From assembly GCA_018401015.1 (NCBI GenBank), contig JAGYLP010000008.1:33944-97943 (forward strand): DNA of 64,000 bases. The letters are read 5' to 3'. Made by a program: the position numbers and the translations under genes. This stretch comes from Bacteroidales bacterium (GTDB lineage Bacteria > Bacteroidota > Bacteroidia > Bacteroidales > M50B96). Positions within the stretch are counted from its first letter, which is position 1, and every line of letters begins with the position of its first letter. Below are positions 1-64,000 of this stretch, piece after piece. The notes beneath the pieces are model-generated. The model made no database searches. It was not told the DNA's origin and saw nothing but the letters and a program-made list of their open reading frames with translations.

Positions 1-486
1 ATCTTGAAGAGCCTCGGCAAGCTCAACGACAACCAGTTCCTTTTCGTCCCAGCCCAAGCGGGTTTTCACGGTAACCGGCTGGGGAACACGTTTAATAATG
101 GTTTTTGTTATTTCTAATAATTTGGGCAGATCTCGCAGCATTCCTGATCCACCTCCCCGATTAGCGATTTTCTTTACCGGGCAACCAAAATTCAGATCGA
201 TGATATCGGGATTTTGGCTCGAAGCAATATCGGCTGCTTCTGCCATTACGTCCACATCGTTTCCATACAGTTGAATCCCGAAGGGTCGCTCCATTTCGCG
301 ATAGTGCATTTTCTGCAACGACTTGGGTATTTGACGAATCAGCGCGTCGGACGAAACAAATTCAGTATAAACAAAGTCGGCTCCGGCTTCTTTGCACAGA
401 GTCCGAAAAGCCTGATCGCTCACATCCTCCATGGGTGCAAGCAATAAAGCCTCTTTTGGTACGGGTATAGAACCTATTTTTTTCAA
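1..486 (-). CDS. tRNA-dihydrouridine synthase (Dus family), N-terminal part; the gene runs off the left window edge
   Basis: Not in the ORF track because there is no stop in the window. My reverse-complement translation reads LKKIGSIPVPKEALLLAPMEDVSDQAFRTLCKEAGADFVYTEFVSSDALIRQ...FGIQLYGNDVDVMAEAA...DIIDLNFGCPVKKIANRGGGSGMLRD...VTVKTRLGWDE, a Dus/NifR3 TIM-barrel signature. The TTG at 484-486 is a tentative start. The track ORF 214..447(+) is antisense to it. Confidence 0.8.
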   Translation of the reverse strand, partial: MKKIGSIPVPKEALLLAPMEDVSDQAFRTLCKEAGADFVYTEFVSSDALIRQIPKSLQKMHYREMERPFGIQLYGNDVDVMAEAADIASSQNPDIIDLNFGCPVKKIANRGGGSGMLRDLPKLLEITKTIIKRVPQPVTVKTRLGWDEKELVVVELAEALQD

Positions 487-525
487 GCTGTTCGTATATT
501 TGGGCGCAAAAATATACTTTTTACC

Positions 526-1413
526 ATGTTTCGAAACAGCACGCCCGGCTTAAAATTAACCTTATCCGCCCTAACCGTGGTGGTAACCGCACTCTTTGTA
601 TTCTTGTTGGGCATCCTGCTGGCTGTGCCCCTTTTCGATTTAAACTACTTCACTCAATCGGACCTCAGTGCCGTTCAAAACAATCTTTCGGTTCAAAAAT
701 ATTTTCAAATAATCAGCTCGCTGGGCATCTTTGTTATCCCTGCATTTCTGGCCGCTGTCCTACTGGAAAACAGGCCTTTGGAATTCCTCAGCATCAATCA
801 ATCGCCCCGTTTATATGGAGTTATTCTAGCTACCTTTTCGATGTATTTTTTGTTGCCTTTGATTGAGCGCTTGGCTGTGTGGAATGCAGGAATTGAATTA
901 CCTGAAGCGCTTTCCGAAATCGAAGCCTGGATGAAAAGCACCGAGGCCGCTGCCATGGAGCTCACCCAAGAATTCATGCGCATGGAATCAACTAGCGATT
1001 TAGTTTTGAATCTGGTCATGATTGCCTTGCTTCCTGCGCTAGGCGAAGAGCTACTTTTTAGGGGAGTTATTCAGCAATACCTGCAAAAAATGTGGAAAAA
1101 TCCTCACCTGGCTATTTGGATAACGGCTATTCTTTTCAGCCTGCTCCATTTTCAGTTTTATGGATTCTTTCCACGAATGATATTGGGCGCTTTTATGGGC
1201 TATCTTTTTTGGTATTCAGGGAGTATTTGGTTAGCCATTTTAGCTCACCTCATTAACAATGGCACCGCAGTAGTGTATTACTTTTTCAACCAGGACGAGC
1301 TACAACTATCGGCTCTAGAGGGAGAATTATTTTCCTCGCACCCGGCAGTGGTTATTATTTCGAGCCTCTTGTTTATAGTGAGTTTTGGCTTACTAATTCG
1401 AATAAAAAGGTAA
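526..1413 (+). CDS. CPBP family intramembrane glutamic endopeptidase (CAAX-protease-like)
   Basis: 295 aa, multi-TM. Motifs GEELLFRG, LLHFQF and HLINNG correspond to the three CPBP motifs. Confidence 0.85.
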   Translation: MFRNSTPGLKLTLSALTVVVTALFVFLLGILLAVPLFDLNYFTQSDLSAVQNNLSVQKYFQIISSLGIFVIPAFLAAVLLENRPLEFLSINQSPRLYGVILATFSMYFLLPLIERLAVWNAGIELPEALSEIEAWMKSTEAAAMELTQEFMRMESTSDLVLNLVMIALLPALGEELLFRGVIQQYLQKMWKNPHLAIWITAILFSLLHFQFYGFFPRMILGAFMGYLFWYSGSIWLAILAHLINNGTAVVYYFFNQDELQLSALEGELFSSHPAVVIISSLLFIVSFGLLIRIKR

Positions 1414-2214
1414 GCCGGAATTATTTACCGATTCCGAAGGAACCTCTTCAAGGGATTTTTGCTCCTCTTCCTTCAAACGTTTGGCTCGATTCGCAGCCAA
1501 CTTGTCGGCAAAGAGTTTTTTCTTTTCCGCCGGACGATACACATAGACTAACCCGTAGTGCGAAGCCTCATCGCGCTTCACTTCTTCGGAAGAATCGGCA
1601 AAATGCGCTTCTACTTCATTCCAAATCTGAAGGATAATGGCATCGGCCTGATCGCGCATCTCAGAAATCTTCTGCAAAGCTTTGTTGGTAATGATCTGTA
1701 AATCCTTTTGCAGATGATGAGCCGATTTAAACTTCTCATAGTGCACGCGAACAATCGCAGCAGTCGGATTGGTAATAATTTTATTCCCTCGTCGCTGCCG
1801 CTCCTGATCTCCATTCAAAAGCTTTTGACCCCACTCAATGAGTTCTGCATCGCTCGTAATTACCGGAACACTTTTATTATCCCGATCAATTCCGAAAAAT
1901 TCCCTTTCAACTTCCGGTAATTCATTTCTAAGTATCATCAGGTTCATTACCTGAAAGAAATGGGAAATATAAATTCGAGCTTTTTTATTGAGTTCCTGAT
2001 ATTCTTTAGCGCGTGTAACTTGCTTTTTATGAGCTTCTTTCTGACGGGTAATGGATTGCTCATACAAGGGCAGAAAGTTCTTTGCCTTCAGGAGAGCTTG
2101 TTGGGAGAAAGCCAAATCAAATGGCGACTTTTCGGAACTAACCTGAATGGCAGTCCGCAAAGCCTTCAAACGCGCGGCATCGGTATTGGGCAATCTTCTA
2201 TAGGGCATAAGCAA
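1393..2214 (-). CDS. hypothetical protein (soluble, Lys/Glu-rich)
   Basis: 273-aa ORF with no TM segment and no motif I can name. It overlaps the CPBP gene convergently by 21 nt. Confidence 0.6.
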   Translation of the reverse strand: MLMPYRRLPNTDAARLKALRTAIQVSSEKSPFDLAFSQQALLKAKNFLPLYEQSITRQKEAHKKQVTRAKEYQELNKKARIYISHFFQVMNLMILRNELPEVEREFFGIDRDNKSVPVITSDAELIEWGQKLLNGDQERQRRGNKIITNPTAAIVRVHYEKFKSAHHLQKDLQIITNKALQKISEMRDQADAIILQIWNEVEAHFADSSEEVKRDEASHYGLVYVYRPAEKKKLFADKLAANRAKRLKEEEQKSLEEVPSESVNNSGLPFYSN

Positions 2215-2501
2215 TAAGCTTCTTTACGTTCTCTGTCGAAATTCTCTTAACACAAAAGTAAAGTGAATTAACAGGTAATTACAAGTAAGCTCCTGATTTT
2301 TATAAACAAGGCATTGTTAAGAAAGATATTGATAGTCCAGAAGGCTACTCATTAATCGAAAATTTTACGAAAATTTCGAAAATCAACCCCTACTCAAAAC
2401 TATGATTAACAAGCAATTAACCCACCCCACCTACACATTAACCACGGTTTAGCAAGCTAAAGCGACTGAAAAGCAGGGTGTATTAGTTTAAAACAAGGAT
2501 G

Positions 2502-4334
2502 CTAGCTGGTTCGATAAGGATTTGATCGAAAGGACTCCATTGACTTTGAACGAACATTACTGAAAACAAGCACTTCCAACCTCCCATCATTTTGCTTATC
2601 GGAGGGTTGATAGTGCATCACCCTTTCATCGGGCTTGTCTGCTTCCTCCTCATCGGCGGACTCCTCCTCTTTAGCGCTTTCCTCTTGTTCCGGAAGCACC
2701 TCCTCGACAGGTTCTCCTAGAGGTTCAATTACCGGAAGGTTTTCGGCTGGGATCTCAAGGGTATCGGCTCGATTCATGACGGTATCCATCGGCAAGTCGA
2801 GGGTATCATTCTTTAACAGCAGGGTATCACTGGGTAAGCCGAGCGAATCATTCTTCAGCATAAGGCTATCGGTAGGTTGCGAAAGCGAATCCACAGGGGT
2901 TACGGTAGGAATTAAATCGACAGCCGGATTCTCGGGCAGATCGCGTTTAGGCTTGCATCCAAACATAAAATTAAGCCCTGTTCGAAGTTGAATTCGATCG
3001 AAGTTGCCTGGCCAAACCATCGTTTCTTCTTTATCGTAATAGAGTGCATTCACATTTTCAGCAATAGCAAACACCTGCAAACCAGCTAGCTTAAGACCGA
3101 ATCCACCGCCCAAACTCATCGATCCATTCGGATTCGAGGTAGCACTTGCCGATAGGGATAAGATCCTCCAGAAACGCATATTCACCGAACCGGTGTAACT
3201 CAAATAGGTTTTATTATTGAACCGGGTTCCTCGCACTAATCCCGATAGATTTAAGCCCGGGAATAGCTGCAAATCAACTCCCGCATAGTACCGAGGACCG
3301 AAGCTTGAACGATAGGTGTTATTCGTATTGGTAAGCTGAAATACATCCAGCATGCTATCGACCAGGTTTTCCAATTCCTGTTCAAAATTTTCGTCGGAAA
3401 ACAATTCACTGTCAAATTCCAAGTTCAGTCCTTCGAAAAGGAATTCACCATCTTGCTGAATGTTATAAACATTTTGATTCCAGTTGATGTGGTTGAATAA
3501 ATCCAGAGCACTTCCGCTTACTTGCAGCCAATCGAAAACCTGGTAACTAAAACCCAGGTCGAAAGCAAATCCCTTATTCGAATTGCGCATCAAGTAGTTT
3601 TCGAGTAACTGGTCTTGATCTTCTATCAATTCATAACCGGAGATTACCTCGGGGTTATCGGGATCGTACTGAAGCGTTAGCGGTCCGCTAAGATTCACCG
3701 AACCAGCAGAATGCAAGGTCATCTCGTAGGTATCGGGTGCCGTATAAATACCTGCATTCCAATCGCTAAAGCTGAAATTAGCCAGCCCGTTGAGGTATTT
3801 CACTTTTGCTCCTAAGCGCAAGCGATCGCCAAAACTTCTGGAATAACCCAAAGCGTATTCCAGGTACAAGGTTTCTTGAATTCCTGTTCCCGAGAAATCG
3901 GCTGTTTCGCCAATAAACGACTCGTTCCCTCCGGTTGCAAACAAGATAAAATCCTGCGACAAATTCAGGTTCATGTTATTTCGAATGCTGGCATCGAATG
4001 TCCAATACGATTTCCCGGCTCGAAAGCCCATGGAGAACACATTCAGATCCAATTGATTGGCAATGGAGTTAGCGGCGCTGATGCTGGACTCAAACGAATT
4101 TACATTTTCGATGAGATCGCCCACTTTGAAGCCTCGTGCCTGAATTTCAAAATTAATGGAAGAGAGGCCAGGTACGCCCAAATAAAAGCCGCAACTGGCG
4201 GGGAAAGCTGGATTGAGCTGATGTTTATGCTGCATTAAATGCATGTGATACATGGTTACCCCCTGAGAACGAACTTGTTGAGCAAACACTATTAAAAACA
4301 GGATAGCTATGAATGGGAGGAAAATCTTTTTCAT
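2502..4334 (-). CDS. putative outer-membrane beta-barrel protein with weak PorP/SprF-like N-terminal motif and a long acidic, repeat-containing C-terminal tail
   Basis: The track ORF is 2502..4385. I prefer Met18 (ATG at 4334), which gives the signal peptide MKKIFLPFIAILFLIVFAQQVRSQ. The sequence MYHMHLMQHKHQLNPAF resembles the QYMxN...NPAY start of PorP/SprF-type barrels. The body has alternating aromatic/Gly beta-strand-like sequence. The tail contains DSLxLKNDxLxLPxDT repeats and an EEESADEEEAD stretch. Confidence 0.5.
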   Translation of the reverse strand: MKKIFLPFIAILFLIVFAQQVRSQGVTMYHMHLMQHKHQLNPAFPASCGFYLGVPGLSSINFEIQARGFKVGDLIENVNSFESSISAANSIANQLDLNVFSMGFRAGKSYWTFDASIRNNMNLNLSQDFILFATGGNESFIGETADFSGTGIQETLYLEYALGYSRSFGDRLRLGAKVKYLNGLANFSFSDWNAGIYTAPDTYEMTLHSAGSVNLSGPLTLQYDPDNPEVISGYELIEDQDQLLENYLMRNSNKGFAFDLGFSYQVFDWLQVSGSALDLFNHINWNQNVYNIQQDGEFLFEGLNLEFDSELFSDENFEQELENLVDSMLDVFQLTNTNNTYRSSFGPRYYAGVDLQLFPGLNLSGLVRGTRFNNKTYLSYTGSVNMRFWRILSLSASATSNPNGSMSLGGGFGLKLAGLQVFAIAENVNALYYDKEETMVWPGNFDRIQLRTGLNFMFGCKPKRDLPENPAVDLIPTVTPVDSLSQPTDSLMLKNDSLGLPSDTLLLKNDTLDLPMDTVMNRADTLEIPAENLPVIEPLGEPVEEVLPEQEESAKEEESADEEEADKPDERVMHYQPSDKQNDGRLEVLVFSNVRSKSMESFRSNPYRTS

Positions 4335-4395
4335 TGGATGGAAGATTAGCGTAGAAACCTGGATTGAATTTAGGAGCTTTTTCATGGTTCAGGGA

Positions 4396-6480
4396 TTAAT
4401 CGATTTCAGCGTAATAACGAACGAGCAAACCGAGTTGAACATCGAAAGTGTAATCGGAGTAGAACTGAGAAATATCTGCTCCTTCGTTTGCCGTATTCAC
4501 TTTTGCCAGAATTCGGATGAAATTGGTTTGCGCCAGGTGATCAATACGGTTTTTATCCAAAATAAACTTGGTCACTTTTCGATTGGGTTCAATCACCTTC
4601 CCGGAATTATCGACAGCAGCCGGATCGAGCAAATCAATTTCGATTGAATCCAGTCGTGCTTGTTGAATATCATTATAAAGCTCTAGAACACAATCCATTT
4701 CAAACGGAATTCCATTTTCCGTAACAACCGACAATTCAATGTACTCAACATCCTCCAGCGTTTCGGCATCCAAAGTAGTTTCGAGTGTATCGACAAATTG
4801 CAGGTTACTAATGCTCAATGCTAAGGGAAGATCGATTTCCAAGCCAAGTTTCACTTCTCCCTCGTGGGTAATGAAATTGGTGTAAACATATTCATTAGCC
4901 GGAGTTTCGTAGTTCAGATAAGTATTACCAGAGAAGAAAATTTGAGCGGGTATTTGAGAGAGGAATTCACTCAAGTTTGCATTTTGATTATTAATACTTA
5001 CCGGTGTATTTACAATCGATTCGCCAATTACAAGCGGATAAGGAATGGTGAGAACATCGGCATCGAGATCCACGATTGATCCATTGCGCAAAATATTCTG
5101 GATATCCATTTCGAAGGAAACCGGGATGCCCATGTTATTATTAACCAGCAAAGAAATTTCAGGATTTTCGAATAGAATGGTTCCGGATATTTTATCCAGA
5201 AATTCGTCGGCAACGGTAACGGTATCGGCTCCCAAGGCAGCTTCCTGTTTCCCCAACCATCCTCGTGCGTAATCGAATTCCAAATCGATCAAATGATAGG
5301 TAAATGAAACGACCGACGAAGAATCGAATTCAATCCATTGGTTTTGAGCGCCCAAAGTAAGAGCGATATTGACCGGGATTTGGTTGTAGGGATTTTGAGC
5401 ATTACTGCTTAAATCGATCATACAGTTACTTAGATCGATTACATCGCTTTGCGAGGAATTTGCATTGATCTCGATATGAACCGGATCGCCACCAATCGTT
5501 GTTGAGGGCAGGTCCACCTCGACTAAGAAATCGACCGAAAAAGTGCTGGAAAATTCATATTCAAGACGAGCTTCCTGTAAGGCTAACTCTACCAATCGTT
5601 CATCTTTTTCAACGCCAAAATCGATTACCTCTTCAATGAGATCGATACTTTGCTCCGGCAAGCGGGCTTTTCCTGCCACTACTTTTAAATTTTCGCCCAC
5701 CAAGGTAAGGGTGATTCCTGACTGTAGATCGACGGTAACAGCTCCGTTACTCGGTGCTGTTTCAAAGGCAGAAAGTTGAGCTTTGAAAGCATTGTATAAG
5801 GTGACATTGGCTAACTGGATGGTATCGGATATGGTTTCACTGGGAGCTAATCCGGCATAATTGAAGCTACCTAAAGGAATGATTGTTTGGCTTGGATCGA
5901 TGGTTTCTACGTTCAATTGAGCTGAATTTATGCTAAGCGGAAGCTGATTGCTTACGGTTAGAATTAGACGTCCCTCGGAGAAACGCACCCATTCGAAATC
6001 ATCAAAATCGCTGAACTCAAATTCCTGTCCCGAATTGGAAGTCAAAGCCGGCAAGGGAACGGTAAAGCCTTCGAGGGCTCGGATGGAATCGGCTAAGGCA
6101 GTATCCACCTGGTTGAGCATATCGTCGAGCAGTATATCGGCATCGAGTGGTCCAAAGTCATCGATCGCGATTACGCCTAGTTTGAACGTTTCAACACTTG
6201 GGTTTTGCTCTGGCAGTTCGAGTAAATCGGCCACTGTGTATCCTAAAATCGAATCGTTTCGATACACAATCTGAAGGCTACTATCGGCATTTACGACCAC
6301 ATTCTCCATGTCGTCGTCGATAAGGTCGCTAAGGGAAAGGCTTGCCGAGCCAAGTGGAACAGCCAAACCATACTCCAGGCCTTCGAGGTCGGTGGTAGTA
6401 AAATCTCTTTCGCAAGAACTGAGCATTAGCAGCGGAATGGCCAGGCATGCGCCAATAATTATTTTCCAATTAGTTTTCAT
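4396..6480 (-). CDS. large lipoprotein of unknown function
   Basis: 694 aa. Signal peptide plus lipobox (LLMLSS-C-ERDF). Asp/Asn/Ser/Thr-rich with no enzymatic motif. It ends 11-62 nt before the barrel gene on the same strand. Confidence 0.7.
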   Translation of the reverse strand: MKTNWKIIIGACLAIPLLMLSSCERDFTTTDLEGLEYGLAVPLGSASLSLSDLIDDDMENVVVNADSSLQIVYRNDSILGYTVADLLELPEQNPSVETFKLGVIAIDDFGPLDADILLDDMLNQVDTALADSIRALEGFTVPLPALTSNSGQEFEFSDFDDFEWVRFSEGRLILTVSNQLPLSINSAQLNVETIDPSQTIIPLGSFNYAGLAPSETISDTIQLANVTLYNAFKAQLSAFETAPSNGAVTVDLQSGITLTLVGENLKVVAGKARLPEQSIDLIEEVIDFGVEKDERLVELALQEARLEYEFSSTFSVDFLVEVDLPSTTIGGDPVHIEINANSSQSDVIDLSNCMIDLSSNAQNPYNQIPVNIALTLGAQNQWIEFDSSSVVSFTYHLIDLEFDYARGWLGKQEAALGADTVTVADEFLDKISGTILFENPEISLLVNNNMGIPVSFEMDIQNILRNGSIVDLDADVLTIPYPLVIGESIVNTPVSINNQNANLSEFLSQIPAQIFFSGNTYLNYETPANEYVYTNFITHEGEVKLGLEIDLPLALSISNLQFVDTLETTLDAETLEDVEYIELSVVTENGIPFEMDCVLELYNDIQQARLDSIEIDLLDPAAVDNSGKVIEPNRKVTKFILDKNRIDHLAQTNFIRILAKVNTANEGADISQFYSDYTFDVQLGLLVRYYAEID

Positions 6481-6783
6481 ACAGCCAATTACAAGTTAAA
6501 TGAACAATAGCATTGAGTTGCCAATGAGACAAAAGGGGTTGCAGAATTCTGAATAACAATGGGTTGAAAGGATGGCTTGCACCAAAAATTATTGGACGAA
6601 GCCTAATCCGTTTTGATAATTGCCCAAGTATAAAATTATGCTTTATTTTTCAATTGACCCCATGGGAACTATCAAAACTAAAAATTTCTTAAAATGTTCG
6701 ATTCAATTCCATTCGAGTCCTATTTGCCCAGTCTTACGATTGAGTTATTAAGTTTTTTAAAAAGTGGATAATGGGGAATAGGG

Positions 6784-9534
6784 CTATTTTACATCGTATT
6801 GGAGCAAAAAGCCTTGCAAGTTTCCAACCAAGAGGTTAAAACGACCATCTTTATTAAGGGAGCTAATGGAAAACTGCGTTGTACCATTGACCGGGAAGCC
6901 GGAATAAATACTGCCATCGGAATTAACGAGGTAAATAAGCCGTTCCTTCAGGGTTACGACACCCAACTTTTTGACATTCCCGGGAAACTCGTAATACACA
7001 GGAGTATACGTAATGGGCGATTCAAAATCGACAGAAAAAAGTTGATTTCCCCGCCAATCAAACACCATGAGTTTACTTTCGTCGGTAAGTACAAAATCCT
7101 GCTCTCCGTTGCCATTCACATCGGCCAATAAGAAAGTATGTTCGGGCGAGAAATCACCTACATCCACATGCTTGACCTCTCCGTCCATGCCAATAAGTAC
7201 AATTTTCCCCTGGGTATCGGTTACTACAAAACAAGCCGTTTGATCGGGGTTGGTATTATCGAAATACACTGGATTATTCGAAGGACGAAAATCCCGTTTC
7301 GGTTCAATTCGAACTTGTCCGCGCCTATTAAGGATGTGCACCCGGTTCTGATCGGCAAATACAAGGTAATCTTTTCGGTCCTGTTCAAAGTACTTCAAAG
7401 GGTGCTGCACGGGCGATTCGGCCTCTTTGAACGACCAATCGGAAATAAGGTTGCCATCTTTGGCGTACAAAAGCATTTTACGATCGCTTGTAGCTATAAA
7501 AATGCGGTAATCTTTTTTATCCTGATAATCGACCAATGCCAATCCGTTGCTAGCCGGGGAGTGAAGAGCAATTGGATAACGCTTCACATCATTCCCATTC
7601 CGATCGATCCAGTGAATCTTGTCGCGAGTATTGAAGAGATACTGTAGCTTTTCATTTTTAAAATAATCGACCTGAAAAATTTCCGAAATAATAGGGCCTT
7701 CCAACTGCTTCGACCATAAAATCCGGCCAGCAGGATTAATCAGGTAAATCTTATGTTGATGATCTTGTACCAGAATTTCCTTTTCGCGCGTAACATGATT
7801 TTTCACAATGGCAGGCTTGATACTGACCGAAGAATCGAGCGCCAATTGCCAAACCGTTTGGGGTTTATCGCTCACATCGGGGTGATGCTGAATGAACACG
7901 TCGTTGCTAATCATTCCGGCTTGTTTCCCGGTTCCTAATTGCATCGATACACGTTGAAACATCAGTGCTTTGTCGCGATCGTTGTACAACAAGGAATCAT
8001 CGAGCAAGATACTTTGTCGCCACTGCTGAAAACTATTGCGCAAATTGACATAATGAAACTGATTAAACTCCCCACTTAAATGCGCCTCAAAATCGCGGTA
8101 TTCTTTTTCGTTCGAAACGGAGTTTCCACGGAACACTTCGTTTAAATAAGCGACTAAAGAGTGATAATCCTGGGCAAATATCAACACATCGCGATAAAGG
8201 CAAACCCAATTTGCTTGTACCGAACGAAAAGCATCGCCAAAGAGCAAGTAGGGTAAATCAGCAAAAGGGAATTGCCGGATATCAAATGTTGTAGAAGCAT
8301 CCAGCTGATAAGGTTTAGCCCATTGTTCCGTTACGATAGAATTGGAACGATAGAAATCGTCGAGCCACTTTTCAGCAGCACGATTGCTAAAAATATCCAA
8401 TAGGAGGAATCGGGCGTTTTCAGGCGTAAGTGCATCGTAGGCGGTTCGCACAAAAGCAAATTCTTCATCGAGCAGCTCGTAAATCCTTTCATCGATATTG
8501 CCGAAGCCCTGAGTCTTCAATTCTTTCAATCGAACTTCCCGATCGCGAGGCCAGTTACTTTGTTGAGCATGCGACTGTAATTGCCGACCAAACTGTTTAA
8601 ATTCGGCTGCATGATACATGGAATGATTCAGGTGATTAGCAGGGATATAAGAGAGAAGCGACGAATTTCCCTGCTTTTGCTGCATCCAAAACTTAGCACG
8701 CTGCGAAGGATCAGCAGCCGTTAAGGTAAACCCATTGAGGTAGATTCCTTCCGAGGTTGGAATCATATCCCAAGCAGTGTAGGAAGCGAAGCCGGCAGGT
8801 AATTGCGCGAGTACTTCGGGCATGGCAAAAGGTTCGACCGTGAGAAATTCCCCCACTTCCTGGTGATTCACAAATACATTTAAAAGAACATTTCGATTCG
8901 CTACCTGCAAAGCACGCTGCAAGGAGGAATCCGGACTCATCTGGTCGGAACGATTGAGTTGGCGGATCGACTCTTCGAGACAAAACTTATCGCTTGTCCA
9001 AACGCTAATTCCTTTTCGATGGAAAGAATAAATCGGATTGGTTCGATTCAAGGAAAGAGGTGAAATCTGACCGTAGGAAACTTCATCGTAAGTTCCGGCT
9101 TTTTCGACTGACCCCAGCGAGTTGTTGAGCAGCTTGTATTCCGCCCGCGACAGCTCGCCGGTAAAGAGCATTGTAGCATAGTGATTAGCCGAAGGTGAAG
9201 CACTTAACCAAAATTCAGGAATAGTTATCGGGGCTATTTCAGGATGATGTTTTAGGAGTGAATCGATACTTGCAAGCATTTCAATTGTGCGCGACCAGGC
9301 CATCCATTCATGTAAACTTTGTCCTGGCAATCCAATCTTATCTTGCAGGGAGATTAATTCCAGAGCTTGATTAACCCGTAAAATAAGAGGCGATTTTTCC
9401 GGTATCGCAAATAGAACCGGTGCAGTAATTTCGTCGGACGATTCCTGGGACTGGTTCCATAATAAGTAAACAACTCCACTTAGCACCAACCCCAAAATGA
9501 CCAAACTGGCTATTACAATCCTTCTCATTTGCAT
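6784..9534 (-). CDS. membrane-anchored protein of unknown function with C-terminal beta-propeller / FG-GAP-like repeats
   Basis: 916 aa with one N-terminal TM (IVIASLVILGLVLSGVVYLLW). The C-terminal ~350 aa has repeated beta-strand blades and a DVNGNGEQDFV (FG-GAP/VCBS-like) motif. The start is 11 nt after the aroK stop. Confidence 0.65.
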   Translation of the reverse strand: MQMRRIVIASLVILGLVLSGVVYLLWNQSQESSDEITAPVLFAIPEKSPLILRVNQALELISLQDKIGLPGQSLHEWMAWSRTIEMLASIDSLLKHHPEIAPITIPEFWLSASPSANHYATMLFTGELSRAEYKLLNNSLGSVEKAGTYDEVSYGQISPLSLNRTNPIYSFHRKGISVWTSDKFCLEESIRQLNRSDQMSPDSSLQRALQVANRNVLLNVFVNHQEVGEFLTVEPFAMPEVLAQLPAGFASYTAWDMIPTSEGIYLNGFTLTAADPSQRAKFWMQQKQGNSSLLSYIPANHLNHSMYHAAEFKQFGRQLQSHAQQSNWPRDREVRLKELKTQGFGNIDERIYELLDEEFAFVRTAYDALTPENARFLLLDIFSNRAAEKWLDDFYRSNSIVTEQWAKPYQLDASTTFDIRQFPFADLPYLLFGDAFRSVQANWVCLYRDVLIFAQDYHSLVAYLNEVFRGNSVSNEKEYRDFEAHLSGEFNQFHYVNLRNSFQQWRQSILLDDSLLYNDRDKALMFQRVSMQLGTGKQAGMISNDVFIQHHPDVSDKPQTVWQLALDSSVSIKPAIVKNHVTREKEILVQDHQHKIYLINPAGRILWSKQLEGPIISEIFQVDYFKNEKLQYLFNTRDKIHWIDRNGNDVKRYPIALHSPASNGLALVDYQDKKDYRIFIATSDRKMLLYAKDGNLISDWSFKEAESPVQHPLKYFEQDRKDYLVFADQNRVHILNRRGQVRIEPKRDFRPSNNPVYFDNTNPDQTACFVVTDTQGKIVLIGMDGEVKHVDVGDFSPEHTFLLADVNGNGEQDFVLTDESKLMVFDWRGNQLFSVDFESPITYTPVYYEFPGNVKKLGVVTLKERLIYLVNSDGSIYSGFPVNGTTQFSISSLNKDGRFNLLVGNLQGFLLQYDVK

Positions 9535-9545
9535 TTATTCCTTAG

Positions 9546-10070
9546 TTAACGGCTTGTTCGCATGCTCCATGCTATCATTTCCAACACTCGGTCGAAGTTC
9601 AGATTTAATGCATCAATTTGCAAATTTGCTTGCTCATAATAAGGAGATCTTTCTTCAAGTTTCTGCTTAACAAACGCGGCTAGCTCCTCGGGATTCATTC
9701 CTTTTACAGCAGGACGTATATTCGGTGTATGGACCAATCGGTGCAGCAAAACGGCAGGTTCAAGGTAAAGATACACAGTTAGTCCTTGTTGATTCATTTG
9801 CTCCATATTATCAGAAAAGCAGGGTGTTCCACCGCCTGCAGCCAGAATGGCATTCTCTTGTTGTAAGACCTCCAGCAAGGCTTCGCGCTCCCACAGTCGA
9901 AACTGATTTTCGCCAAACTGTTCAAAGATCCCAGAAACAGATAGCTGATGTTTGCTCTCGATATATTGGTCTAAATCGACAAAGGATCGATTCATCCGAT
10001 GGGCTAATCGGCGACCCAGGGTGGACTTTCCACTACCCATAAAACCGATGAGAACAATAGTTCTGTCCAT
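9546..10070 (-). CDS. aroK: shikimate kinase
   Basis: 174 aa with P-loop GFMGSGKSTLGRRLA followed by DLD...GGG. Confidence 0.9.
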   Translation of the reverse strand: MDRTIVLIGFMGSGKSTLGRRLAHRMNRSFVDLDQYIESKHQLSVSGIFEQFGENQFRLWEREALLEVLQQENAILAAGGGTPCFSDNMEQMNQQGLTVYLYLEPAVLLHRLVHTPNIRPAVKGMNPEELAAFVKQKLEERSPYYEQANLQIDALNLNFDRVLEMIAWSMRTSR

Positions 10071-10072
10071 TC

Positions 10073-12895
10073 TTAAAACAAGGTGAACTGTCCTTTATCG
10101 TCTATTTTGGGATCGCCGTCCTCATCCTTTCGCTTGCGAGTATCCTCCACCTCAAATTCAATATCCTCCGCTTGTTTAGGTTTACGACCATTACCCGGTT
10201 TCTTTGGCTCCGCTTGTGTCGGGGTTTCCTGTGGTTCAGAGACAGGCTCAGCTCCTACGGAATCGATTTCGGGATTCGATTCAACCTGCGCGACTTCGTC
10301 TGTCTCATCCTTGTCATTCGTATCAGGAGCTTCTTCCTGCAAGGTATCGGTCTCTGGGAAACGAAGGGTTTCGAGCCATTCAAAAGCTTTAATCTCATAA
10401 GTTGAAATTCGCTTGCCACGTGCCTTTACTCCTTTTATGGCAATGAATTCTTCGGCGTCGATTTCCAATTGACCTTTATCGGCGTCGTCGCCTCCATATT
10501 GAACTTCCAGCCGCGCATAAAAATCGTCGCTCAAACTAACTAGTTTAGAATCCTTATGCTCTTCGTTGATAAAAGAAGTAGGCTTGTCGTTCTCTTCCAC
10601 TTCGAAGCGTTTCAGATAATAATATTGCTGTTCCCCGTCGAAATGAACCGCCGTCAGAACCTTACCCGGTTTGAACTTCTCAATCAGGAGTAAATCGGTC
10701 GGATAATGATTGGTTAAATCGAAATTTCCAACCTGATACCATCCTTCGCGAGAGATGTAAAGGATTTTATCGCTGGGGAAAAATTCTCCCAGGTATTTTC
10801 CCCTTTCATCGGTATTGAGTCGTGCAACGCCTTCGTCGAACCAGATTCTACGTCCGCCCAAGGTCGATAAACCCTTTTCTTTCAGACTAATACGATGAAT
10901 ATCGTTGCGCGACAAGGTATTCCCTTTAGCAGTTCGGGTTTTAATGGCTATTTCGCCAAAATCCTGTTCATACTGTAACTTCCGCAGCTTGGGTTTTGGT
11001 TTCAAAATGATGCGAATAATTTCTGCTTCACCATTTGGATTAGCCGAAAAATAGACGATTCGTGAACCTTCGGCACCTTGGGTTACATCGTATTCTTTGT
11101 CGCGGGTAATTCCTTTCACAAAGAAACGTTTAATGAAAAACTGGCTCGTCTTACCATGTCGATAAACCAGGTTATACACTGTGCGTTCGTCGTTCGGTTT
11201 AAACACGGCCACATGCAAAATATCTTTCCCCACGAAGGATTTTTCGCTGACCTTGGTAACCAGGTATTTCCCATTTTTCCGAAAAACAATTACATCGTCG
11301 ATATCGGAACAATCGCATACATACTCTTCTTTTTTAAGACCGTAGCCAATGAAACCTTCCTGACGATTGACATAGAGTTTCTCGTTTGCTACGGCAACCT
11401 TGGCAGCAATGATGGTATCGAAATTTCTGATTTCGGTTTTACGTTCTTTCCCTTTTCCATATTTCTCACGAATAGCTTCGAAATAGCGGATAGAGTAGGG
11501 AGTGATATGCTCGATATGAAATTCGATTTCCTTCAATTCTTCTTCGATAGCCCGAATTTTATCATCGGCCTTGAATGAATCATACCGAGAGATTCGTTTG
11601 ATTTTTATTTCGGTAAGGGCAATGATATCGTCGCGGGTAACTTCCCTGTTAAGGAGCTTTTTAAAGGGATTCAGTTCACGGTCGATGGTTTCGATAATGG
11701 AATCGAAGGTTTCGCACTCTTCGATAGATCGATAAATACGATTCTCGATGAAGATTTTTTCGAGGCTGGAATAATGCCATTCCTCGAGCAATTCGCCTTT
11801 GCGGATAGTCAATTCGAGCAGCAGGAGATTGCGTGTATTTTCCGAATTTACCCGAAGGATTTCTTTCACCCCAATGAAGCGAGGTTTGTCTTGCTCAATA
11901 ATGCAGGCATTGGGAGAGATACTCAGTTCGCAGTCGGTAAAGGCGTAGAGCGCATCGATGGTTTTATCGGCAGAAACGCCCGGAGCCAGGTGAATGACAA
12001 TTTCGACCTTTTCGGCGGTGTTGTCGTCGACCTTTTTGATTTTAATTTTTCCTTTATCGTTGGCCTTCAGAATAGTTTCGATAAGGCTTCCGGTATTTTT
12101 TCCAAAGGGAATTTCAGTAACAACCAGTGTCTTTTTATCGAGTTTTTCAATTTTCGCCCGAATCCTTACGGCCCCGCCGCGTAATCCGTCGTTGTATTTA
12201 CTTACGTCGATATATCCTCCGGTTGGGAAGTCGGGATAGAGCTCAAAATCGTCCCCTTTCAAATGGGCGATTGAGGCATCGATTAACTCGAGGAAATTGT
12301 GGGGTAAGATTTTAGATGCGAGACCAACCGCAATTCCTTCCACTCCCTGGGCCAGCAGGAGGGGGAATTTCACTGGCAGAGTAACCGGTTCTTTGTTCCG
12401 ACCATCGTAGCTTTGTTTCCAGCTGGTAGTTTTGGGATTAAATACCACCTCGAGTGCAAATTTCGACAAGCGCGCCTCGATGTATCGCGGTGCAGCAGAC
12501 CCATCGCCGGTGAGGATATTTCCCCAGTTCCCCTGGGTATCGATGAGCAAATCTTTTTGTCCTAACTGAACCAGAGCATCCCCGATCGAAGCATCGCCAT
12601 GAGGGTGATATTGCATGGTATTTCCAATCAGGTTTGCCACTTTGTTATAACGGCCATCGTCGAGGTTCTTCATAGCGTGCAAAATCCGACGTTGAACCGG
12701 CTTTAAACCATCGTTGATATGGGGTACTGCACGCTCCAGAATTACATAGGAAGCATAGTCGAGAAACCAATCTTTATACATTCCGGGCAAATGCACTAAC
12801 TGATGCAAACTAGAACCGGAATCGCTGGTCGATGCATTAGATTGGTCCTCGGAAAGAGGAAGCTCTTCGGGTGTTTGATAGGTATTGTCGTCCAT
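10073..12895 (-). CDS. parC: DNA topoisomerase IV subunit A (GyrA/ParC family) with acidic/Lys-rich C-terminal tail
   Basis: The track ORF is 10073..12952. Met20 (ATG at 12895) is the likelier start. Motifs YASYVILERAVPHINDGLKPVQRRILHAM and HPHGD are present, followed by beta-pinwheel repeats. The parC-versus-gyrA call is based on size and context only. Confidence 0.8.
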   Translation of the reverse strand: MDDNTYQTPEELPLSEDQSNASTSDSGSSLHQLVHLPGMYKDWFLDYASYVILERAVPHINDGLKPVQRRILHAMKNLDDGRYNKVANLIGNTMQYHPHGDASIGDALVQLGQKDLLIDTQGNWGNILTGDGSAAPRYIEARLSKFALEVVFNPKTTSWKQSYDGRNKEPVTLPVKFPLLLAQGVEGIAVGLASKILPHNFLELIDASIAHLKGDDFELYPDFPTGGYIDVSKYNDGLRGGAVRIRAKIEKLDKKTLVVTEIPFGKNTGSLIETILKANDKGKIKIKKVDDNTAEKVEIVIHLAPGVSADKTIDALYAFTDCELSISPNACIIEQDKPRFIGVKEILRVNSENTRNLLLLELTIRKGELLEEWHYSSLEKIFIENRIYRSIEECETFDSIIETIDRELNPFKKLLNREVTRDDIIALTEIKIKRISRYDSFKADDKIRAIEEELKEIEFHIEHITPYSIRYFEAIREKYGKGKERKTEIRNFDTIIAAKVAVANEKLYVNRQEGFIGYGLKKEEYVCDCSDIDDVIVFRKNGKYLVTKVSEKSFVGKDILHVAVFKPNDERTVYNLVYRHGKTSQFFIKRFFVKGITRDKEYDVTQGAEGSRIVYFSANPNGEAEIIRIILKPKPKLRKLQYEQDFGEIAIKTRTAKGNTLSRNDIHRISLKEKGLSTLGGRRIWFDEGVARLNTDERGKYLGEFFPSDKILYISREGWYQVGNFDLTNHYPTDLLLIEKFKPGKVLTAVHFDGEQQYYYLKRFEVEENDKPTSFINEEHKDSKLVSLSDDFYARLEVQYGGDDADKGQLEIDAEEFIAIKGVKARGKRISTYEIKAFEWLETLRFPETDTLQEEAPDTNDKDETDEVAQVESNPEIDSVGAEPVSEPQETPTQAEPKKPGNGRKPKQAEDIEFEVEDTRKRKDEDGDPKIDDKGQFTLF

Positions 12896-13087
12896 GTTGT
12901 ATGATCTCGAAAGCAAATTCTGAATAGCACACAAATATAACATCTTTCGCATTCCTTTCGGGAGAAATAAATGGACTGAAGGGCTGTGCGCCCATGCATA
13001 TTTCTCTCTGAATCAGCTGCTCTTTTCTAGTTTTTTATTTAACAGGTATTTAGTCCGCTACATTACCAAGCTCTAACCGAAACCATT

Positions 13088-13095
13088 TACATTTG
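13088..13095 (+). promoter_or_regulatory. candidate Bacteroidota sigmaA -7 box (TACATTTG, matching TAnnTTTG)
   Basis: Exact match to the TAnnTTTG pattern, 33-96 nt upstream of the possible starts of the permease gene. No clear -33 element was seen. Confidence 0.3.
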
Positions 13096-13127
13096 TGCCT
13101 TGTTACCATTATAAAACCTAAGAAGGA

Positions 13128-14483
13128 ATGCTTCTTTACTGCTTACAACCATCGAGTTACATGAATGTTATTCTTACCGAGACCACTAGCATGTGGAATT
13201 CCATTCTTCCTTATCTGGGAGCATTCATCGATTCGCTTTATTTTCTTGCGCGCGAAATGGCCATTTGGCTCCTCATAGGTTTCTTGTTTGCGGGCGTCCT
13301 TCACGTTTTTATCAATAAAAAACTCATCGCCAAATTCTTAGGCAAGAACACGTTCAAATCGATTCTATACGGTAGTTTGCTCGGGATTCCCCTTCCCTTG
13401 TGCAGTTGCGGTGTTATTCCAACCGGCATTGCCTTATACCGAAACGGTGCATCGAACAGTGCTTCCGTTTCATTCCTGATTTCGACCCCACAAACCGGAA
13501 TCGACAGCATGCTTGCCACCTATTCGCTCATGGGTTTACCCTTTGCAATTATCCGACCCATTGTTGCTCTTGTTACCGGTCTCGGAGGTGGCATTCTGAC
13601 TCGTTTTTATGGTCAATCGGAGGCAGTTACCATCGAAAAGATGGAGCTCAGTACCGAACAGGAAGGAGATGATTCGGGAAGTTTAAGTGAAAAAGTGCTG
13701 AAAGCCTTGCGCTATGGGTTCAAAGATTTCTTCGACGATTTAGCCAAATGGCTTTTCATCGGATTACTCCTGGCTGCTCTCATGAATGTAGTTATTCCCG
13801 ACAGCTTCTTCACAGAGCAATTTAGTCATCCACTCGCTCAAATGCTTGTTATGTTGATTACAGCGATTCCGCTATACACCTGCGCCACCGGATCCATTCC
13901 TATTGCCGGAGTGCTCATGATGAAAGGCTTATCGCCTGGAGCAGCGCTTGTATTTCTAATGGCCGGTCCGGCTACCAGCCTTGCCAGCATAGCTGTTTTG
14001 GGCAAAGCACTCGGACGCAAAAACCTGATAAGCTATTTAATTTCGATTATCAGCGGAGCCGTCATTTTCGGGCTCATCATCGATTATTTATTACCGGCCG
14101 AACTCTTCCTCAACGCCATGCCTCATCTTCAGACCGGACATGTGCACGAAAGCAATTTTATTCCGGAAGTGATCCTTGAAATTGGTGCCGGAATTTTAGG
14201 ATTCTTGTTAATTGCATCCTTTTACCGACAAAAAATAAAACCTATGTTTCTAAAAGATAATGCTATCCTTCCCTCTCGTGCAAAGCGCGTGAAAATTGGA
14301 GGAATGAACTGCCAACACTGTCAGGCTAATGTTGAAAACAGCCTTAAAACCATAGTATCCATTGAACGATTTGAAGTCAATCTGACGACCGAAACGGCCA
14401 TCTTGTATGGAGATGACATCGACCTAAATGCAGTAAAAAATGCGGTAGAAGCCATCGGATATCATTATATGGGAGAAGTTTAG
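13128..14483 (+). CDS. metal permease (DUF318/ArsP-like, SO_0444-type) fused to a C-terminal heavy-metal-associated (HMA) domain
   Basis: 451 aa with ~8 TM segments. A CSCG motif lies in a TM segment (PLPLCSCGVIP). The C-terminal 70 aa has GMNCQHCQANVENSLK, a CxxC ferredoxin-like HMA fold. The start could also be ATG 13161 or 13191. Confidence 0.75.
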   Translation: MLLYCLQPSSYMNVILTETTSMWNSILPYLGAFIDSLYFLAREMAIWLLIGFLFAGVLHVFINKKLIAKFLGKNTFKSILYGSLLGIPLPLCSCGVIPTGIALYRNGASNSASVSFLISTPQTGIDSMLATYSLMGLPFAIIRPIVALVTGLGGGILTRFYGQSEAVTIEKMELSTEQEGDDSGSLSEKVLKALRYGFKDFFDDLAKWLFIGLLLAALMNVVIPDSFFTEQFSHPLAQMLVMLITAIPLYTCATGSIPIAGVLMMKGLSPGAALVFLMAGPATSLASIAVLGKALGRKNLISYLISIISGAVIFGLIIDYLLPAELFLNAMPHLQTGHVHESNFIPEVILEIGAGILGFLLIASFYRQKIKPMFLKDNAILPSRAKRVKIGGMNCQHCQANVENSLKTIVSIERFEVNLTTETAILYGDDIDLNAVKNAVEAIGYHYMGEV

Positions 14484-14488
14484 GTTAA

Positions 14489-15040
14489 ATGATGGGACGA
14501 CTCATTCCAACTTCACTGGCAGCACATTACGTCCTTACCGGCATCCATTCACCCCTCCGATTTGGAGTGATTGAGACACAAGGAGGCCTCGTCCGGAGCA
14601 TTCAATCGGCAGTGCCATTTGTCGAAAAGAGCAGCATTGTGTTTAAAAACGGAATCATCATTCCACCATCCCCGTTGCCTGGAACAGGCCCTTCCCTTCC
14701 GACCCAATTGACCGATGCGTGGGGAAGCTCCAACGAAACTCGCTCGGTTTTACTTACCCTTTGGGAGGAGTACCATGCTCATAAGCGCGACTACCAAGCG
14801 GTTTTATTTCGCTTGCAGGAGATTTATCCCCAGGCTCAAGTTACAAGTCTCCTTCGGTTTTGGTTAAACTTATTCACCTCAGACACTCAGACCGAAAATG
14901 GAGCGAAAGGTCCTTATCTTTACCCAGGTTCGCCAGCTCGTTTTTTCTCTATTCAACACTTCAACTTCGACCAATTTCGCCTAAGCGATCGGAGTAGGTT
15001 GGAAGAAATCGATTGGACGAATGCCAATCAAAGCACGTAA
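14489..15040 (+). CDS. hypothetical protein
   Basis: 183-aa ORF that fills the gap between flanking same-strand genes. No motif was recognised. Confidence 0.4.
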   Translation: MMGRLIPTSLAAHYVLTGIHSPLRFGVIETQGGLVRSIQSAVPFVEKSSIVFKNGIIIPPSPLPGTGPSLPTQLTDAWGSSNETRSVLLTLWEEYHAHKRDYQAVLFRLQEIYPQAQVTSLLRFWLNLFTSDTQTENGAKGPYLYPGSPARFFSIQHFNFDQFRLSDRSRLEEIDWTNANQST

Positions 15041-15072
15041 AAAAACGAACTGCCTACCTGAACCGATTCACT

Positions 15073-15690
15073 ATGACACGTATCCTTGTTTTCCTTTTCA
15101 TTGGTCTACTATCCATAGGAAGCGTTCATTCACAAGCGTTTACCGATTACCACCGGTTTAGCAAACAGGTAAAGTCTCGCACTTTCTTCATCGATGGAAT
15201 AGCAGAAGGAAAACACGAATACTTTTATAGGAATGGGAAAAAAGAGTTAGAGGCTCACTACCGGCGAGGATTGTTAGACGGCTCATTTATTGAATGGTAT
15301 CGGGACGGTCAAATCAAATTAATCGGGTATTTTAAACGAGATGTGCGCCATGGAAAATGGACCTTCTACTTTCGGAATGGGAAAACCCACATTCAGGAAT
15401 TTTACCTCGACGGAGTGCCCGACGATTATCGGTTCGAATGGTATACAAACGGTCAGTTAAAACAAAAATCCTATTTCGTAAATGGAGTTCTTCAAGGGGA
15501 ATGGGAAGCTTATTACAAAAACGGTCAGATAAAAGAAAAGGGGAATATTGTGAACGGCTTGCGCGATGGTTTATGGACTGAATGGTATGTGAACGGGCAG
15601 AAGCGCCTGGAAGCAATTTATCGCGAAGGAGTCTTAACCCGACCACCCATTCGCTGGTGGAGCAATGGGAATCTCGACGAAGGCTGGTAG
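15073..15690 (+). CDS. MORN-variant repeat protein (YwqK-like), secreted
   Basis: The track ORF is 15013..15690. Met21 (ATG at 15073) gives the signal peptide MTRILVFLFIGLLSIGSVHSQ. Repeated units of the form WY.NGQ.K....Y..G...G.W are present. Confidence 0.75.
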   Translation: MTRILVFLFIGLLSIGSVHSQAFTDYHRFSKQVKSRTFFIDGIAEGKHEYFYRNGKKELEAHYRRGLLDGSFIEWYRDGQIKLIGYFKRDVRHGKWTFYFRNGKTHIQEFYLDGVPDDYRFEWYTNGQLKQKSYFVNGVLQGEWEAYYKNGQIKEKGNIVNGLRDGLWTEWYVNGQKRLEAIYREGVLTRPPIRWWSNGNLDEGW

Positions 15691-15734
15691 CTTCTTTCAG
15701 CGATAATTATACTAGTTTTGCAAAAAAATCTCCA

Positions 15735-16511
15735 ATGGCGACCACTTTTTTGTTTCACGATGTAATTTTTGGACCGGTTAAGAGTCGACGACTTGGTATC
15801 TCCTTAGGAATCAACCTTTCTCCCACGCATACCAAGTGGTGTAATTACAATTGCTTGTATTGCGAATGCGGCTGGAATCCTGTTGCTGGGAGTAAACCGG
15901 TGCTCCCCTCGAAAGAAGAGGTAATTCAAAAGCTTCAGGAAACGCTTGTTCTCATGCAAGAAAAAGGAGAGAAACCCGATGTAATTACCTTTTCCGGCAA
16001 CGGAGAGCCAACCATGCATCCCTCATTCGAATGGATCGTTGACGAAGTGATAAACCTCCGCAACTCCTTTTGCTCCGGAGCACGCATTGCCGTATTATCA
16101 AACGCAAGTCTTCTGCATAAGGAATCGGTGTTCCGGGCATTACAAAAAGTGGACGATCCCATTCTGAAGCTCGATTCCGGAGGCGAACGCATGAGTCGAA
16201 TCATCAATCAACCAGCTTATCCTTTTGACTTGGAAAAGCACTTGCAGGAAATGGAAAAATTCGAAGGAAATTTCATTTTACAAAGCATCTTCCTGCGGGG
16301 TAGGTACCAGGAAGAAATCTTCGACAATACGAATGAAGATGAGCTGTGCAGGTGGATGAAGCACGTTAAGCGCTTGAATCCGCGGAAAGTGATGATTTAC
16401 TCATTGGATCGCGCCACCCCTCACCCCGATCTGGAGAAAGTAAGTTTGGAAGAACTAGAACGGATTGCTCAAAAACTTCGTTCCGAAGGCTTCGACGTTC
16501 AAGTTGCCTAA
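15735..16511 (+). CDS. radical SAM protein
   Basis: The track ORF 15582..16511 overlaps the upstream gene. Met52 (ATG at 15735) gives MATTFLFHDVIFGPVKSRRLGISLGINL...CNYNCLYCECGW, a CxxxCxxC cluster. Confidence 0.8.
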   Translation: MATTFLFHDVIFGPVKSRRLGISLGINLSPTHTKWCNYNCLYCECGWNPVAGSKPVLPSKEEVIQKLQETLVLMQEKGEKPDVITFSGNGEPTMHPSFEWIVDEVINLRNSFCSGARIAVLSNASLLHKESVFRALQKVDDPILKLDSGGERMSRIINQPAYPFDLEKHLQEMEKFEGNFILQSIFLRGRYQEEIFDNTNEDELCRWMKHVKRLNPRKVMIYSLDRATPHPDLEKVSLEELERIAQKLRSEGFDVQVA

Positions 16512-16514
16512 AGG

Positions 16515-17624
16515 CTATTTTTCCGGGATAGAAAAATGTGCATGAATAGGGAAATGGTCGGAATACCCTACCCGATCAACCTGATACTCGAAGGATTGAA
16601 TATCTTGAGAGTGAAATAAAAAATCGATTCGTAACCCCGGGAATAATTGGGTGTAGGTTTTCGACAATCCTGTTCCCGATTCTAAAAACGCATCGTTGAA
16701 TCCTTCCTCCATGGTTTTATAGGTATAGGAAACCGGCGAATCGTTAAAATCGGCAGCTAAAATCAGCGGATAAGGCGAATCGACCATCGACTCATGCAGG
16801 AGTTTTGCTTGCGCTTCTCTTTTGATCCATGCATCACTTAATAAACTCCATATACGTCGGACTTTCTTCATATTCTCATCCCTTTCCTGCAAACTAAAGC
16901 GTTCAAAAAGAGCATATTCATCCTTGTCAAAATAGATGGATTGCAGGTGAGCGTTATAAATCCTGATTCGCTTGAAATCGACTTTTATATCGGTGTAAAT
17001 CGCCGAATTATACGACGATTCAAAATGGATTGTTTCTCTAGACAAGATGGGATAACGGGAAAAAGTAATCAAGCCCACACCTGATTTTGGATCGTTCGAT
17101 TCGTAATAATCGGCATACCCTTTCTCGCGCATTCGACGCATAAATTCGAGATAATTTTTATCCTGTTTCAACGGAATATATTCCTGAAGGCAAATAACAT
17201 CGGCCTCCGATTCAAGGATGTAGTTCATGAGTAAACGGCGGGTATCTTCTTCACCGGACCAATTAAATCGGTCGAAATAGCGAATATTATAACTCATCAC
17301 CTTGAGGTTTTCTTGCGGCAGATCGGCAAGTTGAGCCGATTTGATTCGGATGGTGTGAGTATAGTTCGGGTAGGAGATAAGCAAAGCGGCCACTGCGATG
17401 AGGAAAGTCCACTTACGTTTAATAATCCAGAAAACCAGATACATTAAATTAAGGAAGAAGAGGAAGGGGAAACCCAGTCCAAAATAACTTGGGAATACCA
17501 AGGTAGAGGGAGCAATCCAGGTAGAAGCATTGGCAAGCAACAAGCTGAATGCAATCAGTAGGCTAAATAATTGATTTATTCTCAGCAGAAGGGAGCTGAG
17601 TGCTCTATTTTTTTTTGTTGCCAT
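16515..17624 (-). CDS. endonuclease/exonuclease/phosphatase (EEP) family membrane protein
   Basis: The track ORF is 16515..17720. Met33 (ATG at 17624) is the preferred start. N-terminal TM segments are followed by EEP-type motifs (VMSYNIRYF, ICLQE, SDHFPI). Confidence 0.8.
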   Translation of the reverse strand: MATKKNRALSSLLLRINQLFSLLIAFSLLLANASTWIAPSTLVFPSYFGLGFPFLFFLNLMYLVFWIIKRKWTFLIAVAALLISYPNYTHTIRIKSAQLADLPQENLKVMSYNIRYFDRFNWSGEEDTRRLLMNYILESEADVICLQEYIPLKQDKNYLEFMRRMREKGYADYYESNDPKSGVGLITFSRYPILSRETIHFESSYNSAIYTDIKVDFKRIRIYNAHLQSIYFDKDEYALFERFSLQERDENMKKVRRIWSLLSDAWIKREAQAKLLHESMVDSPYPLILAADFNDSPVSYTYKTMEEGFNDAFLESGTGLSKTYTQLFPGLRIDFLFHSQDIQSFEYQVDRVGYSDHFPIHAHFSIPEK

Positions 17625-18498
17625 AGCTAAACAACTTCTCTTTTTCATCGGCCGATAAACTGGCATAACCCGAACGCTGGATCTTTTCGAGAATAGCGTC
17701 GATTTCGGCCTGTTCCACACGTTTCTTATAATTGTAATCGTAATCGGAGTTAGCAGTGGTCGATTTGTAACTTACACTTAATTTTCGTCCCCACCGAAAT
17801 CGAGTTAGCAAGCTGCTCAAGAAACGTTCAAATCCGGCCGCTATATTGGTGCCTTTCTTAAGCTTTGCAACGTACCAGTATCCCCAAAATGCACCACCCA
17901 AGTGCGCTATATGGCCACCTGAGTTCGAAACCGGCAACTGAACTAAATCCAAAAACACATATACGATTCCGATGTATTTAAGCGAGACCGGACCAAGAAA
18001 CATGAGATGGATTTTCAAATTCGGACTGTAAACCGCCATTCCAATCACAATAGCCGAAACAGCCGCAGAGGCACCAAAAGCGTAGGCATTGGCGCGAACG
18101 TCGGCAAAAACCGGGAAGAGCGAGTAGCTCAGCATATAGAAAAGTCCTCCCATCAGCCCCCCTAGCAAATAAATGCTCAACAACTTCTTCTCGTCGAGGA
18201 ATTGAACGAACATTTTTCCAAACCAGAAAAGCCAGAGCAAATTAAACAGGATATGAAAGAAATCTTGATGAAAGAACATACTGGTAATCAAGGTCCAGGG
18301 CCGCGTTAGGAGGACAAATGGATCGGCGGGCAGGGCCAAGATTTTGGTGAGTGCGAGCGGTCCTGCCTCCCATTGAAAGAAGAAAAAGAAAATACGCAGA
18401 ATCATTACCAACGCGTAAACTCCGAGGTTAATGTAGATTAACTTCGAGAGGTAGTTTCCTTCGCGGAATGATTCTTTTATTTCATCGAAAATGTTCAT
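17605..18498 (-). CDS. rhomboid family intramembrane serine protease
   Basis: The track ORF is 17605..18576. Met27 (ATG at 18498) is the preferred start. Motifs HILFNLLWLFWFG, GASAAVSA (catalytic Ser) and HLGGAFWGY (catalytic His) are present, plus a soluble C-terminal tail. Confidence 0.85.
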   Translation of the reverse strand: MNIFDEIKESFREGNYLSKLIYINLGVYALVMILRIFFFFFQWEAGPLALTKILALPADPFVLLTRPWTLITSMFFHQDFFHILFNLLWLFWFGKMFVQFLDEKKLLSIYLLGGLMGGLFYMLSYSLFPVFADVRANAYAFGASAAVSAIVIGMAVYSPNLKIHLMFLGPVSLKYIGIVYVFLDLVQLPVSNSGGHIAHLGGAFWGYWYVAKLKKGTNIAAGFERFLSSLLTRFRWGRKLSVSYKSTTANSDYDYNYKKRVEQAEIDAILEKIQRSGYASLSADEKEKLFSYGNKKK

Positions 18499-18598
18499 AA
18501 CAAACAGCTTTGCTTCTCCTTGAAAAATAGGGAGCGGCACAAAGATAACAATTGGAATTTGTACTTTTGCGTGCAATCACAAACAAAGACAGACAAGT

Positions 18599-19588
18599 AT
18601 GGAAACCGTTGTAAGCGGAATACGTTCGACCGGTAATTTACACCTGGGAAATTATTTTGGAGCCATCCGAAACTTTATAAAAATGCAGCACGAGCACTCC
18701 TGCTATTTTTTTATTGCCGATTATCATTCATTAACCACCCATCCAACACCCGAAAACCTCCATCAAAATGTGAGGCAGGTACTGGCAGAATATTTGGCAG
18801 CAGGACTCGACCCCGAAGTAGCAACTTTATATGTTCAGAGCGACTTACCCGAGGTAAGTGAGCTTTATTTGTTGCTGAACATGAATGCCTACATCGGTGA
18901 ACTGGAACGAACCACCTCATTCAAAGATAAAGTGCGCAAGCAACCCGACAACGTCAATGCGGGATTGTTAACCTATCCGGTACTTATGGCAGCCGATATT
19001 ATCATACACCGGGCTACGAAAGTTCCGGTAGGGAAAGACCAGGAACAAAACCTGGAGATGTCGCGCAAATTTGCCAAACGATTCAATCGCATGTATGGCG
19101 TCGATTACTTTCAGGAACCCTATCCGTATAATTTTGGAGAAGAGCTAATCAAAATTCCGGGTCTCGACGGAAGCGGAAAAATGGGCAAATCGGAAGGGAA
19201 TGGCATCTACCTGAGCGACTCCGAAAAAGTGATTCGCAAAAAAGTGATGAGTGCTGTTACCGATCAAGGACCACAAACACCCAATTCACCCATCAGTGAA
19301 CCGATTCAGAATCTTTTCTCCATCATGAACGTGGTAAGCGAACCCGATACACTAAAGTTTTTCCGCGATCGCTATGCTGATTGTACCATCCGCTACGGCG
19401 ACTTGAAAAAACAACTGGCTGCCGACATCAACCAAATGGTTGCTCCCATTCGGGAACGAATCGAAGAGATTAGCGAAAACGAAGCCTTATTAAGAAAAGT
19501 GGCCAAAATGGGAGCTGAAAAGGCACGCGAAAGTGCACAAAAAACCATCCGGGAAGTCCGAGAAATAATTGGCTTTAAACCATTTTAA
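18599..19588 (+). CDS. trpS: tryptophan--tRNA ligase
   Basis: 329 aa with a HIGH-type motif (TGNLHLGNY) and a KMSKS-type motif (KMGKS). Confidence 0.92.
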   Translation: METVVSGIRSTGNLHLGNYFGAIRNFIKMQHEHSCYFFIADYHSLTTHPTPENLHQNVRQVLAEYLAAGLDPEVATLYVQSDLPEVSELYLLLNMNAYIGELERTTSFKDKVRKQPDNVNAGLLTYPVLMAADIIIHRATKVPVGKDQEQNLEMSRKFAKRFNRMYGVDYFQEPYPYNFGEELIKIPGLDGSGKMGKSEGNGIYLSDSEKVIRKKVMSAVTDQGPQTPNSPISEPIQNLFSIMNVVSEPDTLKFFRDRYADCTIRYGDLKKQLAADINQMVAPIRERIEEISENEALLRKVAKMGAEKARESAQKTIREVREIIGFKPF

Positions 19589-19695
19589 TCCTTACTTTAA
19601 GCTTAGACTTTCGGAGGGGATTGCTCGGCGAAACGCAATGACTCCGGGATTCAACAAGTTTAACGTGTAGTGCCTGAAAAACAATTAATAAGCCT

Positions 19696-20307
19696 ATGAA
19701 AATTATTTGTATCGGACGCAATTATTCGGAGCATGCCAAGGAATTGCAAAACGAAGTTCCTAAGGAACCCGTATTTTTCATGAAGCCCGATTCAGCTTTA
19801 CTTAAAAATAATCAAGACTTCTTTTATCCGGGTTTTTGCGGAAACCTGCACTACGAAGTGGAAGTAGTGATTCGTATTAACCGGCTGGGAAAATACATCG
19901 AGGAGCGTTTTGCCAATCGCTACTACGACGAAGTAGCATTGGGCATCGACTTTACAGCCCGCGACCTGCAAAATAAAATGAAAGAAAAAGGACTCCCCTG
20001 GGAAATTTCCAAAGCCTTCGATCAATCGGCTGTTCTGAGTAATTTCATCGCGCTTAACCGATTTCTCGATGTTCAACATATCCCCTTCTCCCTTCAAAAA
20101 AACGGCGAAACCGTTCAGGAAGGAAATACTTCCGACATGATTTTTACGGTGGACCAAATCATTGCTTATGTTTCGAAATTCCTCACGTTAAAAATTGGGG
20201 ACCTCATTTACACCGGTACTCCGGCCGGGGTAGGACCCATCGACATTAGCGACCGATTAACCGGTTATATTGCCGATAAAAAAATGTTCGACTTCATGAT
20301 ACGCTAA
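19696..20307 (+). CDS. fumarylacetoacetate hydrolase family protein
   Basis: 203 aa. The sequences MKIICIGRNYSEHAKE...FFMKP...YEVEVVI...GDLIYTGTPAGVG are typical of short FAH-family enzymes. Confidence 0.85.
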   Translation: MKIICIGRNYSEHAKELQNEVPKEPVFFMKPDSALLKNNQDFFYPGFCGNLHYEVEVVIRINRLGKYIEERFANRYYDEVALGIDFTARDLQNKMKEKGLPWEISKAFDQSAVLSNFIALNRFLDVQHIPFSLQKNGETVQEGNTSDMIFTVDQIIAYVSKFLTLKIGDLIYTGTPAGVGPIDISDRLTGYIADKKMFDFMIR

Positions 20308-20339
20308 AAAAAGAAAGCCGCCCACAAGGGACGGCTTTC
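20305..20339. terminator. stem-loop between convergent genes (gaaagccg / cggctttc)
   Basis: 8-bp GC-rich stem (20313-20320 / 20332-20339) with an 11-nt loop. The A-run on the left gives a U-tract for the minus-strand YceI transcript. Confidence 0.5.
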
Positions 20340-20412
20340 CACGTTCACATCATGAAATAACCACCAGTACAGAAGTTTGGAAAAGTCCAGGTGATTACTC
20401 CATGCTTTTAAC

Positions 20413-21009
20413 TTAAGATTTTTTAGCTAAGAGGTTAACTTTCAACTTGAACTCATCGTAGATAGTCTTGTCGCCCAAATTGTCGAAGAAAGAACCAGAA
20501 CCATATTTCACATTGAACTTGCTTCGGTCGATGGTAATATTAGCGAAGAAACGCAATCCTTCAGGATCTTCCGACATGGTAGCTTTGAACTCAACAGGTT
20601 GAGTAGTTCCCTTAATGGTAAGGTTTCCTTTAACCGTGGCAAAACCTTTCGAGAAGGATTCAGTACTGGTTACAACGAGGGTAGCAGTAGGATGATCGGC
20701 TACTCCAAAGAAATCGTCCGATTTCAAGTGACCTACTAATTTACCATTGTATTCCGGATCGGTTAAGTCGAGGCATACGATGGAATTCATATCCATTACA
20801 AAGGTTCCGGATTTGATCTTAGCATCTTTCATTTCCAGATTTCCCGATTTAAGGCTGATGGTTCCGTTATGTTCTCCGGTTACTTTTTCTCCAAGCCAGT
20901 TTACGGTAGTTACTTTTGTGTCAACCGAATACTTCTGAGCAGCTAGGTCGTTCACTGAAACAAAGGCTAACATCAACATAGCACTTACTATAAGGGTGAT
21001 TTTTTTCAT
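20413..21009 (-). CDS. YceI family periplasmic protein
   Basis: The track ORF is 20413..21144. Met46 (ATG at 21009) gives the signal peptide MKKITLIVSAMLMLAF. The sequence WLGEKVTGEHNGTISLKSG...HLKSDDFF is YceI-like. Confidence 0.85.
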   Translation of the reverse strand: MKKITLIVSAMLMLAFVSVNDLAAQKYSVDTKVTTVNWLGEKVTGEHNGTISLKSGNLEMKDAKIKSGTFVMDMNSIVCLDLTDPEYNGKLVGHLKSDDFFGVADHPTATLVVTSTESFSKGFATVKGNLTIKGTTQPVEFKATMSEDPEGLRFFANITIDRSKFNVKYGSGSFFDNLGDKTIYDEFKLKVNLLAKKS

Positions 21010-21251
21010 GATTTTGATTTTTAAAGTGGTTAAGGAATTAATTGTGCTCTTAAACATGAAATACTGCTCTCGGTTCAGTAAGTCCATTTTTATTAACAAT
21101 TTTTTACCAAGAGTAAAGCTTTTACAGAAGCACACCCAATACAAGCAATTGATTCAATGTGCTTTAGAAAAAACACACCAGCAAGGCCACTTTTCAAATC
21201 GGGCCTCCTGGAGGAATCCTTATCTTTCCTCCTTCAAAAAAAACGACCAGC

Positions 21252-22559
21252 ATGAAAAAGGCTTCTTGGATTATCTTCTTCGTACTTCTAATGTATTCTT
21301 CTGATTCACAAGTGGTTTTTGAACAATATTTTGAATCGGCAAGCATGCGCTTCGACTACATAATCACTGGGAATAGTCGGGAACAGCACATTCAGTTCGA
21401 ACAACTCAAAAAGGAACCTTTTTGGGGCGGACCAAGGCAAGTATTAATCGAACCTTTCGACCTGGGCGATTATCAATTCCAAGTCTTCGATTACGAAACC
21501 AATGAGCTGCTTTACTCACGGGGTTTCTCCGACTTGTTTTTTGAGTGGCAGGATACCGAAGAAGCACGCTACATCGATCGGAGCTATTACGGATCGATTG
21601 TATTTCCCTTTCCTAAAAACAAAATCCACTTGCACATCCTTCGCCGGAAACGCAGCAAGGAATGGACCCTCCTTCATCAAACATCGATCGACCCGAAGCA
21701 TTACTTCATTCAGGAAGAAACACCTCCCCCCTATCCGGTTAAGACCATCCAAGAAAGTGGGAATCCAGCAGAAAAAATCGACCTCGTCATACTGCCCGAA
21801 GGTTACACCAAACGGGAAATGAGAAAGTTCAAAAGAGATGTAAAACGATTTACGCATTACTTCTTTCAACACGAACCCTTTTCATCCTACCGCGATGCTT
21901 TTAACATTCATGCCGTAATGGCTCCTTCTGCCGAATCGGGAACCGATATTCCCGGCGATTCAATTTGGAAAAATACCCTCTTGAACACACACTTCTACAC
22001 CTTCGATTCCGAGCGGTACTTAACCACTCGCGATGTGAAAACTATGCGCGATGTGGCTGCCGCGGCCCCCTACGATCAAATTTATATCCTGGTAAACACC
22101 GATAAATACGGTGGTGGTGGCATCTATAACTTCTATAATCTTTGCTCATCGGACCATCCGAATTCAGAAAAAGTGTTTGTGCATGAATTTGGACACGCCT
22201 TTGCCTGTTTGTCCGATGAATATGCCTACGATGCGACTCCGGCCGATTCGCTCTATTCGATGAACGAAGAACTATGGCAGGTAAACATTAGCAATTTGGT
22301 CGATTTCGATTCGAAATGGAAGGATTTGGTAAAAGAAAGCACTCCCATTCCAACGCCCGATACGCCTGAATATCAAAATGAAGTTGGAGCGTTCGAAGGA
22401 GGAGGATACACCTTAAAGGGAATCTATCGTCCAACCTACGATTGTAGAATGCGTTCGAATGCAGTCAACGATTTTTGTCCGGTTTGCGAACGTCATCTTA
22501 TCGAGATGATTCAGTTCTACACCGGGGAATCGGCCGACACTAAAAAATCGACTGAATAA
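21252..22559 (+). CDS. M64 family (IgA-peptidase-like) zinc metallopeptidase
   Basis: 435 aa with a signal peptide and the motif HEFGHAFACLSDEY. Confidence 0.8.
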   Translation: MKKASWIIFFVLLMYSSDSQVVFEQYFESASMRFDYIITGNSREQHIQFEQLKKEPFWGGPRQVLIEPFDLGDYQFQVFDYETNELLYSRGFSDLFFEWQDTEEARYIDRSYYGSIVFPFPKNKIHLHILRRKRSKEWTLLHQTSIDPKHYFIQEETPPPYPVKTIQESGNPAEKIDLVILPEGYTKREMRKFKRDVKRFTHYFFQHEPFSSYRDAFNIHAVMAPSAESGTDIPGDSIWKNTLLNTHFYTFDSERYLTTRDVKTMRDVAAAAPYDQIYILVNTDKYGGGGIYNFYNLCSSDHPNSEKVFVHEFGHAFACLSDEYAYDATPADSLYSMNEELWQVNISNLVDFDSKWKDLVKESTPIPTPDTPEYQNEVGAFEGGGYTLKGIYRPTYDCRMRSNAVNDFCPVCERHLIEMIQFYTGESADTKKSTE

Positions 22560-23331
22560 TTCCCAAAAATTCGTCATAAATCGGAGTGTTCGAGGCGAGA
22601 ATTTCTTTGCCATACATAAAATTGTTCCCGCCCCGATAATCGGAAACTCTTCCTCCCGCCTCTTTAACCAGGATGGCTCCGGCGGCTACATCCCAAGGGC
22701 TAAGTCCATATTCGTAAAAACCTTCGAATCGACCGCATGCAACGTAAGCCAAATCGGTGGCAGCCGAACCTAAGCGTCGCATGCCGTGGCTATGTTGCAT
22801 AAAGTACTCAAGGCTTTGGAGAAAGGGTTTCATCCGCTCATAATCGTAATACGGAAAACCAGTCGCAATGAGTGAATCTTTCACCTTTTGGGCTTCACTA
22901 ACCCGAATGGGGTCCCCATTTAAAAAAGCTCCTCCCCCTTTCCACGCATAGAAACTTTCGTTCAGGCTAACTTCATGAATTACTCCCAGCACCGGCTCTT
23001 CTTTATAGACCAGCGCAATGCTTATGGCAAATGGAGGTAATCCATGAATGAAGTTGGTGGTGCCATCCAAGGGATCAACAATCCATTTCCAATCGGTTGC
23101 TTCCGGGGCACGGGTTTCTTCTTCGACCACAAACGATGCCTCCGGTAATAAATTGGAAAGGCCATTGACCAGGATTTGTTCTGCCTGTTTATCGACATAG
23201 GAGACGTAATTGTGCAAGCCCTTTTCCTCGACAAAGCGAGTTGAAAATTGCTTTCGTTCCTGTTGAATAAATGCGGCTACTTCGGAAGCCAGCAGGCGAA
23301 CCGACTGAGAGAGAGGATCAAGTTGTATCAT
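22540..23331 (-). CDS. inositol monophosphatase family protein
   Basis: 263 aa with the motifs WIVDPLDGTTNF and GSAATD. Confidence 0.88.
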   Translation of the reverse strand: MIQLDPLSQSVRLLASEVAAFIQQERKQFSTRFVEEKGLHNYVSYVDKQAEQILVNGLSNLLPEASFVVEEETRAPEATDWKWIVDPLDGTTNFIHGLPPFAISIALVYKEEPVLGVIHEVSLNESFYAWKGGGAFLNGDPIRVSEAQKVKDSLIATGFPYYDYERMKPFLQSLEYFMQHSHGMRRLGSAATDLAYVACGRFEGFYEYGLSPWDVAAGAILVKEAGGRVSDYRGGNNFMYGKEILASNTPIYDEFLGIIQSIF

Positions 23332-23415
23332 GATTAGAAGCTAATTTTTACGATAGAAGCAACAAAGAAAACAAGTATCTTCGGAAACTTAAAGTAAAAG
23401 CAAGCCATACCGGAC

Positions 23416-23796
23416 ATGGAAGAAGCCAAACCCGAAAAATTATTTTACACTATCGGAGAGGTATCGAAATTACTCGGGGAAACAGTTCCCACCCTTCGAT
23501 ATTGGACTGAGCAATTCCCCATGCTTAAGCCCAGAACGAATAAGAAAGGAAACCGCTTATTCACACCCGAGGACATTGAATTATTGAAACGGATTCAGTT
23601 TTTACTTCGGGAAAAGAAGATGAAGATTAAAGGAGCCCGCGAAAGTTTAAAGCTCAAACCCGACGGTGTGGCCCGCAATACTGAATTGTTGGAACGGCTG
23701 AATCAGGTTAAATCGACCCTCCTTTCCTTGCAGCAAATTCTTCAGGAAAAATCGAAAGAACAGTCTTCGAAAACATCGGAATTGAAAAAAAATTAA
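23416..23796 (+). CDS. MerR family transcriptional regulator
   Basis: 126 aa. N-terminal HTH (YTIGEVSKLLGETVPTLRYWTEQF) followed by a coiled-coil tail. Confidence 0.8.
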   Translation: MEEAKPEKLFYTIGEVSKLLGETVPTLRYWTEQFPMLKPRTNKKGNRLFTPEDIELLKRIQFLLREKKMKIKGARESLKLKPDGVARNTELLERLNQVKSTLLSLQQILQEKSKEQSSKTSELKKN

Positions 23797-24128
23797 CGAT
23801 ATTCGCGCCTTAAATATGGGTGTAAATCAATCAACTAACTTATGGTTAATCCGCTAAATACAATGGATTTCCGAATCAAGACTTAGCGAAACGAAGAACC
23901 GACCTAAAACTTTCCCGGTTGTTTGGTTTGAAGCCCATTACACTAAACAGGAACGATGAAACAACAACAGAAAAGTCACTTGCTCCACACGCGAAGATTA
24001 ACAGCAATCGACACTTTTCTGCATCTGCCTTTCTCCCTCCCATTAGAACATAAATCCGATTTTTCAGCCCATGAAAAAGAGGAATCCTGTATCCATTTCT
24101 TCGACGATGTAAATCAAACTATAGTAAC

Positions 24129-25661
24129 ATGAAAGTAGGAATACCAAAAGAATTGTTAGCCACCGAACTCCGGGTGGCTGCTACGCCCAAAACGGTCGCA
24201 CGCCTTCAGAAGCAAGGGTTCGAAGTTTATCTCGAAAAAGGTGCCGGTATCAAATCCGGATACTCCGACGAGGCTTTCGAACATGCTGGGGTGCATCTGA
24301 TCGGAAGTGCTAAAGAATTATACGCAAGCATCGACTTGGTGCTCAAAGTGCAAGCACCCACTCCCGATGAAATCGATTTGATGAAGGAGAATACCGTTTG
24401 CCTGAGCTATTTATGGCCCGCCCAAAATCCAGATTTGCTGGAGAAACTGGCGGCTAAAAGAATCAATGCGATTGCCATGGATGCCATTCCCCGGATTTCA
24501 AGGGCTCAGAAAATGGACGTCCTTTCTTCGATGGCCAACATTGCCGGCTATCGGGCTGTGATTGAAGCCGCCAATCATTTTGGACGTTTCTTGAACGGCC
24601 AAATCACCGCTGCCGGCAAAGTTGATCCGGCTAAAGTGCTCGTTGTGGGCGCCGGGGTAGCAGGATTGGCTGCCATCGGAACGGCCAAGTCGCTCGGTGC
24701 TATCGTTCGGGCTTTCGATACACGTAAAGAAGTAGCCGAACAAATTCAATCGATGGGAGCTCAATTCCTTACCGTCGAAATTGATGAAGACGGTTCGACC
24801 GAATCCGGCTATTCCAAAGTAATGAGCCAGGCATTTATCGATGCTGAAATGGAGTTATTCCTGGAACAAGCGAAAGAGGTTGATATCATCATCACCACCG
24901 CTCAAATACCTGGGAAACAAGCTCCTAAGCTGATACTTGATTATCATGTAGCTGCTATGAAACCCGGATCGGTCATTGTCGATTTAGCGGCATCTACCGG
25001 AGGGAATTGCGTTTATACGAAAAACGAAGAAGTTGTCACCACCGATAATGGAGTCATCATCCTCGGTAAATTAGATCAGCTGCCTATGCAGGCTTCCCAG
25101 CTCTATGGCAACAACCTTTGTCACTTACTCGACGATATGGGTAAAGCCGAAAATTTCCATATCGACATGAACGACGATGTGGTGAAAAGAGCCATGGTAA
25201 CCTACGATGGAAAAGTAAACTGGCCACCAGAACCTTTATCGGTAACCGTAGCCAAACCCAAAACAGATACTGCACCGGCTAAACCGATCGTTTCCGACGC
25301 TGAAAAAGCAAAGAAAAAAGCAACCGGAACTCTCGTATGGTTAGGAGTAATTGGAGTCTTCCTCTTCCTTCTGGGTAAAGTAGCTCCAGCCGATTTCATG
25401 GGCCACTTCACCGTTTTCGTACTGGCTGTTTTTGTGGGCTGGCAAGTAATCTGGAATGTAACCCATGCCCTTCACACGCCACTTATGGCAGTAACGAATG
25501 CCATTAGTGGGATTATCATCATTGGCGGTTTGCTGCAGGTTGCCAACGACCTAACCAGCCCGATGACCATCCTGGCTTTAATCGCCGTTTTTGTTGCCAG
25601 CATCAATATTGTGGGAGGTTTCTTTGTTACCCATCGTATGTTAAAAATGTTTAGAAAGTAA
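24129..25661 (+). CDS. pntA: NAD(P) transhydrogenase subunit alpha (full-length, with membrane domain)
   Basis: 510 aa. Alanine-dehydrogenase-like dI domain with [13 protein letters not shown] and four C-terminal TM helices. Confidence 0.92.
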
Positions 25662-25665
25662 TATC

Positions 25666-27057
25666 ATGATATCAGCACAAGTACAAACAGCCGCTTACTT
25701 ATTTGCCTCCATTCTGTTTATTCTAAGTCTGGGAGGACTCTCCTCACAAGAGTCGGCCAAACGTGGTGTCATTTACGGAATTATTGGGATGGCCATTGCT
25801 ATTCTTTCAACCGTATTTGGCGAAAATGTAGAAGGATATGTTTATATCCTGATTGCTTTCCTGGTGGCCTCGGTCATTGGAATTATTGTTGCTCGTAAAG
25901 TTGAAATGACTTCGATGCCTGAACTGGTTGCCATTCTGCATAGTTTTGTAGGTTTAGCAGCCGTTCTCGTTGGATACGGATCCTACCTCGATGAACACAC
26001 CATCCAGCTTACCGGAGCCGACCGAACCATTCATTTGGTCGAAATCTTCATTGGAGTCTTTATTGGTGCCATCACTTTTACCGGCTCCATTATAGCCTGG
26101 GGAAAACTTCAGGGAACTATCCGGAGCAAACCCTTGCTCTATCCCGGCCGACACGTAGTGAACATTATTTTAGTACTGATTGCCATTGCTATGGGAGTTA
26201 TGTTCGGACGTGCCGATGGAACCGAGGCAATGATGGAATTGTACATCATGACTGCCATCGCACTGTTCATAGGAGTGATGCTCGTTATGGCGATTGGTGG
26301 TGCCGATATGCCGGTAGTAGTGTCGATGCTTAACTCCTATTCGGGCTGGGCCGCAGCAGCTGCTGGTTTTATGCTGGGCAACGACTTACTGATTGTTACC
26401 GGCGCCCTGGTTGGATCGTCGGGTGCTATCCTTTCCATCATTATGTGCGAAGCAATGAACCGTTCCTTCCTCTCGGTTATTTTTGGAGGATTTGGCGAAG
26501 TGGCACAAGGAAATACGGTGATTGAAGGTGAAGTTACTGCCGCAACTCACGAAGAAGTAGCCGAAATGCTTCAGGAAGCTGAATCGGTGGTGATTGTACC
26601 TGGATACGGAATGGCTGTTGCAAAAGCACAGTACCCTATCTTCGATTTAGTCGAAAAACTGCGCAACAAAGGTAAATCGGTGCGTTTTGCCATCCACCCG
26701 GTAGCAGGACGTTTACCCGGTCACATGAACGTCCTATTGGCAGAAGCCAATGTTCCCTACGATATTGTTTTGGAAATGGATGAGATTAATCCTGATTTGC
26801 CCGACACCGATTTAGTAATGGTCATCGGTGCAAACGATATTGTAAACCCGGGAGCACAAGACGATGCTAGCAGTCCGATTTATGGTATGCCAGTTATTGA
26901 AGTTTGGAAAGCGAAAAAAGTAATCGTGATGAAACGCTCCATGGCCGCTGGTTACGCCGGTGTAGAAAATCCTCTCTTCTATAAAGAAAACACCGATATG
27001 CTTTATGGCGATGCCAAAGCTACCGTGGATCAACTCAATGCCAACTTATTGAAATAG
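25666..27057 (+). CDS. pntB: NAD(P) transhydrogenase subunit beta
   Basis: 463 aa. Multi-TM N-terminus plus a dIII NADP(H) domain ([13 protein letters not shown]...[18 protein letters not shown]). It starts 4 nt after pntA. Confidence 0.92.
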
Positions 27058-27090
27058 AGGCAGAAGATTCTTCCTTCCAGGCAAAAGAAA

Positions 27091-27140
27091 AAAGGAGTGA
27101 AATTGGAAATTAAAAATCCATTTCACTCCTTTCTTTTTGG
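27091..27140 (+). terminator. long hairpin plus T-run after pntB
   Basis: aaaggagtgaaat (27091-27103) pairs with atttcactccttt (27120-27132). It is followed by ctttttgg. Confidence 0.65.
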
Positions 27141-27154
27141 AAGGAAAACGAGTA

Positions 27155-27676
27155 CTAATGCTCCGGAAAAATGAGCTTACTGGTGTCGAATCCTTCATCG
27201 GAGGCTCGTTGCAATAAACGTTTAAGTGTTTCTTCATCCAGCTCGGGTGTTCGAGCCAAAATCCAGAAATAATCGCGCGAAGGGGTACCAATTAAGGCAT
27301 ACCGATAAGCCCCATCTAACTCAAAAATGTAGTAATCGCCCCAAAAAGGGCGGAAAAAACTAACCTTTAATCGACCAGGATATCGTTCATCGGGAACCTT
27401 GGCAATCCCTTTCGATTGCTGAAGCTTAGAGGGATCGTCGATCTTCCGGCCGCTGTTGATTACCTCTATTCGGCCATTCTCCATCAACCTATACTCAGCT
27501 GTAATGGAGTTCAATCCGCGTTCGAAACTATTAGGCAACCGGGCTATTTCATACCATTTTCCTTGGTACTGATTTAAATCGACCTCTGCAACGGTAATGA
27601 GATCGCGCGTTGGGCCGCAACTGAAAAATGACAACAGCGTCATAAGCATCAAGCTGGTTAAAAGATTCTTATTCAT
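27155..27676 (-). CDS. blc: bacterial lipocalin (Blc-like) lipoprotein
   Basis: 173 aa with a lipobox (LLSFFS-C-GP) and the motifs YQGKWYEIARLPNSFERG and YWILAR. Confidence 0.88.
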   Translation of the reverse strand: MNKNLLTSLMLMTLLSFFSCGPTRDLITVAEVDLNQYQGKWYEIARLPNSFERGLNSITAEYRLMENGRIEVINSGRKIDDPSKLQQSKGIAKVPDERYPGRLKVSFFRPFWGDYYIFELDGAYRYALIGTPSRDYFWILARTPELDEETLKRLLQRASDEGFDTSKLIFPEH

Positions 27677-27765
27677 AGAGACCGATTTTACAATTACCCT
27701 TACTTAAAATGTATTCAGCCAACAAACCAACCGAAATTCACCCCCTCAATCGAAGGCTAAACTAG

Positions 27766-29820
27766 CTATTTCTCGATCCGAATTCGTGCATCGACTGCAA
27801 TAATTTTTTCTGGAGTTCCCAGCAAAGGATTCAAATCCATTTCGAATATTTCAGGTGCGGCCTCCAACAAATTAGACAAACGCACCAAAATTTCCGCGAA
27901 AGCCTCCTGATTAATTCCCTTTTGTCCACGAACACCTTTAATTAATGGATAAGATTTCAGTCCTCGAATGGATTGTATTGCTTCAGAATAACTCAGCGGA
28001 ACGAGATTCGATTTCACATCTTTAAAAACCTCGATAAAAATTCCACCTAAACCGCTTAGTAATAAGTGTCCGAAGGTATCTTCCCGTTTCGCTCCGGCAA
28101 AAATCTCCAAACCACTCAACATGGGCTGCAACAAAATGGCGGTTGTTTCCGGGATTTGAATCATTCGTTCGAATTCGGCCGCCACTTTTTCTGGCGTATC
28201 CACATGCAATACAACTCCGCCCACATCCGATTTATGGACCGGGCCAACTACCTTCATGACCACCGGATAACCCAGATTTTTAGCGGCTTGTTGAGCTTCT
28301 TCCGAACTCGTAACGACCGCCTCACCAGCACGGGGAATTCCGGCTGCATCGAGCAAGCTCATCATATCGGCCGAACCCAAATAGCCATTATCGGCACGTT
28401 CAACTACTTCTCTAATCTTTTGGATATCAACAGGAAAAGTTTTCTCCTCCAATTCCAACCGGTCATTGCTCCGAATAATCTTGGCCAGAGCATTCCCTAG
28501 TACCACTTCGTCGGGGAAATAGACCCTGCCACGATCGGTAAACTCTTTAATCTCTTCGGCTGCCGTAACAATCGAAGGTAAGACCGGATAAATGGGTTTG
28601 GAATGAATTTTCAATTTTTCATCAATTACCCGATAAGCATCGTTCACTTTATCCAAACCGGCTGTTCCGAAAATGACGATCATGCCATCGATGTCGTCTA
28701 GCTCATTCACATAATCGATAATGGTTGCGAGTTGCTCGGCGGTACCGGTTGCAAGAAAGTCGATTGGATTTTCGACCGAGGACCCGGGAAAAAGTTCAGC
28801 CAACAAATCGGAAGCTTTTTCCTTCCCGATAGGAGGAACCTCTAACCCTCCATTCGAGAGTGCATCGGTAAGCATTACGGCCGGACCTCCGGCATGGGTG
28901 ACGATGGCAATGCGTTTTCCTTTTAATTCGGGATACATAAACACCGAAGCAACCGCTGTAAGCTCCTCGCGTCCAGAACAACGAACAATACCCGCTTTGG
29001 CGAATAGCGAATCGACTGCTACATCGGAGCTGGCTAGCGCCCCGGTATGCGATGAGGCAGCACGACTTCCTGCCTCTGATCCACCCGATTTAACAGCGGC
29101 AATCCGACAACCTTTGGCTATTAAGGACTGAGCGTGCTTTAATAATTTCTGAGGCTTTTGTATGGTTTCGATGTAGAGTAATTTGACCGATGAACTAGTG
29201 CCCGGATCGTAGGTTTCATCCATGTATTCGAGTACTTCTTCCACGCCTATTTGAGCACTATTGCCAACCGAAAAAACGCGTGCAAATGGTAAACCCTTCG
29301 GGATACCCGATTCCATTATGAAGCAAGCAGTTGCTCCGGAACCGGAAATGAAATCGCAACCCTGATTCGTCAATTTGGGAATCGGACGGGTAAACACACC
29401 ATGATAATCGGGTGTTAGCACGCCAATACAATTGGGACCAATCAGACTAGCGCCGGCATCTTCAACTAATTGAATCACTTGTTGTTCCAGTTGCTTTCCT
29501 TCTTCACTTTCCTCGCTAAATCCAGCCGACAAGATGATAAAGCCGCCTGTATTTTTTTGTTGAGTAAGTACCCGAACAGTATCGGGGATATATTTGGCAG
29601 CAATCGCAATGATGGCCAAATCTACTTCGGGCAAATCTTCTACACGAGCAAAAGATGGAACTCCCTGAACAGTTGCTTCCTTCGGATTTAAAACAACCAG
29701 ATTCCCCTGGTAATTTCCTTCCAATAAATTGAGAAGAACCTTTCCTCCCGGTTTACGCACGTCGTTCGATCCGCCAATAACGGCTATACTCTTGGGAAAA
29801 AGCAATTTAGAATTAATCAT
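27766..29820 (-). CDS. ADP-forming acetyl-CoA synthetase family protein (CoA-binding + succinyl-CoA-ligase-like + ATP-grasp)
   Basis: 684 aa. SIAVIGGS...PGGKVL (CoA-binding) and GPNCIGV motifs, plus a C-terminal ATP-grasp domain (GYPVVMKVVGPVHKSDVGGV). Confidence 0.85.
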   Translation of the reverse strand: MINSKLLFPKSIAVIGGSNDVRKPGGKVLLNLLEGNYQGNLVVLNPKEATVQGVPSFARVEDLPEVDLAIIAIAAKYIPDTVRVLTQQKNTGGFIILSAGFSEESEEGKQLEQQVIQLVEDAGASLIGPNCIGVLTPDYHGVFTRPIPKLTNQGCDFISGSGATACFIMESGIPKGLPFARVFSVGNSAQIGVEEVLEYMDETYDPGTSSSVKLLYIETIQKPQKLLKHAQSLIAKGCRIAAVKSGGSEAGSRAASSHTGALASSDVAVDSLFAKAGIVRCSGREELTAVASVFMYPELKGKRIAIVTHAGGPAVMLTDALSNGGLEVPPIGKEKASDLLAELFPGSSVENPIDFLATGTAEQLATIIDYVNELDDIDGMIVIFGTAGLDKVNDAYRVIDEKLKIHSKPIYPVLPSIVTAAEEIKEFTDRGRVYFPDEVVLGNALAKIIRSNDRLELEEKTFPVDIQKIREVVERADNGYLGSADMMSLLDAAGIPRAGEAVVTSSEEAQQAAKNLGYPVVMKVVGPVHKSDVGGVVLHVDTPEKVAAEFERMIQIPETTAILLQPMLSGLEIFAGAKREDTFGHLLLSGLGGIFIEVFKDVKSNLVPLSYSEAIQSIRGLKSYPLIKGVRGQKGINQEAFAEILVRLSNLLEAAPEIFEMDLNPLLGTPEKIIAVDARIRIEK

Positions 29821-29948
29821 ATGGGTATAAACAGTTAATTGTTCGTAATGCTACAAAGGTAACACTCTGCCCATATTCCTTAGGTGTTCTCCAACACCCG
29901 GACAACAATTTAAGCACATGACTGTTACATCCCAACAAAAAACACAAC

Positions 29949-31235
29949 ATGCATCAATCACCCGTAGTAGTTCATTGGTTTCGGCGCGACTTACGACTTT
30001 CCGACAATCCTGCGCTTTCGGCAGCGAGCCACAGCCCCTTCCCAACCCTCCCACTCTTTATCTTCGACCGGGAAATTCTCGACCCACTGGAGCGAGACGA
30101 TGCCCGTGTGAGCTTTATTCACGAAAGTCTGCAGCAAATCAACTTGGATCTGCAACAGCACCAAGCTTCCCTCTTGATAAAAAAGGGTGAACCCTTGCAC
30201 GTTTGGAAGGAATTGGTAAAAGAGTTCAATATCCAGGGAGTTTATTTAAATCGCGACTACGAGCCTTATGCATTGAATCGCGATTCGGCTATTGGTGAGT
30301 TCCTTAAGCAACAAGGCATACCGGTGTATTCCTTTCAGGATCAGGTAATTTTTGAACCCAACGAAATCTTGAAAGCCGATGGAAAGCCCTATACCATTTA
30401 TACCCCCTACAAGAAAAAATGGCTCGAGCGCTTCGACACCAGTCGATTGAATGCATTTCCAGTGAATAAAAAGGGCTTTCTAACCTCAAACTTCCCTTTC
30501 CCAGCAATTCAATCAATTGGTTTTCAAGAATCTAAGGTCAAAGCAAAACCAATACAATGGGACCAATTGCACCAGTATGGCGAATGGCGCGATTTTCCTG
30601 CCAAGGCTGTTGGATCGAACCTGGGACCCCACCTTCGATTTGGGACGATAAGCACACGCGAGGCCGTTCAAAGAGCCACGGAAACGAACGAAGTTTTTCT
30701 GAGTGAGCTTATTTGGCGGGAATTTTTCATGCAAATCCTCTTTCATTTTCCCTCGGTTATCACCCATAGTTTTCATGCAAAGTACGACCGAATTGCCTGG
30801 AGAAATAATCCAGAAGAATTCGGACGTTGGTGCGAAGGGAAAACAGGATTTCCGATGGTCGATGCGGGCATGCGTGAATTAAAAGCAACCGGAACAATGC
30901 ACAATCGGGTAAGAATGGTAACCGCCAGTTTTCTAACGAAACATTTACTCATCGATTGGCGCTTAGGAGAAGCTTGGTTTGCCAAGCACTTGCTCGACTA
31001 CGAACTCGCTTCGAACAATGGGAACTGGCAATGGGCAGCAGGAACGGGTTGCGATGCTGCTCCCTATTTCCGCATTTTCAACCCAATGGAGCAATTCAAG
31101 AAGTTCGATCCGCAGGCAATGTATGTTAGAAAGTATGTTCCCGAATGGGATCGCTTCGATTATGTACCGCCTATGGTGGATCATAAAATGGCTCGTGAGA
31201 GAGCTTTGAAGACATACAAAGAAGGGATTATGTAA
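29949..31235 (+). CDS. deoxyribodipyrimidine photolyase / cryptochrome family protein
   Basis: 428 aa. N-terminal WFRRDLRLSDNPAL and C-terminal FAD-binding motifs (LIWREFF, MHNRVRM, NNGNWQWAAGTG) are present. Confidence 0.9.
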   Translation: MHQSPVVVHWFRRDLRLSDNPALSAASHSPFPTLPLFIFDREILDPLERDDARVSFIHESLQQINLDLQQHQASLLIKKGEPLHVWKELVKEFNIQGVYLNRDYEPYALNRDSAIGEFLKQQGIPVYSFQDQVIFEPNEILKADGKPYTIYTPYKKKWLERFDTSRLNAFPVNKKGFLTSNFPFPAIQSIGFQESKVKAKPIQWDQLHQYGEWRDFPAKAVGSNLGPHLRFGTISTREAVQRATETNEVFLSELIWREFFMQILFHFPSVITHSFHAKYDRIAWRNNPEEFGRWCEGKTGFPMVDAGMRELKATGTMHNRVRMVTASFLTKHLLIDWRLGEAWFAKHLLDYELASNNGNWQWAAGTGCDAAPYFRIFNPMEQFKKFDPQAMYVRKYVPEWDRFDYVPPMVDHKMARERALKTYKEGIM

Positions 31236-31269
31236 AAAAAAAAGAGAGCGAAAAGCTCTCTTTTTTTTT
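31235..31269. terminator. bidirectional rho-independent terminator
   Basis: A9 - agagagc gaaaa gctctct - T9, located between convergent genes. Confidence 0.8.
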
Positions 31270-32020
31270 AGATGGTGATATCACCACTTATTTCGTTATC
31301 GACCAGGATTCGGCCGCAATATTCACATGGGATAATTTTTTTGCGTGAGCGAATATCAAGCTGACGTTGTGGTGGAATTTTATTAAAACAACCTCCGCAG
31401 GCATCCCGTTGAACGGGTACAACCGCTAATCCATTTAGGGTATTTGCCCGAATGCGACGATAGGCACTCAATAAACGCGATTCGATTATTTGACTAATTT
31501 CTTCGGAACGCTTCATCAGTTCATCCTCTTCTTTAGCCGTTTCTTGAATAATCTCGCTTAATTCATCTTTCTTATGCTTAAGATCGTTCTTGCGTTCTTC
31601 CAATAAATTTTCGGAATCTTGAATCGTGATTTTTTTCTCCTCCATTTGAGTGGTAAATTCACGAATTCTCTTTTCGAACAATTCAATTTCAAGCGTTTGA
31701 AATTCGATCTCTTTTGTTAAAGAATCGAATTCACGATTATTTCTAACATTATTTTGTTGCTCTTCGTATTTCTTAATGAGCGAAGTCGATTCAACAATGT
31801 TATTGTGTTTATCTTTAATGGCTTGCTCTAACTCCTGCAGTTCATCCTTCAGGTTGGAAATACGTGTTTCCAAGCCGGCAATCTCATCTTCTAAGTCACC
31901 TACCTCTAAAGGAAGCTCTCCTCGTAAGATTTTAATCTTGTCAATTTTCGAATCATTGTCCTGAAGCTCGTATAAAGCCCTCAATTTTTCCTCTACCGTA
32001 AGTTCTTTAATGTCTGCCAT
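31268..32020 (-). CDS. coiled-coil zinc-ribbon protein (COG1579-type)
   Basis: 250 aa. A long coiled coil is followed by a C4 ribbon (CGGC...CEYCGRIL). It forms the usual pair with Nif3. Confidence 0.8.
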   Translation of the reverse strand: MADIKELTVEEKLRALYELQDNDSKIDKIKILRGELPLEVGDLEDEIAGLETRISNLKDELQELEQAIKDKHNNIVESTSLIKKYEEQQNNVRNNREFDSLTKEIEFQTLEIELFEKRIREFTTQMEEKKITIQDSENLLEERKNDLKHKKDELSEIIQETAKEEDELMKRSEEISQIIESRLLSAYRRIRANTLNGLAVVPVQRDACGGCFNKIPPQRQLDIRSRKKIIPCEYCGRILVDNEISGDITI

Positions 32021-32039
32021 TATTTTGATTTTCAGTTAC

Positions 32040-33131
32040 TTAAAAATAAAAAACCGGATTCACCCCAGCCTGGGACAAATCGACCGCAATATTAGGAAAT
32101 TTTTCAATAATTAATTGATAAAAAAGTTCTTGAGTAAACTGTTCGCTTTCGAAATGCCCAAGATCCACCAGGAGGATTTTATTGTCGGCATCGAAAAAGT
32201 CGTGGTATTTAATATCGCCGGTAACAAATACATCGGCACCCGCCGCAATAGCCTCTTTGATTAGGAAACTACCGCTTCCACCGCAATAGGCAACTTTACG
32301 GATTTCCTTACCCAGTAATTGAGAGTGACGAATGCAGGCAGCACCAAACTGATCCTTAAGCAATTGCAAGAAATTTAACTCGCTCATCGGCGAAATGGTT
32401 CCTTGCATTCCGGAGCCAACAAGAGGATTTTCATTCTCGAGTCGATAGAGATCGTAGGCTACCTCTTCGTAGGGATGAGCGGCTTGCATGGCAGCAAGAA
32501 CAGCCCTTTTCCGATGTGTGGGCAATACAGTTTCTATTCTCATTTCGGGTTCAAGATGAAATTCACCTGGATTTCCAACGTACGGATTCGCATCGTTACC
32601 CGCCCGAAAGCTCCCTTGCCCATCGGCTGAAAAGCTACAGCTATCGTATTTGCCAATAGTACCGGCTCCAGCTTCGAAGAGGGCTTGCTTAAGGGAATCG
32701 GCATGTGAATGAGGCACAAAAACCACCAATTTCAACAAATCGTCTGGTCGAGGCGAAAGGATCTGGAGCTGATCCAAACCCAGCTTCTGGCCAATTCGAT
32801 GGTTAACTCCTTTTAGCACATTATCCAGGTTAGTATGCGCGGCATAAATGGCAATTCCATGTCGAATAGCTTTCATCACGATGCGCTCAACATAATTAGA
32901 ACCGGTCAACTTCTTTAACCCTTTGAAAATGATAGGATGATGCGCCAGAATCAGATTGCGTTTCTTCTGTATTGCTTCTTCCACAACCGCTTCGGTAACA
33001 TCTAAGGAAATCAGGACTCCCGTTAGGGTTTCGTTTCGGTTTCCGATAATAAGGCCTGCATTATCGTACGATTCCTGATAGTTGAGTGGTGCGAGTTGTT
33101 CTAATTCCCGGATAAGTTCATTGATTGTCAT
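32040..33131 (-). CDS. Nif3-like dinuclear metal-centre protein
   Basis: 363 aa. Motifs LILAHHP, AIYAAHTNLD and the C-terminal GDIKYHDF...GHFESE are present. Confidence 0.88.
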   Translation of the reverse strand: MTINELIRELEQLAPLNYQESYDNAGLIIGNRNETLTGVLISLDVTEAVVEEAIQKKRNLILAHHPIIFKGLKKLTGSNYVERIVMKAIRHGIAIYAAHTNLDNVLKGVNHRIGQKLGLDQLQILSPRPDDLLKLVVFVPHSHADSLKQALFEAGAGTIGKYDSCSFSADGQGSFRAGNDANPYVGNPGEFHLEPEMRIETVLPTHRKRAVLAAMQAAHPYEEVAYDLYRLENENPLVGSGMQGTISPMSELNFLQLLKDQFGAACIRHSQLLGKEIRKVAYCGGSGSFLIKEAIAAGADVFVTGDIKYHDFFDADNKILLVDLGHFESEQFTQELFYQLIIEKFPNIAVDLSQAGVNPVFYF

Positions 33132-33204
33132 AGCTTGGACTGGTTTAATTTAACGGATTGGTACTACTAGCCAGGCAACTGTTCGGAAGAGTCTAATGAA
33201 AAAA

Positions 33205-34635
33205 TCATTTTAGCTTTACCGGCTTCAAACCCAGCTTATCGCCGAGTATCAGCATATAAGCGTAGGCTTCGTCGAAATCGTTTCGGATTTCTCCCTCCAA
33301 AATAGCTTCTTTAATAGCATCTTTTATTTGCCCAACCTCTCTTGAGGGCTGAATCTGAAAAGTTTCCATGATAAGTTCACCAGACACCGGAGGTTGAAAG
33401 TTTCGAACAGCATCTTTTTCCTCAATTTCCTTCAGTTTCTTTCGAACAAGCTTAAAGTTATTGAGGTATCGTTGTTTTTTCGATTCATTTTTCGAAGTGA
33501 TATCCGCCTCGGCTAAGGTCATGAGTGAATCGATATCATCGCCGGCATCGAAGAGAAGCCTGCGCACGGCAGAATCGGTTACAAAATCTTCCGAAAGGAT
33601 AATGGGACGCAGGTGGAGCAAGACCATTTTTTGTACGAACTTCATCTTTTCATTTAAAGGTAATCGAAGTCGTTTAAAAATACGGGGGACCATTTTGGCT
33701 CCGAGAAATTCATGTCCATGAAAAGTCCAGCCCTGGTTGGGATAGTATTTTTTGGTGGGAGGTTTTGCAATGTCGTGCAATAGAGCCGACCAACGCAACC
33801 ATAAATCGTCGGAGTTGACTGCCAAGCGGTCGAGTACTTCCAGCGTATGGTAAAAGTTATCCTTATGCCCTCGTCCATCGACAAAATCGACTCCTTTCAA
33901 GGCTTGCACTTCCGGGAAGAATTGAGGCAGAAGGGCACTTTCCTCAAAGAGTTTCCAACCCACCGATGGGCGTGGACTCATCATAATTTTATGCAATTCG
34001 TCGCTAATCCGTTCCTGACTGATAATCGATAGGCGCTCAGCATGTTCCTTGATTGCCGCAAAGGTGTTCTCTTCGATGCGGAAACCAAGCTGGGTGGCAA
34101 ATCGGATGGCACGAATCATTCGGAGCGGATCGTCGGAAAAGGTAATACCTGGTTCCAGGGGTGTTCGGATAATTTTTTGAGCCAAATCGTTCAATCCTCC
34201 GAACGGATCGATTAATTCACCATAACTCGCTTTTCGTAAATCGAGCGCCAGTGCATTGATGGTAAAATCCCGACGATTCTGATCTTCCTGTAAGGTTCCA
34301 TCTTCCACGATGGGTTTACGTGAGTGTCGCTGGTAGCTCTCTTTGCGAGCTCCTACTAATTCTATTTCCCAATCGCGGAAGTGAAGCGAAGCCGTTCCAA
34401 AATTTTTGTAAACGGCCAATTTGCATTCTTTACCCAAACGGGCGGCCAACTCTTCAGCCAACTGGATCCCACTTCCTACTACCACCAAATCGATATCTTT
34501 CGACGAACGATTTAAAAGCAAATCACGAACAAATCCACCTACCACATAAGCTTCGCGACCATCTTTCTCAATGATTTCCGAAACATGTTGAAAAACGGGA
34601 TGTGTTAAACTACTTTGATAATTAGTCAAAATCAT
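33205..34635 (-). CDS. CCA-adding enzyme / poly(A) polymerase family tRNA nucleotidyltransferase with HD domain
   Basis: The track ORF is 33205..34698. Met22 (ATG at 34635) is the preferred start. Motifs GGFVRDLLL...[16 protein letters not shown] and an HD region (LLHDIAKP) are present. Confidence 0.85.
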
Positions 34636-34879
34636 ATTAATTAGCCCGTTCTTAGTAGATTTGAATTCTTGTTTCTTTTGAGTATGACCTTTTGTCAACC
34701 CCTACTTGCATTTTCCCTGACATTTCTTGAATTAAGGCTGCCAAAATTACAATTATTTCATTCCGAAGGAGGAAATTGAATGGAAAATCCTCCCTGGTAC
34801 TATTATTGAAAATTAACATATATACATATTTAAATATGTCGTTGACATATTATTTTTGAACCAAAATTTATTAAACAAA

Positions 34880-35251
34880 ATGGCATTAGAACACTTAACT
34901 AAATCGAGTTTTCAGGAAAAAGTTTTCAATTGGGAAAAAAATAAGGATTGGACATACGAGGGTAGTGTACCTTGTATGATTGATTTTTATGCAGATTGGT
35001 GTAGTCCCTGTAAAATGGTAGCTCCAATTTTGGAAGAGCTTCAGCAGGAATACGGCGATAAATTAGTCATTTATAAGGTAGATACCGAAGCTGAGCGTGA
35101 GTTAGCCGGCATTTTCGGAATTCAGAGTATTCCATCCTTGTTATTTGTTCCAATGGATGGTCAACCACAAATGGCCATGGGTGCATTACCCAAGGAAACG
35201 TTTAAAAAAGCCATTGCCGACGTACTTAAAGTAGAGGCTCCTGTAGTCTAA
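34880..35251 (+). CDS. thioredoxin (CSPC active site), no signal peptide
   Basis: The track ORF starts at a TTG at 34856. ATG 34880 (MALEHL...) is the likelier start. Motif DFYADWCSPCKMVAP. Confidence 0.85.
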   Translation: MALEHLTKSSFQEKVFNWEKNKDWTYEGSVPCMIDFYADWCSPCKMVAPILEELQQEYGDKLVIYKVDTEAERELAGIFGIQSIPSLLFVPMDGQPQMAMGALPKETFKKAIADVLKVEAPVV

Positions 35252-35366
35252 GCTTGATACCTCAGCAATAAAACAGAATACAATCCAAGGTACTTCGGTA
35301 AACTGGCTGCTTTAGCGTAGTCAGTATACCGAATCCAAGGAAACAAACCATTAATGAATTATCACC

Positions 35367-35906
35367 ATGAACGTATTAGCCAGAACTTTCAGCATGATTG
35401 GTCTCTTAGGATTAAGCTTTGGACTGCATGCTTGTCAATCGAATGAAAATCCTGAAGCAACGGGAGAAAAAACGACTCAAATAACGGAACCGGTTACCAG
35501 TGCCGTAAGCAATGAACCGACTAAGAGTTCGCAAACAGCCGGTCAAAAAATCATTAAAGTGACCACCGCTGAGTTCAAGGCGCAAATTTTCGATTACGAG
35601 AATGAAACCGAATGGAAATACAAAGGGGAGCTACCCGCCATTATCGATTTCTACGCCGATTGGTGTGCTCCTTGTAAAATGATTGCTCCCACTCTGGAAG
35701 AACTTCAAAAAGAATACAAAGGACAGATCCAGATTTATAAGGTTGATGTAGATAAGGAACAAGAATTGGCTCAGGTTTTTCAAACTCAATCCATTCCCTC
35801 CATTTTATTCATTCCTAAAACGGGTCAACCGCAAATGGCGAAAGGAGCCTTACCGAAAGAAACTTTTGTACAGGCCATTGCCGATGTTCTCAAAGTGACT
35901 CAATAG
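35367..35906 (+). CDS. thioredoxin-domain lipoprotein (CAPC active site)
   Basis: 179 aa with a lipobox (GLHA-C-QSNE), a ~45-aa Thr/Ser-rich linker and then DFYADWCAPCKMIAP. The domain is a close paralogue of the upstream gene. Confidence 0.85.
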   Translation: MNVLARTFSMIGLLGLSFGLHACQSNENPEATGEKTTQITEPVTSAVSNEPTKSSQTAGQKIIKVTTAEFKAQIFDYENETEWKYKGELPAIIDFYADWCAPCKMIAPTLEELQKEYKGQIQIYKVDVDKEQELAQVFQTQSIPSILFIPKTGQPQMAKGALPKETFVQAIADVLKVTQ

Positions 35907-35923
35907 TTTCTTCCACTAACTAT

Positions 35924-35959
35924 AAAAAAAGAGCCGCAAAACTGCGGCTCTTTTTTTTT
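35924..35959. terminator. bidirectional rho-independent terminator
   Basis: A7 - gagccgca aaac tgcggctc - T9, located between the thioredoxin gene (+) and typA (-). Confidence 0.8.
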
Positions 35960-37763
35960 ATGCTTTCGACTTGGCTCGTTTGCGATCGTTCTCGTTCAAT
36001 AGAATCTTCCTGAGTCGAAGTGACTTGGGAGTCACTTCCACGTATTCATCCTCGCCAATATATTCCATGCATTGCTCCAGGCTAAACTTTATGGCAGGAG
36101 CAATACTCACTTTATCGTCGGTTCCTGAGGCTCGGACGTTGGTTAATTTTTTCGATTTGGTCACATTAACAACCATATCGTCCTGACGATTATTCTCACC
36201 AATTACCTGACCCACATACACATCTTCGTTCGGGTCGATAAAGAATTTGCCACGATCCTGCAATTTATCGATGGAATAAGCGAAAGCATTTCCAGCTTCC
36301 ATAGCTATGAGCGCTCCATTTCTGCGTAAGGTAATATCTCCTTTCCAGGGTTCGTAAGCCTTAAATCGATGCGAAATAATCGCTTCACCTTCGGTGGCCG
36401 TAAGAATTGGATTGGTTAAACCTATCATTCCACGAGCCGGAATAGAGAATTCCAGGTGAATTCGATCGCTTTTTGATTCAATGTGTAAAATATCGCCTTT
36501 ACGTCGGGTTACTAAATCGATTACCTTCGAGCTGAATTCTTCCGGCACATGCACGGTAAGCATTTCAACCGGCTCCATTAGAACCCCATTCACTTCCTTG
36601 GTGATAACTTTCGGCTGTCCTAATTGAAATTCAAAGCCTTCGCGACGCATGGTTTCGACCAAAATGGAAAGGTGCAGAATACCTCGGCCGAAAACGAGAA
36701 ATTTATCGGCTGTAGCCGTTTCCTGAACCCTTAGAGCAAGATTTTTCTCGGTTTCTTTAAATAAACGTTCGCGGATATGACGTGAGGTAACAAATTCGCC
36801 TTCTTTCCCGAAGAAGGGTGAATCATTAATTGTAAAAAGCATGCTCATGGTAGGCTCATCAATGGAGATTCTCGGCAGAGCTTCCGGATGTTCTAAATCG
36901 GTGATGGTATCGCCGATATCAAAATCTTCAATACCAAAAACAGCACATATTTCACCTGCAGGAATTTCTACCTTAACACGCTCTTTGCCAAGACCTTCGA
37001 AAAGATACAATTCCTTAACGACTGTTTTTTCAATCCGACCATCATTTCGAATTACTCCAATACTTTGTCCTGCCTTGAGACTGCCTCGATGGATCCGTCC
37101 AACAGCAATCCGGCCCACATACGTAGAAAAGTCGATCGAGCTAATCTGCATTTGCAAAGGACCTTCGGGAGCATCGTAAGGCTGCACCTGGTCAAGGATA
37201 ACATCGAGCAAATAGCTCACATCCTGTGTGGCAGTCTTGTAATCGGGCCCCATCCAACCCTCTTTCGACGAGCCATAAACGGTGGGGAAATCCAACTGCT
37301 CTTCGGTCGCATCGAGATTAAACATCAATTCAAAAACCATTTCGTGCACCTCGTCGGGACGACAATTTGGTTTATCCACTTTATTGATCACCACGATTGG
37401 TTTTAGTCCAAGCTGTAAGGCTTTTTGCAAAACAAATCGGGTTTGTGGCATTGGTCCTTCGAAGGCATCGACTAAGAGCAAAACTGCGTCGGCCATATTA
37501 AGCACCCGCTCCACTTCACCACCAAAATCGGAGTGACCCGGAGTATCGATAATATTTATTTTGGTGTCTTTATATCGAACCGAAACGTTTTTAGACAGGA
37601 TAGTGATTCCCCGTTCCCGTTCCAAATCATTGGAGTCCAGTATTAGATCGTCGACTTGTTGGTTATCCCGAAACAACTTAACCTGATGTAAAATCCGATC
37701 GACGAGGGTAGTTTTACCATGGTCCACGTGGGCAATGATGGCAATGTTTCTTACTTGTGTCAT
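35958..37763 (-). CDS. typA: translational GTPase TypA/BipA
   Basis: 601 aa. NIAIIAHVDHGKTTLVD, DTPGHSDFGGEV and NKVD motifs, with an EF-G-like domain order. Confidence 0.93.
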   Translation of the reverse strand: MTQVRNIAIIAHVDHGKTTLVDRILHQVKLFRDNQQVDDLILDSNDLERERGITILSKNVSVRYKDTKINIIDTPGHSDFGGEVERVLNMADAVLLLVDAFEGPMPQTRFVLQKALQLGLKPIVVINKVDKPNCRPDEVHEMVFELMFNLDATEEQLDFPTVYGSSKEGWMGPDYKTATQDVSYLLDVILDQVQPYDAPEGPLQMQISSIDFSTYVGRIAVGRIHRGSLKAGQSIGVIRNDGRIEKTVVKELYLFEGLGKERVKVEIPAGEICAVFGIEDFDIGDTITDLEHPEALPRISIDEPTMSMLFTINDSPFFGKEGEFVTSRHIRERLFKETEKNLALRVQETATADKFLVFGRGILHLSILVETMRREGFEFQLGQPKVITKEVNGVLMEPVEMLTVHVPEEFSSKVIDLVTRRKGDILHIESKSDRIHLEFSIPARGMIGLTNPILTATEGEAIISHRFKAYEPWKGDITLRRNGALIAMEAGNAFAYSIDKLQDRGKFFIDPNEDVYVGQVIGENNRQDDMVVNVTKSKKLTNVRASGTDDKVSIAPAIKFSLEQCMEYIGEDEYVEVTPKSLRLRKILLNENDRKRAKSKA

Positions 37764-37919
37764 GTAATAGTTTAATAAAGTATAGCTTGCGGAGGGTAAA
37801 TACCAGAGTTAAGTGAATTTACCAATCCAAAATTGGTCGGCAAATGTAGTATTTTCAATCAAGCTTTCTATATCGCATTTAAGCCACTATCTTTGTAAGA
37901 AATTAACAAATCATTAAGC

Positions 37920-38903
37920 TTGAAAACAGCGGTAATCGAGGACTTTTTAGCCAGGCTAAAGGGAACCAAAATCATGGTAATTGGCGATGTGATGGTCGAT
38001 TCTTACTTAATTGGAAAGGTAGAACGCATATCGCCCGAGGCTCCTATTCCTATCGTTGGGATTCAGTCGAAAGAGTCACGATTGGGAGGGGCCGCCAATG
38101 TTGCGTTGAACCTTCAGTCGCTGGGGGCAAGTCCCCTTGTTTGCTCCGTAATTGGAGATGATCAACCTGGGAAAGCATTCAGGGAAATGCTTCGCGAGGC
38201 AGGCATTCGAGATGAATTTCTCTTGGAATCGAGCCACCGAACCACCAGTGTCAAAACACGTGTTATAAGCAACAAACAACAATTACTTCGATTCGATGAG
38301 GAAGTAACTCACACGTTAAACGAAAAAATTGAACAAAGCTTTCTGGAACTGCTTCATCGAGCTATCAGCGAAGAGCAACCAGCCGCCATCATTTTTCAAG
38401 ATTACGACAAAGGGGTAAATACTCCGGTTGTAATTGAAGAAGTGATTCAGTGGGCTCATCAGTATAACATACCCGTACTGGTCGATCCCAAAAAGAAGAA
38501 CTTCCTTCGTTATCGCGAGGTTAAGCTCTTCAAACCGAATTTAAAAGAACTGAAAGAAGGGCTTAAACTCGATTTTTGGAACGAAGATTTAACCTCGCTT
38601 CATCAGATTTCGAAACGGTTTATGGCCGATCAGCAAATTGAAATCATGGTGGTTACTTTGTCGGAGAAAGGGATATTTGCCTGCACCAAGGATAATTATG
38701 TTCATTTCCCTGCCCATCCCATTCGTATCGCCGATGTATCGGGAGCCGGCGACACGGTTATTTCCCTGTTGGCCTTGGCCTTGAGTCAGGAGTTTAGCCT
38801 GGCCAACGCAGCCGAGTTAGCCAATTTAGGTGGATCGCTGGTTTGCACGCAGGCAGGAGTAGTTCCCATATTACCATCCGACCTGCTGCAAAGCAGCCAC
38901 TAA
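37920..38903 (+). CDS. PfkB-family sugar kinase, RfaE/HldE domain-I-like (D-glycero-beta-D-manno-heptose-7-phosphate kinase-like)
   Basis: 327 aa with a TTG start. Motifs VIGDVMVDSY...ISPEAPIP...RLGGAANVA and the C-terminal DVSGAGDT are present. Confidence 0.75.
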   Translation: MKTAVIEDFLARLKGTKIMVIGDVMVDSYLIGKVERISPEAPIPIVGIQSKESRLGGAANVALNLQSLGASPLVCSVIGDDQPGKAFREMLREAGIRDEFLLESSHRTTSVKTRVISNKQQLLRFDEEVTHTLNEKIEQSFLELLHRAISEEQPAAIIFQDYDKGVNTPVVIEEVIQWAHQYNIPVLVDPKKKNFLRYREVKLFKPNLKELKEGLKLDFWNEDLTSLHQISKRFMADQQIEIMVVTLSEKGIFACTKDNYVHFPAHPIRIADVSGAGDTVISLLALALSQEFSLANAAELANLGGSLVCTQAGVVPILPSDLLQSSH

Positions 38904-39009
38904 ATAGAGGTCGATGCACTGCATCGCTGAGCTCAAACAACAAGTGCATTCATTACCTTTGTCGTGATTATTCACACCCAATAAATTCTTAAACTTAAAC
39001 TTATCTTCT

Positions 39010-40707
39010 ATGCAACTAATTGAATGTGTTCCGAATTTTTCCGAAGGAAATGATATGCGTATCATTCAGCAAATTACCGCCGAAATTAGCAGTACCGAGG
39101 GAGTTAGTCTAATCGATGTCGATCCAGGAAAAGCAACGAACCGCACGGTGGTTACCATGGTTGGCAATCCTGAGCAGGTAATCGAAGCCGCTTTTAAGGC
39201 TATTAAAAAAGCTAAGGAACTCATTGATATGCGTCACCATAAAGGAGAACATCCTCGGTTCGGAGCCACCGATGTTTGTCCGCTTATTCCCATTTCCGGC
39301 ATCAGCATGGAAGAAACCGCTGCCTATGCGCATCGTTTAGCAGAGCGAGTTGGGCGTGAATTGAATATTCCGGTATATGCCTATGAGTCGGCAGCCAAAC
39401 AAGCGGTTCGGAAAAACCTGGCAAACTGCCGCGCCGGTGAATACGAAGCGCTCCCGAATCGCATAACGAGCACCGAATGGAAACCCGATTATGGTCCGTC
39501 GAGCTGGAACGAAGAAGTAGCCAAATCGGGTGCAACAGCTATTGGAGCCAGAAATTTCTTAATTGCCTACAATGTAAACCTGAATACTACCTCCACTCGT
39601 AGAGCGAATGCCATTGCTTTCGATGTACGTGAGCGAGGTCGTGTCAAGCGCGAAGGCGATCCTGTTACGGGAAAGATTGTATTGGATGAGAAAGGGAACA
39701 AGGTGTGGGAGCCCGGTATGTTAAAATCGGTGAAGGCAATTGGATGGTTTATAGAAGAATACGGCGTTGCTCAAATTTCGATGAACCTCACCGACATTGG
39801 CGTAACCAGCATGCATCAGGCCTATGAAGCTGTTTATGAGCGAGCCAATGCACGCGGCTTACGCGTAACCGGCTCCGAGCTGGTTGGCGTAGTACCCTTG
39901 CAAGCCATGCTCGATGCGGGTAAATACTTCCTTCGCAAACAAGAGCGGTCGCTCGGAATTTCGGACGAAGAGATTATCAAAATCGCGGTTAAGTCGCTTG
40001 GATTAGATGAATTGGGACCATTCGACCCACAAAAGAAAATCATCGAATACATCATGGCAGAGAAGGAAGGTGGGAAGAAACTCATCGATCTGAATCTGAA
40101 GGCATTCGTGCATGAAACAGCCTCCGAATCGCCAGCTCCGGGGGGAGGATCCATTTCAGCTTATATGGGAGCCATGGGCGCTGCCCTAGGAACCATGGTT
40201 GCTAATTTATCCTCGCATAAACGTGGTTGGGATCAGCGCTGGGAGGAGTTTAGCCAATGGGCCGAAAAAGGCAAGTATTTCCACGACGAATTACTGCGCA
40301 TGGTCGATGCCGACACACAAGCCTTTAATCAAATTATGGAGGCATTTGGCATGTCTAAATCGAACGAAGCGGAAGCTTCCTTGCGCAAAGAAGCCATTCA
40401 AGCAGCCACAAAAAATGCCATTGAAATCCCTTTCCGCGTAATGGAACTAGCCTTAGGATCGATGGAAGTAATGCACGCCATGGCTGAACACGGAAACCCC
40501 AATTCCGTCTCGGATGCTGGAGTAGGAGCACTCGCTGCCCGTTCGGCTGTAATAGGAGCTTTCCTGAATGTTCAAATTAATTCTGGCGACCTGGAGGATA
40601 AAACCTATGTAAAAGAGGTGATGGGAAAAGGTGCTGAAATGGTAGAAAAAGCTCAACATCTGGAAACAGTAATTTTGGGCATTGTTCAACAAAAAATGAA
40701 GGCGTAA
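39010..40707 (+). CDS. ftcD: bifunctional glutamate formimidoyltransferase / formimidoyltetrahydrofolate cyclodeaminase
   Basis: 565 aa. ECVPNFSEG at the N-terminus and a C-terminal cyclodeaminase helical domain (SESPAPGGGSISAYMGAMGAAL). Confidence 0.88.
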   Translation: MQLIECVPNFSEGNDMRIIQQITAEISSTEGVSLIDVDPGKATNRTVVTMVGNPEQVIEAAFKAIKKAKELIDMRHHKGEHPRFGATDVCPLIPISGISMEETAAYAHRLAERVGRELNIPVYAYESAAKQAVRKNLANCRAGEYEALPNRITSTEWKPDYGPSSWNEEVAKSGATAIGARNFLIAYNVNLNTTSTRRANAIAFDVRERGRVKREGDPVTGKIVLDEKGNKVWEPGMLKSVKAIGWFIEEYGVAQISMNLTDIGVTSMHQAYEAVYERANARGLRVTGSELVGVVPLQAMLDAGKYFLRKQERSLGISDEEIIKIAVKSLGLDELGPFDPQKKIIEYIMAEKEGGKKLIDLNLKAFVHETASESPAPGGGSISAYMGAMGAALGTMVANLSSHKRGWDQRWEEFSQWAEKGKYFHDELLRMVDADTQAFNQIMEAFGMSKSNEAEASLRKEAIQAATKNAIEIPFRVMELALGSMEVMHAMAEHGNPNSVSDAGVGALAARSAVIGAFLNVQINSGDLEDKTYVKEVMGKGAEMVEKAQHLETVILGIVQQKMKA

Positions 40708-40709
40708 GC

Positions 40710-41912
40710 TTGAAAAAGAAAGTAGCGGTAGGATTATCGGGAGGTGTCGATAGCAGCGTAGCAGCTTATCTGCTCAAAGAGCAAGGCTACGAGCTCATTG
40801 GCATTTACATGCAGAACTGGCACGATACCGAAGGTATTTTAGCAGGCGATTGCCCCTCGCACGACGACATTGTTTTTGCCAAACTAGTCGCCAAGAAACT
40901 CGACATTCCTTTTCATTTGGTCGACTTAAGCTCGGAATACAAGCAACGAGTGGTTGATTATATGTTTAGCGAATACGAGGCAGGGCGCACACCTAATCCG
41001 GACGTGCTCTGTAATCGAGAAATCAAATTCGATGTATTCTGGAAAGTAGCCCTCGAATTTGGTGTCGATTATGTTGCTACAGGCCATTATTGCCGAAAGG
41101 ACGAAATCGAAACTCCTTCGGGAACTTATTATCGGCTTTTAGCCGGAAAAGATCCGAACAAAGACCAGAGCTATTTTCTCTGTCAACTTGATCAAGAGCA
41201 GTTAAAAACAGCGCTTTTCCCGATTGGGCATTTGCAAAAATCGGAAGTACGGGCCATTGCAGCTAAGATGGAATTGGCTACTGCCGAGCGAAAGGATAGT
41301 CAAGGAATTTGTTTTATCGGGAAGGTGGATTTGCCCACCTTCCTGCAACAAAAACTGAGCGTTAAGAAAGGTCGTATTGTAGAAATAGCGAAAGACACTT
41401 GGTTTTATGGCAAACGAAAAGATCTTCCCTTCGAAGTGGATCGACCGGGAGAGGATGCCTTGCAAAAAATTTGTCGTCCTTATCATTATCTTCCTAAAGA
41501 TGGGGTAGTTGTGGGCGAGCACCGAGGGGCACACTTTTTCACCATCGGACAGCGAAAAGGCCTGAACGTTGGAGGAAAAGCTGAACCTTTGTTTGTAATT
41601 GCGACCGACACCGAATTGAACGTGGTTTATGTTGGTCAAGGGCACGATCATCCGGGTTTAAACCGACGGGCTCTCAAGATTGAAGCATCGGATGCTCATT
41701 GGGTGCGACCGGATAAACGATTGCACGTTGGAGAGTCGGCAGCATACCAGGTGCGTATCCGATACCGACAAGAACTACAAAATGCCCGGATCCATTGCTT
41801 GGAGGATGGCTTATACCTTCATTTTGAGCAACATCAGAGAGGAATTGCATCCGGTCAGTTTGCTGCATGGTACGAAAATGAAGAATTAATTGGCTCCGGC
41901 GTAATACGCTAA
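40710..41912 (+). CDS. mnmA: tRNA 2-thiouridine(34) synthase
   Basis: 400 aa with a TTG start. PP-loop GLSGGVDSSVAA, plus TGHY and DQSYFL motifs. Confidence 0.92.
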   Translation: MKKKVAVGLSGGVDSSVAAYLLKEQGYELIGIYMQNWHDTEGILAGDCPSHDDIVFAKLVAKKLDIPFHLVDLSSEYKQRVVDYMFSEYEAGRTPNPDVLCNREIKFDVFWKVALEFGVDYVATGHYCRKDEIETPSGTYYRLLAGKDPNKDQSYFLCQLDQEQLKTALFPIGHLQKSEVRAIAAKMELATAERKDSQGICFIGKVDLPTFLQQKLSVKKGRIVEIAKDTWFYGKRKDLPFEVDRPGEDALQKICRPYHYLPKDGVVVGEHRGAHFFTIGQRKGLNVGGKAEPLFVIATDTELNVVYVGQGHDHPGLNRRALKIEASDAHWVRPDKRLHVGESAAYQVRIRYRQELQNARIHCLEDGLYLHFEQHQRGIASGQFAAWYENEELIGSGVIR

Positions 41913-42067
41913 GTCAATTTTTTGTTCGCCAACCGGAAGGAATGAGGCGGGATAATTTAGTACTGAATCTTTCTTTACTTTGTTCACGCCGTAGCAGTTG
42001 AACGACCAATTTGCCAAAAATAACAGGGGTGGCACCCATTTAAAGCATTTAACAAACACCCGAAATC

Positions 42068-42559
42068 ATGAAAAGAGCTGTATTCCCCGGATCGTTCGAT
42101 CCATTTACGATTGGCCATGAATCCATCGTTCTTCGGGGATTGGATTTGTTCGATGAAATTATCATAGCGATTGGTTATAATTCCAATAAACCGGGTTTTT
42201 TTCCCATTGAACAGCGAATTCAATGGATTAAAGATGTGTTTAAGGATTATCCGCGAATTCAGGTCGATGCCTATCAGATGCTAACCATCGATTATTGCCG
42301 GAAGGTAGAGGCTCAGTTTATTCTGCGGGGGTTGCGAACCTCGGCCGATTTTGAATACGAACGAGCAATTGCACAGGTAAACAAAACCTTAGCCCCTCAA
42401 ATTGAATCGGCCTTTCTCTTAACTCTACCTGAGCACAGCATGGTAACAAGCAGCATTGTGCGCGATATTATTCGTCATGGAAGCGATGCTTCGCAATTAT
42501 TACCCAACCGAATGAAGATTAAGCCTGGCGATTACAGCTTCAAGGAATCGAGCCGCTGA
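42068..42559 (+). CDS. coaD: pantetheine-phosphate adenylyltransferase
   Basis: 163 aa with FPGSFDPFTIGHESIV. Confidence 0.92.
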   Translation: MKRAVFPGSFDPFTIGHESIVLRGLDLFDEIIIAIGYNSNKPGFFPIEQRIQWIKDVFKDYPRIQVDAYQMLTIDYCRKVEAQFILRGLRTSADFEYERAIAQVNKTLAPQIESAFLLTLPEHSMVTSSIVRDIIRHGSDASQLLPNRMKIKPGDYSFKESSR

Positions 42560-43710
42560 TAATATTTAAAATCCATTAGGAGACTATCGGAAGGATGAAG
42601 AATTGCCGTTAATTCGAGCAAAATGCGGTGAGGCTCAAGAATTCCGGTCTCCCAGTAATCATTCCCACCCGCCTCATTTTGTCGTTTGTTATTATTAAAA
42701 ACCTTTCCTTCGCGGAAGGATTTAAAATCGCCAAGTCGAGAGTCTATCGATAAAATTTCTTCCAAACTTTGAGCAAATCCTGAGTTAATCCAGATATCGG
42801 CATCGGCTGCTTTTAAGTAAACAGTCTCAAGCGATAAAGCTTGCGGTTCGCGTTTTGTCCAATGCGACCAGACATAATTTCCACCGGCATCGGCAATAAA
42901 ATGAGCCAGGTAGGAATCCATCCCGGGTAAGTACCACACTTCCTTCCACGGTAATCCGGTAAGCACTCTCGGTTTATGCTGAAACTGGAAGTTGTTTTCT
43001 CTTACAGCTTCGTAGGAAACCTGGATAGAATCGAATAACTGCTTTGCTTTTGCTTCTTCCTGAACGAATGGAGCTAAGGCCTTAATCCATTCGGCCTTCC
43101 CTAAGGGATGCGTTTCGAGGTAGTCGGCCACCATAAAATCATTCATTCCCAACTCCTGAATTTTAGCAGAAATGGCAGAAACTTCGCTCCCAACCCCATA
43201 ACTAAATAGCAGATCGGGATCAACTTCAATCATTACTTCCCAATTTAGACCTCCTTCGCCACCAATCTCACGCAAATCGCCGATAGCAATGCGTTCTTTC
43301 AACTCAGGATGATGCAAGTACCTTGTGCCGGAAACTGCCTGAATTAGTGAAGTTTTTTCCAAAGCGTGCATAAAACCGACATGCGTGGACGACATACACG
43401 CCATCGATTCGATAGGAACAGGAATGTATTGTGCCTCGAAGTCAAAATAAGGTTGAGGCATTTCTTTGGGATAAAGGACGTAGATAAATTCGACCTCTTC
43501 AGCACCTTGCCACGGATCTTTCACCACGATAAACGTAATGTCATCCTTTTCGTAGAGTTCAAATCCTTTTGCATACGCCAATTCAATTTGACTCGTTCCC
43601 TGTGGAAAAGGATCCTCCATTTCAGGACCATCAGACCGGGGCGACTTACAGGCCACCGCTTGAAAAAGAGAAATAAGCAGCACTATACGTATGCTGATGA
43701 AATGCTTCAT
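42532..43710 (-). CDS. periplasmic/lipoprotein ABC substrate-binding protein, metal-chelate (FecB/BtuF, type 8) family; no cognate permease or ATPase in the window
   Basis: The track ORF is 42532..43761. Met18 (ATG at 43710) gives the lipobox LFQAVA-C-KSP. The body resembles iron-siderophore/cobalamin binding proteins (PIESMACMSSTHVGF..., DPDLLFSYG). Confidence 0.7.
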   Translation of the reverse strand: MKHFISIRIVLLISLFQAVACKSPRSDGPEMEDPFPQGTSQIELAYAKGFELYEKDDITFIVVKDPWQGAEEVEFIYVLYPKEMPQPYFDFEAQYIPVPIESMACMSSTHVGFMHALEKTSLIQAVSGTRYLHHPELKERIAIGDLREIGGEGGLNWEVMIEVDPDLLFSYGVGSEVSAISAKIQELGMNDFMVADYLETHPLGKAEWIKALAPFVQEEAKAKQLFDSIQVSYEAVRENNFQFQHKPRVLTGLPWKEVWYLPGMDSYLAHFIADAGGNYVWSHWTKREPQALSLETVYLKAADADIWINSGFAQSLEEILSIDSRLGDFKSFREGKVFNNNKRQNEAGGNDYWETGILEPHRILLELTAILHPSDSLLMDFKYYQRLDSLKL

Positions 43711-43794
43711 GGTAACGTTTGTCTCAAAAAAACAGGGGTGATCCCCGAACCCGAGAATCACCCATGTAATACTGTTATAAAAGATTTGCCTTAA

Positions 43795-45642
43795 CTACGG
43801 CTGAATCAAAATACGCTCGGCATGCACTTTATTTCGATCGCTAACCCGAATAAAATAGAGTCCTGCCTTAATGTTTTGCATATTAATTTGAATCCGGTCG
43901 GTAGCTTGTAAAGCTGTTTTAACCGCAATTTGTTTACCGCTTACATCAAAAACCTGAATGGTACATTCCGAGGAAACGGGTTCTAAGAAGGCTACGTTTA
44001 GGAGACCACGACTTGGATTCGGATAAATTTCGAAAGCTTTATCAGCGACAACTACTTCATCTACGCCAATAATAGCACCGGTCGTATTACATACGATAGG
44101 TTCTACGCCCAAGCTGGTATTATATCCTGCAAATAATGGAATTTCGTGCATTGGAACCCAATTGTTATTCACTTTAACCAACATGGTTGACAAACCATTG
44201 GATCCTCGGTTATGCGCCATAGAGCAACTAAATACACCTTCGCCATTATAAACCAATTCGTAACCCACAAAGAAAGTTCCGGCTACATCGAGCGGAGTGT
44301 CGAAATAGATGAAGTTTGAAAAGTTCGGAGCCAAGCTCGAAACAAACACTTCTTTTGATCCTATTTCGTTCGTAGGAACTGTGTTTCCGGACCACACAAT
44401 GAATCGAACTTTCGTTCCGCTAGGAGCATCGGCTATATCGACCCAAGCTTGCAACCCGTTCACTTTATCGTAAATGGAATCACTGTTGGTATAGCGGTCG
44501 GCGTAAGCTTGATAGAGGTAAAAATTGTTCCCCGGTACCACTCCCCACGGAGATACAGGTAGTACGACCAGTGAATCGTTCGATAACAAGTTTGTTACAG
44601 TATCGCACACTTCGACTATGGGTTCTTCGGCCAGCACGGTGATATACGCATATTTTGTGCTGTAGGAAGTACCCCAGGCATTGGTTGTGGTTAAATACAC
44701 ATTGTAAGTACCCGGATAATTATAGGTAATAGTCGTCGGATTTTGATCGATGGAGCTAATGGGGCTTCCTCCTTGGAAGGTCCAACTCCATTCATCCGGG
44801 TTTCCGAGTGTTAGGTCAAGGAAATTAATGGATTCGCCCACCATAATTTCCGTATCGGTTGCAACAAAATCGGGTGTTGGAGCCGAAGGATTGACTACAT
44901 AAACATATTCGGTACGTTCGTGCGTATCGGTTCCGTCGGAAACGACTAAGGTAACCGGATAAACACCGATGGCATCGTATAGAACCGTGACATTCTGACT
45001 AGTGGAAGTTGCTGGATCACCTCCGGCAAAAGTCCAGTTCCAGGAAATAGGATCTCCCAATGATTCATCGATAAAATTAACTGTGTTTCCATACACTACG
45101 GTTACCGGGTTAATGGTAAAGAGTGCTGTGAGTTGTTCCTGGCAAGGTTGAGCAACCGGACCATAACTTTCGATCGTTGTTACAGCACTGCTGGAGCTCA
45201 TATCCTGTTCGAGAATGGTTTTATCGACATCGATTAAAACCATGGTCGGGTAAGCCGTTACACCATAATCGGCGCAAACGGAGTTAGCACCACCATCTTG
45301 TCCGCTACAAGCCGGGAAAGTTCCCCCGTATTGTATCATCCAATCCGTGACTTCTGGATCTGTATCGCCGTTGTTAATTGCGAGAAGTACTACTTCGCCG
45401 TAATTACAACCAAAATGCTGGTAAGCATTTTCGATCGCAGGGACAGAAGCCTGACAGGTAGGTCAACTATTGAAGAAAAAGTACAAAGCCACCATTTGGC
45501 CATTGTCCAAATAATCGAACAGATTATGGACATTGCCTTGGGTGTCGGTTACCGTAAAATCGACGGCAGTGGTCAGACCGGTTTGCCCCCAAACCGAGGC
45601 GGCAAAAACCAATGCAAACACCGACAAAAGCAATTTTTTCAT
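43795..45642 (-). CDS. predicted selenoprotein: signal peptide, thioredoxin-fold (TlpA/redoxin-like, U-P-T-C active site, Sec60 encoded by TGA), two PKD-like domains, an unknown beta-rich domain and a T9SS C-terminal sorting domain
   Basis: The track gives only 43795..45339 (514 aa, no signal peptide). The same frame continues upstream through one TGA (45463-45465) to ATG 45642. My translation is MKKLLLSVFALVFAASVWGQTGLTTAVDFTVTDTQGNVHNLFDYLDNGQMVALYFFFNS-U-PTCQASVPAIENAYQHFGCNYGEVVLLAINNGDTDPEVTDWMIQYGG... The two PKD-like repeats contain WNWTFAGGDP and WSWTFQGGSP. The C-terminal domain reads EIYPNPSRGLLNVAF...GLYFIRV. Confidence 0.75.
45406..45438 (-). promoter_or_regulatory. candidate SECIS-like hairpin in the coding sequence, starting 25 nt 3' of the UGA
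   Basis: RNA sequence GCGAUC-G-AAAAUGCU-UACC-AGCAUUUU-GGUUGU: an 8-bp upper stem, a tetraloop, a bulged G, and a 6-bp lower stem with G-U pairs. The loop starts ~39 nt after the UGA and lacks the loop G of published bacterial SECIS models, so this is tentative. Confidence 0.35.
45463..45465 (-). other. in-frame UGA, predicted selenocysteine codon (residue 60)
   Basis: This is the only stop between ATG 45642 and the stop at 43795. It occupies the position of the first Cys of the CxxC motif. Confidence 0.7.
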
Positions 45643-45679
45643 AAGCTAGTAAAGTTTAAAATGATCATCAAATGACTCT

Positions 45680-45687
45680 CAAAGATA
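45680..45687 (-). promoter_or_regulatory. candidate -7 box TATCTTTG (TAnnTTTG) for the selenoprotein gene
   Basis: The plus strand reads caaagata, so the minus strand reads TATCTTTG. It lies 38-45 nt upstream of ATG 45642. Confidence 0.35.
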
Positions 45688-46128
45688 TATAATTCACTCG
45701 TATGTAGCACGCATTTTTAAAATAAGACCTAAACATCTTATTTGGGTTAAACAAGCCTAAAAACAGACCCTCCCGAAGGAAGTTTTTCAACCCTAAAAAC
45801 AGCCATCCTAAGGGTTAGACGCACCTCCTTCCAAAAGGTTGCCTCTTAGTACCTCCTAATTTCGGTCCAATCCTCCTATTGCTTATCAAATCGGATTATG
45901 GTTTAGTCCAACCGAGAATCCCACACCAAGTTGCCCGTCCCGATTCGTGTCTATAGGATCTTGAATTTCGAATCTTAAACCTTAAACTTTGAATCCGCTC
46001 TTCCCAAAACATTTCCCCTTTAATGGAAGATGGAAAATACTATCTTTCGCGCTGGTTTAGTTTTCGGACAAATCTTCGACCTCGTTGGGATTATTCTGGT
46101 CGGATCGGAATCCTATTCAAAACCAATA

Positions 46129-46224
46129 CAGAGGGGACGGATCTGGTGGTTCATCTGGTCTTCAAAACCAGCAGCAGACGGATAAAACCGGCTGTGGCAG
46201 GTTCGATTCCTGCCCCCTCGGCCA
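46129..46224 (+). tRNA. selC: tRNA-Sec (anticodon UCA)
   Basis: Folded by hand. D arm: ggatc-tggt-ggttc (46139-46152), a long stem with a 4-nt loop. Anticodon arm: ctggt-cTTCAaa-accag (46155-46171), with anticodon TCA at 46162-46164. Long variable arm: cagc-aga-cgg-ataaaa-ccg-gctg (46172-46194). T arm: gcagg-ttcgatt-cctgc (46197-46213). Acceptor: gagggg / cccctc, followed by ggcca. The exact 5' and 3' ends are ambiguous (see findings). Confidence 0.8.
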
Positions 46225-46245
46225 AGACACTTTACTTACTATTAC

Positions 46246-47655
46246 ATGAGCGACCATCACGCTAAATTGAGTTCAATCCCGGGTGTTGATACACTCATAG
46301 AGGTTGAAGCTATTCGCAACTTATTGGATAAGCATCCTTCGCGACTCGTTAAAAGCATTATTCGCGAACAATTAGATGAAGCCAGAGAGCAAATAAAAGC
46401 TGGCCATGAGGTTAGTACTCAAGGCTTGATTGATGCTATCGTGGCGGTTTGTTCCAATACCTTCAAACCCTCTTTAAAGAAGGTTTTGAATGCGACTGGA
46501 ATACTGATACACACCAATTTAGGAAGAGCTCCCTTAGGAAAAGAAGTGCTCGAAGAAGCCTGGCAAGTGTTGGAAGATTACAACAACCTCGAATTCGACC
46601 TGGATAAAGGGAAACGAGGCAGTCGATACAAACATGTGAGCCAATTGATTTGCAAGATTACCGGGGCGGAATCAGCCTTGGTGGTAAATAATAATGCCGC
46701 CGCCTTAATGCTCATCCTGCGAACCTTTGCCAAGAATCGGGAAGTAATTGTATCTCGAAGTGAGCTGATCGAGATCGGAGGATCTTTTCGTCTGCCCGAT
46801 ATCATGGCTGCCAGCGATTGCAAAATGGTAGAAGTGGGCACTACCAATAAAACCCGTTTAAGCGATTATGCACACCACATAACCGACGACACCGCGCTCC
46901 TGCTAAAAGCACACTGGTCGAATTTCATCATCAAAGGGTTTACCGAGGAAGTTCGTCCCGATGAGTTAGCTGCGCTAGGAAAAGAAAGAGGAATCCTTTC
47001 CATGCTTGATTTGGGTTCCGGGTTACCCGACAATCGCATTCATCCGCTACTGCAAAGTGAATTAGATATTCGAACTGCTTTGAACAGTAACGTCGATTTG
47101 GTTTGCTTTAGCGGCGACAAGCTGTTTAATGGGCCGCAAGCTGGAATTATTCTCGGAAGCGAAAGCTTGATTAATCAGCTAAAAAAAGAGCAAATGACCC
47201 GTGCCTTGCGGGTAGGAAAAACCACCTTGGCTTTACTGGAAACGGTTTGCAAGCGGCATTTAAAATCGGATAATCAATCGCTCGATTTACCCATTTATCG
47301 AAAACTAAACCGGAGCAAACAAGAATTCCTCGAATTAGGCGAAAAACTTCTTCGATTATTGGAATCGATAGGTCTCGAAGGAGAGATTATTCCATCCGAA
47401 GGACGATTTGGTGGCGGAGCATTGCCTGAAACCATCATTCCCTCCTACTCCGTAGAATTGAGCAAACCGGCCAAAAAAGCGCATCATGAAAAACTCCATT
47501 TCGGTCTTATGAAGCATCCTCGACCGGTTGTGAGTAGCCTGATTAAAGGTCGATTATCGTTCAATTTGCTTAGCTTAAACGAACACGATTTAGAACCCCT
47601 GGTGCAGAGCCTATCCGACGTATGGACTCGATTAGGTGCACCGAAAGAGAACTGA
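46246..47655 (+). CDS. selA: L-seryl-tRNA(Sec) selenium transferase
   Basis: 469 aa. N-terminus LSSIPGVDTLIE, motifs VLNATGILIHTNLGRAPL and VNNNAAALMLIL, and the PLP-lysine motif FSGDKLFNGPQAGII. Confidence 0.9.
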   Translation: MSDHHAKLSSIPGVDTLIEVEAIRNLLDKHPSRLVKSIIREQLDEAREQIKAGHEVSTQGLIDAIVAVCSNTFKPSLKKVLNATGILIHTNLGRAPLGKEVLEEAWQVLEDYNNLEFDLDKGKRGSRYKHVSQLICKITGAESALVVNNNAAALMLILRTFAKNREVIVSRSELIEIGGSFRLPDIMAASDCKMVEVGTTNKTRLSDYAHHITDDTALLLKAHWSNFIIKGFTEEVRPDELAALGKERGILSMLDLGSGLPDNRIHPLLQSELDIRTALNSNVDLVCFSGDKLFNGPQAGIILGSESLINQLKKEQMTRALRVGKTTLALLETVCKRHLKSDNQSLDLPIYRKLNRSKQEFLELGEKLLRLLESIGLEGEIIPSEGRFGGGALPETIIPSYSVELSKPAKKAHHEKLHFGLMKHPRPVVSSLIKGRLSFNLLSLNEHDLEPLVQSLSDVWTRLGAPKEN

Positions 47656-49589
47656 CTTTGAACAAGCACCTGATAATTGGCACCGCTGGACATGTCGATC
47701 ATGGGAAGACAGCCCTCGTAAAAGCGCTCACCCAAATCGACTGCGATACCCATCCCGAAGAAAAACAGCGAGGCATCACCATTCATTTAGGATTTGCCCA
47801 TATCCGTTTACCCGATGGGAATGAGTTTGGAATAGTGGACGTTCCCGGTCATAAAGATTTCATTCAGACTATGGTTGCCGGGACCTCCGGTATCGATTTA
47901 ATCCTGTTAGTGATTGCAGCCGACAGCGGCATTATGCCCCAAACCCGGGAACATTTATCGATTATTCAAGCTTTGGGAGTGACCCGGGGTATTGTCGTCA
48001 TTAGCAAGAGTGATTTGGCCGATCAGGAATGGCTCGATATGTTGGAGTTGGATATTCGCTCTTTTCTCGAAGGCAGTTTCCTGAATGAAGCTCCTATTGT
48101 GCGCGTATCGTCACAAACCGGACACGGACTTACGGATCTAGTGGATTTATTGCAAGCGGAAGCTCTATTCTGTAAAAGCAAACCGTCGGAAGGCGCTTTT
48201 CGATTATACATCGACCGATTATTCAGCGTGAAAGGACAAGGATATGTAGCTACCGGCTCGGTCCTTTCCGGTCGCATACAGAGCAAGGATAAAGTTTATT
48301 TACTCCCTTCCGGGAAAGAATACACCGTAAAAGGAATTCAGCGATTTGGCCGGGAGGTAGCCGATGCTTTTGCCGGCGATCGAGCTGCTATCAATTTAGC
48401 CGGGTTCAAGCCGGAAGATTTTGAGCGCGGCATGCTATTAAGTTCAAGCATCCGATCGACCAGCGAGCGAGCCGATGCCAGTATCCAGCTCTTCCCGGGT
48501 TCTACCATCGGGAAAAAGCATAGCTACGTACTTTTTTTATGTGGAACCTTCCAGACCAAAGCGCGCATGCACCTCATCGACGCTTCCAAGCTGGAAGAAG
48601 GAGAAGAAGCCATTGTCCAATTTCACTTCGATAAAAAACCGATTTTAGAGCGAGGCGACCGTTTCATATTGCGAAACACTTCGAACGATTCGAGCTTGGG
48701 AGGAGGCTACATAATAGACTCTCAACCCTTGCATCACAAGCGCCCGAAAGCCGATTTGATTGAATCATTGCAAGGATTAAAACAAGCTATCGAGTCGCAG
48801 GCCAATGAATTAAACCTGTTAGCTTTGAGTCTGCTGAAACTCGACGGCCCTGTAAAGGTGAGCCAGTTGTGCGATGAAGCATCGATACAGACAAATCCAT
48901 CCGAATTTTCCCGAGAAGAATTACTAGCCGAAGGGATTCACTATTTTCCGGAATTAGACATGCTGGTTCATCGCGTTTATCTGGAAAAGATCGAGCAAAA
49001 GGTCCTTGCAATATTGGCTGAACATCATCAAAAATTCTATCTGTTAGCGAGCGGATTGACAACCTCTGCTTTATCGGGGAAACTAGGGATACGCGCCAAA
49101 ACGCCCGCCGACCAACTCATCCCTCATCTTTTACAACTAATTCCTTCCATACGCGAACATCAGGGGCAGTGGATGCTTGCGAACTTTACGGTTAAGTTGT
49201 CGGCAAAGGATCGAGAGGACTTGGAATGGATGGTTGAGCAATATGCCCATTACGAGTGGAACAAACCCGTAGAGGAAGATTTGGATCAGGAAGCGAATAA
49301 GCGGAACATTGCTAAGGAAAAACGCAAAATGTATTGTCAGTATTTGGTAAACGATGGCCGCTTATACGCTTACGATCAAGGCTTTCTGCACGCATCGGTG
49401 GTTAAGCAGGCGAAAGAACGGGTAGTGGAAGAATTAATTCGGCGGGGGAAAGGGATGAATGAAGGAGATTTCCGGACCTTGCTCGGAGCCACGCGAAAGA
49501 TTGTCCCGCCCTTATTGAGTATTTTGCAAAAAGAAGGTGTTATCACTCAGGAAAAATTCATTATCGCCCTACCCGATTCAAAAAAATGA
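47622..49589 (+). CDS. selB: selenocysteine-specific translation elongation factor
   Basis: 655 aa. IIGTAGHVDHGKTALVKALT, DVPGHKDF and SKSD GTPase motifs, with a long C-terminal winged-helix-type extension. An alternative TTG start at 47658 lies 3 nt after the selA stop. The ATG at 47622 overlaps selA by 34 nt. Confidence 0.88.
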   Translation: MDSIRCTERELTLNKHLIIGTAGHVDHGKTALVKALTQIDCDTHPEEKQRGITIHLGFAHIRLPDGNEFGIVDVPGHKDFIQTMVAGTSGIDLILLVIAADSGIMPQTREHLSIIQALGVTRGIVVISKSDLADQEWLDMLELDIRSFLEGSFLNEAPIVRVSSQTGHGLTDLVDLLQAEALFCKSKPSEGAFRLYIDRLFSVKGQGYVATGSVLSGRIQSKDKVYLLPSGKEYTVKGIQRFGREVADAFAGDRAAINLAGFKPEDFERGMLLSSSIRSTSERADASIQLFPGSTIGKKHSYVLFLCGTFQTKARMHLIDASKLEEGEEAIVQFHFDKKPILERGDRFILRNTSNDSSLGGGYIIDSQPLHHKRPKADLIESLQGLKQAIESQANELNLLALSLLKLDGPVKVSQLCDEASIQTNPSEFSREELLAEGIHYFPELDMLVHRVYLEKIEQKVLAILAEHHQKFYLLASGLTTSALSGKLGIRAKTPADQLIPHLLQLIPSIREHQGQWMLANFTVKLSAKDREDLEWMVEQYAHYEWNKPVEEDLDQEANKRNIAKEKRKMYCQYLVNDGRLYAYDQGFLHASVVKQAKERVVEELIRRGKGMNEGDFRTLLGATRKIVPPLLSILQKEGVITQEKFIIALPDSKK

Positions 49590-49630
49590 CAAAAAAGGGG
49601 TTAGCTTAATTCTAAATCTAGTGCGAGGGA

Positions 49631-50515
49631 TTAGTTGAGCGACTGAATGTATTTTTCCAGTTCATCGAGCCGATCGATAATTCGTATGGGCGATTTTTCG
49701 GGCAACGGATGTTTTGAGCTGGCCGAACCGGTAAGCACAATTTGATGTTTGGGGAAGCTGGCGTGCAATTCGGCTATGAATGTTTCCCATTGCGATTCGT
49801 TCATGGGCATGATTACGGAGATAATCATGTGTTTTGCTTTCCAGAATTTTTCGACTTCGGCTACCGAGTTTACCGGTGTTCCCGAACCTATATACAAGAC
49901 CGTGAATCCCTTTTTCTTCAGCAGATAATAGGCATACAATAAACCCATTTCGTGTAAATCTTTTTCCGGGAGGAAGAGGATGAATTTACGGTCGGTATCA
50001 TTCTTCTCGTTGGGGATGGACTCGATGGTAAAGATGAGTTTTTGCCGGATCAGGTTGGAAATAAAATGCTCCTGAGCGGGAGTAATGGATCCACTTAGCC
50101 ACAAGAGGCCTATTTTTTCGAGCGATGGTAAAATGAGTTGTATGTAGGTTTCTTCGAAAGAAAATTGTTCGACTGCCTGATTGAATAGTTCATGAAATTT
50201 ATCCTCGTTGAGCGTAAGCATAGCAAGGATTAGCGCTTCAATTTTATCGGAAATACCGGATGCCCGCGAGGTTACCTCGAGCACTTTCTTTTCAATATCC
50301 TCTTGGGCTAAACTCGCCAAATAGGAAATTTTCATTCCTTTATTATTGAGAATGGCGATGTTGAGAATATGTCGAAGATCGTCGTCGGAATACGAACGAA
50401 TATTGGTATCGGTTCTCCCCGGATCGATGATGCCATAGCGTTTTTCCCAAATTCGGATGGTATGCGCTTTGATCCCCGAAAGGTTTTCTAAATCTTTGAT
50501 GCTGTATTGAGCCAT
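49631..50515 (-). CDS. MerR-family regulator with C-terminal cobalamin-binding domain (CarH/LitR-like)
   Basis: 294 aa. N-terminal HTH YSIKDLENLSGIKAHTIRIWEKRYG. The C-terminal domain carries a DxHxxG B12-binding motif (EKDLHEMGLLYA). Confidence 0.75.
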   Translation of the reverse strand: MAQYSIKDLENLSGIKAHTIRIWEKRYGIIDPGRTDTNIRSYSDDDLRHILNIAILNNKGMKISYLASLAQEDIEKKVLEVTSRASGISDKIEALILAMLTLNEDKFHELFNQAVEQFSFEETYIQLILPSLEKIGLLWLSGSITPAQEHFISNLIRQKLIFTIESIPNEKNDTDRKFILFLPEKDLHEMGLLYAYYLLKKKGFTVLYIGSGTPVNSVAEVEKFWKAKHMIISVIMPMNESQWETFIAELHASFPKHQIVLTGSASSKHPLPEKSPIRIIDRLDELEKYIQSLN

Positions 50516-50534
50516 TGTAGTTGGATTTTATCCC

Positions 50535-51059
50535 TTAAGAAGCAAGATGTTTGAGAATTTTCTGGCTCATGGGTTTGGTGATACTGTAAAAAACATCCAC
50601 CCACCGACCGTCGGGGTCGATGAGGTATTTTTGGAAGTTCCATTTTACAGAATTATTGTCTTTTCCATTTTTTTCTTTCTGGGTTAACCAAGCGTATATG
50701 GTATGTTGATGATCGCCCATTACATCGACCTTTTCGGCCATTAGGAAGCTAACGCCATAGTTCGAGGCACAAAAGGTTTCGATTTCCTCCGCTGATCCGG
50801 GTTCCTGATTAGCAAACTGGTTGCAGGGAAAACCGATTATAGCCAGTTTATCCCCAAACTTGCTATGCAATTCTTGTAAGTCGGCATACTGCGGGGTAAA
50901 TCCACACTTGGATGCGACATTTACAATAAGGATAAACTTCCCTTTAAACTCGCTCATCGAATGCTCTTTCCCTTGCAAGGATTTAAAACTTAGCGAATGA
51001 ATGCTAGGTAAATCTTTCACTTCTACCTCTCTATTTCGAAGCCACGGTATCATACACAA
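50535..51059 (-). CDS. glutathione peroxidase (Cys form)
   Basis: 174 aa. Motifs LIVNVASKCGFTPQY, FPCNQF and WNFQKYL. The catalytic residue is a TGT Cys codon at 50903-50905, not TGA. Confidence 0.9.
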   Translation of the reverse strand: MCMIPWLRNREVEVKDLPSIHSLSFKSLQGKEHSMSEFKGKFILIVNVASKCGFTPQYADLQELHSKFGDKLAIIGFPCNQFANQEPGSAEEIETFCASNYGVSFLMAEKVDVMGDHQHTIYAWLTQKEKNGKDNNSVKWNFQKYLIDPDGRWVDVFYSITKPMSQKILKHLAS

Positions 51060-51239
51060 AAAATTATTAACTCTTACTAACCCCGGAAGGAATCAAATTG
51101 TTTAATAAAAAGACAAAATCTATAAACAAATTTGGGAAAAAATGTTTCAAGTAAGTTTTAGATGAGTCGAAGGAGTTGTCAACAAGATTTAAACAAGTCG
51201 GGAATTACCACTAAATTTGGAGCAAAATTCGAAAAAGAA

Positions 51240-51545
51240 ATGGCAAGTATTTTCAAAGTCCCTAAGCATAAGAAATTCACTTACAGCCCCTTGTATTTCA
51301 ATCCGGAAAAGGAAGAATTGGATAAACGGGTTCGTCAATCCCGAAGTGAGCTAAGCGAACAAGGTTCCACCTCCTTTGTTCCGAATATAAAGGGGAAAAT
51401 GAAAAAGAACCTGATTAGTCCGCATTATGGCGATGCGAAAGCAGAAAAAATCCGGAGATTAATCATATTAGCCACCATTTTTCTCTTAATCGGCGTTTTT
51501 TATTATCTCATCAAACTCTACGGATTATTCTTTATTCATGGCTGA
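51240..51545 (+). CDS. small membrane protein, unknown function
   Basis: The track ORF is 51162..51545. Met27 is the likelier start. A single C-terminal TM (LIILATIFLLIGVFYYLI). It overlaps the mutL start by 8 nt. Confidence 0.45.
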   Translation: MASIFKVPKHKKFTYSPLYFNPEKEELDKRVRQSRSELSEQGSTSFVPNIKGKMKKNLISPHYGDAKAEKIRRLIILATIFLLIGVFYYLIKLYGLFFIHG

Positions 51546-53382
51546 TATCATTCAATTACTCCCTGATTCTGTAGCCAACCAAATAGCTGCCGGAGAAGTA
51601 ATCCAACGCCCTGCCTCGGTGGTTAAAGAATTGGTTGAAAATGCGATTGATGCCGGAGCCAGCCAAATTCGGATTTATCTTAAAGATGCCGGACGAAGCC
51701 TGGTTCAAGTGATCGACAACGGCAAAGGTATGTCGGTGAGCGATGCACGGTTGGCTTTTGAGCGACATGCTACTTCGAAAATTCGGGAAGCTCAGGATTT
51801 GTTTGCTATCCGAACCATGGGATTTCGGGGCGAGGCCTTAGCATCGATTGCCGCGATTGCTCAGGTAGATTTGAAAACAAAACGAGCCGAAGATGAATTA
51901 GGAACCTGGATTGAAATCGCCGGTTCGGAAGTGTTATCGCAGGAAGCTTGTACCATGAGCGAAGGGTCGAACTTCAGTGTAAAGAATCTTTTTTACAATA
52001 TCCCTGTTCGTAGGAAATTTTTGAAATCGAACACCACTGAATTTAAATACATATTACAAGAGATACAGCGAGTTGCTCTCTGTAATCCGAGCATCCAGTT
52101 TTATTTAAACCACAACGATACCGAAGTGTATCAGCTCACCTTGGGCAATCCGCTTAAACGAATCGAACAGCTTTTTCGAAAAAATTTGGCGCAACAACTG
52201 GTACCAATCGACACCGAAACCAGCATTGTAAGCATTCACGGCTACATTGGAAAGCCTGAGTCGGCAAAAAAAAGTTCCGGAGAGCAATTCTTTTTTGTGA
52301 ATCAACGGTACATGAAGCACCCTTCTTTTCATCGAGCAGTGGTTCAGGCTTATGAGCGCCTCATCCCTTCGGATGCCTGGCCCTCCTACTTCATCTTTTT
52401 TGAAATTGATCCGTCCGCCATCGATGTGAATATTCATCCAACTAAGACTGAAATAAAGTTTGAGGATGAAAACAATGTTTGGAGAATCCTTCAACTTGTT
52501 GTAAAAGAAGCATTAGGCAAATTTAACCTGGCTCCGAGCATCGATTTCGACAGTCCTCCTGTTATCGATATTCCGGTTGCCGACCCTCATAAGACTCCCA
52601 ACCCACCGCAGGTAAAACTCAATCCGCATTACAATCCATTTTCGGATTCAACTGCTTCGGGGCGAAGTCAATCCTTTAATTCCAGGACTGCCGGATTTCA
52701 GAAACCCGATATTCGAAATTGGGAGAGTTTGTACCGCGATTTCGATCAATCTCCTCAACCCGAGCAAAGCCTGATTTTCCCTTCCGACCATGAGTCTCGC
52801 TCCGAGTCGGCCGATTGGCAATCGGGCTCGCAACTTTTACATTTCAAGAATCGTTTCATCCTTTCGTCGGTAAAAAGTGGCCTAATGATTATTGATCATC
52901 GGCGGGCGCATATCCGAGTTTTGTACGAACGATTCCTGCATCGGCAACAATCGGGTTCTTATGGTTCGCAAGGATTATTGTTTCCCGAAACTTTTGATAT
53001 GGCTCTGGACGACATCCTGATACTGGACGAATTGCTTCCATCGCTTCGTCAACTGGGTTTCGATCTCGACCTTTCAGCAAGTCGGCAGGTTCAATTAAAA
53101 GCTGCTCCTACGGAATGGGTTGGAAATCGCTACGAAGAACTCATGCAGGAACTGATTGAAAATTACAGGGAAAATCAATCGGAAGATGAATTAGGGATTC
53201 ACGAGAAGCTTGCTCATTCCATGGCTAAAACGGCAGCCATGAAAACCAATCGCAGTTTGAGCCAGGAAGAAATGGAGGAGCTGATTGGGCAATTATTTGC
53301 CTGCGAATTTCCTCAGTACACTCCAGGCGGAAAACCGATTCTGCACCTTATTCCAACCAACGATATTGAACAACTATTTTAA
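51538..53382 (+). CDS. mutL: DNA mismatch repair protein MutL
   Basis: 614 aa. N-terminal GHKL ATPase motifs (IAAGEVIQRPASVVKELVENAIDAGA, DNGKGM, GFRGEAL). Confidence 0.93.
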   Translation: MADIIQLLPDSVANQIAAGEVIQRPASVVKELVENAIDAGASQIRIYLKDAGRSLVQVIDNGKGMSVSDARLAFERHATSKIREAQDLFAIRTMGFRGEALASIAAIAQVDLKTKRAEDELGTWIEIAGSEVLSQEACTMSEGSNFSVKNLFYNIPVRRKFLKSNTTEFKYILQEIQRVALCNPSIQFYLNHNDTEVYQLTLGNPLKRIEQLFRKNLAQQLVPIDTETSIVSIHGYIGKPESAKKSSGEQFFFVNQRYMKHPSFHRAVVQAYERLIPSDAWPSYFIFFEIDPSAIDVNIHPTKTEIKFEDENNVWRILQLVVKEALGKFNLAPSIDFDSPPVIDIPVADPHKTPNPPQVKLNPHYNPFSDSTASGRSQSFNSRTAGFQKPDIRNWESLYRDFDQSPQPEQSLIFPSDHESRSESADWQSGSQLLHFKNRFILSSVKSGLMIIDHRRAHIRVLYERFLHRQQSGSYGSQGLLFPETFDMALDDILILDELLPSLRQLGFDLDLSASRQVQLKAAPTEWVGNRYEELMQELIENYRENQSEDELGIHEKLAHSMAKTAAMKTNRSLSQEEMEELIGQLFACEFPQYTPGGKPILHLIPTNDIEQLF

Positions 53383-53394
53383 GCTCCAATCCTT

Positions 53395-54210
53395 ATGTTC
53401 CGACTCACCCCGGTAGTAAAAAACATCCTCATAATCAATGTCATTCTACTCCTTGTGAGCCAAATGACAGGACTTCAAATTATGGGTCGATCCCTGAACG
53501 ATTTATTTGCCTTGCATTACATTCAGGGAGAAAACTTTTCGCCTTTTCAGTTAGTAACTCACATGTTTATGCATGCCGGTTTCATGCACCTGCTTTCGAA
53601 TATGATCGGGCTCATTGTGTTTGGTCCGAAGCTGGAATGGATTTGGGGTCCAAAACGATTTCTGCTCTTTTATTTTGTAACCGGATTGGGGGCAGCAGCT
53701 TTGCAAATGACGGCATATTTCTTCGAGTTAAGTCCGAAGTTGGCCATCATAACCGATTACCTGCAGGATCCTTCTTTAGCTGTTTTCAAGAGCATCATGG
53801 ACAGTAACAGTTTGCAAATTAATCCTCGGGCTTTAATGGAGATTCAGAACAATATTGAATCGACCGCTTTGTTAAATCCTGATCGGGCCATCGATCAGAG
53901 TGTGGCTTACATGGGTCAAATTCAGGAATTTCTACTGAATTCCTATCGAATGGTTGGAGCATCGGGAGCTGTGCTCGGCATAGCGATGGGATTTGCCTTG
54001 TATTTCCCGAATACGGAAATGGTCATCTTCCCGATTATGATTCCGGTAAAAGCGAAGTATCTGGTTATTTTTTACTTTCTCTATGAATTTTACAGTATTT
54101 GGGCCGCTTCGCCCAGCGATAATGTAGCGCACTTTGCCCACATTGGAGGAATGGTTTTCGGATACCTGCTCATTCGATACTGGAACAGTAAGCGCAATCG
54201 TTTTTGGTAA
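53395..54210 (+). CDS. rhomboid family intramembrane serine protease
   Basis: 271 aa. Motifs HMFMHAGFMHLLSNM, GASGAVLGI and HIGGMVFGY. Confidence 0.85.
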   Translation: MFRLTPVVKNILIINVILLLVSQMTGLQIMGRSLNDLFALHYIQGENFSPFQLVTHMFMHAGFMHLLSNMIGLIVFGPKLEWIWGPKRFLLFYFVTGLGAAALQMTAYFFELSPKLAIITDYLQDPSLAVFKSIMDSNSLQINPRALMEIQNNIESTALLNPDRAIDQSVAYMGQIQEFLLNSYRMVGASGAVLGIAMGFALYFPNTEMVIFPIMIPVKAKYLVIFYFLYEFYSIWAASPSDNVAHFAHIGGMVFGYLLIRYWNSKRNRFW

Positions 54211-54303
54211 TAAATGGAGGTTGCTTTTGTACAAGATGACTTTCCAGGCTTCTCCCGATAGTTGAACATGCGATTCACCTTTCTATGGAAAGGCTTTCGT
54301 GCA

Positions 54304-55383
54304 TTAATGTTTCAGTATTTCAATCAATTCTTTATTTATGTACAGTGTCTCTCTCCCAACTTTTTGAGATTCAACAATTCCTATATCTTCAAGTTCTTTT
54401 AAATATCGAGAAGCTGCTTTTCTTTCAACACCCAATTTGTTTACTACAAATTCAATTTTCGAATATGGTTGTTCGAAAAGTAATTCAACAAGTTCTTTTC
54501 TATAGAGCTTGGGAGCTTTCTCTTGAACTTTTATTATTGTGGAATCCAGTTGGTCTTTGATATTTGTAATCCTTGTGATTGTGTCTTTTGATGTACTCTC
54601 AACTGCTTTTAGCATAAACATTATCCATTCTTCCCATTTTCCTGCTCGATTTGTTTGATTTAAGAGTCGATAATATTCTGGTTTATTAGCAATTATATAG
54701 GAACTCAAATATAAAATCGGAACATCAATCAATTCATTAAGTATCAGATACAAAATATTTAAAATCCGACCAGTTCTGCCGTTTCCGTCATAAAAAGGGT
54801 GAATGCTCTCAAACTGATAATGCAATATTGCCAAGTTTATTAATGGAGACAAGTCATCCTGTTGATTAAAATGGTCTCTAAAATTTGTCAATAAATCAAG
54901 TATTTCCGCTTTGTCTTGAGGTGGAGTATAAACAATTTCTCCAGTTTTGTCATTTTTCAAAACTGTTCCCGGCGTACTTCTAATCCCAGTAGTATTATTA
55001 ACTAGTTCCTCTTGGATACTCACAATGTCGTTAACTCTTAGAAATCCTTGTTTTTTCGCAAGGTCATATCCTTGAAATATAGCTTTACGATAATTTACTA
55101 CTTCCTTAGTCTCTGGTGATATGTGGATTTTATTAATAGTCAATGCTTTATAAAGCTCATCTTGGGTTGTAATAATATTTTCAATCTCGGAACTGTCTTT
55201 TGCTTCCTGTAAAACTATAGCATTAATCAACATTGCTTGGTTAGGAATTGTCTTTGCAATCCCTTTCAATTCAGCCAATGCAGCTGTTGACTTATTTGTT
55301 TGTCTTAAAATTTCAATGGTTTCCACTTTTTCTCTAAGTGGTGGAAGTTTTTCCAATTGGAAATGTGGTGCATTTTGTCCCAT
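54304..55383 (-). CDS. Fic family protein (AMPylase-type) with C-terminal winged-helix domain
   Basis: 359 aa with the Fic motif HPFYDGNGRTGR. The region is visibly more AT-rich than its flanks. Confidence 0.88.
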   Translation of the reverse strand: MGQNAPHFQLEKLPPLREKVETIEILRQTNKSTAALAELKGIAKTIPNQAMLINAIVLQEAKDSSEIENIITTQDELYKALTINKIHISPETKEVVNYRKAIFQGYDLAKKQGFLRVNDIVSIQEELVNNTTGIRSTPGTVLKNDKTGEIVYTPPQDKAEILDLLTNFRDHFNQQDDLSPLINLAILHYQFESIHPFYDGNGRTGRILNILYLILNELIDVPILYLSSYIIANKPEYYRLLNQTNRAGKWEEWIMFMLKAVESTSKDTITRITNIKDQLDSTIIKVQEKAPKLYRKELVELLFEQPYSKIEFVVNKLGVERKAASRYLKELEDIGIVESQKVGRETLYINKELIEILKH

Positions 55384-55394
55384 ATTCTTTTTAT

Positions 55395-55423
55395 TTGTCC
55401 CAAAATTACAAATTATGGGACAA
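55395..55423. promoter_or_regulatory. perfect 8-bp inverted repeat TTGTCCCA-N13-TGGGACAA immediately upstream of the Fic start
   Basis: Read directly from the sequence. It begins 12 nt upstream of the Fic ATG (55383, minus strand), so it is a candidate operator. Confidence 0.4.
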
Positions 55424-55708
55424 TTACAACTATTTGCAAAGTTCTTTACGCATGAAGCCTAACGCTTGGTAAATGGCAAGTTGGCGCTTGCGGGCTTAAA
55501 ATCTATCAAACAGTTACGGCTTTGAAGCGGGTTACGACCTTTTAATTTAGATCTGTTTCGCCTATTTTTTATATACATTGATTACCGATTGGCATTTCTC
55601 TTAGGTCATAATTTGTACTTCGTCCACCACTTGTCCCGATTTCACGGGTATGCTTGATTTAACCACTGAACCGCTACTTTTGGGGAGGTCCTTTGGGAGG
55701 CAGTTTTT

Positions 55709-56008
55709 TTATTCATCAAGTCTGTTTTTCAAGTCCATTCTTTCGCGTAAAATTCTGACAACTTCAATTCTATCTTTTGAAATTACTTGATGGAAAATTA
55801 TGTGTTTTCCAGTTCTCAACCCAAGCAAATTCTTGCTTATTCCATCATATTCTTTTCCAAGTTCAGGGTTTTTTCCGATTTGTGTACAAGCAAATTCTAT
55901 AGCTGAATAATAATTGTCAGCTTGTTTTTCAGACCATTCGTCAATAGGGTATACCCAAATGTCATTTAAGTCGTCAATAGCTTCTTGTCTTAAAAGAACT
56001 TTAGCCAT
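55709..56008 (-). CDS. parE: type II toxin, ParE/RelE family
   Basis: 99 aa. EAIDDLNDIWVY...I.FHQV...IEVVRILRERMD resembles ParE. It overlaps the antitoxin gene by 8 nt. Confidence 0.8.
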   Translation of the reverse strand: MAKVLLRQEAIDDLNDIWVYPIDEWSEKQADNYYSAIEFACTQIGKNPELGKEYDGISKNLLGLRTGKHIIFHQVISKDRIEVVRILRERMDLKNRLDE

Positions 56009-56249
56009 TTTTTCTTTTTTCTTCTTTTAATTTTTTCAAATTTTCTTTGAAATCGAAATTTTCAACGAGAGGACTGTCTAATCCTTTTTGAATTGCAGCT
56101 CGCAGAGCGATTGATTTGTTTTCTTCGTCCTCTAAAAGTCGAAGTCCAGCACGAACAACTTCGCTAACATTTTTATAGCGTCCTGCTGAAACTTGACTAT
56201 TTACAAACTGATCAAAATAGTTACCAAGCGAATTTGATGTGCTTTTCAT
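56001..56249 (-). CDS. parD: type II antitoxin, ParD (ribbon-helix-helix) family
   Basis: 82 aa. YFDQFVNSQVSAGRYKNVSEVVRAGLRLLEDEE is a ParD/CC2985-type sequence. Confidence 0.8.
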   Translation of the reverse strand: MKSTSNSLGNYFDQFVNSQVSAGRYKNVSEVVRAGLRLLEDEENKSIALRAAIQKGLDSPLVENFDFKENLKKLKEEKRKNG

Positions 56250-56372
56250 TTAAGCTAAATTCTTATCAAAGTCACCAATTTTTGGCAACTAAATAAATCA
56301 TCAGTTGTAGATTTTGCGAATAAAGAAGTCAAGCTATTGTTTGGGCGTGAGTTTCGGTAAAAGTGCCACCAA

Positions 56373-57848
56373 CTACTGCATATTTTCACCGGTTTGTAAG
56401 CAATCAAACACCTGCTGGAGCGAGTCGGCGTGGTTTGCGATAACATGGAGCAAATCATCTTCCAGTAAAACCGTATTTCCATTTGGGGTAATGTATTCGT
56501 TATTGCGTTCAATAAGGACGATGAGTGCTGTTTTTGGGAAGGCCAAGTCAACGATTTTCTTACCAATTACCCGATTCCCTTTATGGAGACGAATTTCCTT
56601 CAAATTGGTTTTAGGCCGATTGCTCCAAAGCGCATCGATATCGGTTACTCGTTTCACTTTTTCGGGCAGCGATACGTGGAACAATCGCGCAAAGTAGCCA
56701 AGGGTTGTACCTTGAATAATTACCGAGCTTACCGAAATAAAAAACACGAGGTTAAAAATCATGTTGGCTTGTTCGATTCCTGCCAAGAGCGGATAAGTAG
56801 CAAAAACGATGGGCACAGCTCCTCGTAATCCGACCCAGGAAATGTACCATCGGCGTCGGTTTTTCATTCGAAAAGGAATGAGGCTAATAAAGACAGCGAG
56901 GGGTCGAGCAAAAAGGATCAATCCAAAGGAAAGGACCAAGCCAATTCCTATGTAAGGGACCACTTCGCTCGGATTCACGAGCAATCCGAGGATGAGGAAA
57001 AGTACAATTTGCATGAGCCAGGCAAATCCATCGAATACTTTGAGGATTGTTTTTTTGTGAATCAATTCTTGATTTCCCAAGAAAACAGCCGTGATATACA
57101 CCGCGAGGAAACCATTTCCGCCGCTGTAGTCGGTCATGGAGAAGGTACCAAACATGAGGGCGACCACTAAGACCGGATAAAGCCCTTCGAAATCGAGTTG
57201 AATACGATTAATGACCCATTTGCTGAGGAGAGCCATGAGGAAGCCCATGGTGGCGCCAATGAGCATTTGCTGCAAGAACAAGGGGATGATGCTCCAGAAA
57301 CTCATTTCCGGATTCACGACAAGGGAAAGAAATGCGATTACCAGCACATACGCCATGGGATCGTTACTGCCACTTTCCAATTCGAGGGTTGGACGCAAGT
57401 TGGCTTTGAGTGCAAGGCTTTTGGAGCGGAGGATAGAAAAGACTGCGGCAGCATCGGTAGATGAAACAATGGCACCGAGCAGGAATCCTTCGTAGAGCGT
57501 GAAATCGGTTAGCCAATAAACCAACAATCCAACCGAAAGTGCGGTAATCAATACGCCAAGCGTTGACAAGGAAACCCCGACCCAGAGTACCGGTTTGATG
57601 GATTTCCAATCGGTATCGAGTCCTCCCGAAAAAAGGATAAAGTTGAGAGATACGATCCCGACAAATTGTGCGACTCTGGAATTATCGAATTGGATTCCAC
57701 CGATTCCTTCCGATCCCGACAACATACCGATTAGGAGGAAGAGCAACAAGGTTGGGACTCCCAGCTTGTAGGAAGTTTTACCGGCCACAATGCTGATAAA
57801 GAGCATTAAGGACCCTATTAGGAGGCTATTTTCGATGGTGATACTCAT
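56373..57848 (-). CDS. K+/H+ (cation:proton) antiporter, CPA1/NhaP2-like, with C-terminal TrkA-C domain
   Basis: 491 aa. About 12 TM segments followed by a soluble C-terminal domain (IRLHKGNRVIGKKIVDL...VLLEDDLLHVIA). Confidence 0.82.
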   Translation of the reverse strand: MSITIENSLLIGSLMLFISIVAGKTSYKLGVPTLLLFLLIGMLSGSEGIGGIQFDNSRVAQFVGIVSLNFILFSGGLDTDWKSIKPVLWVGVSLSTLGVLITALSVGLLVYWLTDFTLYEGFLLGAIVSSTDAAAVFSILRSKSLALKANLRPTLELESGSNDPMAYVLVIAFLSLVVNPEMSFWSIIPLFLQQMLIGATMGFLMALLSKWVINRIQLDFEGLYPVLVVALMFGTFSMTDYSGGNGFLAVYITAVFLGNQELIHKKTILKVFDGFAWLMQIVLFLILGLLVNPSEVVPYIGIGLVLSFGLILFARPLAVFISLIPFRMKNRRRWYISWVGLRGAVPIVFATYPLLAGIEQANMIFNLVFFISVSSVIIQGTTLGYFARLFHVSLPEKVKRVTDIDALWSNRPKTNLKEIRLHKGNRVIGKKIVDLAFPKTALIVLIERNNEYITPNGNTVLLEDDLLHVIANHADSLQQVFDCLQTGENMQ

Positions 57849-58069
57849 AGATTGCGGCTTGACGCAAAGATAATCAAGTTACACTGCGAAACTTTTATTT
57901 TAAGAAGACTTGACAATTCAAAACCGTACGACTACCTTTATAATTCATTCAAATTTGTTTTACTTTTTGATTAACCAAGCCACCCAAACATTAAACAAAA
58001 CGAAGACTAGTTGGTTTAAAGGGAGAACAAATTAGCCCAAGGGTTTCATTCAATCAAAACAACATCGAT

Positions 58070-58912
58070 ATGAGTCTCGAATTATACCACGAGGTAGCCA
58101 GCAAAACCTCTGCGCTAACTACCAAAAATTACAGCACGTCGTTTTATTTATCAACTACGTTGCTGTCGCCCGAAATGCGAGATGCTATCTATGCTATCTA
58201 CGGTTTTGTTCGCTATGCCGACGAGATTGTGGACAGTTTTCATCATCAGAATAAAGCTGAATTGATGGAAGAGTTTGAGAAAGAGTTTTATAGGAGCTTG
58301 GAGCGCGACTTAAGCATGAATCCTATTTTGCATTCTTTCCTACGGGTGGTGAAGCGCTACAACATTAAGGATGAATACATTCAAGCTTTCTTAAACAGTA
58401 TGAAAGCCGACTTAAAAGAGATTAACTATTCGAACGAGGAAGAATTGAAAGCCTACATTTATGGTTCGGCCGATGTGGTTGGATTAATGTGTTTGGCTGT
58501 TTTTTGCAAGGGCGATACAAATTTGTTTGCTGATTTAGAGAAGCCTGCCATGTATCTGGGTTCCGCCTTTCAGAAAGTGAACTTTCTACGCGATTTAAAG
58601 AACGACCACGAGAACCTTGGTCGCAGTTATTTCCCCCACGTGACCCGTCATAATTTCACCGAAGAATCGAAAACTGAGATCATTGCCGATATCGAAAACG
58701 ATTTCAATTTGGCTTATAAAGGTATTCAGCAATTGCCTTCGGAAGCCAAACCTGCTGTGTTGTTGGCTTATTATTATTATCGCAGTTTGCTTAACAAATT
58801 ACGCCGTACTCCGGCCAGTCGGATTAAAGTAGAGCGGATTCGGGTTGGTTCCATGAAAAAAATCATGCTCATGAATAAAGCCATTGTTTATAATCACCTC
58901 GGATTAATCTAA
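58070..58912 (+). CDS. crtB: phytoene synthase
   Basis: 280 aa. Motifs YGFVRYADEIVD and YIYGSADVVGLM (the two Asp-rich regions), plus RSYFP. Confidence 0.88.
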   Translation: MSLELYHEVASKTSALTTKNYSTSFYLSTTLLSPEMRDAIYAIYGFVRYADEIVDSFHHQNKAELMEEFEKEFYRSLERDLSMNPILHSFLRVVKRYNIKDEYIQAFLNSMKADLKEINYSNEEELKAYIYGSADVVGLMCLAVFCKGDTNLFADLEKPAMYLGSAFQKVNFLRDLKNDHENLGRSYFPHVTRHNFTEESKTEIIADIENDFNLAYKGIQQLPSEAKPAVLLAYYYYRSLLNKLRRTPASRIKVERIRVGSMKKIMLMNKAIVYNHLGLI

Positions 58913-58932
58913 ACCCTCTCAAACCTTCGAAT

Positions 58933-59622
58933 ATGTCGCTCTACTTCACCCTTTTACTAGGGTCGATTTCCGTTCCTTTACTCTTAAGTTTCGATAAAAA
59001 AGTAGCCTTTTACCTTTCCTGGAAATGGGTGCTGCCGGCCATTATCCTGGTTGCTGCCGAATTCATTGCCTGGGATATTTGGCTTACACATCTAGGGGTG
59101 TGGGGCTTTAACGAACGGTATCATGGAAGTTGGACTCCAGGTGGGTTACCCATCGAAGAATGGTTGTTTTTTATCGTTGTACCCTACGCCAGCTTGTTTC
59201 TGCATTATGTTCTGCGCGCCTACTTCCCGAACTTAGCCCTGGGCGATCGTACATTCAAATTCCTCAATTACGGGTTGCTTGCACTCCTTGCCTTTCTGCT
59301 GGTGGTCTTTCACGACCGAACCTACACGGCTTACATTTTTGCGCACACCATATTTGCCCTCTTACTTGGACTATTCGACAAACGCAAAACCATGCAAACC
59401 TACTTCTTGAGCTTCCTATTGATTCTTGTTCCTTTCTTCCTTGTAAATGGCATACTAACCGGGAGTTTCATCGAAGGAGAAGTGGTTTGGTACAACGATG
59501 CCGAGAACATGGGCATTCGAATCTTTACCATTCCTATTGAAGACAGTGCCTATGCGTTTAGTATGATTTACTACAGTTTGTTTCTCATAGAATGGTGGAA
59601 ATCAAAATCAAGGTTGAGTTAA
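58933..59622 (+). CDS. lycopene cyclase domain protein (fused CrtYc/CrtYd type)
   Basis: 229 aa, 6-7 TM segments, with two repeats each containing a PIEE/PIED motif (LPIEEWLFF, IPIEDSAYAF). Confidence 0.8.
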   Translation: MSLYFTLLLGSISVPLLLSFDKKVAFYLSWKWVLPAIILVAAEFIAWDIWLTHLGVWGFNERYHGSWTPGGLPIEEWLFFIVVPYASLFLHYVLRAYFPNLALGDRTFKFLNYGLLALLAFLLVVFHDRTYTAYIFAHTIFALLLGLFDKRKTMQTYFLSFLLILVPFFLVNGILTGSFIEGEVVWYNDAENMGIRIFTIPIEDSAYAFSMIYYSLFLIEWWKSKSRLS

Positions 59623-59623
59623 T

Positions 59624-60277
59624 ATGAAGGCATTGGTGATTCGGGATTATCCCAAAGGAGTAATCGGTTTTTTTGTTCTTTTTTACACAGTCGGTGTGTT
59701 GGGGATGATTTACGAGCCCACCCGAAGGTTTTTCATGTCGCTCACTCCCTTAGCTCTCTTACTAAGCTCTTTTGCACTAGCACTTTTCCATCGGTCGGTA
59801 TTTGGAAAAAAGGAAGCCTTGGTCTTTGCTGCTATCGTTATTTTTGGATACTTGGTAGAAGTAGTGGGAGTGAATACCGGTAAAATATTCGGAGTTTATG
59901 CCTACGGTGCTACACTTGGGCTGAAAGCATGGGACACACCCTTCATGATTGGACTTAACTGGTTATTACTGGTTTACACGAGTGCTGCCATGGTTCAGCA
60001 TTTTAATGTTCCGCGGTATTTGCAGCCGGTTGTGGCAAGCTTGCTCATGTTAGGTTACGACTTTATTCTTGAGCCAATTGCACCCCGAATCGACATGTGG
60101 GAGTGGGCCAATGATGCAGCCCCGCTAGAAAATTTCATTGCCTGGGGCTTGGTAGCCTACATCTTTCACACGATTCTCCTCTTATCGCGAATTCAAATCA
60201 AGAATCCCTTAGCTATTGCCATTTTTATCTTGCAAGTAGTATTCTTTGCCCATCTATATTTCCTTCCAACCCTATGA
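59624..60277 (+). CDS. membrane carotenoid biosynthesis protein (DUF422 / CruF-like putative 1',2'-hydratase)
   Basis: 217 aa, multi-TM. It starts 2 nt after the cyclase gene. The family assignment rests on sequence resemblance and context. Confidence 0.6.
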   Translation: MKALVIRDYPKGVIGFFVLFYTVGVLGMIYEPTRRFFMSLTPLALLLSSFALALFHRSVFGKKEALVFAAIVIFGYLVEVVGVNTGKIFGVYAYGATLGLKAWDTPFMIGLNWLLLVYTSAAMVQHFNVPRYLQPVVASLLMLGYDFILEPIAPRIDMWEWANDAAPLENFIAWGLVAYIFHTILLLSRIQIKNPLAIAIFILQVVFFAHLYFLPTL

Positions 60278-60897
60278 TACTTAAAGCCCGGCATCATTTC
60301 ATTATTCATCCTTTTTTCAAAGCCTACACGCTTTGGAAAATGAGTCGGCATTTCTCCCGGGTTGAGCTAACCAATCCACTACCTATTTCGAATAAACCTG
60401 TTTTACTTCTGTCGAATCATACCAGTTGGTGGGATGGTTTTTGGGTGATGTGGGTCAACTTGAAAGTCCTTCGACGGAAGTTTCATTTCATGATGCTGGA
60501 AGATCAGCTACGCAAGCATTGGTTTTTCAATCACACCGGAGGTTTTTCGGTGAGTAAGAATCATCGCTCCTTATTGGAAACACTTGCCTATACCCGCGAG
60601 TTACTCAGCGATCCGCAGCACATGGTTTTAATGTTCCCGCAAGGTTCTATTCAATCGGTGCACGAGCATGAGATTCGATTTCAGAAAGGAGTGGAGCGTA
60701 TTTTGGCTGACCGCCTTGACACGGTACAAGTTGTTTTTCAGGTAAATTTGACCGATTACTTTTCCCAAGAGAAACCCGGCTTATGGATTGGCTTACAAGA
60801 ATATAAAGGTGAATCTCATCGCTTGAACGACATTAACGCAGCCTACCAGGCATTTTTCGACACTTGTCTTGCGGCTCAAAAAAGGAGGGCAGAATAA
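60274..60897 (+). CDS. lysophospholipid acyltransferase family protein (H(X)4D motif)
   Basis: 207 aa with NHTSWWDG and FPQGS motifs. It overlaps the upstream gene by 4 nt. Confidence 0.75.
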   Translation: MILKARHHFIIHPFFKAYTLWKMSRHFSRVELTNPLPISNKPVLLLSNHTSWWDGFWVMWVNLKVLRRKFHFMMLEDQLRKHWFFNHTGGFSVSKNHRSLLETLAYTRELLSDPQHMVLMFPQGSIQSVHEHEIRFQKGVERILADRLDTVQVVFQVNLTDYFSQEKPGLWIGLQEYKGESHRLNDINAAYQAFFDTCLAAQKRRAE

Positions 60898-61994
60898 TGG
60901 AATTTAGCTGGCAAGTTTATTTGATCGACGCTTACATTTTGCTTTTTCTGGTATCGCTCATCAATTATTTGTTTCGCGACCCTATTGGAAAAGGGGCGAT
61001 CCCTCCGGTCGATAAAAAAATATCGGTACTGATTCCTGCCCGAAACGAGGAACAGAACCTCGGCAACTTGCTGGAGAGTCTTCTTCGTCAGGAACATCCA
61101 CCTCATGAGATTCTGGTTTACGACGACGAATCGACCGATGGCACAGCTGCATTAGTCCGGCAGTATGAACAGCAAAAAGGAACCATCCGATTGATTTCCT
61201 CGACAGGCTTGCCGGAAGGCTGGCTTGGGAAGAATCATGCTTGCTACCGGCTGGCCCAAGAAGCCAAGGGCGATTACTTGCTCTTTCTCGATGCCGATGT
61301 CCGATTGGAGAGCAAGGCCATTTCCCGCCTCCTGCATTATGCCGACCACAAGCAATTGTCGTTGGTATCTGTTTTTCCGAAACAAGAGTTTTCGAGCTTA
61401 GGAGAACAAGCGACTGTTCCCATCATGAATCAAATCTTGCTCAGCTTGTTGCCTTTACCAGCGGTTCGCTATTTAGGTTTTTCCTCGATGGCCGCTGCTA
61501 ATGGGCAGTTCATGCTTTTCGAGAAAGAGAGCTACCTAGACCTTCAGCCTCATCGGGAGTTTCGAATGGAGAAAGTCGAGGACATTCACATCGCCCGTCA
61601 TTTTAAGAAGTCGAAACGAACGATTGCCTGTTTAGCTTCCGAAGAAACCGTTAGTTGTCGGATGTATCGTTCAACCAGCGAGGCCATACAAGGATTTTCG
61701 AGAAACATTCATCATTATTTTGGAGGGTCGCATGCTTTAGCCCTCCTTTATTGGTTATTCCACGTTGTTGTACCAATGGTCTTTCTGCTAAGCGATAATG
61801 CGATCTACTTCCTGTTGGTAGTTGTTCTAGGCACAGCGCGCCGAAGCTTGAACTCCCTTACCAGCCATCAGTCCATGTGGTTAAACAATCGAATGGCCTT
61901 GATTCAGCATTTCTATTTTGCCATCATCTTGTTTTATTCCTATCAAAAAACCCTTCAAAAATCATTTCAATGGAAAGGACGCTCTATCTCCTAA
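60897..61994 (+). CDS. family 2 glycosyltransferase (membrane-bound)
   Basis: The track ORF is 60864..61994. ATG 60897 overlaps the upstream TAA by 1 nt (ATAATGG) and follows aaggaggg. Motifs SVLIPARNEE, YDDESTDGT and FLDADV, plus C-terminal TM segments. Confidence 0.82.
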   Translation: MEFSWQVYLIDAYILLFLVSLINYLFRDPIGKGAIPPVDKKISVLIPARNEEQNLGNLLESLLRQEHPPHEILVYDDESTDGTAALVRQYEQQKGTIRLISSTGLPEGWLGKNHACYRLAQEAKGDYLLFLDADVRLESKAISRLLHYADHKQLSLVSVFPKQEFSSLGEQATVPIMNQILLSLLPLPAVRYLGFSSMAAANGQFMLFEKESYLDLQPHREFRMEKVEDIHIARHFKKSKRTIACLASEETVSCRMYRSTSEAIQGFSRNIHHYFGGSHALALLYWLFHVVVPMVFLLSDNAIYFLLVVVLGTARRSLNSLTSHQSMWLNNRMALIQHFYFAIILFYSYQKTLQKSFQWKGRSIS

Positions 61995-62689
61995 TTTTCT
62001 TCAGTTTATTTCATCCGGTGGCTAACCAGGCTCAATCGCATGAGGAGATCTATGAAGCCTATGTACTCGACGAGATGCATCGTTGGAAAGGGGTATTAGA
62101 CGGTTATGCTGGGCGGAGCAATTTGAGTTTAAGCAACCAGTTGGAGTATTTGGAATATTTGTATGGCTACATTGCCTGGTGTGTTGGCAACGACCGCGAC
62201 GACGAAGCTTCCGGTCACTTGGATGAAGCCTTTGAGCTAGCCGATTATTTGGAGTCGAAGTCCTATTCGCTGTCGAATATTTATGCCTACAAAGCTGCTT
62301 TTTATGGCTACAAAATTGGGCTTGCCCCCTACAAAGCACCTTTTTACGGTCCAAAAAGCAAGTCGTATGCTCAAAAGGCGATTGACACCGACAGCAAGAA
62401 TCCGCTGGCCTACACACAGTTAGCCAACATGCAATTTTACATGCCCCCTGCCTTTGGAGGTTCGAAAGAAGAAGCTATCAAGTATTACCAGATTGCTCTT
62501 GCTTTTCTGGAAACCGAAAAGAAAACGGAGCGTAATTGGAATTATTTATCCTTGTTAGCCACCATGGGACAAGCTTATGAAAAGATTGGGAACCTTTCCA
62601 AGGCCAAGTCGGTTTATGTGAAAGCACTCGAAACAGATTCCCGGTTCAAATGGGTTAAAAATGAATTATTACCAAACATTGAAAAATAA
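61970..62689 (+). CDS. secreted helical (TPR-like) protein, unknown function
   Basis: The track ORF is 61877..62689. Met32 (ATG at 61970) gives the signal peptide MERTLYLLIFFSLFHPVANQAQS. Confidence 0.55.
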   Translation: MERTLYLLIFFSLFHPVANQAQSHEEIYEAYVLDEMHRWKGVLDGYAGRSNLSLSNQLEYLEYLYGYIAWCVGNDRDDEASGHLDEAFELADYLESKSYSLSNIYAYKAAFYGYKIGLAPYKAPFYGPKSKSYAQKAIDTDSKNPLAYTQLANMQFYMPPAFGGSKEEAIKYYQIALAFLETEKKTERNWNYLSLLATMGQAYEKIGNLSKAKSVYVKALETDSRFKWVKNELLPNIEK

Positions 62690-62695
62690 GCACTT

Positions 62696-64000
62696 ATGAC
62701 AAAGAAGCAATCGGTACTCATTGCCGGAGCCGGCATTGGCGGATTAGCCACCGCACTTCGCTTAGCCAAGAAAGGTTACCAGGTCGAAATGATTGAAAAA
62801 AACGAACAAGCCGGAGGTCGTCTCAATCAAATTAAAAAGGACGGATTCACCTTTGATACCGGTCCCAGCTTTTTCAGTATGTCCTACGAGTTTCATGCTT
62901 TTGCCAAGGAATGTGGCATTGAGCTTCCGTTCGACATTGTGGAGCTCGACCCGCTCTACACGGTAAACATCAAGGGCATCGACAAACCCTTTTACATTCA
63001 TAAAGATATTTCGAAATTTTCCGATCAGTTTAAACCCTACGAGCCTGATTTTGAGGTGAAGATGCGGAAGTATTTGAAAAAAGCCGGCAGTTTGTTCGAC
63101 GACACGGTCGATTTGGTCATTAAGAATAATTTCGATAGCAAATTAAAGTATTTACTCACTCTCGCGCAGGTTAATCCCATTCATTTACCTGTCTTGACCC
63201 GGAGTTTTTGGAAACAAGTAACCCGATATTTCGACAGTAAGGAAGCTCGTCAAATCATTTCGCTTGTTGCCTTTTTCCTTGGTAGAACCCCCTTCGACAC
63301 TTCCTCGATTTACACCCTGCTTTCGCACACGGAGTTTGTTCACGATGGATACTACAATGTAAAAGGAGGGATGTATAAGATTGTAGAAGGTTTGGTAAAA
63401 GAACTGGAAAAAGCGGGAGTCAAGCTTCACTATAATGTGGAAATTAAATCCTATGAAGGAAAGGGTAAAAAGCTGGAGGCTTTGATTGACCAAAACGGTA
63501 AGAAGTGGACTGCCGACATTATTGTTGCAAATGCCGATGCCGCTGTTTTCCGACACAGCGTACTTAAACGCAAAGCCTATTCGCAGGAGAAGATGGACAA
63601 GAAGAATTGGACCATGGGCTACCTGACTTTTTATCTGGGAATCGACAAAAAATTAGCGAATGTCGATCATCACAACTACTACCTGGGAAATAATTACGAA
63701 GATTACGCTACTCGTGTAATGCGGGAACCTGGATTGCTTGAGAAACCCTATTACTACGTGAATGTGTTGTCGAAGCACAACGATAATTGCGCCCCTGCTG
63801 GCTCGGAGTCGCTCTTTTTCGTGTGTCCGGTTCCGAACCTTATTTACAAAGCGGACTGGAGCGATCGCGACAAGATTATCGACAGCATCATCGACGATTT
63901 TTCCGAGCGCATTGGGACCAACATCATGCCCCACATTGTGGTACGTGAATCGTACACCCCGAAAGATTGGGAGAGTCGATTCAATTTATACCGTGGCAGC
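62696..64000 (+). CDS. phytoene desaturase family FAD oxidoreductase (CrtI/CrtD-like); the 3' end lies outside the window
   Basis: Not in the ORF track because there is no stop in the window. My translation from ATG 62696 reads MTKKQSVLIAGAGIGGLATALRLAKKGYQVEMIEKNEQAGGRLNQIKKDGFTFDTGPSFF... and stays open to 64000 (...TPKDWESRFNLYRGS). Confidence 0.85.
   Translation, partial: MTKKQSVLIAGAGIGGLATALRLAKKGYQVEMIEKNEQAGGRLNQIKKDGFTFDTGPSFFSMSYEFHAFAKECGIELPFDIVELDPLYTVNIKGIDKPFYIHKDISKFSDQFKPYEPDFEVKMRKYLKKAGSLFDDTVDLVIKNNFDSKLKYLLTLAQVNPIHLPVLTRSFWKQVTRYFDSKEARQIISLVAFFLGRTPFDTSSIYTLLSHTEFVHDGYYNVKGGMYKIVEGLVKELEKAGVKLHYNVEIKSYEGKGKKLEALIDQNGKKWTADIIVANADAAVFRHSVLKRKAYSQEKMDKKNWTMGYLTFYLGIDKKLANVDHHNYYLGNNYEDYATRVMREPGLLEKPYYYVNVLSKHNDNCAPAGSESLFFVCPVPNLIYKADWSDRDKIIDSIIDDFSERIGTNIMPHIVVRESYTPKDWESRFNLYRGS

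Follow-up and report, generated by a model that had tools for sequence, protein, structure and literature searches.

The minus strand from 45642 to 43795 of the window (the whole 64-kb stretch of DNA that was analysed) holds a single open frame, whose sole internal stop is a TGA at 45465..45463. The frame opens with ATG 45642..45640, the first ATG past an upstream TAG, and closes with TAG 43797..43795. An earlier reading of the locus, made from the sequence only, had proposed this read-through of one TGA to ATG 45642; the frame was confirmed, free of any other internal stop, and the residues quoted around the TGA matched (...ALYFFFNS*PTCQASVPAIENAY..., in which the predicted selenocysteine (Sec)-containing stretch reads ...YFFFNS-U-PTCQASVPAIENAYQHFGCNYGEVVLLAINNGDTDPEVTDWMIQYGGTFPACSGQDGGANSVCADYGVTAYPTMVLIDVDK). 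Truncation of the ORF call at an internal Met, as that reading described it, is seen both in the ORF list, where only 43795..45339 is called (514 aa, from an internal ATG), and in the public protein P0001, which is the identical truncated 514-aa product. The gene and its neighbours are as follows:

43795..45642, minus strand: predicted selenoprotein gene at full length, with 615 codons before the TAG stop, the 60th being the TGA read as Sec (from the frame, the domains spanning the TGA, and same-frame homologues)
45463..45465, minus strand: predicted Sec codon, in-frame TGA, first residue of U-P-T-C, aligning with the nucleophilic Cys of CxxC, including the ResA CxxC
43736..43763, minus strand: terminator-like hairpin just past the stop codon, 12 bp with 7 G-C, followed by a T run
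42532..43710, minus strand: predicted lipoprotein with a Peripla_BP_2 (metal-chelate-binding type) fold, likely start ATG 43710 (PF01497, 3e-14; lipobox ...LFQAVAC)
46129..46224, plus strand: tRNA-Sec with anticodon TCA, divergent from the selenoprotein gene (ARAGORN; Rfam RF01852, 56.2 bits, gathering score 47)
46246..47655, plus strand: selA, selenocysteine synthase (TIGR00474, 500 bits, cutoff 268)
47622..49589, plus strand: selB, Sec-specific elongation factor (TIGR00475, 322 bits, cutoff 242)

The tRNA-Sec, selA, and selB, which had been placed about 0.5 kb away on the opposite strand, were all recovered above curated thresholds, with 487 nt separating the tRNA-Sec from the selenoprotein ATG. 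Divergent adjacency to tRNA-Sec, usually together with selA and selB, recurs among homologous loci (the window, L001, L004-L009, L013, and L092), and a second arrangement is found in L026, where tRNA-Sec, selA, selB, and the gene follow one another co-directionally. Linkage this tight suggests that the Sec trait of Bacteroidota could be studied here in a simple and testable system. Rfam searches (E <= 1) over 40000..52000 returned the tRNA-Sec alone, and tblastn of the 64-kb window with an E. coli SelD query, a weak test, detected no selD. TGA is the true stop of selA, selB, and the ORF at 33205..34701 (3 of the 30 long ORFs of the window), and general recoding of TGA is therefore excluded. 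Six candidate pairs of other TGA-interrupted ORFs were detected in the window, with a redox motif and homology support present only at the gene described here.

The Peripla_BP_2 lipoprotein gene lies directly downstream in all seven clade-A loci that extend that far. The strong terminator-like hairpin between the two genes makes their co-transcription doubtful, and we claim only conserved adjacency. A DsbD gene lies directly upstream in homologous locus L010, and DsbD adjacency was also recorded for L015. Membership in the SAO system was considered and rejected, as NCBIfam gave no match of the binding protein to the SaoB family or of the selenoprotein to SaoT. The largest cluster of neighbouring genes was likewise discarded as an artefact composed of the genes' own C-terminal parts and other T9SS tails.

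Judged from its sequence, the read-through product is a signal peptide-bearing protein with a ResA/TlpA-like redoxin domain, two PKD domains, a beta-sandwich, and a type IX secretion system (T9SS) type A sorting domain. The Pfam searches used the read-through translation with Cys in place of U, and the predicted parts are located as follows:

45586..45642, minus strand: predicted signal peptide MKKLLLSVFALVFAASVWG, judged by inspection of the sequence, with predicted mature N-terminus Q20
45199..45570, minus strand: ResA/TlpA-like redoxin (thioredoxin-fold) domain, residues 25-148 (Pfam, PDB ResA profile match)
44899..45108, minus strand: PKD domain 1, approximately residues 179-248 (Pfam PKD and PKD_4)
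44632..44874, minus strand: PKD domain 2, approximately residues 257-337 (two Pfam PKD stretches; limits from the repeat pattern in the sequence)
44038..44631, minus strand: conserved beta-sandwich (jelly-roll, lectin/CBM-like) domain of no assigned family, residues 338-535 (AlphaFold2, Foldseek)
43798..44028, minus strand: T9SS type A C-terminal sorting domain, residues 539-615 (PF18962, TIGR04183)

The N-terminal extension gained by read-through had been proposed to supply a signal peptide and a TlpA/redoxin-type fold, and both are borne out. The predicted signal peptide (MKKLLLSVFALVFAASVWG|Q) is visible, by inspection, only in the read-through form, and Q20 is invariant among 12 aligned homologues. 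Every profile whose use had been recommended (AhpC-TSA, Redoxin, Thioredoxin_8, PKD, and Por_Secre_tail) gave a match. Among Pfam models, AhpC-TSA matched residues 25-143, across the TGA, at 5e-13 (49.5 bits, cutoff 26), followed by Redoxin at 6e-10 (39.6 bits, cutoff 26.6) and Thioredoxin_8 at 34.2 bits (cutoff 27). A profile of the redoxin domain retrieved ResA structures from the PDB at E = 1e-18, and in the alignment to ResA 4NMU and 3C71 the U/CxxC falls on WCKPC/WCPHC and the cis-Pro loop 'YPT' on 'LPT'. None of the NCBIfam family models covers the window protein; scores fell below the cutoffs for ResA (NF002854, 55 bits against 170), DsbE (TIGR00385, 20 against 123), and StoA (20 against 210), and the protein therefore resembles these reductases but is an orthologue of none of them.

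Towards the C-terminus, the PKD repeats and sorting domain that had been read from the truncated ORF were also recovered, with two Pfam PKD stretches and with sorting-domain matches above cutoff for both PF18962 (Por_Secre_tail; 6e-15, residues 539-613, 55.8 bits, cutoff 27) and TIGR04183 (46.2 bits, cutoff 23, residues 539-614 of 615). The beta-sandwich domain found no match in a sequence search of the PDB. Its AlphaFold2 model, built from this middle domain alone, is all-beta (mean pLDDT 76, pTM 0.78), and Foldseek against the PDB aligned it at a TM of approximately 0.5 with a phage phi812 baseplate protein, the lectin-like domain of Cwp84, and CBM4/6/36.

Comparison with homologues bears on how the TGA is read. 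The sequence-only reading had placed the TGA on the nucleophilic first Cys of CxxC and predicted that the column would be Cys in some homologues and TGA in others. This is the pattern that we found: the catalytic column holds TGA in 27 homologous loci, TGT or TGC in 144, and any other codon in none. The 27 TGA loci, which include that of the window, come from independent assemblies. One of them, the metagenome-assembled genome (MAG) contig L012, is 99% identical to the window and has the TGA, as do 25 further loci of other assemblies, which excludes a sequencing error. Such a distribution is far beyond chance, and the TGA is thus neither an error nor a mark of a pseudogene. The frame is kept in all 27 Sec-form loci, without a single frameshift. 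Residues invariant in the 12 aligned homologues lie both before the TGA (A26, D28, F29, T30, D33, G36, L41, F42, and others) and after it (C63, P68, F77, G78, C79, and others). UxxC occurs as UPTC, UPAC, UGSC, UGGC, UGIC, UPSC, UPNC, USSC, UGPC, and UAAC, and the Cys forms include CGAC, CPSC, CSPC, CGPC, and CPPC.

On these sequence comparisons, the protein belongs to a large, widespread, and unannotated Bacteroidota family of approximately 600 predicted T9SS-sorted redoxins, most of which carry CxxC; all family members are known from Bacteroidota MAGs. The scanned Cys forms of approximately 260 aa consist of the redoxin and the C-terminal domain alone. The sorting domain is kept, with good scores, in all nine members scanned, Sec and Cys forms alike, which argues that it is used. 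UxxC is distributed over at least four clades, with the predicted Sec swap in about one-tenth of family members. With roughly 10% Sec and 90% Cys forms across at least four clades, the family offers a natural experiment on the preference for Sec in an extracellular redox enzyme.

Standard gene callers had been expected to miss or truncate this gene, and in the examined loci they do truncate or split it. Called internal starts vary among homologues, yielding products of 442-528 aa, and separate upstream fragments of 59-60 aa are called in four loci (L001, L007, L008, and L010). In two database entries (P0013 and P0023), the codon is rendered as W under code 4; the underlying codon is TGA, and under table 11 the locus does not yield the stored protein. 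The window gene and at least 26 relatives are thus mis-annotated in public records, whether truncated, broken into a 'PKD domain protein' and a fragment of 59 aa, or given with Trp at the position, and a whole selenoprotein subfamily therefore escapes standard pipelines.

If the UGA is decoded as Sec, an RNA element would be expected closely downstream of it, and the following features of this region were considered, with positions counted from the U of UGA:

45397..45462, minus strand: the 22 codons past the TGA, with the strongest synonymous-site conservation of the gene in the window's clade; expected SECIS region
45418..45457, minus strand: SECIS candidate A (+9..+48, -6.3 kcal/mol), which folds as a long, imperfect hairpin whose apical loop, CCUGC, occupies +25..+29
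45405..45439, minus strand: SECIS candidate B (+27..+61, -12.8 kcal/mol alone), which folds as a hairpin of 15 bp, interrupted by a single bulged G and capped by the loop UACC

Across eight clade-A Sec genes, synonymous-codon identity was 0.68 in the 22 codons past the UGA, compared with 0.44 +/- 0.066 elsewhere, a value reached by none of the 515 other windows of that clade. A second Sec clade showed the same kind of peak (0.62-0.64 versus 0.41-0.49), and no such peak was found downstream of the column in three Cys-form control groups. Predicted folding differed in the same region. At equal G+C, the interval +4..+75 was more stable in Sec forms (n = 26, mean -18.1 kcal/mol) than in Cys forms (n = 120, -13.2 kcal/mol; p = 3e-8), and Sec forms were also more stable over +13..+45, the interval of greatest Sec/Cys difference (p = 3e-7), with related sequences counted as independent in both statistics. 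In clade D, pairing extends to 97.6% of the cells of a hairpin at +16..+42, compared with 14-45% for slid controls, and three of its seven pairs show compensatory changes; such changes were also detected in a clade B hairpin at +17..+33. There is thus strong indirect evidence, from sequence comparison and predicted folding, of an RNA-level constraint past the UGA that Cys homologues do not share.

A strict scan with the published bacterial SECIS (bSECIS) model (PMC13188914) found no conforming hairpin in the window or L012; only 2 of 17 Sec forms conformed to the model, which does not separate Sec from Cys forms here. According to the review, a subset of real selenoprotein genes fail the bSECIS model (PMC13188914). 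RNAalifold on all 16 Sec forms produced no single consensus structure. The hairpins that it proposed for clade A, at +4..+21 and +43..+61, were rejected, and neither is named as a SECIS, because the window sequence disrupts the first and the distance from UGA to loop falls outside the accepted range in both. Candidate B is the most stable hairpin of the window, with pair probabilities mostly of 0.8-1.0 in the +1..+75 ensemble; however, it misfits the bSECIS model, since its loop lacks a G and is separated from the UGA by 39 nt, and the Gly-Cys codons under its 3' arm are paired in Cys forms too. Candidate A, with which candidate B is mutually exclusive, has an ensemble probability of approximately zero. 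Its loop coincides with the loop position of the covariation-supported clade D hairpin, and it was placed within +13..+45, where Sec and Cys forms differ most. The putative downstream RNA elements of this family, which the current bacterial SECIS model does not capture, could be used to improve selenoprotein predictors.

We consider it very probable that this is a genuine selenoprotein gene, encoding a T9SS-exported redoxin of a Bacteroidota family with a Sec-decoded UGA and a surface redox function. The TGA might instead be a real stop, in which case the locus would encode a 59-residue peptide and a separate internal-start PKD/T9SS protein, or would be a decaying pseudogene. Gene callers give exactly this split, TGA does serve as a stop in this genome, and the window is without a canonical SECIS. 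It is difficult, however, to reconcile a real stop with a redoxin domain that is intact on either side of the TGA, its invariant residues lying on both sides in the 12 homologues, with 27 independent Sec-form loci that hold frame without frameshifts, or with synonymous sites that are most conserved right behind the codon. The truncated product would, moreover, be a T9SS cargo without a signal peptide, the internal starts called for it differ among homologues (442-528 aa), and genes of the Sec machinery are found in physical linkage with the locus. We regard termination at this codon as highly improbable. Read-through without Sec-tRNA(Sec), whether by near-cognate Trp or Cys insertion or by a lineage-specific sense UGA, would give a full-length non-selenoprotein and appears very unlikely. 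The aligned residue is the catalytic Cys in 144 homologues and never Trp or Gly, with Trp as its nucleophile residue the domain would lose its activity, TGA terminates selA, selB, and another long ORF of the window, and tRNA-Sec, selA, and selB are adjacent in two gene orders. Although the W at this codon in P0013 and P0023 might be taken in favour of such read-through, as might the lack of a model-conforming SECIS, the W entries stem from the gene caller's code 4, and the codon is TGA.

A further alternative accepts a true selenoprotein but makes it a periplasmic reductase of the ResA/TlpA/CcmG type, fed by DsbD/CcdA and acting, for example, in cytochrome or cuproprotein maturation, with a T9SS domain that is vestigial or serves turnover only. 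The nearest solved relatives are indeed the extracytoplasmic reductases ResA and StoA, a DsbD gene adjoins in L010/L015, and no electron donor is known beyond the outer membrane. Against this, the sorting domain is kept and well scored in nine of nine scanned members, PKD and lectin-like modules typically occur in T9SS cargo that is secreted or exposed at the surface, the ResA and DsbE scores (55 versus 170 and 20 versus 123) are far under the NCBIfam cutoffs, and HBP35 is a T9SS protein with a thioredoxin motif that does reach the surface. A periplasmic role is, on balance, improbable.

For the T9SS-exported selenoprotein that we favour, the following mechanism is proposed. The UGA at 45465..45463 would be decoded as Sec by Sec-tRNA(Sec), charged via the product of the neighbouring selA and delivered by that of the neighbouring selB, with insertion directed by an mRNA element within approximately 70 nt past the UGA. 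The resulting 615-residue pre-protein, with a predicted cleavable Sec-type signal peptide and active site U60-P-T-C63, would pass the inner membrane via the Sec translocon and fold in the periplasm. Its domains suggest that the T9SS would then move it over the outer membrane, and that removal of the C-terminal domain would lead to anchoring at the cell surface or release. The U60 selenolate would attack substrate disulfides or other electrophiles to form a selenenylsulfide resolved by C63, and the PKD and beta-sandwich modules may act as spacer and ligand-binding parts. Our best guess at its role is surface redox chemistry that aids nutrient acquisition (haem or another metal chelate), based on the conserved metal-chelate-type lipoprotein neighbour, the DsbD gene beside one homologue, and the precedent of HBP35 of P. 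gingivalis. We see no obvious electron donor for a reductase at the surface; more speculatively, reducing power could be gained in the periplasm before export or drawn from environmental thiols. The occurrence in several lineages of tRNA-Sec, selA, and selB as a compact module with one cargo gene suggests that the Sec trait may be kept mainly or only for this protein. In its fullest form, the reading would combine a selenoenzyme that the T9SS displays at the outer membrane or beyond it (a first among bacteria for a selenoprotein that is secreted or exposed at the surface), a Sec-decoding trait kept mainly or only for it, a SECIS type outside the standard bacterial model, and a selenol reductase that has no dedicated recycling system and aids haem or metal-chelate uptake with the neighbouring lipoprotein. 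We put this combination forward tentatively, as doubtful in its entirety.

If the assignment is true, selenocysteine chemistry would be taking place at the Bacteroidota cell surface by way of the T9SS. The literature searched contained no paper joining selenoproteins with T9SS, and no description of this export route or of a surface compartment for selenoproteins was found there. The novelty suggested by the sequence-only reading therefore stands for a T9SS selenoprotein as such, but it does not extend to the UxxC redoxin class or to extracytoplasmic selenoproteins, both already known. UxxC in a Prx-like/TlpA-like redoxin is known chemistry, whereas the T9SS cargo architecture, the Bacteroidota family, and the linkage to sel genes appear to be undescribed.

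The catalogued selenoprotein classes 'Prx-like 1' (PF00578, UxxC) and TlpA-like/thiol-disulfide isomerase-like (cd02966, UxxC) are among the closest known systems (PMC2398784, PMC13188914), the PF00578 UxxC redox domain having been catalogued since the GOS survey. The window protein shares with them a redoxin domain matching PF00578 and PF08534, Sec in place of the N-terminal nucleophilic Cys of CxxC, and Cys homologues that far outnumber Sec forms, a pattern that fits repeated Cys/Sec exchange; the comparison with the reference entries WP_010940744.1 and MGB1650493.1 is one of class features. Unlike these classes, the window domain heads a T9SS cargo (two PKD domains, beta-sandwich, and sorting domain), its family is limited to Bacteroidota MAGs, and its gene is linked to tRNA-Sec/selA/selB. 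Exported reductases such as ResA, TlpA, StoA, and CcmG (e.g., 4NMU, 1ST9, and 3ERW) align in the CxxC, the cis-Pro 'PT' loop, and domain length. ResA-type proteins are Cys proteins of a single domain that reside in the periplasm or are anchored in the membrane, where they are reduced by CcdA/DsbD and serve cytochrome c or spore-cortex maturation, whereas the window protein has a predicted Sec, extra domains, and a T9SS signal.

Extracytoplasmic bacterial selenoproteins include periplasmic formate dehydrogenases and [NiFeSe] hydrogenases. Further extracytoplasmic examples are SaoB and SaoC of the SAO system (bioRxiv 10.1101/2022.07.06.499078). As is predicted for the window protein, all of these are exported Sec proteins that work outside the cytoplasm, but they have other folds and use other routes (Tat, or in Gram-positives Sec/lipoprotein); none is known to be carried by the T9SS or to cross an outer membrane. 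A counterpart in architecture is HBP35 of P. gingivalis (PG0616/PGN_0659), a T9SS surface protein with a thioredoxin motif, insulin disulfide reduction activity, and a role in haem use (PMC2907840), which was located experimentally at the surface, attached to anionic LPS (PMC2907840, PMC3120885). It has in common with the predicted window protein a signal peptide, Gln as the first mature residue, a CxxC region of thioredoxin type near the N-terminus, and a C-terminal domain for the T9SS, although it differs in using Cys (C48 and C51), in having neither PKD nor beta-sandwich domains, and in binding haemin by its C-terminal half. The likeness is one of architecture, and just as HBP35 is linked to haem acquisition, the window gene has a conserved metal-chelate-type lipoprotein neighbour.

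The selenoprotein gene of the window is real and unannotated. On the minus strand, the frame from ATG 45642 to the TAG at 43797..43795 contains a single internal stop, the TGA at 45465..45463, and no ATG lies between an upstream in-frame TAG and ATG 45642, confirming the frame proposed by the sequence-only reading. The truncation by gene callers that it anticipated was likewise found: the mechanical ORF list holds only 43795..45339 (514 aa, internal ATG start), and the sole public protein identical to the window, P0001, is the same 514-aa product. The selenocysteine (Sec) machinery it placed nearby was located on the opposite strand, with selA and selB scoring above their equivalog cutoffs.

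Selenoprotein gene and Sec machinery in the window
43795..45642, minus strand: selenoprotein gene, 615 codons, TGA at codon 60 (U-P-T-C)
46129..46224, plus strand: tRNA-Sec
46246..47655, plus strand: selA
47622..49589, plus strand: selB

Profile searches of the read-through translation, run against Pfam with Cys in place of the TGA, recovered the thioredoxin fold, PKD repeats and type IX secretion system (T9SS) tail that had been predicted, and NCBIfam identified the sorting domain.

Domains of the read-through protein
Residues 25-143: AhpC-TSA (Pfam, 5e-13)
Redoxin (Pfam, 6e-10)
Thioredoxin_8 (Pfam match)
C-terminal to the redoxin domain: PKD, two stretches (Pfam)
Residues 539-613: Por_Secre_tail (Pfam, 6e-15)
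Last 77 residues: T9SS type A sorting domain (TIGR04183, 46 bits against a cutoff of 23)

Similarity to the NCBIfam ResA, DsbE and StoA models fell below threshold, and NCBIfam holds no family-naming model for the T9SS redoxin family. Bacillus ResA structures matched the redoxin-domain profile (E = 1e-18), with the U/CxxC in register with the ResA CxxC and "YPT" in register with the cis-Pro loop in the profile alignment. By inspection, the protein begins with a typical signal peptide, made up of MKK, a hydrophobic core and G|Q, and the Gln after the predicted cleavage site is invariant in 12 of 12 aligned homologues; in Bacteroidota, proteins cleaved by signal peptidase I as a rule have Gln at +1. 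The middle domain (residues 338-535) is conserved, matches no family and forms a beta-sandwich in the AlphaFold2 model (pLDDT 76). Because its nearest solved folds (a phage baseplate protein, the Cwp84 lectin-like domain and CBM4/6/36) reach a TM of only about 0.5, they hint weakly at a binding module.

The in-frame TGA is neither an error, nor the mark of a pseudogene, nor a code change. In a search across 5.8 billion proteins, some relatives were full length, with the redoxin domain, and roughly a dozen close ones, 442-528 aa long, covered no more than the C-terminal 72-85% of the read-through protein. The DNA of every such "short" relative has the layout of the window (signal-peptide piece, TGA, remainder in frame), and in L001, L007, L008 and L010 the upstream piece of 59-60 aa was annotated as a gene of its own. 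Two database entries, P0013 (L002:806-3211) and P0023 (L003:399-1439), have Trp where the DNA codon is TGA, because the gene caller applied genetic code 4 to these short contigs, another type of annotation error by which selenoproteins escape notice. Full-length Cys forms carry CGAC, CPSC or CSPC in the column. Among 159 scorable relatives, scanned in one genome per species and in JGI metagenomes, the codon was TGA in 16, TGT or TGC in 143 and never any other; over all loci compared, TGA occurred in 27 and Cys in 144, the alternation that the earlier homologue check had asked about. A locus from a different MAG (L012), 99% identical to the window, keeps the TGA. TGA is a true stop in the window's genome, terminating selB, another long ORF and selA, the last of which matches its model over the full length.

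The family is large: one scan gave 291 relatives and the other at least 318, nearly all from records labelled Bacteroidota. Scanned members of ~260 aa consist of redoxin and sorting domains, nothing more, and others carry an inserted PKD, FN3-like or second, CxxC-less redoxin-like domain. The last (…FFLAGDPFSE…) occurs in the Cys forms L059:6001-7842 and L063:775-2298, and looks like a degenerate duplicate within the same T9SS cargo. When redoxin domains are placed on a neighbour-joining tree, drawn without support values, Sec forms fall in four clades with Cys forms between them, which fits repeated Cys/Sec exchange. Two tandem paralogues on one contig (L003:399-1439 and L003:1590-2594) each have a TGA at the CxxC column (UPTC, UPNC), and this organism would therefore make at least two T9SS selenoproteins.

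Three lines of evidence show that an RNA-level element follows the UGA in Sec forms only. Among eight genes of clade A, the window's own Sec clade (mean protein identity 56%), synonymous-codon identity, measured as the chance that two sequences share the codon for a shared amino acid, rises to 0.68 over the first 22 codons past the UGA, a value reached by 0 of 515 other stretches, against 0.44 +/- 0.07 elsewhere; invariant codons include GCU (+5), CCU (+8) and UGU (+19). A second Sec clade has a similar peak, and three Cys-form groups of similar divergence have none at the equivalent place. At equal G+C, folding is also more stable in Sec forms (n = 26) than in Cys forms (n = 120), with means of -18.1 and -13.2 kcal/mol over +4..+75, in nt from the U of UGA (p = 3e-8), and the greatest contrast at +13..+45 (p = 3e-7), p-values that treat related sequences as independent. 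Finally, a clade D hairpin (+16..+42, loop +25..+33) is paired in 97.6% of cells, against 14-45% in slid controls, with compensatory changes in 3 of 7 pairs, and compensatory changes involving synonymous sites occur in a clade B hairpin (+17..+33). RNAalifold found no structure common to all Sec forms, and the published bSECIS model (PMC13188914) is satisfied by 2 of 17 Sec forms, the window not among them. Two mutually exclusive hairpins in the window are both only candidates for SelB binding.

SECIS candidates in the window
+27..+61 (45439..45405, minus strand): hairpin B, strong, -12.8 kcal/mol
+9..+48, loop +25..+29: hairpin A, weak, longer

A second invariant synonymous patch in the clade A loci (ACA GAU .. 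GAA GUC; codons +34 to +38, nt +103..+117, within window 45465-45330) falls well past any expected SECIS.

A divergent tRNA-Sec lies about 0.5 kb upstream in every clade A locus reaching that far (the window, L001, L004-L009 and L013), usually accompanied by selA and selB; L092, a locus not scanned for tRNAs, has both genes in the corresponding position. Unlike this divergent arrangement, a clade B locus (L026:2391-5907) has tRNA-Sec, selA, selB and the gene in that order on one strand, the sel genes directly upstream, suggesting that the link between sel genes and the cargo gene arose repeatedly or is mobile. No sel genes were found near the Cys form L011. With ORF starts as listed, the window's selA and selB overlap by 34 nt (47622-47655), suggesting translational coupling, and TGA stops such as theirs are rare there (3 of 30 long ORFs). 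A listed 80-aa ORF overlapping the tRNA-Sec gene (46023-46265, plus strand) matches no family and is almost certainly spurious. Beyond selB, on the opposite strand, lie a MerR-family regulator with a B12-binding domain directly after it (49631-50515; CarH-like, light- or cobalamin-responsive) and, about 1 kb on, a glutathione peroxidase homologue (50535-51059) whose active site, NVASKCGFT, makes it Cys-type, not Sec-type.

Downstream, a strong terminator-like hairpin (43763..43736) separates the selenoprotein gene from that of a predicted lipoprotein with a Peripla_BP_2 fold of the haem/siderophore/B12-binding type (42532-43710, minus strand), found directly downstream in seven of seven clade A loci extending that far. 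Translation probably begins at ATG 43710, which gives a lipoprotein signal peptide, and not at the listed GTG 43761. In the window it has no adjoining ABC permease or ATPase and no NCBIfam family. The Sec-form gene of L010, like that of L015, is immediately preceded by a gene for a membrane electron transporter of DsbD type (L010:3231-5372; DsbD_N, DsbD_TM and thioredoxin domains), a possible periplasmic reductant of the redoxin before export.

Beyond the observed gene structure, homology, Sec/Cys column, Sec machinery and RNA constraint, we propose that SelB would direct Sec insertion at codon 60 and that the product would be exported by the Sec translocon and then the T9SS. It would act as a surface or secreted redoxin, its selenolate attacking disulfides and C63 resolving. 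Selenoprotein classes with UxxC are well established among both Prx-like (PF00578) and TlpA-like (cd02966) redoxins (PMC2398784, PMC13188914), and extracytoplasmic bacterial selenoproteins are already known. Our literature search found no description of a T9SS-sorted selenoprotein, of this Bacteroidota T9SS redoxin family or of its selC/selA/selB linkage. The nearest characterised analogue, in architecture, is HBP35 of P. gingivalis, a surface-exposed T9SS cargo with a thioredoxin motif that reduces insulin and is required for growth at low haemin (PMC2907840). Based on this precedent and the conserved binding lipoprotein downstream, a role in nutrient (haem or metal-chelate) acquisition may, speculatively, be suggested.

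Follow-up and report, generated by a model that had tools for sequence, protein, structure and literature searches.

The closest described counterparts of the locus considered here are the selA-selB-selC operons of Proteobacteria that are linked to fdhA; for selABC plus fdhA in Pseudomonadales, Zhang et al. proposed a horizontal route in 2006 (PMC1794560). As in these operons, the selenocysteine (Sec) machinery of the present locus is clustered, a predicted selenoprotein gene lies adjacent to it, and selD is likely to be encoded elsewhere. The two differ in gene order, in that selC here comes first, directly upstream of selA, and in the client, which is a formate dehydrogenase in the proteobacterial operons and a predicted secreted UxxC oxidoreductase in this member of the phylum Bacteroidota. 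They also differ in their probable history, with transfer having been proposed for the former and vertical descent being favored for the latter. Within Bacteroidota, the canonical sel cluster (e.g., L003, L005, and L046) shares with the present locus the selC-selA-selB order, strand, and spacing and a nearly identical tRNA-Sec but continues to selD, whereas this locus is without everything past selB. The original prediction that Sec decoding is uncommon in the phylum agrees with its reported absence from Bacteroidetes in 2006 (PMC1794560); our search of 185,579 species genomes, however, now finds the SelA type of this locus in at least 46 species-level genomes. The seemingly odd occurrence of a Sec cassette here, in a phylum formerly regarded as devoid of the trait, is thereby explained, as the cassette is the standard locus of the phylum minus its selD half.

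For the client, one set of relatives is the Prx-like thiol:disulfide oxidoreductase selenoproteins (pfam00578, UxxC/UxxU; PMC9312934 and PMC5029168), with which it shares an AhpC/TSA-type thioredoxin fold, a UxxC motif, and an abundance of Cys homologs. The client has the PF00578 domain and the UxxC motif expected of this family, the latter reading S-U-P-T-C, with the TGA at the Cys column of the homologs; it differs from the family in its multidomain, predicted secreted build, in which the fold is joined by a signal peptide, PKD domains, and a T9SS sorting domain. The best matches among solved structures are to ResA/TlpA/CcmG (PDB codes 4nmu and 1st9), with the redox motif aligned and an extracytoplasmic location in common. 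These, however, are membrane-anchored CxxC proteins of cytochrome c maturation, whereas in the client the first Cys is replaced by a predicted Sec and the protein is a predicted T9SS cargo. By its features only, the client can also be likened to HBP35 of Porphyromonas gingivalis (PMC2907840 and PMC3120885), a T9SS cargo that likewise combines a thioredoxin-like motif with a C-terminal sorting domain; HBP35 uses Cys and binds hemin, whereas the client carries a predicted Sec. Our literature search found no description of the multidomain secreted UxxC architecture with signal peptide, PKD domains, and T9SS sorting domain.

The selC-selA-selB cassette

The sole tRNA gene that ARAGORN recognizes in the window, i.e., the whole 64-kb stretch of DNA that was analyzed, is selC (positions 46129 to 46224, + strand), a tRNA-Sec gene with the anticodon UCA (tca). 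It matches Rfam RF01852 with 56.2 bits (gathering score, 47; relatives, 56 to 62 bits), and both results agree with a bacterial tRNA-Sec, for which this anticodon, a long variable arm, and an extended acceptor/T helix are expected. The sequence is close to the Bacteroidota consensus and is identical in L001, a close relative with 95.7% nucleotide identity; the acceptor stem has an A:G mismatch, at a pair that is A-U in 38 of 39 relatives and A:A in L036. The tRNA had been predicted to end about 21 nt before the selA ATG, and direct reading of the sequence gives an AT-rich spacer of just this length (46225 to 46245, + strand), which is again identical in L001. Among 38 related loci, 27 have a corresponding spacing of 21 to 40 nt.

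The selA gene (46246 to 47655, + strand; 469 aa) codes for L-seryl-tRNA(Sec) selenium transferase, the PLP-dependent Sec synthase, and matches the TIGR00474 equivalog over its full length (499.7 bits; cut-off, 267.9) as well as Pfam PF03841 and PF12390. The Sec-specific elongation factor is encoded by selB (47658 to 49589, + strand; 643 aa from a TTG start), whose product matches the TIGR00475 equivalog with 322.1 bits (cut-off, 242.25) over model positions 1 to 570 of 581, as expected of a SelB with an EF-Tu-like GTPase and a C-terminal SECIS-binding extension; the Pfam SelB-wing models gave no match to SelB at an E value of <0.001. Two starts had been considered for selB, one overlapping selA by 34 nt and the other 3 nt after it. 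The overlapping start would be the ATG at 47622, which is unusable in L001 because of a TAA at codon 3; hence, we assign the start to the TTG at 47658, which lies 2 nt rather than 3 nt past the selA stop (47653 to 47655). The start codon of selB is thus assignable by comparison with a close relative.

No terminator-like sites were found between selC, selA, and selB, and tight spacing is common in relatives. These observations uphold the original view of the three genes as a real compact unit, which is probably co-transcribed. Of 46 Bacteroidota loci, 40 have the tRNA-Sec gene just ahead of selA on the same strand, making the selC-selA order typical of the phylum, and 43 have selB following selA. 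Given that selC ahead of selA at 21 to 40 nt is the rule in Bacteroidota, a tRNA-mRNA co-transcript is directly testable.

Between selC and the client gene lies the divergent intergenic region (45643 to 46128; GC, 39%). The divergent arrangement stands as described, with the gap measuring 486 nt and not 487 nt. This region should carry the promoters of both the client and selC. On the − strand, a pattern search recovered TATCTTTG (45680 to 45687), which fits the Bacteroidota −7 box TAnnTTTG exactly and, lying some 38 nt ahead of the client ATG, is the predicted −7 box of the client promoter. An exact TAnnTTTG is absent from the + strand of the region, where one-mismatch boxes occur at 46041 and 46058; about half of the relatives have a canonical −7 box near −23 upstream of selC. 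Apart from a chance miRNA match, an Rfam scan of the region at an E value of ≤1 returned nothing else.

The divergent client gene and its in-frame TGA

The client gene (43795 to 45642, − strand) encodes a protein of 615 aa with a signal peptide, a ResA/TlpA-like thioredoxin fold bearing the UxxC motif, two PKD domains, some 200 aa with no domain assignment, and a T9SS type A sorting domain. PF00578 (AhpC-TSA) is matched with 49.5 bits (cut-off, 26), along with PF08534 and PKD, and the C-terminal sorting domain is recovered by both PF18962 (55.8 bits; cut-off, 27) and TIGR04183 (46.2 bits; cut-off, 23). NCBIfam assigns the protein to the ResA subfamily. The N terminus, MKKLLLSVFALVFAASVWG followed by Q, reads as a signal peptide by inspection, and a Q after the predicted cleavage site is found in all homologs. 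Taking the signal peptide and sorting domain together, we infer secretion by the Sec translocon and then by the T9SS; no T9SS components were recognized among the genes of the 64-kb window.

The gene has a single in-frame TGA (45465 to 45463, − strand), in the motif FFFNS-U-PTCQ, where it would specify Sec at the first position of UxxC. In the alignment with ResA (PDB code 4nmu; E = 2.5e−10), U falls on the first Cys of CxxC. TGA recurs at this column in ten homologs (L036, L037, L010, L019, L029, L030, L028, L062, L064, and L075), and 77 metagenomic homologs have Cys there. In the TGA-containing homologs, the coding sequence is conserved on either side of the TGA, and the 41 codons from the TGA to the next ATG show protein-level conservation across homologs. 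The divergent gene, originally singled out as the client of the cassette, is thus a credible selenoprotein gene, with Sec insertion itself predicted from these alignments.

A candidate SECIS region (45405 to 45456, − strand) was identified by RNA folding downstream of the TGA. It comprises two hairpins, one of 6 bp (45456 to 45436, with GU in the loop) and a bulged one of 15 bp (45439 to 45405), both of which are weak (z-scores of −1.0 to −1.7). RNAalifold gave no consensus SECIS fold across 8 homologs, and compensatory changes occur in a 10-bp hairpin of the subgroup formed by L019, L029, and L030.

In 7 other species, a TGA-containing homolog adjoins the sel cluster, and at least four arrangements of such clients beside sel genes are seen, which argues that the linkage of machinery and client is, as suspected at the outset, more than coincidence. 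Among the Cys forms, 76 of 77 are without linkage to any selenium gene; for two TGA forms with long flanks, L064 and L075, the surrounding 10 kb or so are free of sel genes. The TGA-containing clients are polyphyletic among the Cys forms. What emerges is a T9SS-secreted ResA-like family that switches between Cys and Sec, with the Sec forms tending to adjoin sel genes. Separately, we observed that gene callers cut ResA-like selenoprotein genes short at the TGA.

The next gene downstream of the client, at a distance of 84 nt and in the same orientation, codes for a Peripla_BP_2 substrate-binding lipoprotein (42532 to 43710, − strand; PF01497, 53.3 bits; lipobox LFQAVA-C) and is probably in one operon with it. 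This gene is also found downstream of the client in L036 and L037, and its linkage to the client is restricted to the clade of this locus.

Inheritance and function of the locus

As originally noted, the window contains no selD. Neither ten Bacteroidota SelD sequences from related loci nor an E. coli SelD query gave a tblastn match in the 64 kb better than an E value of 0.05, and Pfam scans of the open reading frames found no AIR-synthase-type domain. The 64 kb also contain no yedF-like, DUF3343-like, or cysteine desulfurase-like genes. In 24 related loci, the cluster runs on as selB-(cysteine desulfurase-like)-yedF-like-(DUF3343-like)-selD. As this part is missing here, the proposal of a self-contained module has to be given up: only the front half, selC-selA-selB, is present, likewise in about 7 other relatives, and 8 of 32 informative loci lack a nearby selD. 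Here, the genes after selB are one for a CarH-like regulator, in convergent orientation, and one for a glutathione peroxidase (50535 to 51059). The peroxidase is of the Cys type, as had been stated, since its motif reads VASKCGFT. Relative to L001, dN/dS is 0.095 for selA and 0.115 for selB, versus 0.096 for the glutathione peroxidase and 0.057 for MutL as comparison genes. Hence, selA and selB are under purifying selection, from which we infer that selD is encoded elsewhere in the genome.

The cassette does not stand out from its surroundings in GC (0.446 to 0.470, versus 0.444 ± 0.030 for other genes) or GC3 (0.43 to 0.49, versus 0.456 ± 0.054). Its neighbors are housekeeping genes, coding for MnmA, CoaD, FtcD, BipA, MutL, a ParC/GyrA-like protein, and TrpRS; the window showed neither an integrase or transposase gene nor a repeat boundary. 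Comparison with relatives, which had been suggested as a check, shows that the block of coaD, binding protein, client, selC, selA, and selB is syntenic in L036 and L037, whose SelA proteins are only about 46% identical to that of this locus. All 46 SelA relatives that we found are from Bacteroidota except for 2 labeled Chlorobiota (wider FCB group), and next to them the SelA of this locus is a deep outlier (47% identity, versus 57% among the others). Native composition, core flanks, lack of mobility genes, shared gene order, and purifying selection together favor vertical inheritance and a live pathway, and the earlier suggestion of possible horizontal acquisition is not supported. We accordingly regard it as likely that the locus represents the first half of the usual Bacteroidota Sec locus, vertically inherited and, by its appearance, functional. 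Weighing against this reading are the missing selD, yedF-like, DUF3343-like, and desulfurase-like genes, the weak hairpins and the want of a SECIS fold common to the homologs, the lack of a canonical −7 box ahead of selC, the acceptor-stem mismatch, and the drop in SelA identity from 98% within the same species to ≤49% for all others, by which the trait is rare or poorly sampled in the lineage.

The best-surviving alternative is that selC-selA-selB travels with the client as a mobile unit and entered, by horizontal transfer, a genome in which selD was already present. The published model has the same shape, with selABC clustered, the first selenoprotein gene adjacent, and selD evolving separately (PMC1794560), and the varied arrangements and polyphyly of the TGA-containing clients would also fit. 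Further, no SelA of 50 to 97% identity occurs among the 185,579 species genomes, which marks the trait as patchy in this lineage. Against mobility stand the composition, the flanks, and the want of mobility genes or repeats noted above, the synteny with L036 and L037, which takes in the housekeeping gene coaD, and the Bacteroidota type of both the nearest SelA sequences and the tRNA-Sec. We hence consider such a transfer unlikely; an ancient transfer inside the phylum is possible.

On the favored reading of a vertically inherited, working half-locus, selC, selA, and selB would most likely be transcribed as one unit, from which RNase P and a 3′ endonuclease would free the tRNA-Sec. The remaining mRNA would carry selA and selB behind a short AT-rich leader, and selB might then be translated by coupling from its TTG. 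SerRS would load serine onto the tRNA-Sec, and SelA would make Sec-tRNA-Sec with selenophosphate from the SelD encoded elsewhere. SelB-GTP would bring this to the UGA of the divergent client mRNA. The client, probably co-transcribed with the substrate-binding lipoprotein, would be a ResA/TlpA-like thiol-disulfide oxidoreductase with Sec in place of the nucleophilic first Cys of CxxC, and its export would lead to the cell surface or the medium. The current understanding of Sec decoding is left unchanged by this locus.

A bolder possibility, which we rate as quite unlikely, is that the T9SS-exported surface UxxC oxidoreductase, and not formate dehydrogenase, is the anchor selenoprotein that holds the Sec trait in Sec-using Bacteroidota, acting with the binding lipoprotein in selenium or redox-nutrient acquisition. 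If so, the position of the client beside selCAB, yedF-like genes, and selD would reflect shared function and regulation, beyond the tie of machinery to client. Relatedly, capture of selenium, or of another chalcogen or a metal, at the cell surface might be the task of the UxxC oxidoreductase and the binding lipoprotein, which would be kept beside selenium genes for that reason. The client repeatedly adjoins selD or a yedF-like gene (L019, L029, L030, and L010), the operon with the Peripla_BP_2 lipoprotein is kept in three lineages, and HBP35 as a T9SS thioredoxin-like cargo acts in nutrient (heme) acquisition (PMC2907840). Yet Cys forms are common and nearly all unlinked to selenium genes, L064 and L075 are TGA forms away from sel genes, and the binding protein is a partner solely in the present clade; selenium capture thus appears decidedly improbable.

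Very improbable is a decaying pathway, in which selD and the accessory genes have been lost, the TGA cuts the client off at 59 residues, and selCAB are turning into pseudogenes: the want of selD, yedF-like, and DUF3343-like genes in the 64 kb, the tRNA acceptor mismatch, and the lack of a convincing SECIS would agree with it, and a related metagenomic locus, L088, in which selA is frameshifted and a Cys-form client directly follows selB, illustrates how decay might look, but here selA and selB are intact with full-length model matches and a dN/dS of about 0.1 over 0.11 to 0.19 synonymous substitutions per site, the tRNA and spacer are the same in this genome and L001, the 41 codons past the TGA are conserved as protein, and seven other relatives keep intact selAB without a nearby selD.

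The selC-selA-selB cassette and its counterparts across Bacteroidota

The locus is a standard selenocysteine (Sec)-decoding locus of a known kind in Bacteroidota, and its genes are real. The original prediction, which described a compact selC-selA-selB cassette beside an apparent client selenoprotein gene, is correct in this respect, with all of its coordinates right to within one base (the divergent intergenic gap measures 486 nt). What is new is the selC-first order across the phylum, the absent selD half of the cluster, and the recurrent pairing of the machinery with a T9SS-secreted UxxC oxidoreductase. All three cassette genes lie on the + strand. The selC gene (46129-46224), the sole tRNA gene found by ARAGORN in the 64 kb, encodes a tRNA-Sec with the anticodon tca and scores 56.2 bits against the Rfam model RF01852 (gathering score, 47). 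It is followed, after a 21-nt spacer, by selA (46246-47655; TIGR00474, 499.7 bits versus a cut-off of 267.9) and then by selB (47658-49589; TIGR00475, 322.1 bits versus a cut-off of 242.25, with the model almost wholly covered). Pfam matches accompany these two assignments. Translation of selB starts at the TTG at 47658, two bases past the selA stop codon, because in L001 (CALGAK010000011.1), a contig from a same-species metagenome-assembled genome (MAG) with 95.7% identity to the window across 8.5 kb, the equivalent of the upstream ATG at 47622 has TAA as its third codon, and the sequence is conserved from the TTG on. Alignments with 40-odd other SelB proteins also start near the residue of this TTG. 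As a stop codon, TGA is rare in the window, where it closes about 6 of 52 likely genes, selA and selB among them.

A SelA scan of one genome per species, covering 185,579 species, returned 46 loci; apart from two that carry a Chlorobiota label, their sources are MAGs or isolates of Bacteroidota. The L001 SelA is 98% identical to that of the window, and the remaining loci show 45-53% identity over the matched segment. A tRNA-Sec gene lies just upstream of selA on the same strand in 40 of the 46 loci, with a gap of 21-40 nt in 27 of the 38 measurable cases, and selA is followed by selB in 43. In 24 loci the cluster runs on, on the same strand, to a yedF-like gene (~202 aa) and then selD, often with a class-V aminotransferase/cysteine desulfurase-like gene (~380 aa) before the yedF-like gene and a DUF3343-like gene (~75 aa) after it; the yedF-like, desulfurase-like, and DUF3343-like genes are selenium-associated neighbours reviewed in PMC9312934. 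The compact selC-selA-selB cassette is the phylum-typical arrangement, of which the window has the front half only; no homologues of the downstream cluster genes were found in it.

The full order, selC-selA-selB-(cysteine desulfurase-like)-yedF-like-(DUF3343-like)-selD, is seen, for example, in the related loci L003 (428-7611), L005 (9870-15092), and L046 (9886-14952), and in 21 others, and the active site is of the Cys type (GGCSAKL or GGCSSKL), not Sec, in the ten selD genes inspected. One locus, L042 (9872-16261), has two tRNA-Sec genes (9872 and 15087), and its selB can be aligned in fragments only; another, L018 (10001-11398), has selC-selA with no selB within 10 kb.

Transcription and the tRNA-Sec acceptor stem

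No terminator-like site was found between selC, selA, and selB. The simplest reading is that the three genes would be co-transcribed, with RNase P and a 3' endonuclease freeing the tRNA; the E. coli tRNA-tufB operon is a precedent for tRNA-mRNA co-transcription with tRNA release. Sigma-70-type promoter scans are uninformative for Bacteroidota, and the TAnnTTTG (-7) box was used in their place. An exact box is present ~23 nt upstream of the tRNA-Sec gene in about half of the relatives; none occurs upstream of selC in the window, where the best candidates, each with one mismatch, lie 63 and 80 nt upstream. The client gene has an exact box at 45687-45680. The divergent intergenic region also contains a hairpin with a flanking A-run and T-run (45770-45782), which resembles a bidirectional terminator; copies of a direct repeat, CCTAAAAACAG, lie on either side of it, at 45756-45766 and 45792-45802. 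This hairpin region (45756-45802) matched no known RNA family, and an Rfam E-value scan of 45300-46300 returned the tRNA-Sec, a chance miRNA match, and nothing more.

The tRNA-Sec of the window carries a T-to-G change relative to 38 of 39 relatives, which makes one acceptor-stem pair A:G; despite this mismatch, its RF01852 score of 56.2 falls inside the 56-62 bits of the relatives. The affected pair is 2:71, the second of the acceptor stem (46130/46220); it is A:G in both the window and L001 and A-U in 38 of the 39 relatives. In L036, a related locus with the same gene order as the window, the tRNA-Sec (3954-4046) has A:A at this pair.

The predicted client selenoprotein and its linkage to the machinery

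The client gene, on the - strand, comprises 615 codons from an ATG at 45642 to a stop at 43795, with a single internal stop, the TGA at 45465-45463, whose surroundings read FFFNS-U-PTCQ. Its product consists, in order, of a signal peptide, a thioredoxin-fold domain, two PKD domains, a stretch of ~200 residues, and a type A T9SS sorting domain. AhpC/TSA, Redoxin, and the ResA subfamily are the matches of the thioredoxin-fold domain; the closest solved structures are ResA proteins (4nmu, E=2.5e-10), in which the TGA column corresponds to the first Cys of CxxC. With pfam00578 plus UxxC, this redox domain falls under the published definition (PMC9312934) of the predicted selenoprotein family "Prx-like thiol:disulfide oxidoreductase." Residues ~340-535 (43795-44620), which separate the PKD domains from the T9SS tail, match no Pfam family. 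This PKD-PKD-unknown-tail module recurs, at 37% identity, in a serine-protease-like T9SS protein whose gene comes right after selB in L036 (8456-9784). A thioredoxin-like cargo protein of the T9SS has a precedent in HBP35 of P. gingivalis (PMC2907840), which uses Cys. Literature searches returned nothing specific on T9SS-secreted selenoproteins or Bacteroidota selenoproteomes, which is not in itself proof of novelty.

Folds following the TGA in the client include a small hairpin with GU in its loop (45456-45436) and a 15-bp bulged hairpin (45439-45405), with z-scores of just -1.0 to -1.7. RNAalifold on eight homologues gave no pairs and hence no consensus SECIS, and the hairpin register varies among single-sequence folds; given both observations, we do not claim a SECIS for the client. 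A strong 10-bp hairpin, beginning 14 nt past the UGA (z=-3.3) and with compensatory changes, is confined to the subgroup of L019, L029, and L030. It is thus comparative evidence, and not a SECIS, that supports Sec insertion.

Client homologues are found in 7 of the 45 other SelA loci, and all seven possess, besides the signal peptide and the T9SS tail, an in-frame TGA at the client's column. Their placement differs: divergent and upstream of selC, as in the window, in L036 and L037; directly past selD on the same strand in L019, L029, and L030; past selD on the opposite strand in L010; and ~6 kb downstream of selB in L028. A metagenome scan with the client redox domain, as a four-sequence alignment, yielded 80 loci, with Cys at the Sec column in 77 and TGA in three. 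No sel genes or tRNA-Sec occur within ~10 kb of the two TGA-containing forms with long flanks, and the only Cys form adjoining sel genes is in L088. There (1292-5563), the order is selC, a selA frameshifted near homopolymer runs, selB, a Cys-form client of 262 aa that overlaps the selB stop, and aspS; either the Sec trait may be decaying there, with Sec converted to Cys, or the frameshift may reflect a sequencing error. A neighbour-joining tree puts the TGA-containing forms at no fewer than five places among the Cys forms. These sequences suggest that secreted CxxC proteins form a widespread family that has switched repeatedly between Cys and Sec and whose Sec versions tend, without obligation, to adjoin Sec genes.

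No further credible TGA read-through ORF was found in the window besides the client. One candidate, upstream of 15582-16511, was rejected: its extension does not resemble coding sequence, and the space is filled by a MORN-repeat-like ORF in a different frame. The client is followed, 84 nt downstream, by a lipoprotein gene with a Peripla_BP_2 domain (42532-43710, - strand), as it also is in L036 and L037. A sequence search of the PDB and an NCBIfam search gave no match for this lipoprotein, ~130 of its N-terminal residues fall in no family, and no ABC permease or ATPase gene lies near it.

selD, the state of the pathway, and descent

The predicted absence of selD from the 64 kb is borne out: neither ten Bacteroidota SelD proteins from related loci nor E. 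coli SelD gave a tblastn match better than E=0.05, and Pfam scans of essentially all window ORFs detected no AIR-synthase-type protein. Remnants of selD and of the yedF-like, DUF3343-like, and desulfurase-like genes are likewise absent from the window, including the 486-nt intergenic region. Because selD is missing in 8 of the 32 loci whose sequence extends at least 4 kb past selB, a sel cluster with no nearby selD is a common minority state. A comparison of the window with L001 gives dN/dS values of 0.095 (selA) and 0.115 (selB), at dS of 0.11-0.19, and of 0.096, 0.057, and 0.012 for the neighbouring glutathione peroxidase, MutL, and rhomboid protease genes, respectively; selC and the 21-nt spacer show no difference. 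We infer that selD is encoded elsewhere in the source genome. The glutathione peroxidase beyond selB (50535-51059) uses Cys (VASKCGFT), as predicted.

Recent acquisition of the cassette as a self-contained module finds no support. The client, selA, and selB are like the remainder of the window in GC and GC3; the surrounding genes are core ones (MnmA, CoaD, FtcD, BipA, two thioredoxins, the CCA-adding enzyme, MutL, rhomboid, topoisomerase, TrpRS, and PntAB). No integrases or transposases were found in these surroundings, and the nearest genes often tied to mobile elements, which encode Fic and a ParE toxin, lie 5-6 kb off. Further, the block of CoaD, binding lipoprotein, client, and selC-selA-selB is syntenic with L036 and, except for CoaD, with L037. 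Since SelA of the window is only ~46% identical to those of these two loci, the arrangement predates a deep split. Vertical descent is favoured; an ancient transfer inside the phylum is a less favoured alternative. The window SelA is an outlier (47% identity versus 57% among the others), and the 185,579-species scan returned none of intermediate identity (50-97%), which means that this lineage either seldom has the Sec trait or is poorly sampled for it.

MnmA (40710-41912, + strand), a tRNA 2-thiouridine synthase lying 4 kb from the client, makes the substrate for the selenouridine pathway; the window has no selU/mnmH gene, and the proximity is probably coincidental. Directly past selB is a CarH-like MerR/B12-binding regulator (49631-50515, - strand), and the window also has genes for phytoene synthase, lycopene cyclase, and photolyase (58070-60277 and 29949-31235, both + strand). 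The photolyase, the carotenoid genes, and the CarH-like regulator suggest life as an aerobe exposed to light, which would set the organism apart from most of its anaerobic or Sec-using Bacteroidales relatives.
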